A stretch of DNA of 64,000 nt from Gammaproteobacteria bacterium (GTDB taxonomy: Bacteria; Pseudomonadota; Gammaproteobacteria; Arenicellales; CAJQKF01): positions 498 through 64,497 of the forward strand of contig JAUIEZ010000008.1 of the NCBI GenBank assembly GCA_030429665.1, written 5' to 3'. Under the pieces are notes generated by a model. It was not told where the DNA came from. It was given only the letters and a program-made list of their open reading frames with translations, and made no database searches. Position numbers and translations under genes: made by a program. Of the stretch, positions 1 to 64,000 are shown piece after piece. Every line of letters starts with the position of its first letter. The stretch's first letter is position 1.

Positions 1-1870
1 GCGCCACGTGCGGCCCGCTCTCGCCGGCGTCGGGATTTTCGCCGAAGATCACCGTAACGTTCTGTACCAGCGACTGGCCGTCGGGCTGGTCTTGCGCGAA
101 GCGATCGTTGACCCGCGACAAGGCCTTGGTCATTCGCTCGACCAGCCGCTCGGTGTGCCCGAGCGGCGTGCCCTGGGGCAGCAGGATGCGCGCCTCGACG
201 ATGTCGCCGTCAACGGACGGAAACCCCACGAACTTCAGATGGCCGCCCGCGGGCATGGCGACGGCCAGCACGAGCAGCATCAGGACCAGTCCGACAGTGA
301 AGTAGCGCCACGCAATCGCCGCGTCCAGCACCGGACCGAATACCTTCTCCCGCAGCGCTTCGAACCGGCGCTCGAACACGGCCCGAAACCGGGGCATCGC
401 GTCGCCGCGTCGCATGTGCTCCAGCGAGTGACCGAGGTGATTGGGAAGGATCAGGAAGGCCTCGACGAGGCTGACGCTGAGTACCACGATCAGCACGATG
501 GGCAGCACGCGCAGGATCTGTCCCAGGTCGCCGCCGATGAACGCCAGCGAGCCGAACACCAGTATCGTGGTCGCGAAAGACGACATGATCCCGGGGCCCA
601 CTTCCCGCACGCCCTCGATGGCGGCGCGCATCGGCGGTGCGCCGCGATGAAGGCGCGCTGCGACGTTCTCCGCGATGACGATGGCGTCGTCCATCAACAG
701 GCCCACGCCGATCAGAAGTCCCACCAGCGAGATCATGTTGAGACTGATATCGGCGAGCGGCAGGACGAACAGCGCGCCGAGAAACGAGACCGGCAGGCCC
801 ATCGCCACCCAGAAGCTGTAGCGAAGGGAAAAGAACAACCACAGGACGCCGAACACCAGCGCCAGTCCCTGCAAGCCGTTTCGTACCAGCATGTCGAGCC
901 GGTCGGCGACGATGGAGGCGCGGTCCTGGGTCAGCGTGAGCGACAGACCGGGCGGCATGCGCCGTTGTTCCTCGGCCACGAACGTCTCGACGCGGCCAAG
1001 TACGTCGAGGATGTCCTGGTCGCGCGTCTTCTCGACGTTGAGCATTGCCGCGCGCTTGCCGTTGAACGTGATTTTCTCCTCGTCGCGTTCGAATCGCTCG
1101 CTGATGGCGGCGATCTCGCCGAGTTCGATGGCGGCGCCGGCGCTGCCGGAAACCACCACGATGTCGCGCAGGTCGTCCACCGTGGTGCCGCGTTCGTCGA
1201 CCCGCAGCAGGAACTCCTCGGCGCCGCCCTCCAGGCGACCTACCGGACTTTGCACGGTGTTTCGCGCCACCGCCTCGGCGATGGCATTGGCGGACAGGCC
1301 GTATTGCCGCAGTCGCGTGACGGGCACCTCGATACGAATCTGGTGCTCCGAGAATCCGCCGATGGTCACGCGCGCGATGCCGTCGAGCGCCGTCATGCGC
1401 GCCTTGAGATTCTCGGCGTAGGCTTTCAGCGCCACCGGGTCGGTCGGGCCGGTTACCGCCACCGAGATGACGCTGTCGGTGCGACCGGTTTCCTCGACCA
1501 GCGGAATCTCCGCCTGCTCGGGGAAATCGTCGATGGTGTCGATCTCGGACTTGACGTCGTCAAGGAAGCGGGCGATCTGCGCGCCCTCGACCATCACGGC
1601 GGTGGCGGTGGCGAGCCCCTCGCTCGCCTCGCAGGTAATCTCGTCCAGGTCGGTGATACCTTCGAGGGCGTCCTCGATACGGCGGCAGATGGCGTCCTCG
1701 ACCTCGGACGCGGCAGCGCCGGGGTAGACGACGGTCATGCGCACGGTATCGCTGGCAATGTCCGGAAAGGTCTCCCTGGACAGCGTCGGAATCGACGCCA
1801 GTCCCAGGATCATGATCGCGGCCATCAGGAGATTGGCCGCGTTGGGATGGCGCGCCAGGTACTCGATCAA
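1..1870 (-). CDS. RND (AcrB/HAE1-type) efflux permease, N-terminal ~623 codons; the 3' end lies beyond the left window edge
   Basis: Absent from the ORF track because it is truncated. My reverse-complement translation from TTG at 1870 reads (M)IEYLARHPNAANLLMAAIMILGLASIPTLSRETFPDI and later GLLIGVGLLMDDAIVIAENV, which is typical RND TM1 and TM4 sequence. The start overlaps the stop of the adaptor gene (TTGA). Confidence 0.85.
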   Translation of the reverse strand, partial: MIEYLARHPNAANLLMAAIMILGLASIPTLSRETFPDIASDTVRMTVVYPGAAASEVEDAICRRIEDALEGITDLDEITCEASEGLATATAVMVEGAQIARFLDDVKSEIDTIDDFPEQAEIPLVEETGRTDSVISVAVTGPTDPVALKAYAENLKARMTALDGIARVTIGGFSEHQIRIEVPVTRLRQYGLSANAIAEAVARNTVQSPVGRLEGGAEEFLLRVDERGTTVDDLRDIVVVSGSAGAAIELGEIAAISERFERDEEKITFNGKRAAMLNVEKTRDQDILDVLGRVETFVAEEQRRMPPGLSLTLTQDRASIVADRLDMLVRNGLQGLALVFGVLWLFFSLRYSFWVAMGLPVSFLGALFVLPLADISLNMISLVGLLIGVGLLMDDAIVIAENVAARLHRGAPPMRAAIEGVREVGPGIMSSFATTILVFGSLAFIGGDLGQILRVLPIVLIVVLSVSLVEAFLILPNHLGHSLEHMRRGDAMPRFRAVFERRFEALREKVFGPVLDAAIAWRYFTVGLVLMLLVLAVAMPAGGHLKFVGFPSVDGDIVEARILLPQGTPLGHTERLVERMTKALSRVNDRFAQDQPDGQSLVQNVTVIFGENPDAGESGPHVA

Positions 1871-3186
1871 TGCGCGTTCTCCGCGGCGTCGCGCAAGTTC
1901 CGCGAGAGTATTTCGTCGACGACGGGGTCGAGGCGCATGCCTTCGACCAGTGGCACGACGTCGGTGACCACCACGCGTTCGCCGCCTTCGAGCCCCGATT
2001 CGATCACCGCGACCTCTTGCTGCTCGAAGGCAACCGACACCGCGCGGCGCTGCAGCCGCTCGTCGTCATCGACCAGAAGCACTTCCCCGTTGCGTATCGC
2101 GTGGCGGGGCACGATCACCCGGTCGGACAGCGCATCGCCGCGAATGGTCACGCGCACGAACATGCCCTTGGACAGGGGCGGGCGCTTGCCGGGGATCGCC
2201 AGCCTGAACGGATCGTCCACCGCGACCACCACGCCGACCGTTCGAGTTTGCGCGTCCACGGCGTCGCTGATGCGCACGAAGCGGGCGTCCCAGCTTGCGG
2301 TCACGTTGCCGAGGTCCATTTCGATGGTAGGAGCGAATCCGACCAGCTCGCCCAGCGATTCGGCCATGAGCGCCGGGCTGATCTGAACGACTTCGCGATC
2401 GAGCACCAGGGTGCGCAGGGCGGCGATGGATACCTGGGCGACGATCTCCACGCGTTCCACGGAATCCCCCTGCAGCATCACCTGTCCGGTCGCCACGTAC
2501 TGCCCGGTCTCGACGTCCAGGGCGGCGACGCGCATGTCGAACGGCGCGACGATCCGCGTGTGCTCGATATCCCTGAGCGCCTGGGCGTGGCGCGCTTCGA
2601 GCACGTCGCTGCGCGCGGGAAGCAGGGCCAGGGTGTTTTCCTGGGCCTGGACGCGGTTGCGCGCGGACAACAACTCGCGCTCGGCGGCGTCCAGGTCGCT
2701 CTGGGACGCCGTGCCGCGGGCCACGAGGCTCTCGATGCGTTCGAACTCGCGCCGGGCCAGGTCCAGGGATCGGCGTTCGATGGCCAGCGAGGCGCGCGTG
2801 TTCTCGTCTTCCACGCCCAGCTCCGCCTGCTCCGCCTCGATCCGCGCCAGCTCCAGCTCGTAGTCCACCGGGTCGATGCGAAGCAGCTCGGTGCCTGCCG
2901 TCACCACCGTGCCGTTACCGAGATCGTCGGCCATCGACACGATGCGTCCGGCCACCTGGGCCACGGCCCGCCAAACCCGCGCCGGCTGCACCGGTCCGTA
3001 GCCTTCCGCGACCGGGACGACGTCGCCACGCAGGGCCGACACGACGCGCACCGGCCTGGCGGGTTCGCTCGATGACACCCGGGCCGGTTCAGGCCGTTGC
3101 CCGACCTGCCAGGCCATGATCGCGATGCCGATTGCCAGGGGAGGTACGATGAGCAATCGACGCCATCTGGATGGTGAGTGATTCAT
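1867..3186 (-). CDS. RND efflux periplasmic adaptor (HlyD/MFP family)
   Basis: 439 aa. N-terminal TM anchor (LLIVPPLAIGIAIMAW), a coiled-coil segment (YELELARIEAEQAEL ... LLSARNRVQAQE) and a beta-barrel tail. Translationally coupled to the downstream RND pump. Confidence 0.9.
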   Translation of the reverse strand: MNHSPSRWRRLLIVPPLAIGIAIMAWQVGQRPEPARVSSSEPARPVRVVSALRGDVVPVAEGYGPVQPARVWRAVAQVAGRIVSMADDLGNGTVVTAGTELLRIDPVDYELELARIEAEQAELGVEDENTRASLAIERRSLDLARREFERIESLVARGTASQSDLDAAERELLSARNRVQAQENTLALLPARSDVLEARHAQALRDIEHTRIVAPFDMRVAALDVETGQYVATGQVMLQGDSVERVEIVAQVSIAALRTLVLDREVVQISPALMAESLGELVGFAPTIEMDLGNVTASWDARFVRISDAVDAQTRTVGVVVAVDDPFRLAIPGKRPPLSKGMFVRVTIRGDALSDRVIVPRHAIRNGEVLLVDDDERLQRRAVSVAFEQQEVAVIESGLEGGERVVVTDVVPLVEGMRLDPVVDEILSRNLRDAAENAH

Positions 3187-3301
3187 GATTACGCCGGGAT
3201 CGTGTGAAGGCGAAATGATGGTCGGATTACGTCGACCCCCCGGAATCTACCACGGACCGGGTGCGCCTCCTTCACTCGCTCGGCCCGAAGAATCCGCCCG
3301 G

Positions 3302-3892
3302 TCAGTCGTCGGCAATCGGGCGCCCGGTGACGAGCACGTCGCGCAACGACCCGGGCATGGCGCGAAACCTTGCGTCGGGAGAGGTGCCGAGCGCGTCGAG
3401 GGTCTTGGAGAAAAAACAGCGCACCGCTGCCGCGGCGACGACGTCGAACACTTCCGCGTCGGACAGGCCGTGCGCCTTGAGCTCCTCCACGTCCTCCCGG
3501 GCGACGGACTGGGCGTCGCGGACCACCTTTGCCGCGAATCGCATAATGGCTTTCTCGGTGTCGTCGAGCCCCGATGACGCCGGATCTTCCGCGATCGAGC
3601 GTAGCTGGTCGGTGTCGAGTTGGTCTTTCAACAGGACCGATCCGTGCGCCAGCATGCAATACGAACTGCGAAGCGTGCGCGCTGCGGCGATCGTCACCAG
3701 TTCGTAGCGGCGCAAGTCCATGTTGCCCCGTATGCTCGCGAGCAACGCCTCCCAGGCGGCCATGACCTGGGGCCTTTGGCTGAACGCCTTGACGAGATTG
3801 GGAAGGAAGCCGTGCTCGTCCCGTGCCTTATCGTACATCGCGCGAACGGCGTCCCGGGCATCGGCCTCCGGTATCGTGTTGATAAAAGTCAT
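3302..3892 (-). CDS. Carboxymuconolactone decarboxylase / AhpD-like peroxidase-related family protein
   Basis: 196 aa. Pattern FLPNLVKAFSQRPQVMAAWEALL ... RYELVTIAAARTLRSSYCMLAHG is typical of CMD-domain (AhpD-fold) proteins. Confidence 0.75.
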   Translation of the reverse strand: MTFINTIPEADARDAVRAMYDKARDEHGFLPNLVKAFSQRPQVMAAWEALLASIRGNMDLRRYELVTIAAARTLRSSYCMLAHGSVLLKDQLDTDQLRSIAEDPASSGLDDTEKAIMRFAAKVVRDAQSVAREDVEELKAHGLSDAEVFDVVAAAAVRCFFSKTLDALGTSPDARFRAMPGSLRDVLVTGRPIADD

Positions 3893-4090
3893 GACCGACT
3901 CCCGCCGGTATAGCCGGGCTGCAAAAGGTTGAACGAATGGTTGCGCGGCGCATCACGGCGGTTGAAGGTTCCAGGTTCTGTCGCCGACCGCCCGAAGTGC
4001 TAGCTTACCTTTCGCGTGCCGGAGAAAGAACAGGGGCGGTGCCCAGAAACGCGAGATGATCCGCGGTAGACGAGCATTTCCGTTGAACGC

Positions 4091-4135
4091 CGTGCCCGCA
4101 CGACGCACCGTGCCCGCACGACGCACCGTGCCCGC
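4091..4135. repeat. 18-bp tandem repeat, 2.5 copies (cgtgcccgcacgacgcac)
   Basis: Direct reading gives identical units at 4091-4108 and 4109-4126, plus a partial copy at 4127-4135. It lies immediately 3' of the stop of the 4137-4484 gene. Confidence 0.9.
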
Positions 4136-4136
4136 G

Positions 4137-4484
4137 TCAATCCCCGAATGACTCCAGGTCGAGCGTCTCCGGTTTGCCCAGCCACCAGGCGTGGGTGGTA
4201 TGGTCCTCGAGGTCGTTTCCGGTGTCGGCATGCACTAGAACGGTCAGGCCGTCGCGGTGCCGGTCGAGCCAGTCGATCAATCGCGGGTAAACGTTCGCCC
4301 TGAACTCTATCTGCCGGCTCCACCGCGGGTGCGGCCCGACCGGCTTCTCGTGCAGCCGGCCCAGCCTCACGTCGAAGCGCTTGGCCGCCTGTTCCGTTAG
4401 TCGACGGGCCTGTTCGACGCTCCGGTCGTCGAAGTAAACGTGAGCGTGGAATCGCTCGTGACGGGGTGACTCGGGTGGTTTCAT
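4137..4484 (-). CDS. DOPA 4,5-dioxygenase family protein (DOPA_dioxygen fold)
   Basis: 115 aa. N-terminal RFHAHVYFD, then GPHPRWS.QIEF and VLVHADTG, match the small bacterial DodA-like family. Confidence 0.7.
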   Translation of the reverse strand: MKPPESPRHERFHAHVYFDDRSVEQARRLTEQAAKRFDVRLGRLHEKPVGPHPRWSRQIEFRANVYPRLIDWLDRHRDGLTVLVHADTGNDLEDHTTHAWWLGKPETLDLESFGD

Positions 4485-4738
4485 GACGGCAAGGTCCGGG
4501 CGTGTACTGGATGCAACGTGTTGAGGGCTCGACCGTTGCCGCCGCTGGCCGCGGCATCCGACGCCGGTGCATCGGGCCGCCAGTGCTGGCGCAACCGGGT
4601 TCGCTCGCTCCGCCGGCGACGGTCGCCTCTATAATAGCCGGAAGAGCGAACCGAAAGGCGTGCCGGCGTTCGACCACCCGACCTTGCGGGACGGGTGGCG
4701 CGGCAGGTCGCGTCGAAAACCGGTCAAGAGGGCCTGCC

Positions 4739-5146
4739 ATGAAAACAGTTCGATACGGCGCCGTCGCGCTGACGCTCACCGCCATCGCCTTTTCCACTGG
4801 CGCGCCGGCCCAGACCGGCAGCCTGTGGCACGGTCTCATCGATGCCAACATACCGATGGAACTCTACGTCGAGCGGTTTACCGCGGAACGCGTCGAGGGC
4901 CGCGTAAGTTTCGGCCAGGCCCGCTTCGGATACGCCGGCATCAACCAGTTGTGCGATTCGGCCCGCCTGGTCGCGACCCGGTCGGGCGATCGCTACGCCT
5001 ACCGGATCAGCGGTGCCTGCGGCGGCAAGGGTACGCTGCGCGTGTCGGACGAAGATCCGGACCGAATCGAAGGTCGCGGCACGATATTCGACGCGGCGAC
5101 GGCATCCGCGTTCAAGCGGCGTCACTTTTACCTCGAACGCGACTGA
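4739..5146 (+). CDS. Hypothetical secreted protein
   Basis: Internal ATG of ORF 4502-5146. MKTVRYGAVALTLTAIAFSTGAPAQ is a clear Sec signal peptide. No family recognised. Confidence 0.55.
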   Translation: MKTVRYGAVALTLTAIAFSTGAPAQTGSLWHGLIDANIPMELYVERFTAERVEGRVSFGQARFGYAGINQLCDSARLVATRSGDRYAYRISGACGGKGTLRVSDEDPDRIEGRGTIFDAATASAFKRRHFYLERD

Positions 5147-5270
5147 AAAAACGCGCGAAGTTTCGTGTGCGACCCGAGGCGATTTTTCCATTGCGCGACT
5201 GCGCCGATTCATCCGAAACTGCTACACTGACAGGCCAGGTCTTCGACGAACACGATAACGGGAGGTCGAG

Positions 5271-5885
5271 ATGGCAAACTGGCATATTCGCGGGCAATAC
5301 ATGGAAACCTGCAACTGCGAGTTCATCTGTCCATGCATCGGTTCGAATCTGGCCGCCCGCCCCACGGAGGGCGACTGCAAGGCGGCCATCGTGATGCGGA
5401 TCGAAGAGGGCGACAAGGACGGCGTCGACCTTGCCGGCGTGTCCTTCGTCGTCCTGATGCATTCGCCCGGCCCCATGGCCGAGGGCAACATCAAGGTCGG
5501 GATGATCGTCGACGACAAGGCCAGCGACGAACAGGTCGAAGCGGTGGGGGCGATCGCCTCCGGCGCCGCGGGCGGCCCGATGGCGGCGCTGGCGCCACTG
5601 GTCGGGGAAATGGCGGGCATGGAGCGGCGCTCGATCACGTTCGACAAGGACGGCATGAACTATCACGTCACCGCTGGCGAACTCATCGACCAGAGCCTGT
5701 CAGGCGTGCCGAGCTTATCGCGCGAAGGCGAGCCGATATACATCGACAACACGGCGCACCCGGTCTCGCCGCGACTGGCACTGGCGAATGCCCGGGAAAG
5801 TCACTATCACGCCTTCGGCATCGATTGGGACGACAGCAGCGGTACGCGCAACGGGCACTTTGCCGAATTCGCCTGGAACGGGTGA
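5271..5885 (+). CDS. DUF1326 domain protein
   Basis: 204 aa. N-terminal W.I.GQYMETCNCEFICPC is the DUF1326 signature. Confidence 0.8.
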   Translation: MANWHIRGQYMETCNCEFICPCIGSNLAARPTEGDCKAAIVMRIEEGDKDGVDLAGVSFVVLMHSPGPMAEGNIKVGMIVDDKASDEQVEAVGAIASGAAGGPMAALAPLVGEMAGMERRSITFDKDGMNYHVTAGELIDQSLSGVPSLSREGEPIYIDNTAHPVSPRLALANARESHYHAFGIDWDDSSGTRNGHFAEFAWNG

Positions 5886-5989
5886 CGCTCGGGCGCCGGA
5901 CCGGCGCCGCGATGAATTCGCGGTGCGCACCTTGCGCGATGCCGTCATTACGAATCCCGGCCGCCCGATCCGCTTCGCGCGGACGGTAA

Positions 5990-6517
5990 ATGCAACAACG
6001 AACGACAACCCGCGGCCGATGCCTTGTGAGCCAGAAAAAGTGCTTTGAAGATTTCGACGAGGACTTCACCTTTCACTTCCAGGTGCCCGGCCTCGGCGAG
6101 AAGGAGATCGTGGAGTTTGCGTCGACCTACGATCCGCAGCGTTTTCATCTCGACCCCGACGAGGCGGCCCGGACGCACTTCGGCGCCCTGGTGGCCTCCG
6201 GATTCCAGACGCAACTCCTGTGCTTCCAGCCGTTCTGCCGCGAGGTGCTGGTGAACACCCACGCGATCGGCGCGCCGGGCATCGACGAGTTGAAGTGGCG
6301 TCGTCCCTGGTTCCCCGGCGAGGCGGTTGCCGGTACGGTCAAGCTGGTGGGCAAACGACCCTCGTCGCGGCGAAGCGACCGGGGCTACCTGGATTTTTTG
6401 CTGGAAGCGTCCGTCGACGACGAGCCGCTGTTCTCCATGTCGTGGACGGTCATCATGTTGACGCGTTCGGGAGCGGATGGCGCGGCGCGGGACGGGGCGA
6501 CAGTGGCTTCGACATGA
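5990..6517 (+). CDS. MaoC-like (hot-dog fold) dehydratase
   Basis: 175 aa. FASTYDPQRFHLDPDEAARTHFGALVASGFQT is the MaoC dehydratase motif region. The start is uncertain; GTG at 6026 is possible. Confidence 0.7.
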   Translation: MQQRTTTRGRCLVSQKKCFEDFDEDFTFHFQVPGLGEKEIVEFASTYDPQRFHLDPDEAARTHFGALVASGFQTQLLCFQPFCREVLVNTHAIGAPGIDELKWRRPWFPGEAVAGTVKLVGKRPSSRRSDRGYLDFLLEASVDDEPLFSMSWTVIMLTRSGADGAARDGATVAST

Positions 6518-6640
6518 TTTCGCCGACGCACGGGGTTGCCACGGTCACGAACCGAGGGCGGGGGCGGTAGCGAAACGGTCGGTCGCGCCGGGCGCCGATC
6601 GGTTACACTTTCCGATCAAGCCCGTTCCGGATCGATTCGC

Positions 6641-9600
6641 GTGCGCTGTTCGACGTGTGGTGGCGACAACCCGGTAAGCGCCAACTTCTGTGCGCAATGC
6701 GGCGTACGCCTGCCACGCTATTGCTCCGGGTGCGGAGCCGTCGTGCAGCCCTCGGCCCGTTTTTGCTCCGATTGCGGCGCCCCGCTGGAGGCCGGCGACC
6801 CGCGCGACGAGCGGCCTGCGCCGCCGGCCGACGACCTCGCCGAGCGCCGCCAGGTCACCGTGATGTTCTGCGACCTCGTCGGATCCACGGCGCTTTCCAC
6901 GCGGCTCGATCCCGAAGACCTGCGCGAATTGCAGCGAACCTATCGCGAATGCTGCACGGCGCTGGTCGAGCGCTACGATGGTTACATCGCGCGCTACATG
7001 GGCGACGGCATCCTCGCCTACTTCGGTTATCCGCGGGCCCACGAGGACGACGCCGTGCGCGCCGTGCACGCGGCGCTTCAGATCGCCGCGCGCGTGCCCG
7101 CCCTGGGGGAATCGATGGACGTTGCCGCGGGCGACGAGCCGCTGCGCGTTCGGGTCGGCATCGCCTCCGGACCGGTGGTCATCGGCGACCTCGTCGGCGA
7201 AGGTTCGGCGCGCGAGCACGACGTGGTCGGCGAGACGCCGAATCTTGCCGCCCGCCTGCAGTCGCTGGCCTGCGACAACCACGTCGTCGTCAGCGCCGAC
7301 ACCTTGAGGCTGCTCGGCGCGGCCTTCGGCGTCGAGGACCTCGGCGAATCCCGGCTCAAGGGATTCGACCAGCCGGTTCAAGCTTTCCGCGTAACGGGCG
7401 TCGCCGGCGTCGAGTCGCGTTTCGAAGCGTCCCGGGGCGACACGGTCACGCCATTCGTCGGTCGCACGCACGAGATGAACCTGGTGGAGTCGTGCTGGCG
7501 ACGCGTCCTGCAGGGCGACGGGCAGGTGATCCTGCTGATCGGAGAGCCCGGCATCGGCAAGTCGCGCATCACGCTGATGACGCGCGAACTCGTCGCCGCG
7601 AACGACGCAGTGACGATTCGCTGCCAGTGTTCGCCCTATCACCAGGCGAGCGCGCTGCACCCGGTGGTGGAACACCTCGCGCGCGGCGCGGCACTGGTGG
7701 ACGACGACAGCCTCGACACGCGGCTTGCCAAGCTCGCTCACCTGCTCGGGTCCACCGAGGCGCCGTCCGACGAGGACATGGCCTTGTTCGCAACCCTGCT
7801 TTCCATCCCTTACGGCAATCGCTATCCGCCAGTCGATCTCGCACCGGAGGTTCTGCGCGATCGCACGCTGGATGCCTTGCAACGCGCCGTGGAGTCGGTT
7901 GCCATGAGAGGGTCCCTGTTTTTCCTGGTCGAGGACATTCACTGGTCGGACCCGAGCACCCTGGAACTGATCGAAAGCCTGGTTGACCGGGTGCGCGACT
8001 GGCATTGCCTGTTGATGGTCACCACGCGGCCCGAGTTCGATCCGCCCTGGCAGGGCGACGCGCACATATCGGCCGTCAGGCTGAATCGCCTGGATCGCCG
8101 GCAGTGCGAAACGATGATCGAATCGCTGAGCGGACGGCCGCTTCCGGATGAAATCGTCGAGCAGATCGCGGTCAAGACCGACGGCGTTCCGCTGTTCGTC
8201 GAAGAGCTCACGCGGACCATCATCGACTCCGGCATGGTCCGGGCCGCCGGCGACGCGTATGTACTCGTCGGTCCGCTGCAACCGCTGGCGATCCCCACCA
8301 CACTCCAGGACTCGCTGATGTCGCGCCTGGACCGGCTGGACGACGCCAAGGCGGTCGCGCAACTCGGCGCCGCGATCGGTCGTGAATTTCCAAGAGCGCT
8401 CTTGACGATGGTGAGCGATCGTTCATCCGCGCAAGTCGATGCGGCGCTCGCGCGGCTCATGGAGTCGGGACTGCTGTTCCGGCGCGGCACGGGCAGCCGG
8501 GTGCATTACGTGTTCAAGCACGCGCTGGTCCGCGATGCCGCGTACAACAGCATGCTCAAGAGCAGGCGCCACCACCTTCACGGACGTATCGCCCGGGCGC
8601 TGCTCGCGCATTTTCCCGACATGGTCGAAACCCAGCCCGAGCTGGTAGCGGGTCACTATGCCCAGGCGGGCGCCCACGCCCAGGCATTGGCGTACTGGCG
8701 CAAGGCGGCGGATCGCGCCATGGCACGCTCGGCGTGCGCCGAGGCGATAGCCCACCTCGGCGAGGGGCTGGCCTGTCTCGAGCGAATGGGCAACGACGAA
8801 ACGACAGCCGAGCAAGCCGTCGTGCTACGGATCCGAAGCGCGGAGTGCATGCGCGTGGTCGAGCGCATTGACGAGGCCTTCGTGATGCTCGACGACGCCC
8901 AGCGGATCGGCGAGCAATACGGACTCACCGCGTCGCTGGCGAAAACCCACCATCAGCGCGGCAACCTGTACTTTCCCCTGGCCCGGTTCGACGAGTGCCT
9001 CGAGGCGCATCGACGCTCGCTCGAGTATGCCAACCGTTCAGAGTCTGTGGAGCTCGAGGTGCAGGCGCTTGGCGGCCTGGGAGACGCCAACTACCTGGTG
9101 GGCCGGATGAGAACCGCCAAGGATTACTTTCAACGTTGCGTCGATCTCGCCCGCGAAAACGGATCGCTGCACACCGTCGTCTCGAACCTGACGATGGTCG
9201 GTTTCGCGCGTCACTTCCTGCTCGAACTGCGGGACGCATTGACGGACGCGGAGGCGGCGGTCGAGCTGGCCATGAAGTTTGGCGACCCGCGCGCCGAAAT
9301 GATGGGTTGGTACCTGCGCGGCCTGAGTTTCTACCAGTTGGGCGAGTACGCAAACGCACTCGATGTACTTGATCGTGGTGCGCAAGTGGAGCGCCGGCTG
9401 GGTGCCCGGCGCTTCCAACCGCAGACGCTTTGCATCAGTGCCCTGTGCCACGAGGCACTCGGAGACAATAAGAAAGCCATGTCGCTCCTTGAGGCCGCCG
9501 AGTTCGGCAGTCGCCGCTACGGCGAACGGTTTAATCTCGCGACGGTGCTCGGAGGTATCGCGCGTGTGTGCGCGGACGGGAGGCGCCGGCACGACGTACT

Positions 9601-9925
9601 AGCCGAGGGGGAGCGGGTGCTCGATGGCGGCGCGGTGTCTCACAACCACATGCTGTTCGCCTTGAACGCCATCGATGCGTGCCTGCGTCACGACGAGTTC
9701 GAGCATGCCGAACATTTCGCCGACCGGCTCGAATCGTACGACCGGATCGAGTCGCTGCCGTGGTCCCGCTTTATCATCGAGCGAGGTCGCGCGCTGGCGC
9801 GGTGGGGTCGGGGTGAGCGTGGCGACTCCGTCCGCGACGAGCTTGGGCGGCTTCGCGACGTGGCGGTCGGCTGCGGCTTCATGAGCCAGGCCCGGGCCGT
9901 CGAATCCGCCCTCCGGGAGGCGTAA
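6641..9925 (+). CDS. Multidomain signalling protein: double zinc ribbon + class III adenylate/guanylate cyclase + AAA/STAND ATPase + TPR repeats
   Basis: Four CxxC pairs (CSTCGG..CAQCG..CSGCG..CSDCG). Cyclase core RRQVTVMFCDLVGST ... YMGDGILAYFG ... GETPNLAARLQ. Walker A LLIGEPGIGKSR (about 7541-7564). The C-terminal ~400 aa are TPR-like. Start taken at GTG 6641; the ORF is open from 6536. Confidence 0.85.
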   Translation: MRCSTCGGDNPVSANFCAQCGVRLPRYCSGCGAVVQPSARFCSDCGAPLEAGDPRDERPAPPADDLAERRQVTVMFCDLVGSTALSTRLDPEDLRELQRTYRECCTALVERYDGYIARYMGDGILAYFGYPRAHEDDAVRAVHAALQIAARVPALGESMDVAAGDEPLRVRVGIASGPVVIGDLVGEGSAREHDVVGETPNLAARLQSLACDNHVVVSADTLRLLGAAFGVEDLGESRLKGFDQPVQAFRVTGVAGVESRFEASRGDTVTPFVGRTHEMNLVESCWRRVLQGDGQVILLIGEPGIGKSRITLMTRELVAANDAVTIRCQCSPYHQASALHPVVEHLARGAALVDDDSLDTRLAKLAHLLGSTEAPSDEDMALFATLLSIPYGNRYPPVDLAPEVLRDRTLDALQRAVESVAMRGSLFFLVEDIHWSDPSTLELIESLVDRVRDWHCLLMVTTRPEFDPPWQGDAHISAVRLNRLDRRQCETMIESLSGRPLPDEIVEQIAVKTDGVPLFVEELTRTIIDSGMVRAAGDAYVLVGPLQPLAIPTTLQDSLMSRLDRLDDAKAVAQLGAAIGREFPRALLTMVSDRSSAQVDAALARLMESGLLFRRGTGSRVHYVFKHALVRDAAYNSMLKSRRHHLHGRIARALLAHFPDMVETQPELVAGHYAQAGAHAQALAYWRKAADRAMARSACAEAIAHLGEGLACLERMGNDETTAEQAVVLRIRSAECMRVVERIDEAFVMLDDAQRIGEQYGLTASLAKTHHQRGNLYFPLARFDECLEAHRRSLEYANRSESVELEVQALGGLGDANYLVGRMRTAKDYFQRCVDLARENGSLHTVVSNLTMVGFARHFLLELRDALTDAEAAVELAMKFGDPRAEMMGWYLRGLSFYQLGEYANALDVLDRGAQVERRLGARRFQPQTLCISALCHEALGDNKKAMSLLEAAEFGSRRYGERFNLATVLGGIARVCADGRRRHDVLAEGERVLDGGAVSHNHMLFALNAIDACLRHDEFEHAEHFADRLESYDRIESLPWSRFIIERGRALARWGRGERGDSVRDELGRLRDVAVGCGFMSQARAVESALREA

Positions 9926-10094
9926 GGCGACGGTGCCAGGCCGGGCCGGCTTCATCCAAGGTGGTGCCTATCCATCCAGTGAAACAATCGATCAAATCTA
10001 TCGATACGATTTGACTTGTGTCAGATGTTTACGGGCGGTGCGGCGCTATCGTACGAATCGACGTATCGATTCTTTGTCCACGGAGTACACGAAC

Positions 10095-10292
10095 ATGAAA
10101 ACCGACAAGGTCACCCTCTATCGCGGCCTCGAGGCCGGTCCTTCGTGCATGCGTCCGGACTGCGCGGCGAACTGCGCCTACGCGGGCGCTTGCAAGGCGC
10201 AATGGGGCGCGGGTTCCCGGTCGCCGGCGCTCGCGCTGGCGCTGGCGGCGGTCGTCGCGATACTGGCCGGATATGCCTACCTCGTGAATTGA
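10095..10292 (+). CDS. Small (65 aa) Cys-rich, C-terminally membrane-anchored hypothetical protein
   Basis: GGAG lies 9 nt upstream of the ATG. Third codon positions are almost all G/C, as in genuine genes here. C-x4-C-x3-C-x5-C is followed by the TM helix ALALALAAVVAILAGYAYL. A GC hairpin follows at 10298-10315. Confidence 0.55.
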   Translation: MKTDKVTLYRGLEAGPSCMRPDCAANCAYAGACKAQWGAGSRSPALALALAAVVAILAGYAYLVN

Positions 10293-10414
10293 ATCGGGCG
10301 GGCCGCACGGCCCGCTCATCGCCCGATCGGACGCGCGTCCGACATGCTTGGGTCGCCGCGTCCGGGCTACAATGCCTCCCTTCGCATATCCAATCCCGCG
10401 ACGGGAGGCTTGCC

Positions 10415-11038
10415 ATGCTCACCATTCTCGGCCGGGCGTCGTCCATCAACGTACGCAAGGTCCTGTTCACTTGCGCCGAACTCGGCATCGACTACGAGCT
10501 CGAGGAATGGGGAGCGGGCGAGTTGTCGCTCGATGATCCGGCCTTTCTCGCGCTGAATCCGAATGCCAGGGTACCGGTGATTCGCGACGGCGACTTCGTG
10601 CTGTTCGAGTCCAATGCCATCTGCCGCTATCTCGCCGCGCGCGAGGGCGACGGGAACCTGCTGCCGGCGGACCCGAGGCAACGCGCGTTGGTGGAGCAAT
10701 GGATGGACTGGCAGGCCACGGAGCTCGACAACGCGTGGCGCTACGCGTTCATGGCACTGGTACGAAAGAGCGATCGGCACGCCGACGCCGCGGCGATCGA
10801 CGCCAGCGTAAGCGAGTGGAATCGGCACATGGCCATGGTGGACGACGCCTTGTCCCGAACCGGGTCCTGGCTTCGGCCGGACGGCTTTACCCTGGCCGAC
10901 ATCGTGGTCGGATTGATCACGCACCGTTGGTTCATGACGCCGATGGAGCGAGATCCCCTGCCTGCCGTCGAGGCATATTACGAACGGCTGTCAGAACGGC
11001 CGGGCTTTCAGCGCTTCGGCGTTGACGGCGGTCCCTGA
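10415..11038 (+). CDS. Glutathione S-transferase
   Basis: 207 aa. LNPNARVPVIRDGDFVLFESNAICRYL is the thioredoxin-like GST N-domain with the cis-Pro and ES motif, followed by a helical C-domain. Confidence 0.85.
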   Translation: MLTILGRASSINVRKVLFTCAELGIDYELEEWGAGELSLDDPAFLALNPNARVPVIRDGDFVLFESNAICRYLAAREGDGNLLPADPRQRALVEQWMDWQATELDNAWRYAFMALVRKSDRHADAAAIDASVSEWNRHMAMVDDALSRTGSWLRPDGFTLADIVVGLITHRWFMTPMERDPLPAVEAYYERLSERPGFQRFGVDGGP

Positions 11039-11063
11039 AGCTTTTGGTAGACTGCTGCTCATC

Positions 11064-11456
11064 ATGTCCGTACATATCGTTCGACTGGGTTCGCCGCGGG
11101 GTGTCGACGAGGGCATCCGGATCGGCACCGTCCGGCGGCCGCCGCGCGGCGTGCCGAAGAGCGAGTTCGCCACTCGCGATTACTACGACCTGTGGTTTCC
11201 CACGCTGGCGCCGAGCGTCGACACCATGAAACTCGGGCGCGCGGCGAAAACGCCGGCGGAACGAAAAGCGTTTTTCCGCCGGTACCGGTCGGAGATGGCC
11301 ACGGCGGACGCCAGGCACGCGCTCGATCTGCTGGCGGCGCTGTCGCATGTTACCGGGTTTTCCGTCGGTTGCTATTGCGAGGAGGAGGCGCACTGCCACC
11401 GTTCCGTGCTGCGCGAGCTGTTGCTCGAGCGCGGCGCGGACGTCGTCGCGGATTGA
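11064..11456 (+). CDS. DUF488 domain protein
   Basis: 130 aa. Pattern RIGTVRRPPRGV ... WFPTLAPS ... F.RRYRSEM ... CYCEEEAHCHRSVL is characteristic of DUF488. Confidence 0.8.
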   Translation: MSVHIVRLGSPRGVDEGIRIGTVRRPPRGVPKSEFATRDYYDLWFPTLAPSVDTMKLGRAAKTPAERKAFFRRYRSEMATADARHALDLLAALSHVTGFSVGCYCEEEAHCHRSVLRELLLERGADVVAD

Positions 11457-11675
11457 CGGGTCCGCCGGCGCGCTCGATCGTGCGCCCTTATGACGTATAA
11501 GATGGGCCGACGTCGCGCGAGGGGTCGGCGGGCGCGACGGCCGGGCACTGCCTTGTCGCCGCGCCGGGCAGTGCGGCCGCTCCCGAGGCGGCGCTCGCCC
11601 GTTTGATGTTTCGCGACGTCGCCGAGGAACCGGAGTGGGCGCCGACGAACCTTGAAAACCCCGATGGGAAAAACA

Positions 11676-12596
11676 ATGAAAATCGCAATCTATGGTGCCG
11701 GTGCGTTGGGCGGCTACTTCGGCGCCCGCCTGGTCCAGGCGGGCTACGACGTGGCGTTCATCGCCCGCGGCGCCCATCTCGACGCCATGCGGCGCGACGG
11801 CCTGCGCGTGGAAAGCGCGCTCGGCGACGTGCACCTTGCCGACGTGACGGCTACCGACGACCCGGCCCGGATTGGTGCGGTCGACCTCGTCTTGTTCCTG
11901 GTGAAACTGCAGGACACCACGGCCGCGGCTCGCGCGCTGGCGCCGCTTTTGGGCCCCGACACCGCCATCGCGTCGTTTCAGAACGGTATCGACGGCTGGC
12001 GGATGATCGGTGAAGTCGTGGGTGACGATCGCGTGTTCGGCGGCTCGGCGTACATTTTCGCCGACGTGCGCGCGCCTGGCGTCGTGCGGCACAGCGGCAC
12101 GCTGGCGCGGTTGGTGTTCGGTGAACTCGACGGTCCACCTTCCGACAGGGTACGAGCGCTCGACACGGCATTGACCGACGCGGGCGTCGATCACGAGGTG
12201 GTCGACAACGTCCGGGTGCGAACCTGGGAGAAGTTCGTGCTGCTGTCGGCGGTGAGCGGCGTCACTTCGCTTACGCGATTGCCCCTTGGCGGGATCCTTG
12301 CCGACGACGCGTGCGCCTCGCTGTTTCGCGATGCCCTGGAGGAGACGACGCGCGTCGGCCTGCGTGAATGCCCGGCGCTGGCGGCCGACATCGGTGAACG
12401 GCAGTTCGCTTTCGCCCGTTCCCTGCCGGCCGGCATGCGCTCGTCGATGTTCGACGACCTCGAGCGCGGCAAGCCGCTGGAACTCGAGTACCTGAGCGGT
12501 TCGGTGTCCCGCCTGGGACGCAGCCACGGATTGGAAACGCCGGTGCACGACGTCATCTTCCGCGCGCTGTCGCCGTACCGTAACGGTCGCCCGTGA
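11676..12596 (+). CDS. panE: 2-dehydropantoate 2-reductase (ketopantoate reductase family)
   Basis: MKIAIYGAGALGGYFGARL Rossmann N-terminus, then the NG.. and W.K motifs and the C-terminal ELEYL.G motif of the ApbA/PanE family. Confidence 0.8.
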   Translation: MKIAIYGAGALGGYFGARLVQAGYDVAFIARGAHLDAMRRDGLRVESALGDVHLADVTATDDPARIGAVDLVLFLVKLQDTTAAARALAPLLGPDTAIASFQNGIDGWRMIGEVVGDDRVFGGSAYIFADVRAPGVVRHSGTLARLVFGELDGPPSDRVRALDTALTDAGVDHEVVDNVRVRTWEKFVLLSAVSGVTSLTRLPLGGILADDACASLFRDALEETTRVGLRECPALAADIGERQFAFARSLPAGMRSSMFDDLERGKPLELEYLSGSVSRLGRSHGLETPVHDVIFRALSPYRNGRP

Positions 12597-12619
12597 CCCG
12601 CTGACGGCGATACCCGGCG

Positions 12620-12928
12620 TCAACCGCACGACAGGCGGGAGGCGAAGCCGGAGAATACCGTATCGCCCCCCGGTTGCCGGCACAGTGCGTGCACGTCGTG
12701 CAGGTTGCGCAGCTGTCGTTCCAGGTGATCCAGCCGCGCGGTGTCACGAACGCGCAGCCAGATGCGGGCGCGACGCCCGTCCGCCATCGGCAGGCAGGCG
12801 ATGCCGTCGAAGTCGAAACGGCGCCGCGACAATAATCCGCATACGTGCGACAGGGTGCCCGCGTGGTGGTTGACCGTGAGTTCGAGCACCGTGAAACGGT
12901 CGTTGGAGGATTCACGCTTCACAAGCAT
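12620..12928 (-). CDS. ilvM: Acetolactate synthase small (regulatory, ACT-like) subunit, IlvM-type
   Basis: 102 aa from the ATG at 12928, an internal start of ORF 12620-13108. FTVLELTVNHHAGTLSHVCGLLSRRRFDFDGI is an ACT-type fold. It overlaps the stop of the large subunit by 17 nt. Confidence 0.8.
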   Translation of the reverse strand: MLVKRESSNDRFTVLELTVNHHAGTLSHVCGLLSRRRFDFDGIACLPMADGRRARIWLRVRDTARLDHLERQLRNLHDVHALCRQPGGDTVFSGFASRLSCG

Positions 12929-14588
12929 TCTCCGTGAGCATGTGATGATTGGCGGCGCCGGGTGGCACCATCGGGTATACGCGAGCTTCGCCGTCGATGG
13001 GCGCGTGAATGAATCGCACGCCCGGCGCGCACAGTTCCGCCTGCAACCTTTCCCGATCGAACCCGCACCGGGCGAGGTCGAGTACCGGCCATCCGAACCC
13101 GCGCGCAACGGTGCAGAAATCGGTGCCGGCGTCGAGATCCGATGCGAACCGGTTGCCGCCGTAGAACAGGTCCTGCTGCTGGCGCACCAGGCCCATGGCG
13201 CGGTTGTTGAGCAGCACCAGCTTGATGTCCAGGCCGAGTTCGGCGGCCGTCGCCATTTCCTGGATGTTCATCAGCAGGCTGCCGTCGCCGCTGATGCATA
13301 TCACGCGCCGGTCCGGTTCGGCGAGCGCCGCGCCGATCGCGGCGGGCAGCCCGAAGCCCATGGTGCCAAGTCCGCCGGAGGTAAGCCATTGGCGCGGCCG
13401 GCTGAAGGGCCAGGCCTGCGCGGCCCACATCTGGTGCTGGCCGACGTCCGTTGTTACGACGGCGTCGGGCCCCGCGATCTTGCCGACGGTCCGGACGAGA
13501 TCCTCGGGTCGCGCCATGCCGCGTCCGCGTTTCGGCTCCGGGTAGGTTGCCCGCAACGCGCGGATCTCGTCGCGCCAGGCGGTTCGCGACGTCGGTGCGA
13601 GGTGATCGATCAGGGCGGCCAGCGTCGGCGTCACGTCACCGCACAGCGGATGGTCGGCGCGACGGATCTTGTGCAATTCGCTGGCGTCGACGTCGAGGTG
13701 GACGACTTTCGCGCGCGGACAGAACTCGGCGACCTTGCCGGTGGCGCGATCGTCAAACCGGGCGCCCATCGCCAGCAGCAGGTCGCAGCGTTGAAGCGCG
13801 TGGTTGGTCGCCTCGGCGCCGTGCATTCCCAGCATCCCCAGGGACAGCGGATGGTCGTACGGCATGACGCCGAGGGCCATCAGTGTCATGACCGCCGGTA
13901 GGTCGCAGCGCTCGGCCAGCGCACGGGCCAACTGCGCGCCGCCGCCGTGCACCACGCCCCCGCCAAGGTACAGAATCGGCCGCCGGCTCGCGGCGATGGC
14001 GTCGGCGGCGGACGAGATGGAGGCCGCGGGCGCGCAGCGGGGCGCCTCGGCGATACCGGGCGCGGGCCAGTGCCCGAACCTCACCGGCGCCTGTTGTACG
14101 TCCCTGGGTATGTCGACGAGCACCGGCCCGGGCCGTCCCGAGGCGGCGATCCGAAATGCCGCCGGAATCACCTCGAGCAGTTCCTCCGGCGAGCGCACGA
14201 GGAAGTTGTGCTTGCACACCGGCAGGCTCATTCCGTAGATGTCCACTTCCTGGAAGGCATCGGTCCCGATCAGGGGAAGGGCCACCTGGCCGGTGATGCA
14301 AACCAGCGGGATGGAGTCGAGCCGCGCGTCCGCCAGTGCGGTGAGGACGTTGGTCGCGCCCGGTCCGGAGGTCGCGAAGCACACCGCCGGTTCGCCGCTG
14401 ACGCGCGCCATGCCCTGTGCGACAAATGCCGCGCCCTGCTCGTGCCGGGCGAGCACGTGGCGAATGCGGCTCTTGCTCAACGCGTCGTAGAGTGGCAGGT
14501 TGGCGCCGCCGGGAATGCCGGCGAGCTGCGTGACACCCTGGCGCTCGATGAGCTCGATGGTGAGGGTGGCGCCCGTTCGCTTGATCAT
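12912..14588 (-). CDS. ilvG: Acetolactate synthase large (catalytic, ThDP/FAD) subunit
   Basis: 558 aa. GIPGGANLPLYDAL ... HEQGAAFVAQGMARVSG ... FATSGPGATN, plus the ThDP motif GDGSLLMNIQE. GGAG RBS 8 nt upstream. Confidence 0.95.
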   Translation of the reverse strand: MIKRTGATLTIELIERQGVTQLAGIPGGANLPLYDALSKSRIRHVLARHEQGAAFVAQGMARVSGEPAVCFATSGPGATNVLTALADARLDSIPLVCITGQVALPLIGTDAFQEVDIYGMSLPVCKHNFLVRSPEELLEVIPAAFRIAASGRPGPVLVDIPRDVQQAPVRFGHWPAPGIAEAPRCAPAASISSAADAIAASRRPILYLGGGVVHGGGAQLARALAERCDLPAVMTLMALGVMPYDHPLSLGMLGMHGAEATNHALQRCDLLLAMGARFDDRATGKVAEFCPRAKVVHLDVDASELHKIRRADHPLCGDVTPTLAALIDHLAPTSRTAWRDEIRALRATYPEPKRGRGMARPEDLVRTVGKIAGPDAVVTTDVGQHQMWAAQAWPFSRPRQWLTSGGLGTMGFGLPAAIGAALAEPDRRVICISGDGSLLMNIQEMATAAELGLDIKLVLLNNRAMGLVRQQQDLFYGGNRFASDLDAGTDFCTVARGFGWPVLDLARCGFDRERLQAELCAPGVRFIHAPIDGEARVYPMVPPGAANHHMLTENACEA

Positions 14589-14640
14589 CGGATCGATCTC
14601 CTGGAGGATCGCCCGGTCGGTCGCCAGCGGGGGTCGGGAA

Positions 14641-14675
14641 AAGAAAAACCCCCGCCGGTTCGCACCGGACGGGGG
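14641..14675 (-). terminator. Rho-independent attenuator terminator upstream of ilvG
   Basis: Minus strand reads CCCCCGTCCGG-TGCGAA-CCGGCGGGGG followed by TTTTTCTTTT. It sits between the leader peptide stop (14701) and the ilvG RBS. Confidence 0.85.
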
Positions 14676-14700
14676 TTTTGGATAACTTGATTCCTTCCCG

Positions 14701-14790
14701 CTACGGTGCGAACGAACGCACGACGACTACGACCAGTACGACGACGGGACGTACGGCAGCGGCCAGCAGCAGGGAAGACGGGTTTTTCAT
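14701..14790 (-). CDS. ilvL: ilv operon leader peptide (29 aa, Val/Leu-rich)
   Basis: Hand translation gives ATG AAA AAC CCG ... = MKNPSSLLLAAAVRPVVVLVVVVVRSFAP*. It has 9 Val and 4 Leu. Its 3' end (GTTCGCACCG) is complementary to part of the terminator. Confidence 0.8.
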   Translation of the reverse strand: MKNPSSLLLAAAVRPVVVLVVVVVRSFAP

Positions 14791-14928
14791 CGTAAGATTG
14801 GCGGTGAAAATTCGTGACTCGTAAACGTTACCCGCAGCCGGTCGGCGGTGTCAAGCGCGGGAACGTCGGTCGGCATACCGCCGGCACGACGATTCGTCGC
14901 AGCGACGATCGAAGACGAGCGAGATCTG

Positions 14929-15576
14929 ATGTTCGAATTCCTGGACCTTTATTGCGAACGCACGGCGTACGGGTGGTTGGCCGAGCCGTTCAACCTGGCG
15001 ACGAATCTCGCCTACTTCGTCGCCGCGTGGTTCGCCCTGGCCGATGCGCATCGACGCGGCGCGGTGACGGTGTCAACGAGGCTGTTGCTTATCCTCTTGT
15101 GCGCGGTCGGTTTCGGAAGCGCGGCGTTCCACGCGGCGGCGAACCGTTTGGCCCAGTTCCTGGACGAGCTTCCCATCGTGTTGTTCCAGGTGGCTTTTCT
15201 TTGGGCTTATTGCCGGGACGTCGCGCGCTGGCCGGTATCGCGCGCCACGTTGGTCTCGGCGTCGCTGCTGGCCGCGGTGCTGCTGTCGTCGAGATTCGCA
15301 GGTGCGTACAACGGATCGCTGGCCTATGTGCCCGCCCTGGTGTTCCTGTCCGGTATCGCCGTTTATCATTCCATGACCGATCGCGCGCGGCGCCATGCGA
15401 TGATGATGGCGGTCGTGGTGTTCACGACCTCGCTGGCCTTTAGAACCGTGGACATCGCCGTTTGTGAACGTTTCTCACGAGGCACGCATTTTCTTTGGCA
15501 TATCGGGACCGCGCTGACGCTATACCTCGTCATGGCCGGCTACCTGGCCAACCTGCGGTTCGGGCATCGGCCGTGA
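14929..15576 (+). CDS. Ceramidase-family (alkaline ceramidase / CREST-like) integral membrane protein
   Basis: Start at MFEFLDLYCE inside ORF 14848-15576. EPFNLATNLAYF, FHAAAN, HSM.D and FLWH motifs spread over ~7 TM helices are typical of bacterial ceramidase-domain proteins. Confidence 0.7.
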   Translation: MFEFLDLYCERTAYGWLAEPFNLATNLAYFVAAWFALADAHRRGAVTVSTRLLLILLCAVGFGSAAFHAAANRLAQFLDELPIVLFQVAFLWAYCRDVARWPVSRATLVSASLLAAVLLSSRFAGAYNGSLAYVPALVFLSGIAVYHSMTDRARRHAMMMAVVVFTTSLAFRTVDIAVCERFSRGTHFLWHIGTALTLYLVMAGYLANLRFGHRP

Positions 15577-15747
15577 AACTCGTCGCCTCGTACTCGGTAG
15601 CGCGGGCGCTCGTGCCCGTCCCGGCGTGCGAAACGGCGGATGGAGTAGGCGAGTCGTCCGCGTCGGCGTACGCCGACGCGCGGACCGACGGGTCGGGTTG
15701 TGGCAACGACGACGTGCGTGCGTCGTCTTTCAAGCGGAGGGCTTTCG

Positions 15748-16566
15748 ATGTCGGAATGGCAGCTTTCGAACAGTATGAATTTCGGGGGAGCGACGATTCG
15801 CTTCGATCAGCGCGGCAGTGGTTCGCCCGTGGTTCTCGTTCATGGCACGCCATGGTCGTCGTTCAACCTGCGCCACCTGGTGCAAGATCTGTCGCGCGAC
15901 CACGCCGTCTACTACTTCGACCTGCTCGGTTACGGTCAGTCCGACAAGCCGGACGCGGACGTTTCGCTGGGCGTTCAGAACGATTTGCTCGATGCGCTGC
16001 TCTCGCACTGGGAACTCGATGACCCGGTCGTCATCGGTCACGACTTCGGTGGCGCCACGGCGCTGCGCACCCGGCTGTTGAACCAGCGAGCGTTCAAACG
16101 GCTCGTTCTCATCGACGCGGTCGCGGTGTCTCCGTGGGGTTCGCCTTTTTTCCGGCACGTGCGGGAGCACGAATCGGCTTTCGCCGGCGTGCCGGACTAC
16201 ATTCACGACGCCGTGGTGCGGGCCTACGTCAAGACCGCGGCCCACCAACGACTGGACGAGGCCGTACTCGACGCCATCGTCGAGCCATGGACGGGCGCCG
16301 AAGGCAAGGCCGGCTTTTACCGACAGATTGCGCAGGCCGACGCCCGCTTCACCGACGAGGTTCAGCCTCGTTACGGCGAGATAGGCGAACCGGTGTTGAT
16401 CGTGTGGGGGCGCGAGGATTCCTGGATCCCGCTGTCGCGAGCCGAGTCGCTGCATGAATCGATGCGCGGATCGAGGCTGGAGGTCATCGACGATGCCGGT
16501 CACCTCGTCATCGAGGAGAAACCGGCGGAGTTGCTCGGCCGAATTCGCGCTTTCCTCGCAAACTGA
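15748..16566 (+). CDS. Alpha/beta hydrolase with Asp nucleophile (haloalkane/haloacetate dehalogenase- or epoxide hydrolase-like)
   Basis: HGTPWSSFNLRHL (HGxP oxyanion motif), nucleophile elbow VIGHDFGG (Asp, not Ser) and C-terminal DAGHLVIEE (catalytic His). Confidence 0.8.
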   Translation: MSEWQLSNSMNFGGATIRFDQRGSGSPVVLVHGTPWSSFNLRHLVQDLSRDHAVYYFDLLGYGQSDKPDADVSLGVQNDLLDALLSHWELDDPVVIGHDFGGATALRTRLLNQRAFKRLVLIDAVAVSPWGSPFFRHVREHESAFAGVPDYIHDAVVRAYVKTAAHQRLDEAVLDAIVEPWTGAEGKAGFYRQIAQADARFTDEVQPRYGEIGEPVLIVWGREDSWIPLSRAESLHESMRGSRLEVIDDAGHLVIEEKPAELLGRIRAFLAN

Positions 16567-16647
16567 ACGGCCGATGCCGCTCCGGCGCCGGGCCGTTGCC
16601 TGCTATCATGAGACGGCTTCCGCAACCCGGCTCCGGAGGTCACGGTC

Positions 16648-17610
16648 ATGCCGATATGCGAACTCGATCCCTGGCGTACCCAATACTTCGAGCACGTACC
16701 CTGTCCGGAAGACGTTCGGGTCCCCACCGAGGACGGTGACGCCTATCGCTGGTATCCGGCGTTCAAGTGGGTATACAACAAACTGTCCATCGCCGAGAGC
16801 CAGGACCTTCACTGCGGTCCCCACGGCATCGACCCGCCGGGGTTCCCGGTGTTTTCCAAGCCCATCTACAACATGCGCGGCATGGGCGCCGGCAGTCGCA
16901 TGTTTCGCACGCAGAAGGAATACAAGTACGGCCAGCGGCCGGGTCACATGTGGATGCAGATGCTCGACGGCGAGCACGTGAGCACCGATATCGCGGTCGT
17001 TGGCGGCCGCCCCGTGTGGTGGCGCCACGCCACCGGCGTTCCACTCGACGGCGGCATGTTCGACTACTGGATCGTTCACGCCGAGCCACGTTCCGCACTC
17101 GAAGCCTACTGCGGAGAATGGGTCGAACGTAATCTCGAGGGTTACACGGGCATGGTCAACGTCGAGACCATCGGCGGTGCCATCATCGAGGGTCACTTGC
17201 GCTTCGCCGACCAGTGGCCGGACCTCTACGGTCCCGGCTGGGTGGAAGCGCTTGTCGGTCTTTACACGGTCGGCCGCTGGGACTTTGCCGACGATGATCG
17301 GCGCACCGGCTACAGCGTGGTGTTGTTCGGGGCCCACAACGTGCGCTACCGTCATCCGCCCGGCGAGCTGGTCCGGGACCTGCTGGGAACGCCGGGTGTG
17401 ACAAGCATACAGATCACGTTTCACGAGGACCGGCCGGCCGCGGCGCACTCGATGCCGCCGGGCGGTTTCAGGCTCGCCATCGTCAACGGGCACGACCTCG
17501 ACGCGCAACGGCGGGTCCGCGAGCAACTGGCGCTGAGCTACTGGTCCACGCAGCACCTGGTTGCGAGACGCGGCCGGCGTCCCGGCGCGCCGAAGGAATC
17601 GGTGGGGTGA
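16648..17610 (+). CDS. Conserved hypothetical protein, probable ATP-grasp fold ligase
   Basis: 320 aa. PVFSKPIYNMRGMGAGSR resembles the ATP-grasp Lys plus Gly-rich loop. GEHVSTDIAVVGG and MVNVETIGGAIIEGHLR resemble the Mg/ATP-binding E-x-N region. The stop overlaps the next start (GTGATG). Confidence 0.6.
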   Translation: MPICELDPWRTQYFEHVPCPEDVRVPTEDGDAYRWYPAFKWVYNKLSIAESQDLHCGPHGIDPPGFPVFSKPIYNMRGMGAGSRMFRTQKEYKYGQRPGHMWMQMLDGEHVSTDIAVVGGRPVWWRHATGVPLDGGMFDYWIVHAEPRSALEAYCGEWVERNLEGYTGMVNVETIGGAIIEGHLRFADQWPDLYGPGWVEALVGLYTVGRWDFADDDRRTGYSVVLFGAHNVRYRHPPGELVRDLLGTPGVTSIQITFHEDRPAAAHSMPPGGFRLAIVNGHDLDAQRRVREQLALSYWSTQHLVARRGRRPGAPKESVG

Positions 17611-19625
17611 TGCTGGATACGATTCGCGAGGTCGAGAACGTCTTCATTCCGATGCCGGACGGCGTCGAACTCGCCGCCCGGTTGTTCATGCCCGCCGATG
17701 CCGAAATGCATCCCGTACCGGCCATCCTCGAGTACATCCCCTATCGCAAGCGTGACCTGATGCGCGCGCGTGACGAACCCATTCACCGCTACTTCGCCGC
17801 CAACGGGTACGTGAGCGTACGCGTCGACGTGCGCGGGACCGGCGATTCCTCCGGGCTCATGGAGGACGAGTACTCGCACCAGGAACTCGACGACGCGCTG
17901 GCCATCATCGAATGGATCAGCGCGCAGCCGTGGTGCGCCGGGCCGGTCGGCATGATGGGCATATCCTGGGGTGGCTTCAACGCGTTGCAGGTCGCGGCGC
18001 TGCGGCCGCCCGCGCTTGGCGCCATCATCACGCTGTGTTCCACCGACGACCGTTATGCCGACGATGCCCATTACATGGGCGGTTGCCTGCTCAACGAGAA
18101 CATGCAATGGGGATCGATCCTCACCATGAACGCCGCCTACCCGCCGGACCCGGAAGTGGTCGGCGCGCGCTGGCGCGACATGTGGCTCGACCGCATCGAC
18201 GCCCTCGAGCCGTTCGCCGCGCGCTGGATAAGCCATCCCTGGCGCACCGAGTATTGGAAGCACGGTTCGGTGTGCGAGAACATCGACGCCATCGAAGTGC
18301 CCGTGTATGCCATCGGCGGCTGGGCGGACGGCTACAGCAACGCCGTGCCGCGCCTGGTGGAGAACCTGCGCGGCCCGCGCAAGGGCCTGGTCGGTCCATG
18401 GGCGCACAACTTTCCCCATGACGCCACGCCGGGACCTTCGATCGGGTTTCTGCAAGAGGCGGTGAGATGGTGGGACCACTGGCTCAAGGACCGTGAGACC
18501 GGCATCATGGACGAGCCGGTCTACCGGGTGTGGATGCAGGAGTGGGTGCAGCCGCAGCCCCAGTACGAGAACTGGCCCGGTCGCTGGGTAAGCGAGGAAG
18601 CGTGGCCGAGCCCGCGAATCGAGCCCATGACCCTGCAGCTCGACGTCGGCTACCTCGGCAACGACGTGACGGTCACGCGAAGTCTTTCGTTCTGTTCGCC
18701 GCAGACCACTGGCCTGCGCGGCGGCGAATGGTGCGGGTTCGGCGTGGGCGGCGAGATGCCGCCGGACCAGCGGACCGACGATGGCGGCTCGCTGGTGTTC
18801 GACAGCGATCCGCTGGAAGCCGAACTCGAGATGCTCGGTGCCCCGCTGCTGGATCTTCAGATCGCCGCCGACTCGCCCGTCGCGCTCATCGCCGCGCGCC
18901 TGTGCGACGTTGCGCCCGATGGTTCCTCGCTGCGCGTGAGCTACGGTCTGCTCAATCTGTGTCACCGCGAATCGCGTGAGTATCCCGAGCCGATGGAGCC
19001 GGGCAAGCCGTACCGCGTACGCGTGAAGCTGAACGACTTCGCGCACGTGTTCGGCGCCGGGCATCGCATTCGCTTGGCGCTGTCGTCGGCCTACTGGCCG
19101 ATCGCGTGGCCGTCGCCCGACTGGGCAACGCTCGAAGTGAGCACCAACGTCAGCACGCTGACCCTGCCGGTGAGACCGCCGCGCGCCGAAGACGACGGCC
19201 TGCGCGACTTCGAGGCGCCCGACGCCGCGCCGGGCACGCCGCATACGAAAATTCGTCGAATGCCCATGCGGCGGACCGTGGAAATCGACCTGACCACCAA
19301 CGAGATGGTCTACACGCTGCGCAGCGACGGCGGCGAGCTGGAAGGCGCCGCACTGGCGCGGATCGAGGACATAGACCTCGAGATTGGCTACACCATCACC
19401 AAGCGCTACCGCATCCTGGAGGACGATCCGCTGTCGGCCCAGACCGAGCTCGTCCAGCACGCGCGGTTTCGACGCGGCGACTGGCTGGTACGGCTCGAGT
19501 GCCGCAGCAGCCTGCGCGGCACCCGGGACGCCTTCCAGTTCGACTGCCACCTGGAGGCATACGAGGGTGACGAGCCGGTGCGCACCCGGGAGTTCATTAG
19601 AAGCATTCCGCGCCGATTGGTCTGA
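17607..19625 (+). CDS. CocE/NonD family hydrolase (S15 X-Pro dipeptidyl-peptidase-like alpha/beta hydrolase)
   Basis: 672 aa. ILEYIPYRK ... GYVSVRVDVRGTGDSSG ... GMMGISWGGF (GxSxG). The long C-terminal beta-sandwich is typical of the CocE/NonD family. Confidence 0.9.
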   Translation: MMLDTIREVENVFIPMPDGVELAARLFMPADAEMHPVPAILEYIPYRKRDLMRARDEPIHRYFAANGYVSVRVDVRGTGDSSGLMEDEYSHQELDDALAIIEWISAQPWCAGPVGMMGISWGGFNALQVAALRPPALGAIITLCSTDDRYADDAHYMGGCLLNENMQWGSILTMNAAYPPDPEVVGARWRDMWLDRIDALEPFAARWISHPWRTEYWKHGSVCENIDAIEVPVYAIGGWADGYSNAVPRLVENLRGPRKGLVGPWAHNFPHDATPGPSIGFLQEAVRWWDHWLKDRETGIMDEPVYRVWMQEWVQPQPQYENWPGRWVSEEAWPSPRIEPMTLQLDVGYLGNDVTVTRSLSFCSPQTTGLRGGEWCGFGVGGEMPPDQRTDDGGSLVFDSDPLEAELEMLGAPLLDLQIAADSPVALIAARLCDVAPDGSSLRVSYGLLNLCHRESREYPEPMEPGKPYRVRVKLNDFAHVFGAGHRIRLALSSAYWPIAWPSPDWATLEVSTNVSTLTLPVRPPRAEDDGLRDFEAPDAAPGTPHTKIRRMPMRRTVEIDLTTNEMVYTLRSDGGELEGAALARIEDIDLEIGYTITKRYRILEDDPLSAQTELVQHARFRRGDWLVRLECRSSLRGTRDAFQFDCHLEAYEGDEPVRTREFIRSIPRRLV

Positions 19626-19629
19626 TGCG

Positions 19630-20637
19630 TCAGGCGATGCCGCAGCGCTTGCATGCGGTATCGACGATGGCCTGCAGCAATTGCGCGTACGTCCGGCCGG
19701 CGAAGCCGGCCATCAACGCCAGCTTGGCATCATATCCCCAGGCCGGGTTGGTGTTGGCTTCCATGAGCTTGATGATGCCGTCGCGGCCGCGGCGAAAATC
19801 GAAGCGTCCGTAATCGCGAAGCCCCAGGCGTTTGAACAACCGGTGCGAGTGGTTGATCAGCTCGGCCGCCTCGTCTTCGGTCACCTCGGCGGGTTTGTAG
19901 CGTATGTCGGTCCAGTAGGGCGAGTCCGGCATTGCCTTCGACTCGTAGGAGAGGATCGGGTTGAGGCCCTCGGGAAGGCCCGAGAAATCCACCTCCAGGA
20001 GCGGTAGTGCCTCGATCTCGTCGCCATTGCCGATCAACCCGACGCCGTACTCGGTGCCCGTCAGGTATTCCTGGAACAAGGCGTCGCGCCCCGGTAGCGC
20101 CGCGATGTACCAATCGAGATAGGCGCGCGCCTCCTCGGGCGAGCGAACCACCGCGTCCTTGGTGATGCCCAGGCTGCCGTCGGCGCGATTGGGCTTGATG
20201 AGTGCGGGGTAGGGGCCTTGCGGCGGCGGCGCCGAGAGCGTTTCGAAGGGTAGGTACATCTGCTCCGGTACGGGGATGCGCATGTCCTCGGCCACCAGGC
20301 GCACGACGGCCTTGTCGTAGACCATGGCCAGCGCGGCGGGCGGCGACCCGGTATAGGGAATGCCGAGCAATTCGAGATAGGCCGGGACATGCGGTTCGAG
20401 AACGATCCGGTTGCGAAAACCGGTGTCGCAGAAGTTCACCACCAGGTCGAAACGGGTCTCGCGCACCATGTCGAGCAGCGGTCCGTGATCGGCCAGCACC
20501 GTGCACTCCACGCCCGGCATCGAAGCGAACGTGTCTTCCATGACGCGGTGCACGCCGAGGTCTGCCTCGTTGTAGCGGCCGCCGACCTTCTCCGGATCCT
20601 CGACGGTATGGTCGCCCGTGATCACCAGTATCTTCAT
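19630..20637 (-). CDS. D-alanine--D-alanine ligase family ATP-grasp protein
   Basis: Start at MKILVITGD (ATG 20637, GAGGGAGG RBS). YTGSPPAALAMVYDKAVVRLVAEDMRIP ... ALIKPNRADGSLGI ... FQEYL.G.EYGVGLIGN ... GRFDFR....G.IKLMEANTNP are Ddl-like motifs. Confidence 0.85.
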   Translation of the reverse strand: MKILVITGDHTVEDPEKVGGRYNEADLGVHRVMEDTFASMPGVECTVLADHGPLLDMVRETRFDLVVNFCDTGFRNRIVLEPHVPAYLELLGIPYTGSPPAALAMVYDKAVVRLVAEDMRIPVPEQMYLPFETLSAPPPQGPYPALIKPNRADGSLGITKDAVVRSPEEARAYLDWYIAALPGRDALFQEYLTGTEYGVGLIGNGDEIEALPLLEVDFSGLPEGLNPILSYESKAMPDSPYWTDIRYKPAEVTEDEAAELINHSHRLFKRLGLRDYGRFDFRRGRDGIIKLMEANTNPAWGYDAKLALMAGFAGRTYAQLLQAIVDTACKRCGIA

Positions 20638-21070
20638 GTCGATCTCGAAACCTCCCTCGTCAACGCCGGTGGTGTGATGTCCATTGTATTGACGGTGCAC
20701 GCCTGTTGCGAACCGCGCATGCGGCGCATGTCCCATCGCGCCGAATGGCGTCGTTTACCGATAATTAACGATTCGTGCGAGATTTCGCTTGTCCCGCGTA
20801 TGCGTCCGCAATCACGGCGGTTTCCGCCGTTGATTGGGTTTTTCCGGCCAGGTTGTTACCGATGCGGACCGCCGAAAGCCGGTCGCGACGGTCAAAACTT
20901 CATTGACCAAATGGCGATTGCCACTTATCGTTTCGTCTCCCTTGCCGAGAGGCGATTTTGTCCCTTCGCGACTCGCCGGCCTTTTTGCGAGCGCCGGACC
21001 GTTCAAGCCATTCGGAGATTGGTCGTCGGTGATCGGTCGGTCCGGGGAAAAATTCTCGACGGGCACGAAC

Positions 21071-22180
21071 TTGGTATCGATCTTCAAGCAATTATTCGGC
21101 GTTGTCGTCATCGCCGGCATGGTCTATGGCGGCCACGTGGCGTGGGAGCGCTATACGCTTGCGCGCGCAGCCGCCACACCGGCGTCGACGCAATCCTCGG
21201 CGCCCGAGGGCACGCCGGTGGAGTTGGCGCTTGCCGTCACCGCCCCCCGGCAAACGCGCATCGAGGCGGTCGGCTCCACGCTGGCGCGGCGCTCCGTCGA
21301 GATCAAGCCGCTGACCAGCGGGCGCATCGAGGCGATTCATTTCGAGACCGGCAGGCCGGTCGAGTCCGGCAGCGTGCTGGTCTCGCTGGACGACGACATA
21401 GAGCGCGCCAACGTCGCCGAAGCCGAGGCCGCATTGAACGAGGCCAGGCTGGCACTCGATCGGGCCAACATGCTGCGCCAGTCGAGCACCGTGTCGCAGG
21501 CGCAACTCGAAACGTTGATCTCGCAACATGCCATCGCCCGCGCTGCGCTCGACCGGGCACGGCGGCGGCTCGCCGACCGCGAGGTTCGCGCTCCCTTCGC
21601 CGGCATTACCGGCCTGGCGCGCGTCGACCCGGGCGCCATCGTCGACGACGACACCATTATCACGACGCTAGACGATCGTCGCGAGATCGACGTCGAGTTC
21701 GCCTTGCCCGAGACCTTGTACGGCCGCGTCGCCGCCGGCGTACCGGTGGTCGCGACGGCGGCCGCTTTTCCCGAGCGGCGATTCGACGGCGAAATCCTGT
21801 CCGTGGACAGTCGTGTCGACCCGACCGGCCGGTCCTTCAAGGTGCGGGCGCGAATACCCAACGAGGATCGGCTTCTGCCGGCCGGCATGTTCGTGCACCT
21901 GACCGTGGTGCTGGAGGAACGCCTGGCGCTCGTCGTGCCCGAGGAAGCGGTGGTTGCCGAGGGAGAATCGGTCTACGTCTGGGTCGCCGACGACGAGAAC
22001 CGCGCCGCGCGACGCGAAGTGTCGTTGGGACAGCGCGAAGCCGGATCGGTCGAGGTGGTCGAGGGCCTGGAAGCTGGTGAGCGCGTGGTGGTGCGCGGTG
22101 TACAGCGGCTGCGCGACGGCGCGCCGCTGCGCGTGCTCGGCGAGAGAGACGCGGGCGCCGGGAACGGCAAAAGCACGTGA
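21071..22180 (+). CDS. RND efflux periplasmic adaptor (MFP)
   Basis: TM anchor LFGVVVIAGMVYGG, then lipoyl / coiled-coil / beta-barrel pattern (LVSLDDDIERANVAEAEAAL ... VRAPFAGITG ... GMFVHL). The ORF is open from 20834, but 20834-21070 is AT-richer and non-coding-like, so TTG 21071 is preferred. The start is uncertain. Confidence 0.85.
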   Translation: MVSIFKQLFGVVVIAGMVYGGHVAWERYTLARAAATPASTQSSAPEGTPVELALAVTAPRQTRIEAVGSTLARRSVEIKPLTSGRIEAIHFETGRPVESGSVLVSLDDDIERANVAEAEAALNEARLALDRANMLRQSSTVSQAQLETLISQHAIARAALDRARRRLADREVRAPFAGITGLARVDPGAIVDDDTIITTLDDRREIDVEFALPETLYGRVAAGVPVVATAAAFPERRFDGEILSVDSRVDPTGRSFKVRARIPNEDRLLPAGMFVHLTVVLEERLALVVPEEAVVAEGESVYVWVADDENRAARREVSLGQREAGSVEVVEGLEAGERVVVRGVQRLRDGAPLRVLGERDAGAGNGKST

Positions 22181-25100
22181 CGCTGTCGGAGTTATCCATA
22201 CGGCGGCCGGTATTCGCGGCCGTGGTCAGCCTGCTGATCATCGTATTCGGCATCTCGGCGCTGCTGCAGCTACCCGTGCGCGAACTGCCCGACGTGGATG
22301 CGCCGGTCGTGACCGTGACCACGACATACACCGGCGCGGCGCCGGAAATCATCGACACCGATATCACCGAGATCATCGAGGGCGCCATCGCCGGGGTGAG
22401 CGGCGTCAAGACGATCAGTTCGGAAAGCCGCCGTGACCGCAGCCGGGTGATTGTGGAGTTCGACATCGGGCGTAACATCGACGAGGCCGCCAACGACGTG
22501 CGCGACGCGGTGGGTCGGGTGCGCGGCGAACTGCCCGACGACGTGGACGAGCCGAGGGTGGTCAAGAGCGACAGCGATGCCGATCCGGTAATGCGCCTGG
22601 CGGTGACGTCGGACCGCATGACGCCGGCCGAGGTAACCGACTACGCCGAACGCTTCATCATCGAACGGCTCTCGACGCTGGACGGCGTATCTTCCATCGA
22701 CACCTGGGGTGAGCGGCGACAGGCAATCCGCATCTGGCTGGACCGCCGCGCGCTGGCTGCGCGCAACCTGACGGTGGCCGACATCGAGAACGCCCTGCGG
22801 CGCAACAACGTGGAGCTGCCGAGCGGCGAGATCGAATCCTCGACGAGGTTGTTCACGGTGCGCGTCGACAGCCGTCTGAGTGAAGTCGAACAGTTCCGCC
22901 GCATCGTCGTCGACCGGGTAGCCGGCTACCCGGTGCGCCTGTCGGACGTCGCCCAGGTCGAACTGGGCGTGGAGGCCGACGAGACCTTCGTTCGAAACAA
23001 CGGCCGCACCGCCCTGGGGCTGGCGGTGGCGCGCCAGTCGCAGGCCAACACCATGGCGATCTCGCGGGCGGTGCGTGCAGAGATCGAGCGGCTCAAACCC
23101 ACCCTGCCGGAGGGCATGGAAATCCTGGTCGGCTCGGACGACGCGTTGTTCATCGCCTCGTCGATTCGCGAGGTGGGCATCGCGCTCGGTATCTCGCTGA
23201 CCCTCGTGCTGCTGGTGATCCTGCTGTTCCTGATGTCGTTTCGCGCCACGCTCATTCCCGCCATCGCCATACCGGTCTCGGTGATCGGCTGTTTCGCGCT
23301 GATTTACGCGTTGGGGTTTTCCATCAACGTGCTGACGCTGCTTGCGTTGGTGCTCGCGATCGGACTGGTGGTGGACGACGCCATCATCGTCATCGAGAAC
23401 ATCCAGCGACGCATCGATGCCGGCGAAACGCCGTTGGTGGCGAGCGTGATGGGTTCTCGCCAGGTGACCTTCGCGGTGATCGCCACCTCCATCACGCTGA
23501 TCTCCGTGTTCGTGCCGATCTCATTCCTGCAAGGCGCGGCGGGCCGGTTGTTCACCGAATTCGGTTTCGTCATGGCCAGCTCGGTGGCGATTTCCATGTT
23601 CGTCGCGCTTTCCGCCTGTCCGGCGTTGTCGTCGAAGGTGCTCAAGCCGGCCTTCGGCAACCACCATGGCGGCGGGCGCCGCGGGCCCATGGCGCGCCTT
23701 GCGCGCGCCTACTCGAAGCTGCTTTCCGGCGCGTTGTCGGTGCCGCTGGTCGTCATCACCGTGGCGCTCGTTTACTCGGCGGGCGCCTTCATCACCTTCC
23801 AGCAACTGCCGCGCGAACTGACGCCGCGCGAGGATCGCGGCGTGTTGTTCGTTCCGCTGACCACGCCGCAAGGCTCCAACGTGGAGTTTACCGACGAGCA
23901 GACCCGGGAGGTGGAGAACATTCTCGCGCCGCTGGTGGACAGCGGCGAGGTCACCAGCCTGTATTCGATCGTGGGAAGCTGGGGCAGGCCGTATCGCGCC
24001 TTCGTCGTTCTGCGCCTGGCCCACTGGTCGGAGCGCGAACGAAGCGCCAGCGACATCGTGACCGCCATCGCCCCGGACGTCACCGGTCTGGCCGGCGCGC
24101 GAGGTTACCCCGCGGCCCCCGCCGGCCTCGGCCTGCGCGGTTCGTCCACGCCGCTGCGCGTGGTCGTGAGCGGGCCGGATTTCGAGAGCGTCAAGGAATG
24201 GTCGCAGACGCTGCTGGCGCGCGCCCGCGACAACCCGAATCTGCGCAATGCCCAGGTCGATTTCGAGCAGAACCAGCCGCAGATCAACCTGTCGGTGAAT
24301 CGCGCCCGGGCAGACGACCTGGGAATACCGGTGCAAACCGTGGCCGCCACGTTGCAGACCATGCTGGCGTCGCGGCAGATCACCGATTTTATCGACCGCG
24401 GTCGCGAGTACCCGGTAATCGTCCAGGCCCACCAGCAGGACCGCCGCACGCCGAGCGATATCTCCAACATTTTCGTGCGCGCCGGTGACGGTCGCACGCT
24501 GGTGCCCATGTCCGCGCTGGTGGAGGCGAGGGAGAACGCCGCGTCGGCTTCGCTGAAGCGTTACAACCGCCTGCCGTCAATTACCATCGAAGCGGCGCTG
24601 GCGGAGGACTACGACCTGGGCGCCGCCATCGAGTACATGTTGCAGGCGGCCGCCGAGTCCTTGCCCGACGAGGCCTTCATCGGCTTTTCCGGCCAGTCGC
24701 AACAATACCTGGAAACATCGAGCGGCGTCGCCGTGACGTTCGCGCTCGCGCTGTTGATCGTGTTCCTGGTGCTCGCCGCGCAGTTCGAGAGCTGGGTGCA
24801 TCCGCTGATCATCATGTTGTCGGTGCCGCTCGCCATCGCCGGCGCCATCTATACGTTGTCGCTGACCGGTCAGTCCCTCAACCTGTACAGCCAGATCGGA
24901 ATCATTCTGCTAATCGGCCTGATGGCCAAGAACGGCATTCTCATCGTGGAGTTCGCCAACCAGCTGCGCGACGAGGGCTACAACGTCAGGGACGCGGTCA
25001 TCGAGTCGGCGACGTTGCGCCTGCGCCCGATTCTCATGACGGTTATCGCGACCATACTCGGAGCAGTGCCATTGGCCATTGCCACGGGCGCGGGTGCGGA

Positions 25101-25308
25101 GGCGCGCACCACTATCGGTTTCGTGATCATTGGCGGCCTGAGCGTCGCCACCGTGCTGACCCTGTTCCTCACGCCGGTGCTTTACAGCGTGCTGGCCGGT
25201 CTGTCGCGACCGCGGGCGGCCATCGAGCAGCAACTCGAGCGCGAACTCGTTGCCGCGGGGCCGTCGTCGTCTCCGGCCGTCGCCGAAACCGCGAAAGAGC
25301 CGTCCTGA
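22177..25308 (+). CDS. RND multidrug efflux permease (AcrB/AcrD/AcrF family)
   Basis: 1043 aa. LSELSIRRPVFAAVVSLLIIVFG N-terminus and VLAIGLVVDDAIIVIENI, with 12-TM organisation. GTG start overlaps the adaptor stop (GTGA). Confidence 0.95.
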   Translation: MTLSELSIRRPVFAAVVSLLIIVFGISALLQLPVRELPDVDAPVVTVTTTYTGAAPEIIDTDITEIIEGAIAGVSGVKTISSESRRDRSRVIVEFDIGRNIDEAANDVRDAVGRVRGELPDDVDEPRVVKSDSDADPVMRLAVTSDRMTPAEVTDYAERFIIERLSTLDGVSSIDTWGERRQAIRIWLDRRALAARNLTVADIENALRRNNVELPSGEIESSTRLFTVRVDSRLSEVEQFRRIVVDRVAGYPVRLSDVAQVELGVEADETFVRNNGRTALGLAVARQSQANTMAISRAVRAEIERLKPTLPEGMEILVGSDDALFIASSIREVGIALGISLTLVLLVILLFLMSFRATLIPAIAIPVSVIGCFALIYALGFSINVLTLLALVLAIGLVVDDAIIVIENIQRRIDAGETPLVASVMGSRQVTFAVIATSITLISVFVPISFLQGAAGRLFTEFGFVMASSVAISMFVALSACPALSSKVLKPAFGNHHGGGRRGPMARLARAYSKLLSGALSVPLVVITVALVYSAGAFITFQQLPRELTPREDRGVLFVPLTTPQGSNVEFTDEQTREVENILAPLVDSGEVTSLYSIVGSWGRPYRAFVVLRLAHWSERERSASDIVTAIAPDVTGLAGARGYPAAPAGLGLRGSSTPLRVVVSGPDFESVKEWSQTLLARARDNPNLRNAQVDFEQNQPQINLSVNRARADDLGIPVQTVAATLQTMLASRQITDFIDRGREYPVIVQAHQQDRRTPSDISNIFVRAGDGRTLVPMSALVEARENAASASLKRYNRLPSITIEAALAEDYDLGAAIEYMLQAAAESLPDEAFIGFSGQSQQYLETSSGVAVTFALALLIVFLVLAAQFESWVHPLIIMLSVPLAIAGAIYTLSLTGQSLNLYSQIGIILLIGLMAKNGILIVEFANQLRDEGYNVRDAVIESATLRLRPILMTVIATILGAVPLAIATGAGAEARTTIGFVIIGGLSVATVLTLFLTPVLYSVLAGLSRPRAAIEQQLERELVAAGPSSSPAVAETAKEPS

Positions 25309-25362
25309 CGGCGGCGCGCGAATCGCGCGACGACCGTACGATATCGAGATGCGGCTGCGTCG

Positions 25363-28017
25363 CTAGAAAGTCCCGTGCATCTTGCCCTGGCTTGCGTGAA
25401 GGCGTTCTCTCACCGCCTGCGGGTGTAGAAGCATGACAAACGGATCGATGGCGATACCGGCCGTCAGCCTGTTCCTGAGCGTCACCGAATCGATGCAGTG
25501 AATTCGCAGTTCCCCGCCGAGCGACTTTACCCGCAGGGCGTTTCCCAGCAGCGAAAGCGTTTTCTCGATATTCTGTCGCAACAGTGCGCCTTCGCCGTAG
25601 TAGTCGAGGTCGCGGATGAATACCTTTGCCACGGTCGGCCTCCTGCCTTGGCCGAAATCGGCCATCCCCTCGATATCGACGTAAACGTGATAGGGAACGC
25701 CGGCGACGTACTCGGCCCGGTGGGTCTGCGTCATTGCCGTGGTGCCGAGCGCCACGATCAGCGCATTGTTCTTCTCGAACCACTCGGCTGGCGAGTCCTC
25801 GCCGAAGGGAAGTTCGCCGCGCAGGGACAACAGTTCTCGCGCCCGGGGTCCGACGGCTGTCCAGCTGTAGATCGGGTTGGGCGTGCGGATGGAATCAGCG
25901 AATTCCTGCCTCACCCAGTCGCCAAGCAGCCCGGACTCGGACCGTGACGACTCGATGTCGAAGCATCGGCTTTCGCAGAATGATGTATAGGTAAATGTCG
26001 GGAACACAAGCGTGATTCCCTTTGACGCGAACTTCGCGATGGTCGTCAACAGCTGTGAGCGAATCTCGTCTTTGGAAAGGCTCCGCGCGACGTCGGTCAA
26101 GGAAGCATGAACAACCATGACCGACGACTCGCCGCGAAACCTGTCGGCCCAGGAAAACGCGTCCGCCAGGTTGCATTGAAGCGGTGCCGGGGCGTTGCCG
26201 ATGTTCGGTTTCGTACGCGAAATCTTTCGCGCGAGTTCGCGGATCGTCCCCGACCGCAACACCAAATCCGATTCGTCGAAACCGACACGATATCCCGCCT
26301 GCTCCAGTTCGCTCGACAGTCTGAAGATGTCGAGGCTGTCGAGCCCCAGCTGATCGATGCGGTTGTCAGCGTTTACCAGGACACCGAAGGACGTTTGCAA
26401 TATGCCGACGACGGCCGTTTGCTCGTCCGTTGTTTCCGATGACCCGCGCGCGGCGTCGCGAAAGTCCCGCAGGTCCGGAGGTTGAAGCCGCGAATAGTCG
26501 ATCTTGCCGTTTTTCGTCGTCGGAAAGCTGTCGAGCGTCCGCAGGATTTGCGGCCGCATGTAGTCGGGCAATTGGCCCAACCATTGGTGTAATGCGCCAA
26601 CATCGGCTGCAAGGGGAGTCACGTAGCCCACGAGGATGGGTTTTTCCTCGCCGTTCGGCAACGTTCTATTCTGTTCGAACACCGCGGCCGCCTCGACTCC
26701 GTTATGCCGTTCAAGGAAGTGCTCGATCTCGGCCGGTTCCACCCGATACCCCTTGATCTTGAGTTGGCGGTCGTTTCGACCGAAGATCTCGATGCTTCCA
26801 TCGTCGGCGACACGTCCGATATCGCCCGTTCGATACACTCGTTCACCCACGGTCTCGGCGAACAGGAACCTGGCGCGCTCCTCGTCCGATGCACCGACGT
26901 ATCCTCTCGCGAGCTGGACGCCCGAGATACACATCTCGCCTTTCTCGCCGGGCGCCACCGCTTTAAGCTCCTGGTCGAGGATATGAATCCGGCAGTTTTT
27001 AGCGGGGTACCCGATCGACATTTCCATCGGGATGTCCGATGTCGGGGTCTTGCCGGACGTTACCGCTACCGTGCATTCCGTCGGACCGTACTGATTGAAC
27101 AGGTCCGCGCGCGGAAACACCCGGTGAAACCGCCGGCGGGTGGGGTCCGGCAGGTGTTCGCCGTTGGAGACGACGCATCGGAGTCGATCCAGTCCCGCGC
27201 CTTCGTCAGTCTCGCACGCCTGAAGAAACGCGTTCAGGAACTGCGGCACGAGCTGGGCGATCGTAACGCCATTCGCCTGCATGAATTCGCGAACGAGCGC
27301 CGGGTGGTTGCGCATTGCCGCGTCGGGTATCGCTGATCGGCCGGCGTATGCCAGGGGCAGCCAGATCTCCCACAGCGATATGTCGAAGGTAGTCGGCGAT
27401 CGCTGCAGAACGGCGTCGTCGGCGGTCAGGTCGAGCGTGTCGTTTTCCCAATCCAGCAGGTTTGCCATCGCGCCGTGAGATACTTCGACGCCCTTCGGCA
27501 TGCCGGTGGTACCGCTGGTGAACAGGATGTAGGCGATATCGTCATTGTTCGCCCGAACGGCTTCGGGGGCCGCGTCGCCGGTGCGGGCCGACCCGCTGTC
27601 GTCATCGCTGGACAGGTCGACCGGATCGAGGGTGAGCGCAACGATCGGCAACGGATGTTCGCGCTCGAAATCGCGGCTACACACGATAACGGTGGCTTCC
27701 ATTGCGTGGATCACGTGGTCGAGGCGTTCGGTGGATATGTCGGGATCGATCGGCGCGAACGCGGCGCCAAGCTTCATGGCGCCATAGCAGGCAACGACGA
27801 ACTCGATTCCCGGTGGTAGCGCGACGATGACCCTGGATTGGTACCCGGCCCCGGTCCGTGACATGCTCGCCGCGAACGCGTTGGCGAGTTTCTCGACGTG
27901 GGCGCGGCTGAATCGTCGTTCGTTGCAAACGATCGCGATCTCGTCGGGGTTCTCGCGCGCGCGCGATTCGATTCGGGCGGGGAGGAGGTCGATTACGCCG
28001 TTTGCATCGGCCGCCAT
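25363..28017 (-). CDS. NRPS-like tridomain protein: adenylation (A) + peptidyl carrier (T/PCP) + C-terminal AAC(3)/Antibiotic_NAT-like acyltransferase domain
   Basis: Start at ATG 28017, with AGGAG 7 nt upstream. A-domain cores: YILFTSGTTGMPKGV (A3), NQYGPTE (A5), YRTGD (A7), GRNDRQLKIKGYRVEPAEIE (A8), PTTKNGKIDY (A10). PCP motif LGLDSLDIF (Ser codon 26335-26337). The last ~260 aa carry AAC(3)-like blocks VMVVHASL, LVFPTFTY, NPIYSWTAVGPRA, FGEDSPAEW and LGTTAMTQTHRAEY (His codon 25720-25722). Confidence 0.85.
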   Translation of the reverse strand: MAADANGVIDLLPARIESRARENPDEIAIVCNERRFSRAHVEKLANAFAASMSRTGAGYQSRVIVALPPGIEFVVACYGAMKLGAAFAPIDPDISTERLDHVIHAMEATVIVCSRDFEREHPLPIVALTLDPVDLSSDDDSGSARTGDAAPEAVRANNDDIAYILFTSGTTGMPKGVEVSHGAMANLLDWENDTLDLTADDAVLQRSPTTFDISLWEIWLPLAYAGRSAIPDAAMRNHPALVREFMQANGVTIAQLVPQFLNAFLQACETDEGAGLDRLRCVVSNGEHLPDPTRRRFHRVFPRADLFNQYGPTECTVAVTSGKTPTSDIPMEMSIGYPAKNCRIHILDQELKAVAPGEKGEMCISGVQLARGYVGASDEERARFLFAETVGERVYRTGDIGRVADDGSIEIFGRNDRQLKIKGYRVEPAEIEHFLERHNGVEAAAVFEQNRTLPNGEEKPILVGYVTPLAADVGALHQWLGQLPDYMRPQILRTLDSFPTTKNGKIDYSRLQPPDLRDFRDAARGSSETTDEQTAVVGILQTSFGVLVNADNRIDQLGLDSLDIFRLSSELEQAGYRVGFDESDLVLRSGTIRELARKISRTKPNIGNAPAPLQCNLADAFSWADRFRGESSVMVVHASLTDVARSLSKDEIRSQLLTTIAKFASKGITLVFPTFTYTSFCESRCFDIESSRSESGLLGDWVRQEFADSIRTPNPIYSWTAVGPRARELLSLRGELPFGEDSPAEWFEKNNALIVALGTTAMTQTHRAEYVAGVPYHVYVDIEGMADFGQGRRPTVAKVFIRDLDYYGEGALLRQNIEKTLSLLGNALRVKSLGGELRIHCIDSVTLRNRLTAGIAIDPFVMLLHPQAVRERLHASQGKMHGTF

Positions 28018-28321
28018 AGTCACACTCCTGTAAGCGCGCAGGCGTCGGTATGACAAGCTCGCCACCGCACGGTTCCCGGAATCCCGGACCGCGATCCCGG
28101 ACATTGGATGTATCCCCTGTTACAGGGCGAAACACCTGCCTTTCGGACCGCACGCACTGTGCCGGGAACCGGGTCGGGATGTCGGCACGTCAACACGTTT
28201 TCCTCCACCCTCGGCTGTCCGGGGCGGTCCGGTCGAGGCCCAGCCAGGGCGACGGCAAGGAAAGCTGCCAAGTCAGGGTAAGTATGGCAAATGTTGCAGT
28301 CAATTCCTGACCAAAAAATTA

Positions 28322-28350
28322 TTGTTGGTTACATGGACAATTTGTACAAT
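28322..28350 (+). promoter_or_regulatory. Putative sigma70 promoter of the TetR-lig transcription unit
   Basis: TTGTTG (28322-28327), 17 nt spacer, TACAAT (28345-28350). This is the most AT-rich patch of the window, 48 nt upstream of the TetR ATG. Confidence 0.55.
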
Positions 28351-28363
28351 CGTACAAATTGTC
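28336..28363. promoter_or_regulatory. Perfect 12-4-12 inverted repeat, putative TetR operator
   Basis: GACAATTTGTAC-aatc-GTACAAATTGTC read directly. The left arm contains the predicted -10 hexamer, and the repeat lies 35 nt upstream of the TetR start. Confidence 0.7.
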
Positions 28364-28397
28364 GAACGCCAGTTTTCAGTACGATTTGGTCTGCGCC

Positions 28398-29048
28398 ATG
28401 ACCAGTAGCCGTCGCGAACGCATCCTCGAGGCCGGCGAGACCTTGATGTCCCAACGCGGTTTTCATGCCGTGAGCATGCGCGAGATCGCCCGGGAGGCAG
28501 GTGCGAACCTGGGAAGCGTGACTTACCATTTCGGCACCAAGGAAAACCTGCTGGCGGAGATTTACGCGCGACACACGGTCCCGATGAATCGGCGGCGAAT
28601 GGAATTGTTGGTCGAGGCGGAGCGTATCTCCGATCGGCGCGAGCGTCTGTCGGCAATCATCCGCGCGTTCGTGGTGCCGGCATTTTCCGCCAGTGCCGAC
28701 AGCGCTGGCGGCGGGGCGCGCTTCACGCGCCTTCGCGCCATTCTCTCCATGGAAGGAAACGAAACGGCCGGCCGTATCATCGCCGACGCGTTCGACGAGA
28801 CGACCCACGCCTTCGTGGAGGCGCTGGGTCGATGCCTGCCCGGCGCGGATGAGGCATTCATCACGTGGCGCCTTCATTTCCTGCTGGGCGCGTTGTACTA
28901 CACGCTGGTCGGCGGAGAGAGAATCAATCGACTCACGGCCGGTCGCTGCGATGGCAATGACCAGCAGGCGGCCATCGAGCAACTGGTCAGCGCCACGGCG
29001 GACTCGCTTGCCTGCGACGGCGCGGCGGGCAACCCGCGCGCCGCGTAA
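28398..29048 (+). CDS. TetR/AcrR family transcriptional regulator
   Basis: Start at MTSSRRERILEAG (ATG 28398). The HTH is GFHAVSMREIAREAGANLGSVTYHFGTKENLL. Confidence 0.9.
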   Translation: MTSSRRERILEAGETLMSQRGFHAVSMREIAREAGANLGSVTYHFGTKENLLAEIYARHTVPMNRRRMELLVEAERISDRRERLSAIIRAFVVPAFSASADSAGGGARFTRLRAILSMEGNETAGRIIADAFDETTHAFVEALGRCLPGADEAFITWRLHFLLGALYYTLVGGERINRLTAGRCDGNDQQAAIEQLVSATADSLACDGAAGNPRAA

Positions 29049-29092
29049 CCGGTGCCGCCTGAACCCATTTCAATCGACGGGAGATATCACCA

Positions 29093-30037
29093 ATGAAGAT
29101 CTGCATGGTCGGCGAAGGCGCATTCGCCAACAAGCATCTGGACGCGCTTGCCAACATCGAGGACGTGGAGGTGGCCGCCATCGTCGGCGGCGTCGCCGAC
29201 GCCACCGAGAAAGTGGCGCAGGAGCGCGGCATTGGTTTCTGGACAACCGACCTCGAGGAGGGGCTTGCCCGCGACGGCGTCGAGGCCGCCATCCTCACCA
29301 CGCCCACACCGATTCACGCCAGCCAGGCGCAGCAGGTCATGCGCCTGGGCAAGCACGTGCTGGTCGAGATACCCATGGCCGACAGCCTTGCCGACGCCGA
29401 AGCGGTGGTCGCCGCGCAGAAGGAAACCGGCGTGGTGGCCATGGTGGGTCACACGCGCCGCTTCAATCCGTCGCACCAGTGGGTGAACAAGCGCCTGCGC
29501 GCGGGCGAACTGCACATACAGCAGATGGACGTGCAAACCTATTTCTTCCGCCGCAAGAATCTCAACGCCCTCGGACAGCCCCGAAGCTGGACCGATCACC
29601 TGTTGTGGCATCACGCCTGTCACACGGTCGACCTGTTTCAGTATCAGGCCGGCGAGGTCGTCTCGGAAGTGTTCGCGTTGCAGGGACCGAAGCATCCCGA
29701 GCTCGGCATCGCGATGGACATGAGCATCGGCATGAAGACGCCCTCGGGAGCGATCTGCACGCTGTCGCTGTCGTTCAACAACGACGGACCGCTGGGTACG
29801 TTCTTTCGATACATCTGCGACAACGGCACCTACATCGCCCGCTACGACGACCTCGTCGACGGCCGCGAGAATCCCATCGACGTGTCGGCGGTGGACGTGT
29901 CGATGAACGGTATCGAGCTGTGCGACCGCGAGTTCGTGGCCGCCATCCGCGAGGGTCGCGAGCCCAACGCCAGCGTGGCCCAGTGCCTGCCGGCCATGCA
30001 GACGCTCGATCGCATCGAAAAGTGCCTCGGGGAATAA
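29093..30037 (+). CDS. ligC: 4-carboxy-2-hydroxymuconate-6-semialdehyde dehydrogenase (Gfo/Idh/MocA family)
   Basis: 314 aa. VGHTRRFNPSHQW ... QQMDVQTYFFRRKN ... RSWTDHLLWHHACHTVDLF ... LSLSFNNDGPLGTFFRYICDNGTY match what I recall of LigC. Context with ligI/K/J/U supports the call. Confidence 0.85.
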   Translation: MKICMVGEGAFANKHLDALANIEDVEVAAIVGGVADATEKVAQERGIGFWTTDLEEGLARDGVEAAILTTPTPIHASQAQQVMRLGKHVLVEIPMADSLADAEAVVAAQKETGVVAMVGHTRRFNPSHQWVNKRLRAGELHIQQMDVQTYFFRRKNLNALGQPRSWTDHLLWHHACHTVDLFQYQAGEVVSEVFALQGPKHPELGIAMDMSIGMKTPSGAICTLSLSFNNDGPLGTFFRYICDNGTYIARYDDLVDGRENPIDVSAVDVSMNGIELCDREFVAAIREGREPNASVAQCLPAMQTLDRIEKCLGE

Positions 30038-30041
30038 TTTC

Positions 30042-30917
30042 ATGGTTACGCCGGACTATCTCGCCTTTCACCCCAATCCGAAGAAGCCGGATCGCGCGCT
30101 GCCGCCGAACGCCTGCGACAGCCATTGCCACGTGTTCGGGCCGGCCGCCAGGTTTCCATTCGCTTCTAGCAGTACGTACGAGCCGGTGGACGCGCCCAGG
30201 GAGAAGCTGTTCGAGCTGCATCGTCACCTGGGCGTGAGCCGGTCGGTTATCGTCCAGGCAAGTTGTCACGGTACGGACAACGCGGCCATGGTCGATGCGC
30301 TCGAGGCGGGCGGCGATAGCTACCGCGGTATCGCCGTGGTAAGCGACGACGTCGATGCCGGCGAACTGGCGCGAATGCACGAGGCGGGGGTGCGCGGCGT
30401 TCGATTCAATTTCGTCAAGCGCCTTGGCGGCGGCAAGCCGCTGGACGTGTACCGCCGGATTCTCGAGAAGATCCGGCCTTTCGGGTGGCACGTGGTGGTG
30501 TACTTCGACGCCGAGGACATCGACTCCCTGGCGCCGTTCCTGCGCGAGATTCCGACCGAGGTGGTAATCGACCACATGGGCCGAGTACCGGTTGAGGAGG
30601 GCACCGCGGGCCATGCTTTCGAGCTGCTGCACGAGCTGCTGGTTGCCGACGACCGTTACTGGGTGAAAATCAGTTGTCCCGAGCGGTTGTCGAAACAAGG
30701 TCCCCCGTATTCCGACGTCGATCCCGTCGCGCGGGCGTTGCTCTCGGCGATACCGGACCGGGTATTGTGGGGTACCGACTGGCCGCATCCCAACATGAAG
30801 TCGCACATGCCGGACGACGGCGAGCTGGTCGACCGTATCATGACCATCTGCGACACTGACGAACTTCGCCGCAAGGTGCTGGTGGACAACCCGGCGCGGC
30901 TCTACGGATTTAATTAA
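30042..30917 (+). CDS. ligI: 2-pyrone-4,6-dicarboxylate lactonase (amidohydrolase_2)
   Basis: 291 aa. [43 protein letters not shown] and [10 protein letters not shown] closely mirror Sphingobium LigI. Confidence 0.9.
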
Positions 30918-30934
30918 ACCCAGGAGGTTTTTCG

Positions 30935-31630
30935 ATGTTCAAACCCGTCGCCGTGCGCCGCATCGAGCGCGCGGACTCCGATGTCATCGACGCCCTCGGC
31001 GAGATGGGCGTGGCCACGGTCCACGAGGCCCAGGGCCGCGTGGGACTACTCAAGCCCTACATGCGCCCCATCTACCCGGGCGCGAAGGTGGCCGGCAGCG
31101 CCGTGACGATCCTCGCCCAGCCCGGCGACAACTGGATGGTGCACGTGGCCATAGAACTTTGCTCGCCGGGCGACGTGCTGGTCGTCGGCTGTACGGCCGA
31201 CAATACCGACGGTATGTTCGGCGACCTTCTTGCCACCTCCTGCCAGGCCCACGGCATCCGGGCGCTCGTCATCGACGCCGGTGTGCGAGACGTCGCCGAC
31301 CTGACGGCGATGAAGTTCCCGGTGTGGTCGCGGGCGATTTCCGCCAAGGGCACCGTGAAGGAAACACTCGGAGCGGTCAACATCCCCGTGGTGTGCGCCG
31401 GACAGCTGGTGAACCCGGGCGACGTGGTGGTGGCCGACGACGACGGCGTGGTGGTGGTCGAGCGCCAGCTCGCGGCCGCCGTGCTGGAAAAGGCCAGGGC
31501 GCGCACCGCCAACGAGGCGAGCAAGCGGGAACGCCTGGCGGCAAAAGAGGCCGGCCTCGACATGTACGACATGCGCGGCAAGCTCGAGAAGGCGGGCCTG
31601 GTCTACGTCGACACCGCCGACGACCTGTAG
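30935..31630 (+). CDS. ligK: 4-carboxy-4-hydroxy-2-oxoadipate aldolase / oxaloacetate decarboxylase (RraA-like)
   Basis: 231 aa. [25 protein letters not shown] and VIDAGVRD are motifs of the LigK/GalC class II aldolase. Confidence 0.9.
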
Positions 31631-31653
31631 AGGAAACGCAAAGGGCAACTGCC

Positions 31654-32682
31654 ATGATCATAGATTGTCACGGTCACTACACGACCGCGCCGAATCAGCT
31701 GGGCGAGTATCGCGAGAAACAGAAAACCGAGCTCGCGAACGATCCCATGTACCGGCACGTCAGGGGCGAGATCGACATCACCGACGACGAGATCCGCGAA
31801 AGCCTGGAAGGCGCGCAGCTCAGGTTGCAGAACGAGCGCGGGACCGACGTCACGCTGTTCTCGCCGCGGGCAAGCTGGATGGGGCATCACATCGGCAACG
31901 AGACCACCAGCCGCTACTGGACCGAGCACTGCAACGAACTGATCTACCGCATCACGCAGCTTTACCCCGGCAACTTCGTTGGCGTGGCGCAGTTGCCCCA
32001 GACGCCGGGCGTCGCCCCCGACAACTGCGTCGCCGAGCTCGAACGCTGCGTGAACGAGTTCGGCTTCGTCGGCTGCAACCTGAATCCCGACCCCTCCGGC
32101 GGGTACTGGACCGACCCGCCGCTCGGCGACAGGTACTGGTATCCCCTGTACGAAAAACTGGTCGAGCTCGACGTGCCGGCCATGATCCACGTCAGCGCCG
32201 CCTGCAACCCGGCCTTCCACACCACCGGTTCGCACTACCTGGGCGCCGACACCACCGCCGTCATGCAGTGCATCACCTCGGACATCTTCAAGGACTTTCC
32301 CACCCTCAAGTTCATCGTGCCCCACGGCGGCGGCGCCGTGCCCTATCACTGGGGACGTTTTCGCGGCCTCGCCGACATGATGGGCAAGCCACCGCTCAAG
32401 GAGTTGATACTCGACAACGTGTTCTTCGACACCTGCGTCTATCACCAGCCGGGCATCGACCTGCTGCTCAAGGTAATCCCGAAGGAGAACATCCTGTTCG
32501 CCTCGGAGATGGTGGGCGCGGTGCGCGGCATCGATCCGCAGACCGGTCACTACTTCGACGACACGCGCCGCTACATCGACAATGCGGACTTGACGGACGA
32601 CGAACGCAAGCTGATCTTCGAGGATAACTCGCGACGCGTCTACAGCCGGTTGTCGAAGCGGCTGGAAGCGGGAAGGGTCTGA
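31654..32682 (+). CDS. ligJ: 4-oxalomesaconate hydratase (amidohydrolase_2)
   Basis: 342 aa from ATG 31654. MIIDCHGHYTTAP ... NLNPDPSGGYW ... MIHVS ... VPHGGGAVPYHWGRFRG, as in LigJ/GalB-type hydratases. Confidence 0.9.
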   Translation: MIIDCHGHYTTAPNQLGEYREKQKTELANDPMYRHVRGEIDITDDEIRESLEGAQLRLQNERGTDVTLFSPRASWMGHHIGNETTSRYWTEHCNELIYRITQLYPGNFVGVAQLPQTPGVAPDNCVAELERCVNEFGFVGCNLNPDPSGGYWTDPPLGDRYWYPLYEKLVELDVPAMIHVSAACNPAFHTTGSHYLGADTTAVMQCITSDIFKDFPTLKFIVPHGGGAVPYHWGRFRGLADMMGKPPLKELILDNVFFDTCVYHQPGIDLLLKVIPKENILFASEMVGAVRGIDPQTGHYFDDTRRYIDNADLTDDERKLIFEDNSRRVYSRLSKRLEAGRV

Positions 32683-32686
32683 CCCA

Positions 32687-33769
32687 ATGGGCGGACTCGT
32701 CGGCATTCCCTGCACCTGGATGCGCGGCGGCACGTCGAAGGGCGCCTATTTTCTCGCCGCCGACCTGCCCGTCGACGTCGCCGAACGCGATGCGCTGTTG
32801 CTGTCGATCATGGGATCGCCCGACCCGCGCCAGATCGACGGCATGGGCGGCGCGGATCCGCTCACCAGCAAGGTGGCGGTGGTGTCGAAGTCGGATCGCG
32901 AGGGTGTCGATATCGACTACCTGTTCCTGCAGGTCTTCGTGGACCGGCCCGTGGTCACGGATTCCCAGAATTGCGGCAACATCCTTTCGGGCGTCGCCCA
33001 GTTCGCCGTGGAACACGGACTGGTCGATGCCCGCGACGGCACCACGGACGTCGGCGTCTACATGGTCAACAGCGACCAGCGGGTCACCGTGACCATCAGC
33101 ACTCCCGGCGGTCGCGTCGCCTACGACGGCGACGCGCGCATCGACGGCGTCCCGGGCACCGCGGCGCCCGTGCTGCAGAACTTCACCGAGGCGGCCGGCG
33201 CCAACTGCGGCGCGCTGCTGCCCACCGGGAACAGCGTGGACGTCATCGACGACGTGGAAGTCACCTGCATCGACAACGGCATGCCGGTGGTGGTGATGCG
33301 TGCCGAAGCCGTCGGCGTCAGCGGCTACGAATCGCGCGAGGAGCTCGACACCGACGAGGCGCTGAAGGCCAGGCTCGAATCCATCCGTATGAAAGCTGGT
33401 CCGATGATGAATCTCGGCGACGTCAGGGAGAAGTCGGTGCCGAAGATGACGCTCGTATCAAAGCCGCGACATGGCGGCGCCATCAACACCCGCACCTTCA
33501 TCCCGCACCGCTGCCACGCCTCCATCGGCGTGCTCGGTGCGGTCAGCGTCGCCACCGCCTGCATGCTGCCCGACTCGCCCGCGGGCAATATGGCGGTGCT
33601 GCCCGGCGGTGGCGAGAAACACGTCAGCGTCGAACATCCCATCGGAGAGACGACGGTGGTGATGGACGTATCTCTCGACGGTGGCGAGCTGGCAGTTCGA
33701 AAAGCAGCCATCCTGCGCACCGCTCGCAAGCTGTTCGAAGGTATCGTTTTCGCCAACCCGCCGCGCTAG
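32687..33769 (+). CDS. ligU: 4-oxalomesaconate tautomerase (PrpF superfamily)
   Basis: 360 aa. IPCTWMRGGTSKGAYF ... GSPD.RQIDGMGGADPLTSKVAVV ... QNCGNI is the PrpF/GalD/LigU signature. Confidence 0.85.
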   Translation: MGGLVGIPCTWMRGGTSKGAYFLAADLPVDVAERDALLLSIMGSPDPRQIDGMGGADPLTSKVAVVSKSDREGVDIDYLFLQVFVDRPVVTDSQNCGNILSGVAQFAVEHGLVDARDGTTDVGVYMVNSDQRVTVTISTPGGRVAYDGDARIDGVPGTAAPVLQNFTEAAGANCGALLPTGNSVDVIDDVEVTCIDNGMPVVVMRAEAVGVSGYESREELDTDEALKARLESIRMKAGPMMNLGDVREKSVPKMTLVSKPRHGGAINTRTFIPHRCHASIGVLGAVSVATACMLPDSPAGNMAVLPGGGEKHVSVEHPIGETTVVMDVSLDGGELAVRKAAILRTARKLFEGIVFANPPR

Positions 33770-33850
33770 GTGGAGTCAATCGCCAGTACCCATCGATCGC
33801 CATCGCCGGGCCGCAAGGAGACAGGACAGGTCGGTCCCGGGGAGTGTGAG

Positions 33851-34593
33851 CTAGTCGTCGGCGTAGCGCGCCACGAGCGCCCGCATGTGCTCGTAGTGCG
33901 ATCCTTCCCAGTAGATCTTTCCGCAGGCCGAGCACCGGTAGAACTCGTCGTAGTACTTTCGCGTCAGCGGCTCCAGTCGATCGAGGATCTCGGACTTGTT
34001 CACCGCCTTGATCTTCCCGTTGCAATCCAGGCAGCGGGCGAACGGGCGGATGCATTCCGACAGGTCGAGCCGGTCGATGACCTCGCGCACCTGCTCGTCG
34101 ACGTCGGTGGCGCGCAGCCAATAGCCGTGGGTCACCACCTTGGGGTACAGCAGCCGCCGGTCGCGGGTGAGGATGATGCGGCCGGTTTCCACCGACAACG
34201 CAACGATCTCCTCGTCGTCGTAGTCGTTGCGGTACAGCGCGTCGAAGCCCAGCATGCGCAGACGCCGCGCGAGCTTGCCGAGGTTGACGTCGAGGATGAA
34301 CGCCGTGTGGCGTAGCGGCGCCTCGCGCAGGCGCACCGCGTTCGACACGTCGATGGACTCGAACACCGGGTACACCGCCACCCGGTCGCCGTCTCGCAGC
34401 CGGTAGTCGAAACCCACCGATTCGCCGTTGACCACGATCAACTCCACCTCGGAGTGGGGCACGCCCAGCGCCTCGATGGGATCCTTGATGCCGGGAGCGT
34501 CGCGGAAACGATACTCGATGTCCTGTCGTCGCTGCGCGGGCGGCAGGAAGTCGTTCAGCTCGGCGTAGAAGCGAAACCTGGCGCTGCGGTCGC

Positions 34594-34597
<4 letters not shown>
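33851..34597 (-). CDS. Mut7-C RNase domain protein with N-terminal ubiquitin-like (Ub-Mut7C) domain and C-terminal zinc ribbon
   Basis: 248 aa from ATG 34597, the lower part of the composite ORF 33851-36469. FRFYAELNDFL ... VNGESV.FDYRL.DGDRVAVYP is beta-grasp. FILDVNLGKLARRLRMLGFD is PIN-like. CLDCNG...CSACGK is the Zn ribbon. ATGA overlap with the maeB stop. Confidence 0.85.
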
Positions 34598-36894
<2,297 letters not shown>

Positions 36895-37100
36895 GGCGAA
36901 CTCCTCGTGGCTGCTGTCGTAGTTGTTCTCGTGCGGGGCGCCCGCGGTGAACGCACGCCGCTGGTTTCTATGCTATGCCAAAGCGCGAGTTTCGAGAAAC
37001 GCCGCTCTTTCACGATCCGGTTCGTTTCGTACCGGCGCTATACTACGGGCTATTCGCTTCCACGCTATTCCCCGGCAGCCGCCGGCACCGCGCACTCGCC

Positions 37101-38426
37101 ATGATCGAAGCCAAGCCCGCCAGCCGTCGCCTGCTGCACGTCAACGACCGCGACGGCGAGTATCCGCCATCGTACTATGCGGCCACCGCCAATGCTTCGG
37201 CGGCGTACGTGCCGCTCGCGGGGGAGGCGAGCTGCGACGTCGCCGTCATCGGCGCCGGTTACTCGGGCCTGTCCTGCGCGCTGCATCTTGCCGAGCGCGG
37301 ATACGACGTCGTCGTGCTCGACGCCCATCGCGTCGGTTGGGGCGCCTCGGGACGCAACGGCGGCCAGGTAGGCACCGGCCAGCGCATCGAGCAGGACGAG
37401 CTCGAGAAACTGGTGGGCGAGACATTGGCGCGACGGGCCTGGGACATTGCCGGCCAGGCCACGGCGCTGGTAAAGACGCTCGTCGGTCGTCACGGCATCG
37501 CCTGCGACCTGAAGCCCGGCGCGCTGCACGTGAATCATCGCGCGCGTTTCGATCGTCACACGCGGGCCTACGTGGACTTCCTGAACGAGCGATACGACTA
37601 TCGCGAGATTCGATACGTGCCCCCCGACGAGCTCGCCGGCATGCTCGGCGCCCGCGGCTACTCGGGCGGCTGCCTGGATACCGGCGCGGCGCACCTGCAT
37701 CCCTTGAACTACGCGCTCGGCCTGGCCGCGGCAGCGATCGAAAAGGGCGCGCGCATCCACGAGCGCTCCGAGGTGCTCGAGGTGACGCCGGGCAACACGG
37801 TACGGCTGCGCACCGCGTCGGGCAGCCTGCGCGCTCGACACGTCGTCTACGCCTGCAACGGGTATCTCGGCGACCTCGAGCGGCGCGTCGCCACGCGCGT
37901 GATGCCGATCAACAACTTCATCGTCGCCACCGAGCCCCTCGGCGAGGCGCGCGCCCGCGAAATCATCCGCGACGACGTCTGTGTGGCCGACTCGCGTTTC
38001 GTCATCAACTACTACCGGCTGTCCGCCGACCGGCGCCTGCTGTTCGGCGGCGGCGAGAACTACGGTTACCGCTTTCCCCGCGACATCAAGGCGTTCGTGC
38101 GCCGGCCCATGCTCAAGGTCTATCCGCAGCTCGCCGACACGCGCATCGACTACGGTTGGGGAGGCACCCTTGCGATCACGATGTCACGCCTGCCGCACTT
38201 CGAGCGGCTCGACGGCAACCGCCTGTCGATCTCGGGATACTCCGGCTCGGGCGTCGCCATGGCCACCTGCGCCGGCGCCATTGCTGCCGAGGCCGTTGAC
38301 GGTGTCGCCAGCCGCTTCGACGTCATGAACAAGCTGCCGACGCCCGTTTTTCCCGGCGGCTCGCGCCTGCGCAGCCCCTTGCTGGCGCTTGCGATGACGT
38401 GGTTCGCATTGCGTGACCGCTTGTAG
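37101..38426 (+). CDS. FAD-dependent oxidoreductase (gamma-glutamylputrescine oxidase PuuB/OrdL-like, DAO family)
   Basis: Start at MIEAKP (ATG 37101). DVAVIGAGYSGLSCALHLAERGYDVVVLD dinucleotide fold, then GWGASGRNGG. Confidence 0.8.
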   Translation: MIEAKPASRRLLHVNDRDGEYPPSYYAATANASAAYVPLAGEASCDVAVIGAGYSGLSCALHLAERGYDVVVLDAHRVGWGASGRNGGQVGTGQRIEQDELEKLVGETLARRAWDIAGQATALVKTLVGRHGIACDLKPGALHVNHRARFDRHTRAYVDFLNERYDYREIRYVPPDELAGMLGARGYSGGCLDTGAAHLHPLNYALGLAAAAIEKGARIHERSEVLEVTPGNTVRLRTASGSLRARHVVYACNGYLGDLERRVATRVMPINNFIVATEPLGEARAREIIRDDVCVADSRFVINYYRLSADRRLLFGGGENYGYRFPRDIKAFVRRPMLKVYPQLADTRIDYGWGGTLAITMSRLPHFERLDGNRLSISGYSGSGVAMATCAGAIAAEAVDGVASRFDVMNKLPTPVFPGGSRLRSPLLALAMTWFALRDRL

Positions 38427-38460
38427 CGGTGGCGACGAGAAGCTGATCAGGCGAGGCGGC

Positions 38461-39354
38461 CTATCGGCGCAGGCCGTCGGCAAGATACGCCGCGAGGCGT
38501 ACCCCCGCCCGGCGTATGCGCTCGCGCACGATATTCGACGCGTATTGCTGGTACGAACCATTCAGGCGACGCGCGCCCGAAAGCGGCGCGCATCGCTTGC
38601 CGCTTGCGCGACAATACCGGGTGCGCGGGTCGATCGTTACGCGGAGCGACTCGCGCACCCATTCGAGAGGCGTGTCCCGCGACCATCGGCGCCGCTCCCG
38701 CACCGTTACCGACCCGCTCAACGCTTCGGCGAACTTCCACCAGTTCCGATCGTCCACCAGCTTTTTCACCACGCCGCGGTCCCACACCGCGTGCAGATTG
38801 TTCTCATCGTAATAGCCGCCCTCGACGTCGACGGCATTGCCGCCGAAGTCGTCGGCGAAGGCGACGTGCATGGGCTGATGGGCGTCGGCGATCCAGTGCG
38901 CCAGCAGCAGCATCGCCTCGGCGCGCTCGGCGTCGGGCCGGTCGTGGTTGGCGAATACCCGGTAGTGGTGCTCGATACCGGTGAGAACGCAGTCGCCCTG
39001 GCAATGGCCTTTGAGGACCGACGACGCCTCGCGCGGCACGTTGAGGAAATGCCAGCGCTCGAACGTCGCATACCCGCGCCAGTCCAGGGCGCCATCGCGA
39101 GCGAGAATGCGCGCCTTGTCGGCGAACGTGCAACCCGAGGTGAAATAGCGGTAGGTCAAGCCGCGCGGGCCGCGAAACTTCGAGGCGAGCCGATCGACCT
39201 CGGTGCGTTCGTCCTCGTCGAGTTGTATCCAGGCTATCGCGCAGACCAGGCGGTGACCGAGACCGCCCCAGGCTATTGCCGGCGGCGGCGCCGCGGCGAT
39301 CAAGGCGATGAGGCCGAGAATAAACAACGTTCGTTTGCGCACATCCTGTGTCAT
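38461..39354 (-). CDS. Secreted S1/P1-type zinc nuclease
   Basis: Start at MTQDVRK (ATG 39354). Signal peptide ends ...PPAIA|WGGLGH, so Trp is the mature N-terminus as in P1/S1 nucleases. WHF.N, HWIADAHQPMH and LHAVWD are the Zn-ligand motifs. Confidence 0.8.
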   Translation of the reverse strand: MTQDVRKRTLFILGLIALIAAAPPPAIAWGGLGHRLVCAIAWIQLDEDERTEVDRLASKFRGPRGLTYRYFTSGCTFADKARILARDGALDWRGYATFERWHFLNVPREASSVLKGHCQGDCVLTGIEHHYRVFANHDRPDAERAEAMLLLAHWIADAHQPMHVAFADDFGGNAVDVEGGYYDENNLHAVWDRGVVKKLVDDRNWWKFAEALSGSVTVRERRRWSRDTPLEWVRESLRVTIDPRTRYCRASGKRCAPLSGARRLNGSYQQYASNIVRERIRRAGVRLAAYLADGLRR

Positions 39355-39379
39355 GTCCGGATTCCCTTTGGTGGATCGA

Positions 39380-41106
<1,727 letters not shown>

Positions 41107-41110
<4 letters not shown>

Positions 41111-43125
41111 ACCCGGTCTTCCCCCATTGCTTCACGCCGCTGGACCTGGGCTTCGTCACCCTGGCCAACCGGTTCATGATGGGATCCATGCACACCGGTC
41201 TCGAAGAAACCGAGGACGGCTTTCCGCGCATGGCCGCGTTTTATGCCGAGCGGGCCGCCGGCGGCGCGGGCCTGATCGTCAGCGGCGGAGTTTCCCCCAA
41301 TCGCGACGGCATGTTGGGCCTGGGCGCCGGCGAACGCAGCTTCCCCGACTGCCATGCGGAACACCGCGTGATTACCGGCGCGGTTCACGACCACGGGGGC
41401 CGCATCCTGCTGCAGCTACTGCACGCCGGTCGCTACGCCAAGCACGACCATCCCGTCGGACCGTCGGTTGTCCGCTCGCCCATCAATCGCCACGCGCCCC
41501 GGGCGCTCGGCGAGGACGAGGTCGCGCAGACCGTCGAGGACTTCGCCGCCAGCGCGCTGCTGGCGCGCGAGGCGGGTTACGACGGCGTCGAGATCATGGG
41601 ATCGGAGGGTTACCTGCTGTCGCAGTTCCTGTGCGCGCGCACCAACCTTCGCACGGATCGCTACGGCGGCGAATGGAATCATCGCAAGCGCCTGGCGGTC
41701 GACGTGGTGAGGCGCGTGCGCGAGTCGGTCGGCGAGGACTGGATCATCATGTTTCGCATTTCGGTGCTCGATCTGGTCGAGGGCGGCATGACCGCGGCCG
41801 AGGTGATCGACCTGGCGCGCTCGGTGCAGGCCGCCGGCGCCACGCTGCTCGACTCGGGCATCGGCTGGCACGAGGCGCAAGTGCCGACCATCATGGGGCT
41901 CGTTCCCCATGCCGCGTTCGCCTTCGCCACGCGCCGGGTGCGCGATGCGGTCGATATTCCGATCGCCGCCTGCAATCGCATCAACGATCCCGCTACCGCC
42001 GAGGCACTGATCGAGCGCGGCGACGCCGATCTCGTATCCATGGCGCGGCCCTGGCTCGCCGACGCGGCGTTCGCGGCCAAGGCGCGCGATGGTCGCGCCG
42101 AGTCCATCAACACCTGTATCGCCTGCAACCAGGCGTGCCTGGACAAGATCTTCGTCGGCGAGGAGGCGACATGTCTGGTCAACCCGCGCGCCGGCCGCGA
42201 GACGCTGTACGATGCGACGGCGGTTTCCGCGTCGCGTCGCATTGCAGTGGTCGGCGCGGGTCCCGCCGGCCTTGCCTGCGCCACCACGTTGGCCGAGCGT
42301 GGCCATCGCGTCGATCTGTTCGAGACCGAGTCGCGAATCGGAGGACAGTTCAACCTCGCGCGGGTGATTCCGGGCAAGGAAGACTATGGCGAAACGATTC
42401 GCTATTTCGCGAGGCGCGTGGACGACCTGGACAACCTATCGCTGTACGTCGGTCGGCGCGCCACCATGGAGGACTTGTCGCGCGGCTACGACGCGGTGGT
42501 GCTGGCTACCGGCGTGACCCCACGCGAAATCGACATTCCGGGTATCGATCATCCCATGGTCATGAGCTACGCGGAGTTGCTGGGCGGCCGGGCCGCGGGG
42601 GCACGGGTCGCGGTGATCGGCGCCGGCGGCATCGGTTTCGACGTTTGCGAGTTTCTCACCGCGCCGCGTCACGACGGTCGTGCCGTGGAACATTATCTCG
42701 AATCGTGGTCCATCGACGCATCGCCGGACAGTGCCGGCGGCCTCGCCGAACCGCGCGGTGAGGAATCGTCGCGGACCGTTTACCTGCTCAAGCGCAGCAG
42801 TGATCGCTTCGGGCGCACGCTCGGCAAGTCCACCGGGTGGGCGTTGCGCGGCGCCCTGCAGCGGCGCGGGGTCAGCATGATCGCCGGCGTCGAGTACCGG
42901 CGCGTCGATGATGCCGGCATCGAGATCTCGGTGAACGGCGAGCCGCGCCGGTTATCGGTGGATAACGTCGTGGTATGCGCCGGGCAGGAGAGCCTGCGCG
43001 ACCTGTACGAGCCGTTGCGGGCGAACGGGACGCCGACCTACCTCGTCGGCGGGGCCGAGCTCGCCGCGGAGCTGGACGCGCGCCGCGCCATCGAACAGGG
43101 ATTCACGCTCGCGCAGCGCCTGTAG
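41107..43125 (+). CDS. fadH: NADPH-dependent 2,4-dienoyl-CoA reductase (OYE TIM barrel + Fe-S + FAD/NADPH domains)
   Basis: 672 aa. LGFVTLANRFMMGSMHTGLEE, QLLHAGRY, CIACNQACLD and VVGAGPAGLACA. GTG start overlaps the DUF1330 stop (GTGA). Confidence 0.9.
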
Positions 43126-43140
43126 CGCGGCGTCCCGACC

Positions 43141-43584
43141 GTGTCCGTCGAGGAATTGCCGTTGCCGGCGACGCGCCACTTGCCGGGCAGCGGCAGCACG
43201 CCGGATCGCGAGCGGCTCGACGCCGTGACCGCGGTCTGTCCGCTTCGTACCGATCCGTTGGCCTGGTCCGCCAACGCGGCATGGCTGTACGGTTGGCGGT
43301 TGCTCGCCGGCGGGTTCTACTGGGAGGCCCACGAGGCATGGGAGCCGGTCTGGCAACGCTGCGCGCCGAACTCCCGCGAGCGCCTGCTGGTCCAGGCCCT
43401 GATCCAGCTGGCCAATGCGTTGCTCAAGCGACGCCTGGGGCGCGAACGGGCCTGTGTTCGACTTCTCGGCGAGGCGGCGGGGTTGCTCGATGAATTATCC
43501 CGCCGTGGCGGCGCCGGACGAAGCCTGATGGGCGTGGATATCGCGGCGCTTTGTCAGCTGGCCCGGACACTGTGCGCAAAATAA
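43141..43584 (+). CDS. DUF309 domain protein
   Basis: 147 aa. G..L...G.YWEAHEAWE.VW is the DUF309 signature. Confidence 0.75.
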   Translation: MSVEELPLPATRHLPGSGSTPDRERLDAVTAVCPLRTDPLAWSANAAWLYGWRLLAGGFYWEAHEAWEPVWQRCAPNSRERLLVQALIQLANALLKRRLGRERACVRLLGEAAGLLDELSRRGGAGRSLMGVDIAALCQLARTLCAK

Positions 43585-43655
43585 TGCATCTTCCGGTGCG
43601 GTCATCCAGCTAATATGCTTCAAATTCAGCTCCAGGGTGTAATAAACTGCACCGC

Positions 43656-45341
43656 ATGAACAAGATGATCGCCAATCCGGCTGCTACCACCATGAATATC
43701 GATTTCCAGACCGACCCGTCCCGCTACCGCCACTGGCGAGTGGAATACGACGGTTCCGTCGCACGGCTGATCATGGATGTCGATCCCGACGCGACCCTGT
43801 TCGAGGGCTACCAGCTCAAGTTGAACTCCTACGACCTCGGCGTGGATATCGAGTTGTACGACGCGGTGCAACGCCTGCGCTTCGAGCACCCGGAGGTCAA
43901 GGTCGTGCTGCTCTCCTCGGGCAAGGACAAGGTGTTCTGCGCCGGTGCCAACATTCGCATGCTGGGAGGCGCTTCGCACGTTCACAAGGTGAACTTCTGC
44001 AAGTTCACCAACGAAACGCGCAATTCCATGGAGGAGGCCGGCGAGAAATCCGGTCAGCACTATATCGCCGTGGTGTCCGGCGCCTGCGCCGGCGGCGGCT
44101 ACGAGCTCGCGTTGGCCACGGATCACATCATCCTCACCGACGACAGCAGTTCGTCGGTGGCGTTGCCCGAGGTACCGCTGCTGGCGGTGTTGCCGGGCAC
44201 CGGCGGGCTTACCCGGGTCACCGACAAGCGCAAGGTGCGCCGCGATCGCGCCGACATCTTCTGCTCCATCGAGGAAGGTATCAAGGGCCAACGCGCCGCC
44301 GAGTGGCGCCTGGTGGACGAGACCGTGCCGAACTCCAGGCTCGACGAGGTGGTGGCGGAGCGCGCCGCCGAGTACGCCGCGCGATCGGACCGACCCGACG
44401 AGGCGAAGGGTATAGAGCTCACGCCGATCGAGCGCAGGGTCTCCGACGATGGGCTCGAGTACTCCACGGTGGCCGTGAGCATCGACCGCGAGGCGGGCAC
44501 CGCCACCGTCACCCTGCGCGGTCCGGACGCGGACGTGCCCGCCGACGTCGACGCCATGCATGCGCTGGGCGCCGGTTTCTGGCCGCTGCGCCAGGCGCGC
44601 GAGCTCGACGACGCCATCCTGCACCTGCGCCTGAACGAAACGCGCATCGGCGTATTGCTGTTCAAGAGCGAGGGCGACATCGAAGCGGTCATCGCCCACG
44701 ACGACTTCCTCGCCGCCCACGCCGACCACTGGCTGGCGCGCGAGATCCTGCTTTACTGGGGCCGGTTGCTCAAGCGCATCGACCTGACCTCGCGCACCCT
44801 CGTGGCGCTCGTCACCCCGGGCAGTTGCTTTGCCGGGACGCTCGCCGAGGTGGTGTTTGCCTGCGACCGCGCCTTCATGGCCGACGGCGAGTTCGAAGGC
44901 GTCGAGGGAGAGGCCGCGATGATCCTGCACGAGTGCAACTTCGGTCGTTACGCCACGGTCAACGGCATCGGCCGCCTGGCTTCGCGCTTCTACGGCGAGC
45001 CCGAATCGGTGGATGCCGCGCGCGAGCGAACCGGTGACTCGCTGGACGCCTCAACGTGCGAGTCGTTGGGCCTGGTGACCGCCGCCTACGACGATATCGA
45101 CTGGGACGACGAGGTGCGCATCTACCTCGAGGAGCGTACCAGTTTCTCTCCCGACGCCCTCACCGGCATGGAGGCCAACCTGCGCTGCGTCGGGCCCGAG
45201 ACCATGGAGAGCAAGATATTCGGCCGCCTCACCGCGTGGCAGAACTGGATTTTCCAGCGCCCCAACGCGGTGGGCGAAGAAGGCGCCCTGCGCCGCTACG
45301 GCAGCGGCCTGCGCGCCGACTACAACCGCGAGCGCGTGTGA
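43656..45341 (+). CDS. boxC: 2,3-epoxybenzoyl-CoA dihydrolase (benzoyl-CoA-dihydrodiol lyase)
   Basis: 561 aa crotonase-type protein. YRHWRVEYDGSVARL.MDV, KLNSYDLGVDIEL, FCAGANI and GGGYELALA. Adjacent to boxB and boxA. Confidence 0.9.
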   Translation: MNKMIANPAATTMNIDFQTDPSRYRHWRVEYDGSVARLIMDVDPDATLFEGYQLKLNSYDLGVDIELYDAVQRLRFEHPEVKVVLLSSGKDKVFCAGANIRMLGGASHVHKVNFCKFTNETRNSMEEAGEKSGQHYIAVVSGACAGGGYELALATDHIILTDDSSSSVALPEVPLLAVLPGTGGLTRVTDKRKVRRDRADIFCSIEEGIKGQRAAEWRLVDETVPNSRLDEVVAERAAEYAARSDRPDEAKGIELTPIERRVSDDGLEYSTVAVSIDREAGTATVTLRGPDADVPADVDAMHALGAGFWPLRQARELDDAILHLRLNETRIGVLLFKSEGDIEAVIAHDDFLAAHADHWLAREILLYWGRLLKRIDLTSRTLVALVTPGSCFAGTLAEVVFACDRAFMADGEFEGVEGEAAMILHECNFGRYATVNGIGRLASRFYGEPESVDAARERTGDSLDASTCESLGLVTAAYDDIDWDDEVRIYLEERTSFSPDALTGMEANLRCVGPETMESKIFGRLTAWQNWIFQRPNAVGEEGALRRYGSGLRADYNRERV

Positions 45342-45391
45342 CGCGACGTTGTGACGAGATTCACTGCACTTTAGTTTGAGGGCGTATCGCC

Positions 45392-46837
45392 ATGAGTAAC
45401 CTGAACGTCAATTACGATACCTCGATTCCCAATAACGTGGGGCTCGCCGACGACAAGCGCGTGTTGAAAGCGCTGGAGCAATGGCATCCAGGCTACCTCG
45501 ATTGGTGGAAGACCATGGGCCCGGACGGTTTCCAGGAGTCGATGGTTTACCTGCGCACGGCGGTCAGCGTGGATCCCAAGGGATGGGCTCAGTTCGGCTA
45601 CGTGAAGATGCCCGAGTACCGCTGGGGCGTGCTGCTCGCGCCAAAGGAAGAAGGCCGGACCATTGCCTTCGGTAACCACAAGGGCGAGAGCGCGTGGCAG
45701 GAAGTGCCGGGCGAGTATCGCGCCATGCTCAGGCGGCTGATCGTCATCCAGGGTGATACCGAGCCGGCCTCGGTGGAGCAGCAGCGCCATCTAGGCGCCA
45801 CCGCGCCCTCGCTGTACGACATGCGCAACCTGTTCCAGGTCAACGTCGAGGAGGCCCGCCACCTGTGGGCCATGGTCTACCTTCTGCAGAAATACTTCGG
45901 CAAGGACGGCCGAGAGGAGTCGGCCGAACTGTTGCGCCGCCGCTCCGGCGACATGGACAAGCCGCGCATGCTGGGCGCGTTCAACGAGGCCACGCCGGAC
46001 TGGCTGTCGTTCTTCATGTTTACTTACTTCACCGACCGCGACGGCAAGATGCAGCTCGAGAGCCTGGCGCAGTCCGGTTTCGACCCGCTGTCGCGAACCT
46101 GCCGCTTCATGCTCACCGAGGAAGCCCATCACATGTTCGTTGGCGAGTCGGGTATCAGCCGGGTCGTGCAGCGCACGTGCGAGAAGATGAACGAGGCCGG
46201 CATTACCGACCCCTACGACATTGAGGCGGTACGCGCGCTCGGCGTGGTCGACCTCCCCACCATTCAGAAAAAGGCCAACCTGCACTACTCGCTGTCGCTC
46301 GACCTGTTCGGCTCGGAGATCTCCACCAACGCGGCGAACGCGTTCAGCGCCGGGCTCAAGGGTCGCTACAACGAGACCAAGATCGACGACGACCACGTGC
46401 TCACCGATTCCACCTACCCGGTGCTCAAGCTGGTCGACGGCAAGCCCACTCTGGTGGACGAGCCCGCGCTGACCGCCATTAACATGCGCCTGCGGGACGA
46501 CTATTCCGCCGACGCCGGTAAGGGCGTGGAACGCTGGAACAAGGTCATCGCCAAGGCCGGCGTGGACTTCAAGCTCGAACTGCCGCACGTCGCCTTTCAC
46601 CGCGCTATCGGCGAGTTCGGCGGCATCAACGCCACGCCCGACGGCGCGGTGGTCGACGACGCGACCTGGAAGCAGCATCGAGACGAGTGGCTGCCGTCAA
46701 AGGCCGACGGCGACTACATCGCCTCGCTGATGATTCCCTGCCACCGGAAGGGCGAGTACGCCGACTGGATCGCCGCGCCGCGGGTGCCGATCGACAACAA
46801 GCCCGGCGATTTCGAGTTCGTGCAGATCGCCGCGTAG
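45392..46837 (+). CDS. boxB: Benzoyl-CoA 2,3-epoxidase, diiron oxygenase subunit
   Basis: 481 aa. IPNNVGL.DD.RV.KALE.WHPGY.DWW, IQGDTEPASVEQQRHLG and EEARHLW / EEAHHMF diiron motifs. Confidence 0.95.
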   Translation: MSNLNVNYDTSIPNNVGLADDKRVLKALEQWHPGYLDWWKTMGPDGFQESMVYLRTAVSVDPKGWAQFGYVKMPEYRWGVLLAPKEEGRTIAFGNHKGESAWQEVPGEYRAMLRRLIVIQGDTEPASVEQQRHLGATAPSLYDMRNLFQVNVEEARHLWAMVYLLQKYFGKDGREESAELLRRRSGDMDKPRMLGAFNEATPDWLSFFMFTYFTDRDGKMQLESLAQSGFDPLSRTCRFMLTEEAHHMFVGESGISRVVQRTCEKMNEAGITDPYDIEAVRALGVVDLPTIQKKANLHYSLSLDLFGSEISTNAANAFSAGLKGRYNETKIDDDHVLTDSTYPVLKLVDGKPTLVDEPALTAINMRLRDDYSADAGKGVERWNKVIAKAGVDFKLELPHVAFHRAIGEFGGINATPDGAVVDDATWKQHRDEWLPSKADGDYIASLMIPCHRKGEYADWIAAPRVPIDNKPGDFEFVQIAA

Positions 46838-46912
46838 GGCGCGATAATGCAAGGCCGCGGACATGACGCCCGCGGCCGTTGCATCGACTTCGGACACGGT
46901 CCGCCGAATCCC

Positions 46913-48100
46913 ATGACCAAGGCAATTCGCCAACACCTCATCGATCCTGAGATCTGCATCCGCTGCTACACCTGCGAGGATGCCTGTCCCATCGACGCCA
47001 TCACCCACGACGACAACAACGTGGTCGTGGACGCGGGCAAGTGCGACTACACCATGGACTGCATCGCACCCTGTCCAACGGGTGCCATCGACAACTGGCG
47101 CTTCGTCACCGAAGCCTACAGTGTCGAGGAGCAACTGTCGTGGGACGAGTTGCCCGAACAGGAAGATCTCGGCGACGACGAGAGCACGCTTGGCGAGGCG
47201 ATCGAGGACGATATCGGCGCATTGATCGCCACCGCCCATGCCGGCACCGGGGGACGGCCCGTCGCTCCTGCTTCGGCGTCGAATCCGTCCATCAACCTGT
47301 TCAGCCGCGCGCATCCCGCGGTGGCTACCGTGCAGGGCGCCTATCGCATTACCGAGGAGGATGCCGGCAGCGACGTGCGACATATCATTCTCGGCTTCGG
47401 CGAAACGTCGTTCCCGGTACTCGAAGGGCAGAGCGTGGGTATCGTGCCGCCTGGCACGCGCGAAGACGGACGCCCTCACGACATCCGCCTCTACTCGGTC
47501 GCCAGCGCCCGCGACGGGGAAAAGCGCAACGGTAACAACATCGCCCTGACCGTCAAGCGCGAGGACAAGGGACTTTGTTCCAATTACCTTTGTGACTTGC
47601 AGCGCGGGGACAAGGTGAACGTGACGGGACCCTTCGGCAGCACGTTCCTGATGCCGAACGATCCTAACTGCCACGTGATCATGATCTGCACCGGCACCGG
47701 CTCGGCGCCGTTTCGCGCCTTCACCGAGCGCCGCCGCCGCGCCATGCCGGGCGCGGACGGCAAGCTGGTGCTCTACTTCGGCGCGCGCTCACCCGGCGAG
47801 TTGCCGTATTTCGGACCGTTGAAGAAAGTACCGCCGGAGTTGCTCGAACAGCATCTCGTCTATTCGCGACTGCCCAATGCGCCCAAGGAGTACGTGCAGG
47901 ACCGCATGCGAAAGCATGCCGACGACCTCTCCGAACTGCTCTGCTCCGAACAGACCCACATCTTCATCTGCGGTCTGAAGGGCATGGAGAGTGGCGTCGA
48001 CGAGGCCCTCGCCGACATCTGCCGCGCGCATGCGCTTGCGTGGGGTGAGATCAAGCCGACGATGCGCGAGCAGGGACGCTATCACGTCGAGACGTATTGA
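46913..48100 (+). CDS. boxA: Benzoyl-CoA 2,3-epoxidase, reductase subunit (2x[4Fe-4S] ferredoxin + FNR-like)
   Basis: Start at MTKAIRQHLIDPEICIRCYTCEDACP (ATG 46913), with a second cluster CDYTMDCIAPCP. FNR motifs RLYSVAS and MICTGTGSAPFRAF. Confidence 0.9.
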   Translation: MTKAIRQHLIDPEICIRCYTCEDACPIDAITHDDNNVVVDAGKCDYTMDCIAPCPTGAIDNWRFVTEAYSVEEQLSWDELPEQEDLGDDESTLGEAIEDDIGALIATAHAGTGGRPVAPASASNPSINLFSRAHPAVATVQGAYRITEEDAGSDVRHIILGFGETSFPVLEGQSVGIVPPGTREDGRPHDIRLYSVASARDGEKRNGNNIALTVKREDKGLCSNYLCDLQRGDKVNVTGPFGSTFLMPNDPNCHVIMICTGTGSAPFRAFTERRRRAMPGADGKLVLYFGARSPGELPYFGPLKKVPPELLEQHLVYSRLPNAPKEYVQDRMRKHADDLSELLCSEQTHIFICGLKGMESGVDEALADICRAHALAWGEIKPTMREQGRYHVETY

Positions 48101-48142
48101 CGGCTCGAACGAATCGGGGCGGCGGTTTCCGACCCCGACGGC

Positions 48143-48349
48143 TCAGTCCAGCCTGAAACCTATTTTCACCGTCACCTGCCAGTGACCGACCTTGCCGTCG
48201 GCGATGTGGCCGCGCGTTTCAACCACCTCGAACCAGTCCATGTTGTGAACCGAGTCGGCCGCCTTCGATATGGCGTTGCGAATGGCGTCGTCGCTGCCCT
48301 TGGTCGACGACCCGGTGATCTCGATGCTCTTGTAGACGTGCTCCGACAT
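48143..48349 (-). CDS. Dodecin family flavin-binding protein
   Basis: 68 aa from ATG 48349 (GGAGG RBS). MSEHVYKSIEITGSS..S.DDAI.NAI.KA ... W.EV.E.RG.I.DGKV.HWQVT.K.GF is the dodecin pattern. Confidence 0.85.
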   Translation of the reverse strand: MSEHVYKSIEITGSSTKGSDDAIRNAISKAADSVHNMDWFEVVETRGHIADGKVGHWQVTVKIGFRLD

Positions 48350-48410
48350 GGTAGGCCTCCGTTTTCGATTGAAACCCGCAGCGCGGGCCGGCAGACCATG
48401 GTAACAAGGA

Positions 48411-48446
48411 ACAAAAAAAAAGAGCATCCCCGGGGGGCGGGGATGC
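48411..48446 (-). terminator. Rho-independent terminator after the aminotransferase-sirB2 unit
   Basis: Minus strand reads GCATCCCCG-CCCCC-CGGGGATGC followed by TCTTTTTTTTTGT (9-bp perfect stem, T9 tract). Confidence 0.85.
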
Positions 48447-48581
48447 CATGAAATATCGGCCCGCTTCCGTGGGCCGACTCACCCACAGGCAAAGGGTTAG
48501 CTCTCCAATCGACGCAAGCGTAGAACGCTCGGCGTGAAGACGGCGTCAAGAAAACGTGGAAAAATCGTGTTGGCGCCGCTA

Positions 48582-48965
48582 TTAGCCGAACGGCAGCGGG
48601 TTTCGCGCAATCGCGACCGAAACGATATAGGCAAACGTCGCCAGCGCCCCGGCCAGCGCCACGATTCGTACCGCTCGCGTGCGGCCGCGCTTGAGCGCCA
48701 CGGTGCCGAGGACGATGTAGACGACGAGGGCGACGATCTTGGCCGCCACCCAGGCGTGCGTCGTCGGGTACCAGCCGGCCAGGACCACGAGGGTGATCGC
48801 GGATCCCAGCAACAGCGTGTCGACGATGTGAGGCACGATGCGCGTCAGTCGGTGACGGATCAGGGGCGAATCGGTCAGCATCCACGCACCACGCAGGGCG
48901 AAACCGGCCCCGGAAAGGACGACGCACGTCACGTGGACATGCTTGACCAGCAGGTAATCGATCAT
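48582..48965 (-). CDS. SirB2 family inner-membrane protein
   Basis: 127 aa from ATG 48965. 4-TM protein with MIDYLLVKHVHVTCVVLSGAGF.LRG ... P.IVDT.LL.S. ATGA overlap with the upstream aminotransferase stop. Confidence 0.75.
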   Translation of the reverse strand: MIDYLLVKHVHVTCVVLSGAGFALRGAWMLTDSPLIRHRLTRIVPHIVDTLLLGSAITLVVLAGWYPTTHAWVAAKIVALVVYIVLGTVALKRGRTRAVRIVALAGALATFAYIVSVAIARNPLPFG

Positions 48966-50167
48966 GGACGGAGATTCTCGCAGAATTCGCGCAGACGCCG
49001 GCAGCCCTCGTCGAGTTCGTCGTCGGAGGCGGCAAAGGAAATGCGGACATGAGGCGACAATCCGTAGCCGGCGCCTTGCACCAGCGCGACGCCCTGTTCG
49101 TCGAGCAGCGCGTTCGTGAAGTCGAGGTCGTTCTCGATCCGGTGCCCGGCGGCGGTCACGCGTCCGAGGCAGCCGCCGACGTGAGGGAAGGCGTAAAACG
49201 CACCCTCGGGGGTGGCGCAGCGTATCCCCGGCATGCTGCCGAGCGCGTCGATTAGCCGGTCGCGGCGATCGCGGTAGCGCTGCACGTTGGCGTCGAGATA
49301 CCCACCCCGTATCGCGAGCGCCGCCAGGGCCGCCCACTGGCTGATGCTGGCGGGATTACCGCTCGACTGTGACTGTACCACGCGCATGGCGTCGATCACG
49401 CGCGCGTCGCCCGCCGCGTAACCGATGCGCCAACCGGTCATGGCGAAGGTCTTGGATACGCCGTTGACGGTCAACACGCGCCCGGCGAGATCCGGGGCGG
49501 TCGACGCCAGGGTGACGAAGCGCGCCGGCGGAAACACGATGTGCTCGTAAATATCGTCGCTCAGCACCGCGACATGCGCGTGCCGGCGAAGCACGGCGGC
49601 GAGTGTCTCGAGCTCGGGTGCCGTGTAGACCGCGCCGGACGGGTTGCCGGGACTGTTGATGATCAGCCAGCGGGTGCGCGGTGAAATGGCGGCTTCGAGC
49701 TGTTCGGGATCGAGCTTGAACCCGGTGTCGATGCCGGTCGGCAGGATGACCGGCGTGGCGCCGCACAGGCGCACCATGTCCGGGTAGCTTACCCAGAAAG
49801 GCGCCGGCACCAGCACCTCGTCGCCGGGGTCGAGGGTGGCGAACAGCGCGTTGAAGATGGCCTGCTTGCCGCCGGCGCTGATGCAGACCTGGTCGGGCGT
49901 GAAATCGAGGTCGTTCTCGCGACGAAACTTTTCACACACCGCCCGCTTCAGTTCCGCAATTCCGTCGACCGCCGTGTAACGCGTATGACCGGCCGCAATG
50001 GCCTCGATCGCGGCGTCGCGAACATCGGCGGGCGTGTCGAAATCCGGCTCGCCCGCGCACAGCGACACGATGTCGCGACCTTGCTCGACCAATTTTCGCG
50101 CGCGCTGCAGCATGGCGACGCTGGGTGAGATCGGAACGCGGCTGACGGTTTCGGCTATGCGGATCAT
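48962..50167 (-). CDS. Pyridoxal-phosphate-dependent aminotransferase, class I (aspartate/aromatic type)
   Basis: Start at MIRIAETV (ATG 50167). GEPDFDTP, YT...GI.ELK.A, INSPGNPSG and SKTFAMTGWRIGY (PLP Lys). Confidence 0.9.
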   Translation of the reverse strand: MIRIAETVSRVPISPSVAMLQRARKLVEQGRDIVSLCAGEPDFDTPADVRDAAIEAIAAGHTRYTAVDGIAELKRAVCEKFRRENDLDFTPDQVCISAGGKQAIFNALFATLDPGDEVLVPAPFWVSYPDMVRLCGATPVILPTGIDTGFKLDPEQLEAAISPRTRWLIINSPGNPSGAVYTAPELETLAAVLRRHAHVAVLSDDIYEHIVFPPARFVTLASTAPDLAGRVLTVNGVSKTFAMTGWRIGYAAGDARVIDAMRVVQSQSSGNPASISQWAALAALAIRGGYLDANVQRYRDRRDRLIDALGSMPGIRCATPEGAFYAFPHVGGCLGRVTAAGHRIENDLDFTNALLDEQGVALVQGAGYGLSPHVRISFAASDDELDEGCRRLREFCENLRP

Positions 50168-50309
50168 GAATCGCTCGGGCGGCCTCGGGCAGGGGCGGTT
50201 TATAGACCGCGTGCCGACCACGGTCAATGGCGACGCCGTGCGTTCAGTCGGCGCTCATCTTGATCCTCGACAATGACGATCGTCACGAAAACCCACGGGG
50301 GATGTCCAA

Positions 50310-50762
50310 ATGATGCGCCAAATCTTCGTTTTTCTCGGATTCCTTGCCGTCGTTCCCGCGGCGCCGGCCGCCAACGAGTGTCCCGGCACCCCTTACCGAT
50401 ACACGGGCGAGCGTTGTTCCGACCTCGGACTCGATACCAACCGTGCCGTATGCCTCCCGGGACGGCGTTTCGCCCTCCTGTGCGACGACGCGGTCGGCGG
50501 ACGCGTTCGCACGTGTCAGAGCGGCATTCGCTGCGACCGGGACGTCGTGGGAAGCGGTCGCGACGACCGTCGCCATGACGACCGTGGACACGGCTATGCC
50601 TGGCACGATCACGGCGGTCGCCGTGACGCGGGCGCGGTCTATTTCCGCGGCGATTGGCGCGCCTGTGAAACCCTTCGTTTCGACCGGCGCGGCGAGCCGG
50701 CGGGGTTCTGTAAGCGGGGCACCTTCAATCGCGATTGCCGGGGCCGCTGCGAGAGATATTGA
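50310..50762 (+). CDS. Hypothetical secreted Cys-rich protein
   Basis: MMRQIFVFLGFLAVVPAAPAA signal peptide, 10 Cys in the mature part and GGGGGA upstream. Competing ORFs on other frames look non-genic. No family recognised. Confidence 0.45.
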   Translation: MMRQIFVFLGFLAVVPAAPAANECPGTPYRYTGERCSDLGLDTNRAVCLPGRRFALLCDDAVGGRVRTCQSGIRCDRDVVGSGRDDRRHDDRGHGYAWHDHGGRRDAGAVYFRGDWRACETLRFDRRGEPAGFCKRGTFNRDCRGRCERY

Positions 50763-50961
50763 ACGGTGCTGCGTGTTGACACGGACACGCGCACACCACT
50801 GGACAAGACACCGCGTCCGGGCCAGTATATCCCCGGTGCGCGGGCGATTCGATGCGGCTGGTAGGGCGCGGGCGGAACGCATTCGTCCGTGCTGACGCGG
50901 GCGCGGCCGACGCGCCCTCGATGTCTAGCGAACGGATAGAATAAGAAATGCCCTTTCCCCT

Positions 50962-52242
50962 ATGGACGGCGACCGGCGCGCCGCGAGATCGTGCCGCCAC
51001 GCCGACCGTGACGTGACGCCCCCTTCCGCGACCGCCGAGCCGCTCCGCGGCGGTGGTGACGGAGGCCGCGCGGCAGAAGTATTCCTCACCTTCCTCAAAC
51101 TCGGACTGACTTCCTTTGGCGGACCGATTGCCCATCTTGGCTATTACCGCCGTGAACTGGTGGAGCGGCGCGGGTGGGTGGATGAGAGCCAGTACGCGCA
51201 GATCGTCGCGCTGTGCCAGTTCCTGCCCGGACCGGCGAGCAGCCAGGTCGGCTTCAGCCTGGGCCTGATTCGCGCCGGCTGGGGCGGCGCGCTCGCCGGC
51301 GCGGTCGCCTTCATCCTGCCTTCGGCGCTGCTGTTGTTCGCCTTCGCAGCGGTGCTGCCGGCGATCGACGGTCCGCTCGGGGTTGCCTCCATTCACGGCC
51401 TCAAGCTGGTCGCGCTGGTGGTGGTCGCGCACGGTGTCCTGGGCATGCGCGCCTCACTGTGCCCGGACCCCGTGCGAATGAGCATCGCCGCGCTCGCGGC
51501 GGCGGCGGTGCTGGTCACCGGACCGACCTGGGTGCAGCTCATCGTGGTCGCGGCCGGTGGCCTGGCGGGATTGCTGCTGTGCCGCGATGTCGAGCCGGTC
51601 GCCGAGGGCGGGGTACGGCTGCGTTATGGTCAGCGCATGGGCTGGGTGTTGCTCGCGGTGTTCGCGTCGTTGCTGGCCGGCTTGCCGTTGTTCGCCCGCG
51701 AGGCGGGCGGACTGGTGACCGTGGCCGACGCATTCTACCGCGCCGGCGCCCTGGTGTTCGGTGGTGGCCACGTGGTGCTGCCGCTGCTGGAGGATGCGGT
51801 GGTGGCACCCGGATGGATTCCGCGGGACGAGTTCGTCGCCGGCTACGGCGCCGCCCAGGCGGTGCCCGGGCCGGTGTTCGCCATCGCCGCCTTTCTCGGT
51901 GCGCGCATGCCCGGAGACAGCGGTGGCGCATTGGGCGCCTGGATCGCGCTGGCGGCCATCTTCCTGCCCGGTTACCTCCTGGTGTCGGGGGTGTTGCCGC
52001 TGTGGCGCGCGGTGGCCTCGCGGCCGAGCGCGGCGCGCGCCATCGCCGGCGTCAATGCCGCGGTGGTGGGTCTGCTCGGCGCGGCGCTGTACGACCCGCT
52101 ATGGACCAGCGCGGTGCGCGGGCCGTTGGACGTGGCGATCGCCGTGGGCGGCTTCACGCTGCTTGCGGCATGGCGGGTGTCGGCGCTGGTCGTGGTGGGA
52201 TGGTGCGTGGGCGCGAGCGTGCTGATGGCATGGCTGTCGTGA
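50962..52242 (+). CDS. chrA: Chromate ion transporter (CHR family, two-domain)
   Basis: FLKLGLTSFGGPIAHLGY ... FLPGPASSQ in the first half, and FGGGHVVLPLL ... AVPGPVFA in the second half. The start codon is uncertain. Confidence 0.9.
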   Translation: MDGDRRAARSCRHADRDVTPPSATAEPLRGGGDGGRAAEVFLTFLKLGLTSFGGPIAHLGYYRRELVERRGWVDESQYAQIVALCQFLPGPASSQVGFSLGLIRAGWGGALAGAVAFILPSALLLFAFAAVLPAIDGPLGVASIHGLKLVALVVVAHGVLGMRASLCPDPVRMSIAALAAAAVLVTGPTWVQLIVVAAGGLAGLLLCRDVEPVAEGGVRLRYGQRMGWVLLAVFASLLAGLPLFAREAGGLVTVADAFYRAGALVFGGGHVVLPLLEDAVVAPGWIPRDEFVAGYGAAQAVPGPVFAIAAFLGARMPGDSGGALGAWIALAAIFLPGYLLVSGVLPLWRAVASRPSAARAIAGVNAAVVGLLGAALYDPLWTSAVRGPLDVAIAVGGFTLLAAWRVSALVVVGWCVGASVLMAWLS

Positions 52243-52267
52243 TCTTTCTATTCCGATCCCTCGGGAT

Positions 52268-52894
52268 GTGCCGCCGATGACCATCGAGGTCTGGAGTGCG
52301 TTCGTTGCCGCGGTCATCCTGATGATGATTACGCCCGGCCCGAGCCAGCTCCTGATGTTGTCCAACAGCATGGCCAACGGTTTTCGACGCTCCCTGGCCA
52401 CCGCGACCGGCGATCTGTCCGCCAACGTGTTGCAGATGCTGGCCGCCGGCATCGGACTGGGCGCGGTCGTGCATGCCTCCGAGCACGCCTTCACGGTGAT
52501 CAAGTGGCTGGGCGCGGCCTACCTTGTCTGGATGGGGATCTCGCGGATCCGCAAGGCCGGGCGCGGCGGCATTGGTACGGCGCAAAGAGGGTCGCTCGTA
52601 CGCCTGTGGACGCAGGGATTCGTGACCTCCGCCGCCAACCCGCGCGCGGTGGTGTTCTTCGCGGCATTGTTTCCCCAGTTCATCTCCGCGCACGCACCGT
52701 TTTGGGAACAGTTCCTGGCGCTGTCGGTGACTTACGTGGTGATCGACGGGCTGTTTCTGTCCGCCTACGGCGGCGGCGCGGCGTGGATCGCCGGCCGACT
52801 TCGTCCCACCGCGCGCGCCTGGCTCGACCGCCTGTCCGGCGGATTCCTGGTGGCTGCCGGCGTGGCGCTGGGGCTCAAGTCCGTCGCGCGCTGA
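52268..52894 (+). CDS. LysE/RhtB family amino-acid exporter
   Basis: 208 aa. ITPGPSQLLMLSNSMANG ... KWLGAAYLVWMG ... NP.AVVFF.ALFPQF. Confidence 0.85.
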   Translation: MPPMTIEVWSAFVAAVILMMITPGPSQLLMLSNSMANGFRRSLATATGDLSANVLQMLAAGIGLGAVVHASEHAFTVIKWLGAAYLVWMGISRIRKAGRGGIGTAQRGSLVRLWTQGFVTSAANPRAVVFFAALFPQFISAHAPFWEQFLALSVTYVVIDGLFLSAYGGGAAWIAGRLRPTARAWLDRLSGGFLVAAGVALGLKSVAR

Positions 52895-52903
52895 ACCCGC
52901 AAG

Positions 52904-53650
52904 ATGCCTGCCGACGGGTTGTCCTGGGCCCTGGTGCTGGGCGCCGCCCTGGCGGCGGGTTTTACGTCCGGTTTTGCCGGTTTCGGTACCGGCCTGGTGG
53001 CATCGGGATTGTGGTTTCACGCGCTGCCGGCGGGCGCCGTGCCGCCGCTGGTGGTGCTCACCTCGGTGGCCGCGCAATTGGTCGGTATCGCATCCGTGCG
53101 CAGGTCTTTCGACTGGTGGCGGGTGCGACCGTTTGTTGCCGGCGGCGCGGTCGGCGTGCCGCTCGGCGTCGCCGCGCTGCAGGCGGTGTCGCCGGCGGTC
53201 CTCAGGGCATCGGTGGGCATGTTCCTGCTCGCCTACGTGCTGATCCAGTTCTCGGGTGCGATGCGCTCCGCGTGGGTATCGCGACGCGGAGCGGCGGCCG
53301 ATTCCCTGGTCGGCGTCGCCGGCGGTTTCCTCGGCGGCTTCGCCGGCCTCTCGGGGCCGCTGCCCCTGGTGTGGCTGCAGCTCAAGGGTGGCGCCGCCGA
53401 CGCCCAGCGGGCAATCTATCAGCCGTTCAACCTGTGCGCGTTGACGCTGGCCGCCGCTGTGATGGCAATCGGCGGACGCATGAACGCGGACGTGCTGGTG
53501 GCCGCGGCGGCGTGCCTGCCGCTTACGCTGCTCGGTGCGTGGCTGGGCGTAAGGTCGTACCGCGGCGTGGCCGAGCGCACCTTCCGTTTAGCGGTGCTGG
53601 CCCTGCTGTTCGTATCCGGCATGATCCTGGTCGCGCGGTTCGTGATCTGA
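52904..53650 (+). CDS. TauE/SafE (DUF81) family anion exporter
   Basis: 248 aa multi-TM protein. LGAALAAGFTSGFAGFGTG and a second half VGVAGGFLGGFAGLSGP are the duplicated TauE motifs. Confidence 0.85.
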   Translation: MPADGLSWALVLGAALAAGFTSGFAGFGTGLVASGLWFHALPAGAVPPLVVLTSVAAQLVGIASVRRSFDWWRVRPFVAGGAVGVPLGVAALQAVSPAVLRASVGMFLLAYVLIQFSGAMRSAWVSRRGAAADSLVGVAGGFLGGFAGLSGPLPLVWLQLKGGAADAQRAIYQPFNLCALTLAAAVMAIGGRMNADVLVAAAACLPLTLLGAWLGVRSYRGVAERTFRLAVLALLFVSGMILVARFVI

Positions 53651-53922
53651 GTCGTCGCCGCTCGCGCCACCCGGCCTCTCGAACGGGCATTTCCCGGGCC
53701 GGGGACGCCCGCGCGATGCCGGCGTCCCCGGCATCGTGGCCAGGGACCCGGTGGGCGCGGCAGCATGCCATGCCTCGGCCGCGACTTCGTCAAGCATTCG
53801 GAATGCTTCGACGATGCCCGTGTGCATCGCCGGTTCGAGATGGCGCTTTGGCGGGCAAGCTGTATCGCCCGTCTCGCGCGCGGTATCATACGCGGCCAAG
53901 TTTCCCCTTCCAGAGCCGCTTC

Positions 53923-54843
53923 ATGTCCGCCGAAGACGCCTTTCCGACCTATTCCATCGTCGGCAACAACTTCGGTTACCTTGGCCGGCCGTTGCGCCCC
54001 GACGCCGGCGATGCCGACGTCGCGATTATCGGCGTGCCCTACGACATGGGTACGTCGGGGCGCGCCGGCACCCGCCACGGGCCGCAGGGAATTCGCGCCG
54101 CGTCGTCCAACCTGCGCTGGGAGGAACGTCGCTGGCCCTGGCGCTTCAACCTGTTCGAACGACTCGACGTGGTCGACTGCGGCGACGTAATGTTTCCTCC
54201 CGGCGAGAGCCAGGTCATGGTCGACACGCTGGAGGCCGTGGTCACCGGGCATCTCGACGCCGGTCGCAAACTGCTCGCGTTGGGCGGGGACCATTTCATC
54301 ACCCTGCCGATCATGCGTGCCATGTCGCGCCATCGCGGCCAGGCGGTCCGCATGGTTCACTTTGACGCGCACACCGACAACGAGGCGACCGACGAGACGC
54401 GCTACTACCATGGTTCGATGTTCTACCACGCGCCGCGCGAAGGCATCCTCGACGCGGAATGCTCGGTTCAGGTCGGTATTCGCACCGAGTACGATTACGA
54501 CAATCATCCGTTCACGGTCATCGACGCCGAGCAGGTATCGCGCCTCGGCACCGACGCGGTGAACGGGCAGATTCGGGAGGTGGTCGGCGACGGTCCGGTC
54601 TACGTCACGTTCGACATAGACTGCCTCGACCCGGCCTTCGCGCCGGGTACCGGCACACCCGTGGCCGGGGGGCTGAGCACGAACCAGGTGCTTCCCCTGC
54701 TGCGCGGCCTGCAGGGACTCGACCTCGTCGGCATGGACATCGTCGAGGTGGCGCCTTGCTACGACCACGCGGAAATCACCTCCCTGGCGGCGGCGACGCT
54801 GGGCCTGGAGTTTCTATATCTTCTCGCTGCGAACCGGGACTAG
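53923..54843 (+). CDS. speB: Agmatinase (ureohydrolase family)
   Basis: Internal ATG 53923 of ORF 52504-54843. GVPYDMGTSGRAGTRHGP, GGDHFITLP, VHFDAHTD, FDIDCLDPAFAPGTGTP and VGMDIVEVAP are near-colinear with E. coli SpeB as I recall it. Confidence 0.9.
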   Translation: MSAEDAFPTYSIVGNNFGYLGRPLRPDAGDADVAIIGVPYDMGTSGRAGTRHGPQGIRAASSNLRWEERRWPWRFNLFERLDVVDCGDVMFPPGESQVMVDTLEAVVTGHLDAGRKLLALGGDHFITLPIMRAMSRHRGQAVRMVHFDAHTDNEATDETRYYHGSMFYHAPREGILDAECSVQVGIRTEYDYDNHPFTVIDAEQVSRLGTDAVNGQIREVVGDGPVYVTFDIDCLDPAFAPGTGTPVAGGLSTNQVLPLLRGLQGLDLVGMDIVEVAPCYDHAEITSLAAATLGLEFLYLLAANRD

Positions 54844-54937
54844 GGGAGCGACGCGCCCGCGCCGTGCCGGTTGCCCGATTGGTGCATAATAGAGGCTCGC
54901 CGCAGGTTGGAGAACCACAGACATAAGGAATGGCTTC

Positions 54938-55516
54938 TTGTCCATGAGAGAACGGGTCGCAGAACGATCGTATTTTTTCCGCCAGTGGGTTCGGGCGCCG
55001 CTAGCCACCGCGGCGATGTTTCCCTCCAGCGACGCCCTGGCCATCGGTGTGGTTCGCAGCGTCGCCCCCGCGATGGCACCGGTTGTCGAGCTCGGTCCCG
55101 GTACCGGCGCGGTCACCCGGCGCCTGGTCGAAAAGGGCCTGCGCGAGGATCAGCTCGTCCTCATCGAGTGCAATCGCCACTTCGCCGCCCAGTTGCGGGC
55201 CAGTTTCCCCGGGGCGCGACTGGTCGAGGGGATGGCGCACGAGGTCGGCGACATGACCTTCGATTCGCCGCCCGGTGTCGTTGTCAGCGGACTGCCGCTC
55301 ATGTCGATGCCGAACGAGGCGGTGGAGGCGACGCTTCGCGCGGCGTTCAAGGTGCTCAAGCCAGGCGGGTACGTCGTCCAGTTTACCTATGCGCCGCGTT
55401 GTCCCGTCAACCGCTCGGTGCGCGAGCGCCTGTCCCTGGAGTCGAAACTGCAGGAGCTGGTCTGGCGCAACTTTCCGCCCGCGCGCGTTTATCAGCTTCG
55501 CCGTAAAGGCGAATAG
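54938..55516 (+). CDS. Class I SAM-dependent methyltransferase (COG3963 / phospholipid N-methyltransferase-like)
   Basis: 192 aa. F.RQW.R.P..T.A..PSS, VVELGPGTGAVT (motif I) and LKPGG.VVQFTY. Confidence 0.7.
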   Translation: MSMRERVAERSYFFRQWVRAPLATAAMFPSSDALAIGVVRSVAPAMAPVVELGPGTGAVTRRLVEKGLREDQLVLIECNRHFAAQLRASFPGARLVEGMAHEVGDMTFDSPPGVVVSGLPLMSMPNEAVEATLRAAFKVLKPGGYVVQFTYAPRCPVNRSVRERLSLESKLQELVWRNFPPARVYQLRRKGE

Positions 55517-55654
55517 GTCCGCGGCGAAGCCTCGCTCCGCCGGTCCTCGAGACGTTTCACCGGGTTCCCTCGGTTCGAGCGACGATGCGATGATTTGCCG
55601 GGAATCTTCGTTGGCCGCGAAAATTCCCGGCACCAATTTTCTCCGGGGAATTCC

Positions 55655-56536
55655 ATGTCACGAACAGTCTATGTCAATGGCAACTTCGTCGACGAGGCCG
55701 ATGCGCGAATATCCGTTTTCGATCGCGCCTTCCTGTTCGCCGACGCCGTGTACGAGGTCAGCGCCGTCATCGGCGGCGCCATGATCGACAACGACGCTCA
55801 CCTGGCACGATTGCGGCGGTCGCTCGACGCGCTGGGCATGCACATGCCTTGCGAGGAATCGCGGATCGCCGCCATTCAGAACGAACTGATCCGTCGCAAC
55901 GCGCTGGACGAGGGCGCCGTTTACCTGCAGGTATCCCGGGGCGCCGCCGACCGGGATTTCAAGTACCCGAAGAACGCCACGCCCACGCTGGTGTCGTTCA
56001 CGCAGGCGCGCCGCATTGTCGACGACCCCGTTGCCGAGCGGGGCATCGACGTGGTCGTGGTCCCGGATCTTCGCTGGAAGAGACGCGACATCAAGACCGT
56101 CGGCCTGCTGGCTGCCTGCATGGCCAAGCAGCAGGCGTTGGATGCCGGCGCCGACGATGCCTGGATGGTAGAGAACGGGATGGTCACCGAGGGTACGTCG
56201 AACAACGCTCATATCGTTACCGGGGAGGGCGGCATCGTCACGCGCCAGCTCGGCAACGAGATATTGCACGGCGTCACCCGCGCCGCGATTCTCGAGCTGT
56301 CGCATCGGGAAGGAATCGACGTGCAGGAGCGCGCCTTCTCGGTGGAAGAGGCCAAGGCCGCCAGGGAAGCATTCATCACCAGCGCCACGACCTTCGTCTG
56401 TCCCGTGGTTCGAATCGACAGTCAACCGGTCGGCGACGGCCGGCCGGGTCCGGTCACGCGACGGCTGCGGCAACTCTATATCGAGATGGCTCGAGCCGAG
56501 GCAGCCCGATCGAAGTCGGATGCCGTCGCGCGGTAG
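55655..56536 (+). CDS. dat: D-amino-acid transaminase (fold-type IV PLP enzyme)
   Basis: Start at MSRTVYVNG (ATG 55655). DRAFLFADAVYEV, YLQVSRG, RDIKTVGLL (PLP Lys), EGTSNN and IT.A.IL. Confidence 0.8.
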   Translation: MSRTVYVNGNFVDEADARISVFDRAFLFADAVYEVSAVIGGAMIDNDAHLARLRRSLDALGMHMPCEESRIAAIQNELIRRNALDEGAVYLQVSRGAADRDFKYPKNATPTLVSFTQARRIVDDPVAERGIDVVVVPDLRWKRRDIKTVGLLAACMAKQQALDAGADDAWMVENGMVTEGTSNNAHIVTGEGGIVTRQLGNEILHGVTRAAILELSHREGIDVQERAFSVEEAKAAREAFITSATTFVCPVVRIDSQPVGDGRPGPVTRRLRQLYIEMARAEAARSKSDAVAR

Positions 56537-56714
56537 CGACCCGCACGCAGGGCGTCGCCGAGCGGTGCGTTTTGTTGACGCAACTGGGGAGAAGTGCTTA
56601 ACTGATTAAGTAAATGCCTGAAGACCCGCATGGCCGCCTTGCTTTGGGGGCGGCGCTGCGGCCGGTGAACGACAAGAAAACACCGAAGTTAACATTACCT
56701 CGAGGAGACAGAAC

Positions 56715-58304
56715 ATGTCTGAAATCGACCGACTGAAGAAGCAGCTCGCGTCCGGAAAAATCACGCGGCGAGAGTTCGTCTCTCGAATGGCCGCGATGGG
56801 TGCCGCCGTTGCCGCCCCGGGCGCCATGTTCAGTGCCCCGGCCATGGCGCAGCCCAAGAAGGGCGGCCATTTCAAGGTCGGTGTCGGCGCCGGGTCGACC
56901 ACCGACTCGCTCGACCCGTCGACTTTTCTCGACTCCTACATGCAGACCGTGGGCAACGCGGTGTACAGCTACCTCGCGGTGGTGGACTATGACGGCAACG
57001 CGGTCGGCGACCTCGCCGAGAGCATCGAGCCGTCGCCGGACGCGAAGATGTGGACCTGCAAACTGCGCAGCGGCGTCGAGTTTCACAACGGCAAGTCCGT
57101 GACGCCGGAGGACGTGATCGCATCCTACCGCTATCACATGAGCGAGGAGTCGCAATCGGCCGCCAAGTCACTGCTCAAGGCGGTGACCGACATCAAGGCC
57201 GACGGCAACGCCGTGACGTTCGTCCTGTCCGAGGGCAACGCGGACTTCCCGTATATCATGACCGATTACCACCTCGGCATCATGCCGTCCAAGGACGGCG
57301 CAGTGGAGGATCCCACTTCGGGCATCGGTTCGGGCGGCTACATGGTCGAGAACTTCGACCCCGGCGTGAAGACGCTGCTCAAGCGCAACCCCAACTGGTA
57401 CGACGAAAACACGGCGCACTTCGATTCCATCGAGAGCCTGGCCATCAAGGACGTGGCCGCACGCACCAATGCGTTGACCACTGGCGAGATCTACGCCATG
57501 GATCGATGCGATCTCAAGACGGTGCACCTGCTCAAGCGCAACAAGAACATCACCGTGCACCAGAGTACCGGCACGCAGCACTACTCGATGCCGATGCACA
57601 CGACCACCGGGCCGTTCGATGACAACAACGTGCGCATGGCGCTGAAGTACGGTATCGATCGCGAGGCCATCGTCAAGACCATTCTGCGCGGCTACGGGCA
57701 GGTCGGCAACGACCATCCCATCGGTCCTTCGCAGAAGTTCTATAACGCGGATTTGCCGCAGCGCGCCTACGACCCCGACAAGTCCAAGTACTACCTCAAG
57801 CAGGCGGGACTCGATTCCCTGAAAGTGGATCTTTCCGCCGCCGACGCCGCGTTCGCCGGCGCCGTCGACACCGCGGTGCTGTTCAAGGAGCATGCCGCCA
57901 AGAGCGGTATCGAGGTCAACGTCATCCGCGAACCGGACGACGGCTACTGGTCCAACGTCTGGTTGAAGAAGCCGTTCTGCATGTGCTACTGGGGCGGGCG
58001 GCCCACTGCCGACTGGATGTTCACCATCGCCTATGCCGCGAACGCCGACTGGAACGATGCGTACTGGAAGCACGATCGCTTCAACGAACTCCTCGTGGCC
58101 GCGCGCGCCGAGCTGGACGAGGACAAGCGCCGTACCATGTACTACGAGATGCAGGAGATCGTGAGCAACGAGGGCGGCACCATCGTGCCGATGTATGCCA
58201 GCTACGTGAGTGCCACCTCCGACTGGGTGGGAACACCGGAGAAACTGGCGGCCAACTGGGACTGGGACGGCAACCGCGCGTTCGTGCGCTGGTGGATGGC
58301 CTGA
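56715..58304 (+). CDS. ABC transporter substrate-binding protein, family 5 (peptide/nickel/opine type), Tat signal
   Basis: 529 aa. ITRREFVSRMAAMGAAVAAPGAMFSAPAMAQ is a twin-arginine signal, followed by an SBP_bac_5-like body. GAGGAG RBS. Confidence 0.9.
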   Translation: MSEIDRLKKQLASGKITRREFVSRMAAMGAAVAAPGAMFSAPAMAQPKKGGHFKVGVGAGSTTDSLDPSTFLDSYMQTVGNAVYSYLAVVDYDGNAVGDLAESIEPSPDAKMWTCKLRSGVEFHNGKSVTPEDVIASYRYHMSEESQSAAKSLLKAVTDIKADGNAVTFVLSEGNADFPYIMTDYHLGIMPSKDGAVEDPTSGIGSGGYMVENFDPGVKTLLKRNPNWYDENTAHFDSIESLAIKDVAARTNALTTGEIYAMDRCDLKTVHLLKRNKNITVHQSTGTQHYSMPMHTTTGPFDDNNVRMALKYGIDREAIVKTILRGYGQVGNDHPIGPSQKFYNADLPQRAYDPDKSKYYLKQAGLDSLKVDLSAADAAFAGAVDTAVLFKEHAAKSGIEVNVIREPDDGYWSNVWLKKPFCMCYWGGRPTADWMFTIAYAANADWNDAYWKHDRFNELLVAARAELDEDKRRTMYYEMQEIVSNEGGTIVPMYASYVSATSDWVGTPEKLAANWDWDGNRAFVRWWMA

Positions 58305-58351
58305 CGATTCCCTGAGGGCGTGGGCGCAAGGTCCGCGCCCGGCGAAATCGA

Positions 58352-59308
58352 ATGCATAACATCGTGAAACTGGTGGCCCAGCGCATGGCGCTGGGCCTCC
58401 TCGTGCTCTTCATCGTTTCGCTGATCATCGCGGCGGGCGTGGATGCCCTGCCGGGCGATCTCTGCCAGGAGATGCAGGGCCAAAGCGCCACCGCCGAGAC
58501 CCTCGAGGCCTGCCGCAAGGAAATCGGTCTCGACAAGGCGCTGCCGCTTCGATACGCGGACTGGCTCGGCGGCATACTCAAGGGTGATTTCGGCGTTTCG
58601 CTGGCCAACGGCAGGCAGATCTCGGAGCTCATCGGCTCGCGCCTGGGCAACACGTTCTTCCTCGCCGGTCTCGCCGCGATCATCTCGGTGCCCCTGGCTC
58701 TGGCCCTGGGCATCCTCGCGGCGTTGTACCGCAACGGCATATACGATCGCGGGGTCAACGTGGTGACGTTGTCGTCGATTTCGTTTCCCGAGTTTTTCAT
58801 CGCGTACATCCTGATCCTTTGGCTGTCGGTCAACTGGGGCTGGTTTCCGTCGCTGTCCAACGTCGGCGGCGACACGCCGCTCGCCGAGCGCGCCTACAAG
58901 AGCCTGCTGCCGGCCCTGACCCTGACCCTCGTGGTCGTGGCGCACATGATGCGCATGACGCGCGCATCCATCATCAACCTGCTGGCAAGCCCGTACATCG
59001 AGATGGCCTCGCTCAAGGGCATGACGAAAAGCCGCATCATCCTCAAGCACGCGCTGCCCAATGCCTGGGCGCCCATCGTCAACGTGGTGGTGCTCAATCT
59101 CGCCTACCTGATCGTCGGCGTGGTCGTCGTGGAGGTGGTGTTCGTCTACCCGGGACTGGGCGAATTGATGGTCGACTCGGTGCGAAAGCGCGACATTCCG
59201 GTCGTGCAGGCCTGCGCCAGCATCTTCGCCGCGACCTACATCATCCTGAACATGACGGCGGACATATTGTCCATCGTGACCAATCCGCGATTGCTGCATC
59301 CGAAATGA
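58352..59308 (+). CDS. ABC transporter permease (DppB/OppB-like)
   Basis: 318 aa, 6 TM. EAA-loop region YIEMASLKGMTKSRIILKHALPNA. Confidence 0.9.
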   Translation: MHNIVKLVAQRMALGLLVLFIVSLIIAAGVDALPGDLCQEMQGQSATAETLEACRKEIGLDKALPLRYADWLGGILKGDFGVSLANGRQISELIGSRLGNTFFLAGLAAIISVPLALALGILAALYRNGIYDRGVNVVTLSSISFPEFFIAYILILWLSVNWGWFPSLSNVGGDTPLAERAYKSLLPALTLTLVVVAHMMRMTRASIINLLASPYIEMASLKGMTKSRIILKHALPNAWAPIVNVVVLNLAYLIVGVVVVEVVFVYPGLGELMVDSVRKRDIPVVQACASIFAATYIILNMTADILSIVTNPRLLHPK

Positions 59309-59330
59309 CAGGCGACGCACAGGACCACCG

Positions 59331-60278
59331 ATGAGCGACCAGGACAACATCACCGCGCAAACCGCCGACGCGGTCGCACCGCCGCCTCCGCGCAAGCGTG
59401 GTGTCCGCGATGCGCTGCGGGCGCTGGCCAAGGCGCCGTTGAGCGCCAAGTTCGGTCTCGTGGTGATCGTCTTTTACGTGTTCGTCGCCGTGTTCGCGCC
59501 CGTGCTGACGCCGTTCGGTGAATCGGAGATCGTCGCCGCCGAGTACGAACTCTGGGGTACGGAAGTGGAGCACACCGACGCCGAGGGTCGTACGCAGACG
59601 GTTACCCTGATGTTCGGGACGGACAACCTGGGTCGCGACATGCTTACCCGGCTCCTGTACGGCGCGCGCAACACCATCGGCATCGCCTTCGTGACCACGT
59701 GCATCGCGTTCCTCCTCGGCGGCGTCGGCGGCATCCTCGCGGCCACGGTCGGCGGCTGGACGGACCAGATATTGAGCCGGATCGTCGACATACTCATGGC
59801 GATCCCCGCACTCATATTCGCCCTGCTGCTGCTGACCATTTTCGGCACGTCCGTTCTCTCGCTGGTGCTGGTCATCGCGGTGCTCGATTCCACGCGCGTG
59901 TTTCGCCTGGCGAGGGCGGTCAGTCTCAACGTGGTGGTCATGGATTTCGTGGAAGCCGCGCGGCTGCGCGGCGAAGGGCTGAGCTGGATCACCTTGCGCG
60001 AGATCCTGCCCAATATCATGCCGCCGCTGGTGGCCGAATTCGGCCTGCGTTTCTGCTTCGTGTTCCTGACCATCGCCTCGCTCAGCTTTCTTGGGCTCGG
60101 CCTGCAGCCGCCGACCGCCGACTGGGGCTCCATGGTGCGAGACAATGCCACCCTGATTACCTACGGCGACATTACGCCGCTGCTGCCGGCCGGCGCCATC
60201 GCCCTGCTGACGGTGGGCGTGAATTTCGTCGTCGACTGGTTCCTCCACAAGACCAGCGGGTTGCGCGATGAGCAGTGA
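59331..60278 (+). CDS. ABC transporter permease (DppC/OppC-like)
   Basis: 315 aa. FGTDNLGRDMLTRLLYGARN and FVEAARLRGEGLSWITLREILPN. Confidence 0.9.
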   Translation: MSDQDNITAQTADAVAPPPPRKRGVRDALRALAKAPLSAKFGLVVIVFYVFVAVFAPVLTPFGESEIVAAEYELWGTEVEHTDAEGRTQTVTLMFGTDNLGRDMLTRLLYGARNTIGIAFVTTCIAFLLGGVGGILAATVGGWTDQILSRIVDILMAIPALIFALLLLTIFGTSVLSLVLVIAVLDSTRVFRLARAVSLNVVVMDFVEAARLRGEGLSWITLREILPNIMPPLVAEFGLRFCFVFLTIASLSFLGLGLQPPTADWGSMVRDNATLITYGDITPLLPAGAIALLTVGVNFVVDWFLHKTSGLRDEQ

Positions 60279-61923
60279 CGGCGGCAAGGGCGATCTCCTG
60301 TTGACCATGCGCGGACTGCGCATCGAGGGTCAATCGGACGAAGAGTGGCACGAGATCGTCAAGGGTGTCGATCTCGACCTGCATCGCGGTGAGGTACTCG
60401 GGCTGATCGGCGAATCGGGCGCCGGCAAGTCGACCATCGGCCTGGCGGCCATGGGCTTCGCCCGGCCCGGATGCCGGATCAGCGCCGGGGAGATCGTGTT
60501 CGACGGCGTCGATCTCATGAAGGCCAGCGAGTCGACCAAGCGAAAGCTGCGCGGCGTGCGCATCGCCTATGTCGCGCAAAGCGCCGCGGCCTCGTTCAAC
60601 CCGGCGCACAGGCTTATCGACCAGTTCTCGGAAGGGCCGGTGGAGCATGGCGTAAGCGGCCGCGCCGAGGCAGAGTCCGACGCGCGCGAACTCTACGGCA
60701 AGCTGCTGCTCCCGGATCCCGACCGTATCGGCTACCGTTATCCCCACCAGGTGTCGGGCGGCCAGCTGCAACGCGCCATGACCGCCATGGCGATGGCCTG
60801 CCGACCCGATCTCATCATCTTCGACGAGCCCACCACGGCGCTCGACGTCACCACCCAGATCGAGGTGTTGGCGACCATCAAGAACATCGTCGAGGAATTC
60901 GATACCGCGGCGATCTACATCACCCATGATCTCGCGGTGGTGGCGCAGATGGCCGACCGCATCAAGGTGCTGCGATTCGGCGAGACGGTGGAGGAGGCCG
61001 ATACCGCCACCATGATGACCAGTCCGCAGCAGGAATACACAAAGACCCTGTGGGCGGTGCGCAGCTTCAAGAAGGAACCCATTCCGGCGAAGTCGAAGGA
61101 GCCGCTGGTGAGCGTGAAGAACGTGACCGCTGCCTACGGCGCGGTGCCCGTGCTGCACGATGTCTCCTTCGACATCTACCGTGGCAAGACGGTGGCGGTG
61201 GTGGGTGAGTCCGGTTCGGGCAAGAGCACCACGGCGCGCGTCATCACCGGGCTTCTGCCGCCGCGCGAGGGGCAGGTCCTGGTTAACGGCGAGCCGCTGC
61301 CGGGCGACTACCGGCACCGTACCAAGGCCCAGCTGCGCCACGCCCAGATGATCTACCAGATGGCGGACACGGCGGTGAATCCGAAGCAGCGCATCCGCGA
61401 GATCATCGGCCGGCCGGTGTCGTTCTACCTCGGCCTGTCGGGGCGGCGACTCGAGGAGCGAATTCGCGAGCTCCTGTCGTTGATCGAGCTGGAGCCCGAC
61501 AAGTTCATCGACCGCTTTCCCGGCGAACTGTCGGGCGGGCAGAAGCAGCGGATCTGCATTGCCCGCGCGCTTGCCGCCGAGCCTGAATTCATCATCTGCG
61601 ACGAGGTGACCTCGGCGCTGGACCAGATCGTCGCCGAGGGTATCCTCAGGTTGTTGGACCGGTTGCAACGCGAGCTCGACCTTGCCTACATGTTCATCAC
61701 CCACGACCTCGCCACCGTGAGGGCGATTTCCGACGAGGTCGTAGTCATGCTCAAGGGTCGCATCGTCGAGCAGGGGCCGCGCGAGGAAATGTTCACCCCG
61801 CCCCATCACGAATACACCGACCTTCTGTTGTCCTCGGTGCCGGAAATGGACCCCCACTGGCTCGACGACCTCATGGAGCGCCGACGCCGCGATGGCATGA
61901 TGGCGTCGACGTCCACCTCCTGA
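60268..61923 (+). CDS. ABC transporter ATP-binding protein with two fused ATPase cassettes (DppD-DppF type)
   Basis: 551 aa. Walker [10 protein letters not shown] and GESGSGKST, signatures VSGGQLQR and LSGGQKQR, Walker B IIFDEPT and IICDEVT. Confidence 0.95.
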
Positions 61924-61926
61924 ACG

Positions 61927-61946
61927 CCGGCGGCGGCAGCCGCCGG
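61927..61946. terminator. GC hairpin between convergent ABC ATPase and terC genes (possible bidirectional terminator)
   Basis: CCGGCGGC-ggca-GCCGCCGG, an 8-bp perfect stem. There is no clear U-tract on either side, so strength is uncertain. Confidence 0.4.
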
Positions 61947-61975
61947 ATCGTCCAACGTCTGCCGCGATACCGACG

Positions 61976-62725
61976 TCAGTCGGTGGAGCGGTACGCCTTG
62001 TGCAGCTTGACGGCCCTGACGCGCCGGTCGCGCACGCGTATGTTGAGCATCTCCACCGCCACCGAGAATGCCATGGCGAAGTAGATGTAGCCCTTGGGCA
62101 CGTGGAAATCCAGGCCTTCGGCGACCAGCGTGACGCCCACCAGGATGAGGAACGCCAGCGCTAGCATCTTGATGGTCGGATGCCGTTCCACGAAGTCGTT
62201 GATCGAGGCCGCCGCCAGCAACATCACGCCCACCGCCACGATGATGGCGATCGCCATGATGGAAATATGGTCCACCAGGCCCACCGCCGTGATCACCGAG
62301 TCGAGCGAGAACACGATATCGAGCAGTGCGATCTGGACCAGGACCGAACCCAGCGTGGCCGTCGCCACGCCGCCTTGTTTCCCTTCAACGCCCTCCAGGC
62401 TGTTGTGAATCTCGTGGGTCGACTTGGCCAGCAGGAACAGGCCGCCCAGGACGAGTATCATGTCCCGGCCGGAAATTTCCTCGGCGAACAACGTGAACAT
62501 CGGTTCGGTCAGGCCCATGACCCAGGCGATGGAAAAAAGCAGCGCGAGTCGCGCGACCATGGCCAGCGTGAGTCCCAGGTTGCGGGCGAAGGCACGCTGC
62601 TTTTCCGGCAGGCGGCCAACGAGGATCGAGATGAAGATGATGTTGTCGATGCCGAGCACGATCTCGAGCGCCGTGAGCGTGGCCAGCGCGATCCACGCCT
62701 CGGGACTGGCAATCCATTCGAACAT
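61976..62725 (-). CDS. TerC family integral membrane protein
   Basis: Start at MFEWIASPEAW (ATG 62725, GGGAGG RBS). LEIVLGIDNIIFISIL and LLDIVFSLDSVITAVG are the paired TerC motifs. Confidence 0.9.
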   Translation of the reverse strand: MFEWIASPEAWIALATLTALEIVLGIDNIIFISILVGRLPEKQRAFARNLGLTLAMVARLALLFSIAWVMGLTEPMFTLFAEEISGRDMILVLGGLFLLAKSTHEIHNSLEGVEGKQGGVATATLGSVLVQIALLDIVFSLDSVITAVGLVDHISIMAIAIIVAVGVMLLAAASINDFVERHPTIKMLALAFLILVGVTLVAEGLDFHVPKGYIYFAMAFSVAVEMLNIRVRDRRVRAVKLHKAYRSTD

Positions 62726-62864
62726 GATGACCTCCCGTTGGTTCGGTCGATGGAGCGCCACGGACGTCGGCGGCAGGAATGTGCCGTCGCAGCGCGAGAT
62801 GTCGGCGTGATTCTACCGTCGGCCGCCCGGGCGCGCGCATTACGGTCGCGTACGGTGTGCCGCC

Positions 62865-63686
62865 TCAGGACAGGTCGAATTTCCGCCGGCGCACGAATGC
62901 GCCGAAGTCGGTGCGCATGGGGCGCGCGTACTGGCGGGTTCGGTGCTCCGACCAGCCGTAGTCGGTAGTGACGCCAAAGCGGTTCACGTCCCGCTGCGCC
63001 TGTGGCGGCGTCGGCCGCGCTGCCTCGCGGCGCCGGTCGTACTCGGCGACCTCGGTCAGCAGGTTCGTATCGTCGTAGCGGTTCTCGTGCACGGTCACGC
63101 TTTGCGGCAGTCGCATGCTCACGTCGCCTTCGCTCGCCGGCCAGCCGACGCACAGCCCGGCCACCGGAAACACGTGGTCCGGGAGCGCAAGCTCTCGCGC
63201 GAGGTGGTGGACGTGATCGCGAATCTCGCTCACGGGGCAGCAGCCAAGCCCCGCCGACTCGGCGGCGACGATGAACGTTTGCATGGCGATGCCGGTGTCC
63301 ACGGCTGCGTTCATGAAGGCGTCAAGGTGATCGTTGGCGAACGGGTGGCCCCGCCATTTTGCCAGCCGCCGAATGCGCCGGCTGTCGCCGCACCACACCA
63401 TGAATTCTGGCGCGCCGGTGATCCAGGCGACGTTCCGGGAGCGCGAAGCGATGCGTTCGATCGCCTCGCGCCGGGTGAGGCGAATCACGCTGACCTGTTG
63501 CAGATCCGACTTGCTCGGTGCGCTGAAGGCCGCGGCGAACAGGCTTCGCAGCAAATCCTCGCCGACCGGCTCGCCGGTGAACCGGCGGTGGCTGCGCCTT
63601 GAGAGGATGCGGCGAAGGGTGTCATTCGTTTCCAGCCGGAAGTCGCAATCGAGTCCGTAGCGGTTCCGGTATAGCTGATCGCTCAT
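62865..63686 (-). CDS. NADPH-dependent oxidoreductase, nitroreductase superfamily (NfsA-like)
   Basis: Start at MSDQLYRNRYG (ATG 63686). RRSHRRFTGEPV, APSKSDLQQVSVI and GLGCCPVSEIR. Confidence 0.8.
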   Translation of the reverse strand: MSDQLYRNRYGLDCDFRLETNDTLRRILSRRSHRRFTGEPVGEDLLRSLFAAAFSAPSKSDLQQVSVIRLTRREAIERIASRSRNVAWITGAPEFMVWCGDSRRIRRLAKWRGHPFANDHLDAFMNAAVDTGIAMQTFIVAAESAGLGCCPVSEIRDHVHHLARELALPDHVFPVAGLCVGWPASEGDVSMRLPQSVTVHENRYDDTNLLTEVAEYDRRREAARPTPPQAQRDVNRFGVTTDYGWSEHRTRQYARPMRTDFGAFVRRRKFDLS

Positions 63687-63705
63687 TGAACGTTTCCGAT
63701 AGAGG

Positions 63706-64000
63706 CTAGTCGTGAACGGCGCGCCGGGCACCCGCACGGAACAACACGTCCAAGGCCTCGTCGGCGCGTTCCACGGGCACGAAGACGTGGTCGTGGTGAA
63801 ATGCGGCCACCACGTTGGCGCTGATGCCATGCTCGGCCAGGGCCGTCGAAACCGCCGCGGTGAGGCCGACTGCCGACAGGCTCGAGAAAACGCCCAGCGA
63901 AATCATCGCGAACTCGCCTTCGAAGGGCAGTTTCGCCGACACCGCCTGCTCCCGCGAGAGTATCAGGGTCAGTCCCTCCGCTTCGGCGAACGCGCCCAGC
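63706..64000 (-). CDS. ACT-domain (ACT_7-like) protein; the 5' end lies beyond the right window edge
   Basis: The frame stays open to the window edge: ...LGAFAEAEGLTLILSREQAVSAKLPFEGEFAMISLGVFSSLSAVGLTAAVSTALAEHGISANVVAAFHHDHVFVP. The pattern is typical of small ACT-domain proteins. Confidence 0.65.
   Translation of the reverse strand, partial: LGAFAEAEGLTLILSREQAVSAKLPFEGEFAMISLGVFSSLSAVGLTAAVSTALAEHGISANVVAAFHHDHVFVPVERADEALDVLFRAGARRAVHD

Follow-up and report, generated by a model that had tools for sequence, protein, structure and literature searches.

Organization of the locus

The window, by which we mean the whole 64,000-nucleotide stretch of DNA analyzed here, encodes a protein of 884 residues that consists of an adenylation (A) domain, a carrier or thiolation (T) domain and a C-terminal domain with the fold of AAC(3)/Antibiotic_NAT acyltransferases (NAT). 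The A-T-NAT gene and the genes on one side of it are as follows.

15700-16566, plus strand: alpha/beta-hydrolase (Pfam/NCBIfam), first of three co-directional genes (15700..19625)
16648-17610, plus strand: 320-residue protein without an assigned family (Pfam/NCBIfam), second of the three
17607-19625, plus strand: CocE/NonD S15 hydrolase (Pfam/NCBIfam), third of the three
19630..20736, minus strand: Ddl-like ATP-grasp ligase that may act in the same pathway (PF07478, 57 bits)
20834..25308, plus strand: MFP (20834-22180) and RND (22177-25308) efflux pair, a possible exporter (HlyD_D23; ACR_tran, 986 bits)
25363..28017, minus strand: A-T-NAT coding sequence, 884 residues plus stop, complete (open reading frame list, ribosome-binding site and start codon, homolog alignments, domain scans)
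28025..28029, minus strand: Shine-Dalgarno sequence AGGAG, 7 nt 5' of the ATG at 28017 (sequence reading)

The stop codon of the A-T-NAT gene occupies positions 25363-25365 of the minus strand. We prefer the start at 28017 because of the AGGAG upstream of it and because alignments of homologs to the protein begin there, at approximately 27972-28032; a 913-residue open reading frame from the ATG at 28104 is disfavored. The frame is full length and free of frameshifts, all catalytic and core motifs are intact, and the GC3 of 0.76 indicates a codon-position bias typical of a coding gene. The gene has the lowest GC within the window, which suggests that it was acquired horizontally. Scans for promoters and terminators between 25200 and 28450 returned nothing beyond the expectation from shuffled sequence.

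The MFP-RND pair is divergent with respect to the ATP-grasp gene and convergent with respect to the A-T-NAT gene. The ATP-grasp protein scored 88 bits against the NCBIfam Ddl models, which is under the cut-off. Processing or immunity roles are conceivable for the products of the gene trio at 15700..19625. A TetR regulator gene adjoins the A-T-NAT gene, but it heads the downstream lig-type catabolic operon, and the palindrome at its start lies approximately 320 bp away from the A-T-NAT start, so that TetR is unlikely to be a dedicated regulator of A-T-NAT. Among the window genes scanned, there was no phosphopantetheinyl transferase (PPTase) gene, such enzymes often being encoded elsewhere in the genome, and no separate release enzyme adjoining the A-T-NAT gene.

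Adenylation and carrier domains

The N-terminal two-thirds of the protein contain the following features.

26899..27969, minus strand: adenylation core, residues 17-373 (PF00501 AMP-binding, 272.5 bits; TIGR01733)
26503..26730, minus strand: AMP-binding_C subdomain, residues 430-505, with the A10 Lys (PF13193, 27.9 bits)
26227..26406, minus strand: carrier (thiolation/PCP) domain, residues 538-597 (PF00550, 21.9 bits against a cut-off of 20.8, marginal)
26335-26337, minus strand: phosphopantetheine-attachment residue Ser561 (QLGLDSLDI, translated from 26326-26352)

A preliminary description, made from the sequence alone, had read a complete adenylation domain with cores A3 to A10 and the Asp of FDxS, followed by a carrier domain with an LGLDSL site. 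Both readings are borne out. The A3, A5, A7, A8 and A10 cores and FD(235)xS are legible in the translation, and the score against TIGR01733 (amino-acid adenylation domain) was 360.9, compared with a cut-off of 317.4. The serine of the carrier site, LGLDS(561)L, is invariant in a five-protein alignment; the carrier motif was present in 27 of the 28 A-T-NAT proteins checked, and in nearly all members it is located between the A and NAT domains. No condensation, thioesterase or reductase domain was matched in the protein by Pfam at E values up to 1.

The same description had extracted a rough specificity code, DIWQVSQVAK, and found no recognized match for it. When the code was recomputed with a procedure that returned the canonical DAWTIAAICK for GrsA, position 301 proved to be Asn and not Ser, giving DIWQVNQVAK, which starts with D (Asp235) and ends with K (the Lys517 equivalent). 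The lack of a match stood: we know of no specificity code that corresponds to it. The pocket is polar (Gln278, Asn301 and Gln322), and the substrate is not predictable.

The C-terminal domain has the AAC(3) fold and catalytic residues

Two features were assigned to the remainder of the protein.

25366..26187, minus strand: AAC(3)/Antibiotic_NAT-fold domain, residues 611-884, proposed aminoacyl-transfer (release) domain (PF02522, AlphaFold, Foldseek)
25711..25731, minus strand: catalytic motif TQTHRAE with Thr763, His766 and Glu769 (translation)

PF02522 (Antibiotic_NAT) matches residues 636-781 at 56 bits (cut-off 25; E = 5.5e-15). The AlphaFold model of the C-terminal 273 residues had a pLDDT of 94.3 and a pTM of 0.91, and the top 50 matches of this predicted structure in a Foldseek search of the PDB were all Antibiotic_NAT structures, with TM scores of 0.63-0.71 across approximately 265 columns; they include AAC-IIIb, FrbF, AAC(3)-IVa, BA2930 and AAC-VIa. 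The family profile matched AAC(3)-IVa (6mn3) at E = 3.5e-19, FrbF (3SMA) at 1.9e-16 and YokD (2NYG) at 1.6e-15. Profile and structure searches therefore agree with the earlier assignment of this region to the AAC(3)/Antibiotic_NAT family, including its proposed likeness to YokD.

Thr763, His766 and Glu769 have the same spacing as the catalytic residues Thr186, His189 and Glu192 of AAC-VIa (PMC5884680). The His766 and Glu769 columns were conserved in 100% of 107 subfamily domains. In the invariant His column, wild-type AAC(3)-IVa also has His, whereas its H154A chains 6mn4 and 6mn5 have Ala; the His-x-x-Glu pair of the preliminary description is thus placed at the AAC(3) active site. These alignments indicate that Thr763, His766 and Glu769 are equivalent to the AAC(3) catalytic residues. 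The NAT domain as modeled has its whole-domain fold in common with AAC(3)-IVa, -IIIb and -VIa, as well as the catalytic Thr-x-x-His-x-x-Glu, but its identity to them is approximately 17-19%, and, unlike them, it follows an A-T didomain in the same polypeptide. Its scores with the AAC(3) resistance models were 32.1 (NF033082, cut-off 270), 25.0 (NF033081, cut-off 420), 20.2 (NF033080, cut-off 480) and 21.3 (NF033180, cut-off 560). Because 32 bits compares with a cut-off of 270, the NAT domain is, as judged by these models, not an aminoglycoside-resistance enzyme.

Distribution of the NAT subfamily

We carried out a census of the subfamily by exhaustive profile search and considered the 150 closest clusters at 50% identity, with E values up to approximately 4e-25. 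In approximately 70% of them, NAT is fused to carrier-loading modules (about 78 NAT-FkbH, about 25 A(-T)-NAT and 3-4 NAT-ACP). The FkbH domain of the NAT-FkbH proteins scored 274 bits against TIGR01686, for which the cut-off is 147. Profile scores were 105-443 bits for the 150 listed members, as opposed to 73, obtained with a related profile, for the best PDB AAC(3) chain. By its sequence, the NAT domain of the window protein groups with this carrier-linked NAT subfamily, which is defined operationally here. A search of databases for the same domain order, as the preliminary description had recommended, showed that the A-T-NAT architecture recurs: though rare, it defines a family comprising 25 or more clusters when sequences are grouped at 50% identity. 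The literature search found no description of it, in agreement with the earlier statement that no characterized example was known. Pattern scans of genomes and metagenomes gave two loci each, in the NAT-FkbH context, and no close relatives of the window protein.

A neighbor-joining tree placed the window protein within the A-T-NAT group as the sister of P0123. Specificity codes vary by clade and the NAT triad is constant across the A-T-NAT proteins, which is the pattern expected if different amino acids enter one conserved transfer chemistry. Some members, such as P0152, whose code is Ser-like, also have a C-terminal condensation-like domain, which could do the transfer there in place of NAT.

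Unfused NAT members either adjoin an ACP and an aminoacyl-tRNA synthetase (aaRS)-like ligase or sit inside pseudaminic acid pathways. The former arrangement is seen on a Bacillus cereus plasmid, where NAT, ACP, a class-II aaRS-like ligase and an ATP-grasp protein are encoded by separate genes, and the latter in Tritonibacter, where the gene order is pseB-pseC-DUF4910-NAT-FlmD-pseI-pseF. Fused proteins occur in such settings too: P0173, an A-T-NAT protein with a Gln-type code, has as neighbors NeuB, a CMP-sugar synthetase, a Maf-like gene and DUF4910, and P0007, a Formyl-A-T-NAT protein with a weak 4PPT_N (PPTase) match downstream, is counted among the amino-sugar-pathway members. The amino-sugar (nonulosonic acid) pathways that hold NAT members need N-acylation. 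A recognizable resistance context was seen for no relative.

A parallel is offered by the flagellin glycosylation locus of Campylobacter jejuni, in which Cj1295 is presumably a DUF4910 family member and Cj1296/7 are, we assume, AAC(3)-like. The 5-N-(2,3-di-O-methylglyceroyl) form of pseudaminic acid requires Cj1295 (PMC3068675), and an FkbH domain is encoded by cj1302 (PMC7099621). By analogy, the NAT-FkbH/DUF4910 neighborhoods together with Cj1295 and cj1302 suggest that an acyl group is passed from a carrier to the amine of a sugar.

Gene neighborhoods of the window clade

Relatives within the clade of the window protein have other neighbors, namely PhzF, Ddl/L-amino-acid-ligase ATP-grasp enzymes, MurF-like ligases, peptidases and exporters. 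In the closest relatives there is a conserved cassette of A-T-NAT with PhzF, Ddl, a MurF-like protein and M15. An ATP-grasp ligase is encoded within 10 kb in 10 of 13 A-T-NAT loci, and exporters (MFS or EamA) are recurrent. Relatives were found on mobile DNA, and a homolog in Streptomyces is interrupted by an IS5 element. For the window clade, these neighbors speak for the chemistry of small peptide-like or cell-wall-precursor-like compounds, not of amino sugars. The amino-sugar acceptor considered in the preliminary description finds support for some subfamily members, those in nonulosonic acid pathways, but not in the context of the clade to which the window protein belongs.

When the window was searched with the partner proteins by tblastn and blastp, the PhzF, MurF-like, M15 and Ddl partners were absent, and the sole match was a generic alpha/beta-hydrolase similarity. 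A copy of the relatives' cassette in the window was accordingly rejected. The window ATP-grasp protein was also rejected as an ortholog of the partner Ddl (25% identity, E = 0.04). What is kept near the window gene is confined to the Ddl-like ATP-grasp gene, the hydrolases and the RND pump. Since the conserved partners are missing, nothing nearby hints at the acceptor.

Proposed mechanism and alternative explanations

The domain order and catalytic residues lead us to regard it as probable, if by no means secure, that the protein is a single-module NRPS-like enzyme whose NAT domain off-loads its own aminoacyl-S-PCP by aminolysis with an external amine. The adenylation domain, in which Asp235 and Lys517 are retained, would activate an alpha-amino acid, which would then pass into thioester linkage on the phosphopantetheine arm of Ser561. 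The AAC(3)-fold domain would accept this arm instead of the pantetheine of acetyl-CoA, Thr763 would hold the thioester carbonyl, and the Glu769-His766 pair would deprotonate the incoming amine. Attack of the amine on the thioester would release an N-aminoacyl amide. If these steps are correct, NAT serves as an off-loading domain that replaces the condensation, thioesterase or reductase domain. By analogy with the clade, the product in the window organism is probably a small peptide-like metabolite, which the Ddl-like ATP-grasp ligase nearby might extend further and the adjacent RND pump might export.

The chemistry proposed here is that of AAC(3), in which an amine attacks a pantetheine thioester; the presumed donor, an aminoacyl-S-carrier, is different from the acetyl-CoA of AAC(3). 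The analysis establishes the domain identities, the fold, the intactness of the catalytic and carrier residues and the association of the subfamily with carrier proteins; which group is donated, which way it moves and that an external amine receives it are what we infer. We argue for a carrier-borne donor because of the fusion pattern of the subfamily: NAT is repeatedly fused to, or encoded beside, A-T, FkbH, or ACP and aaRS-like ligase, which supports the enzyme's own carrier as the source of the acyl group. This distribution lends the activate-tether-N-acylate idea of the preliminary description strong comparative support rather than proof, and none of the outcomes that the description had named as refuting was observed. 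Weighing against the mechanism are the narrow margin by which the carrier domain passes the Pfam cut-off, the lack of a PPTase gene among the window genes scanned, the missing partner genes of the closest relatives and the condensation-like domain of members such as P0152.

Alternatively, NAT may be a tailoring domain: with acetyl-CoA as its donor, it would N-acetylate the PCP-bound amino acid at the alpha-amine, and another enzyme would perform release or transfer. We consider this unlikely. Acetyl-CoA is used by all characterized Antibiotic_NAT enzymes (PMC5884680; PDB entry titles), and a tethered amino acid does present an amine. Furthermore, one A-T-NAT clade with a Gln-type code lies in a nonulosonate cluster, and N-acetyl-glutamine decorations of pseudaminic acid are known (PMC3068675), so that acetylation of the tethered amino acid by NAT would also be compatible with these data. 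However, the Formyl-A-T-NAT proteins already have a domain that would block the alpha-amine, the Ser-like code of P0152 implies a substrate without a second amine, and no distinct release enzyme is encoded beside the window gene. Moreover, FkbH domains load glyceryl onto ACPs, and as tethered glyceryl offers no amine, the FkbH-fused NAT of approximately 78 of the 150 nearest relatives cannot acetylate the tethered group.

Release by attack of a side-chain amine, with lactam formation, or by plain hydrolysis of the thioester seems improbable. The Thr/His/Glu apparatus would need only a nucleophile placed at His766, and we see no gene in the window that would supply an acceptor. Set against this, Orn, Lys and Dab codes usually have an acidic pocket residue that binds the basic side chain, which DIWQVNQVAK lacks; hydrolysis would amount to a futile cycle; and the relatives in glycan clusters imply intermolecular transfer.

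It is quite improbable that the gene is a decaying or non-functional leftover of the PhzF, Ddl, MurF-like and M15 cassette, as its orphan state without the conserved partners, the mobile DNA around relatives and the split Streptomyces homolog might suggest; the undamaged frame and motifs, the strong ribosome-binding site and the codon bias all argue otherwise. Finally, resistance or detoxification through aminoacylation of an amine-bearing antibiotic, such as an aminoglycoside, alongside the adjacent RND pump is very improbable despite the AAC(3) fold, the convergent pump, the adjoining TetR gene and the low GC suggestive of horizontal acquisition, given scores of 20-32 bits against resistance-model cut-offs of 270-560, a TetR that heads a catabolic operon, relatives outside any recognizable resistance context and the expense of modifying a drug by ATP-dependent aminoacylation.

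Returning to off-loading by aminolysis, we put forward more tentatively, as a serious possibility and not as the probable case, that there is an unrecognized and widespread AAC(3)-fold class of carrier-protein-dependent N-acyltransferases, which would off-load aminoacyl groups (from A-T or aaRS-like/ACP systems) or glyceryl groups (from FkbH/ACP) onto amines. One branch would install the N-acyl groups of pseudaminic- and legionaminic-type sugars. The window branch, with Ddl-like, L-amino-acid-ligase, MurF-like and PhzF proteins, would build or remodel small peptides resembling peptidoglycan stems, and the window protein would represent, in minimal and self-contained form, a mode of product release that is new for NRPS enzymes.

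Comparison with known systems

FrbF and YokD belong to Antibiotic_NAT and are not classical resistance enzymes. FrbF is an N-acetyltransferase of FR-900098 phosphonate biosynthesis that has a non-aminoglycoside amine acceptor and acetyl-CoA as the donor. Both proteins stand alone, without a link to a carrier protein, whereas the window NAT is fused to one. The logic of activating and tethering by A-T, with off-loading by a third domain, is the same in A-T-R carboxylic acid reductases and A-T-TE synthetases. In VibH-type enzymes, too, a free amine brings about off-loading by aminolysis; VibH and terminal C_T domains thus share amide-forming release with the proposed mechanism, but their fold and catalytic apparatus are wholly unlike those of the window NAT. 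BtrH of butirosin biosynthesis is an ACP:aminoglycoside acyltransferase that moves an aminoacyl-type group to an aminoglycoside amine; it is not known to have the Antibiotic_NAT fold and is a protein separate from its ACP and loading enzymes.

The NAT-FkbH fusions have DUF4910/DUF2172 proteins as neighbors and share their NAT subfamily with the window protein. Their loading module is FkbH (glyceryl), whereas that of the window protein is an A domain (amino acid), and their context, like that of the C. jejuni locus, is glycan modification, which the window does not share. In the B. cereus locus, the three functions that are fused in the window protein are divided among separate NAT, ACP and aaRS-like ligase proteins. 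Amino acid:[carrier protein] ligases are aaRS homologs that have dedicated carrier proteins, and they form an activating enzyme family different from that of the window A domain.

If the proposed mechanism is correct, NAT is a new type of NRPS off-loading domain, of approximately 270 residues, that links a free amine with a single activated amino acid, and its compactness would make it attractive for engineering amide-bond-forming biocatalysts. The subfamily would also supply a testable candidate for the enzyme that adds glyceroyl or aminoacyl groups to the amines of pseudaminic and legionaminic acids. The mobile cassette of A-T-NAT, PhzF, Ddl, MurF-like and VanX-like proteins resembles systems that remodel cell-wall precursors. 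Part of the resistance-associated Antibiotic_NAT family would be reassigned to biosynthesis, and the current resistance-type annotation of the subfamily could mislead resistome surveys: the database labels of its members include "AAC(3) family N-acetyltransferase … response to antibiotic," "AMP-binding protein" and "HAD-IIIC family phosphatase."

Domain architecture of the A-T-NAT protein

The A-T-NAT gene lies on the minus strand, with two candidate starts.

start 28104 or 28017, stop 25363-25365, minus strand: A-T-NAT, single open reading frame

Because an AGGAG is located 7 nt ahead of the ATG at 28017 and all homolog alignments start at this ATG, we prefer the 884-aa product, and the extent of 25363-28017 assigned in the preliminary description stands. 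A Pfam scan of the 884-aa protein recovered the adenylation, carrier and Antibiotic_NAT domains in the order previously read from the sequence and found no C, TE or R domain.

Pfam domains of the A-T-NAT protein
residues 17-373: AMP-binding, 272.5 bits
residues 430-505: AMP-binding_C
residues 538-597: PP-binding, 21.9 bits against a cut-off of 20.8
residues 636-781: Antibiotic_NAT (PF02522), 56 bits against a cut-off of 25, E 5.5e-15

The NCBIfam amino-acid adenylation model TIGR01733 was also passed (360.9 against a cut-off of 317.4). The gene has the lowest G+C content in the window: 0.616 at 26001-28000, compared with about 0.65-0.66 in the surrounding DNA. Its GC3 is also below that of its neighbors (0.76 against 0.86 in the adjacent RND gene), and these values are consistent with horizontal acquisition. 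Several A-T-NAT relatives are carried on plasmids or on DNA flanked by integrases, IS elements or Tn7.

The C-terminal domain has the AAC(3) fold and catalytic residues

Since the Pfam match covers profile positions 2-165 only, a structure was predicted for residues 611-883 from a 32-sequence alignment. This model had a pLDDT of 94.3 and a pTM of 0.91, and in a Foldseek comparison with the PDB all 50 of the 50 listed matches were Antibiotic_NAT structures (TM 0.63-0.71), among them AAC-IIIb, FrbF, AAC(3)-IVa, meta-AAC0038, BA2930, AAC-VIa, AAC(3)-IIb and AAC(3)-Xa. As these matches extend over about 265 columns, the Antibiotic_NAT fold spans the whole C-terminal domain, in agreement with the AAC(3) fold first proposed for this region. 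The family profile matched AAC(3)-IVa (E 3.5e-19), FrbF (E 1.9e-16) and YokD (E 1.6e-15).

The profile alignment contains an invariant His column, occupied by His in wild-type AAC(3)-IVa (TTLHLAEL) and by Ala in the H154A chains 6mn4 and 6mn5 (TTLALAEL). This direct check against the mutant chains identifies His766 of the window protein as the catalytic His. Work on AAC-VIa assigned binding of the acetyl carbonyl to Thr186 and deprotonation of the substrate amine to the Glu192-His189 pair; mutation of Thr186, His189 or Glu192 leaves 3-5% of activity in each case (Kumar et al. 2018; PMC5884680). The window motif T763-Q-T-H766-R-A-E769 has identical spacing, bearing out the catalytic His-x-x-Glu noted earlier, and the His and Glu are conserved in 100% of the 107 full-length domains of its NAT subfamily. 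The NCBIfam AAC(3) resistance models gave the C-terminal domain only 20-32 bits against cut-offs of 270-560. The domain has the AAC(3) fold and catalytic apparatus, yet lies outside the resistance enzymes; the protein belongs to the PF02522 superfamily, but neither to the AAC(3) resistance families nor to the canonical NRPS termination modules.

The architecture is rare and has several relatives

A full-length search of 5.8 billion proteins returned the A-T-NAT architecture only in the homologs P0002-P0004, with 37-38% identity to the window protein, and P0007, which has an extra N-terminal formyltransferase domain. When the C-terminal profile was run exhaustively as an HMM against 1.84 billion representatives, it matched 2,982 proteins at E ≤ 1e-3, 118 of them at E ≤ 1e-30. 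We sorted the best 150 of the 2,982 by local phmmer, and Pfam and NCBIfam scans bore out the assignment for selected proteins. About 78 of the 150 were NAT-FkbH fusions, some with a terminal carrier domain (FkbH model TIGR01686, 274 bits against a cut-off of 147), about 43 were stand-alone NAT proteins and 3-4 were NAT-ACP. The domain order singled out for database searching recurs in about 25 A(-T)-NAT proteins, a few of which carry an N-terminal formyltransferase, a C-terminal condensation-like or a C-terminal PhzF domain (the last in P0210). Neighbor-joining placed the NAT domains of A-T-NAT proteins in a cluster of their own, apart from those of NAT-FkbH and stand-alone members, with the window domain sister to that of P0123.

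Two clade-derived peptide patterns matched only 2 of 185,579 species-representative genomes. No relatives of the host were found at 90% identity, housekeeping proteins included. In annotated genomes, the relatives are currently labelled "AMP-binding protein," "HAD-IIIC family phosphatase" or "AAC(3) family N-acetyltransferase." Searches of openly accessible full-text literature found no paper joining Antibiotic_NAT with an adenylation domain, an NRPS or a carrier protein.

Adenylation specificity and the carrier serine

All A-T-NAT proteins were aligned to the GrsA-PheA fragment, and this control gave its canonical code DAWTIAAICK, with numbering right at 10 of 10 positions. The window code is DIWQVNQVAK; nine positions of the code extracted by hand in the preliminary description were correct, and position 301 is Asn rather than Ser. 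It is not known to match the code of any substrate. The window domain retains Asp235 and Lys517, and an alpha-amino acid substrate is therefore expected; its pocket is polar (Gln278, Asn301 and Gln322). In the homolog P0173 the code is DAWQFGLIDK, a Gln-type code. Ser561 of the carrier domain, within LGLDSL, is invariant in a five-protein alignment.

The acyl donor is probably the carrier-tethered group

The first reading of the sequence had the enzyme's own acyl- or aminoacyl-S-PCP as the acyl donor to an amine acceptor. In a rival reading, the NAT domain would use acetyl-CoA to N-acetylate the PCP-tethered amino acid. Five lines of evidence suggest that the carrier-tethered group is probably the donor. 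Among the best 150, about 70% of the relatives have a carrier-loading enzyme fused covalently to the NAT domain, which argues for a tethered donor. FkbH domains load a glyceryl unit on a carrier, and glyceryl has no amine; the NAT domain of NAT-FkbH proteins therefore cannot acetylate the tethered group, and its transfer is the economical reading. A tethered donor is also favored because the A-domain codes change between clades (Gln-like, Ser-like and window type) and the catalytic triad of the NAT domain does not. Further support comes from a Bacillus cereus plasmid that encodes NAT, carrier and ligase as separate genes.

L021 5676-13599 (B. cereus plasmid p.1): stand-alone subfamily NAT, ACP, aaRS-like ligase, long aminotransferase and ATP-grasp ligase

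The aaRS-like gene has a class II core and is labelled "aminoacyl-tRNA ligase-related protein," and the gene string resembles an A-T-NAT enzyme divided into separate genes.

The tethered donor is likewise indicated by members that sit in pathways requiring N-acylation of a sugar amine. The gene order on Tritonibacter mobilis p4 is pseB-pseC-hyp-DUF4910-NAT-FlmD-ATP-grasp-oxidoreductase-pseI…pseF. P0173 is neighbored by NeuB, a CMP-sugar synthetase, a PseB-like dehydratase, a Maf-like protein, DUF4910 and a methyltransferase, and P0007 lies in a large sugar/nonulosonate-type cluster that also includes DUF4910 and a gene weakly matching PPTase. At three loci, a NAT-FkbH or stand-alone NAT gene directly follows a DUF4910/DUF2172/HTH_47 gene.

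L009 4246-9550 (Prochlorococcus)
L014 8593-13845
L022 5598-7714

In these flagellin, polysaccharide or pseudaminic-acid clusters an SDR gene is often next; the DUF4910- and SDR-flanked NAT-FkbH genes adjoin a flagellin gene (L014) or GT4 and Wzz genes (L009). The DUF4910-NAT-FkbH arrangement suggests a three-step route to N-glyceroyl nonulosonic acids, in which the amine would be freed, glyceryl loaded on a carrier and the glyceryl transferred. In Campylobacter jejuni, Cj1295 is presumably a DUF4910 family member and Cj1296/7 is probably AAC(3)-like. Hitchen et al. 2010 (PMC3068675) showed that the aminopeptidase-like Cj1295 is required for 5-N-(2,3-di-O-methylglyceroyl) pseudaminic acid and proposed that it frees the amine; the locus also contains cj1302, which encodes an FkbH domain (PMC7099621).

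The carrier-tethered donor agrees with every computational test run. The NAT domain would act as the X of an A-T-X NRPS-like enzyme, off-loading by aminolysis, the job also done by VibH-type condensation domains. The chemistry would be AAC(3)-like acyltransfer, with the enzyme's own aminoacyl-S-pantetheine arm in place of the acetyl-CoA used by AAC(3) acyltransferases.

Partner genes in the relatives

The search for conserved neighbors proposed earlier found an ATP-grasp ligase within 10 kb in 10 of 13 A-T-NAT loci, and PhzF adjacent in 7 of 10 window-clade loci and fused in P0210. The loci of P0002, P0003, P0004 and P0123 carry Ddl-like, MurF-like (180 bits against a cut-off of 289), alpha/beta-hydrolase and M15 (VanX/DdpX-like dipeptidase) genes; PhzF usually overlaps the A-T-NAT stop, and the MurF-like ligase gene overlaps the alpha/beta-hydrolase gene.

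Conserved A-T-NAT/PhzF/MurF-like/Ddl-like/M15 cassette
L001 8350-20253, bounded by integrases and an IS element
L005 1329-10368
L007 43-10235
L015 2093-11780

This cassette resembles a van-type cell-wall-precursor remodelling module. Loci on rhizobial plasmids and that of P0125 add ProB or ProA, agmatinase, M19 dipeptidases and transporters, and the P0187 locus has a Ddl gene amid amino-acid-tailoring genes. An ATP-grasp ligase (LAL-type at P0176), PhzF, MFS and S66 LD-carboxypeptidase genes occur at the P0176 locus and on a Streptomyces plasmid, where there is a Ddl gene in addition.

L023 4185-8685 (Streptomyces sp. NBC_00015 plasmid): IS5-split A-T-NAT gene

Here the adenylation ORF stops just ahead of the A10 motif and a downstream 401-aa "AAC(3) family N-acetyltransferase" opens with a carrier domain (GSLGLDSLGRLE), so that the gene appears to be interrupted by the IS5 transposase.

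Neighborhood of the gene in the window

The partner-gene search found PhzF, MurF-like and M15 genes absent from the window, and no PPTase or further NRPS genes occur elsewhere in it.

19630-20736: Ddl-like ATP-grasp gene, non-dcw, 4.6 kb from the A-T-NAT gene

This gene is transcribed divergently from an MFP-RND pair whose end lies 55 bp from the stop of the A-T-NAT gene; a CocE/NonD hydrolase, an alpha/beta-hydrolase and a gene with no assigned family lie upstream. The ATP-grasp protein was rejected as an ortholog of the relatives' partner Ddl (25% identity, E 0.04), and its functional link to A-T-NAT is therefore plausible by theme only.

The remaining window genes are catabolic, transport and regulatory. 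Consecutive genes for an enoyl-CoA hydratase, a weak PaaA/PaaC-like protein and a Fer4/FAD/NAD reductase (43656-48100) possibly form a box-type aromatic-CoA pathway; these and a 1129-aa adenylate-cyclase/AAA/TPR regulator (6536-9925) seem unrelated to the A-T-NAT finding. Behind a TetR gene (28359-29048) comes a co-directional run of genes of the kind that serves protocatechuate 4,5-cleavage or gallate degradation (28359-33769 with TetR): a GFO_IDH_MocA/OxRdtase_C dehydrogenase, two Amidohydro_2 proteins, an RraA-like aldolase and a PrpF-type tautomerase. Amidohydro_2 and RraA-like genes occur both in this lig-type operon (30042-31630) and near the formyl-A-T-NAT gene of P0007 (L004 851-3845), which is probably a coincidence. 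A perfect 12+12-nt palindrome, GACAATTTGTAC-aatc-GTACAAATTGTC at 28336-28363, occurs nowhere else in the window, and 0 such copies would be expected by chance. It overlaps the TTG listed as the TetR start and is probably the operator of this repressor. At the DNA level, the window lig genes have about 75-78% identity to plasmid genes of the Alphaproteobacteria Croceicoccus, Novosphingobium and Azospirillum.
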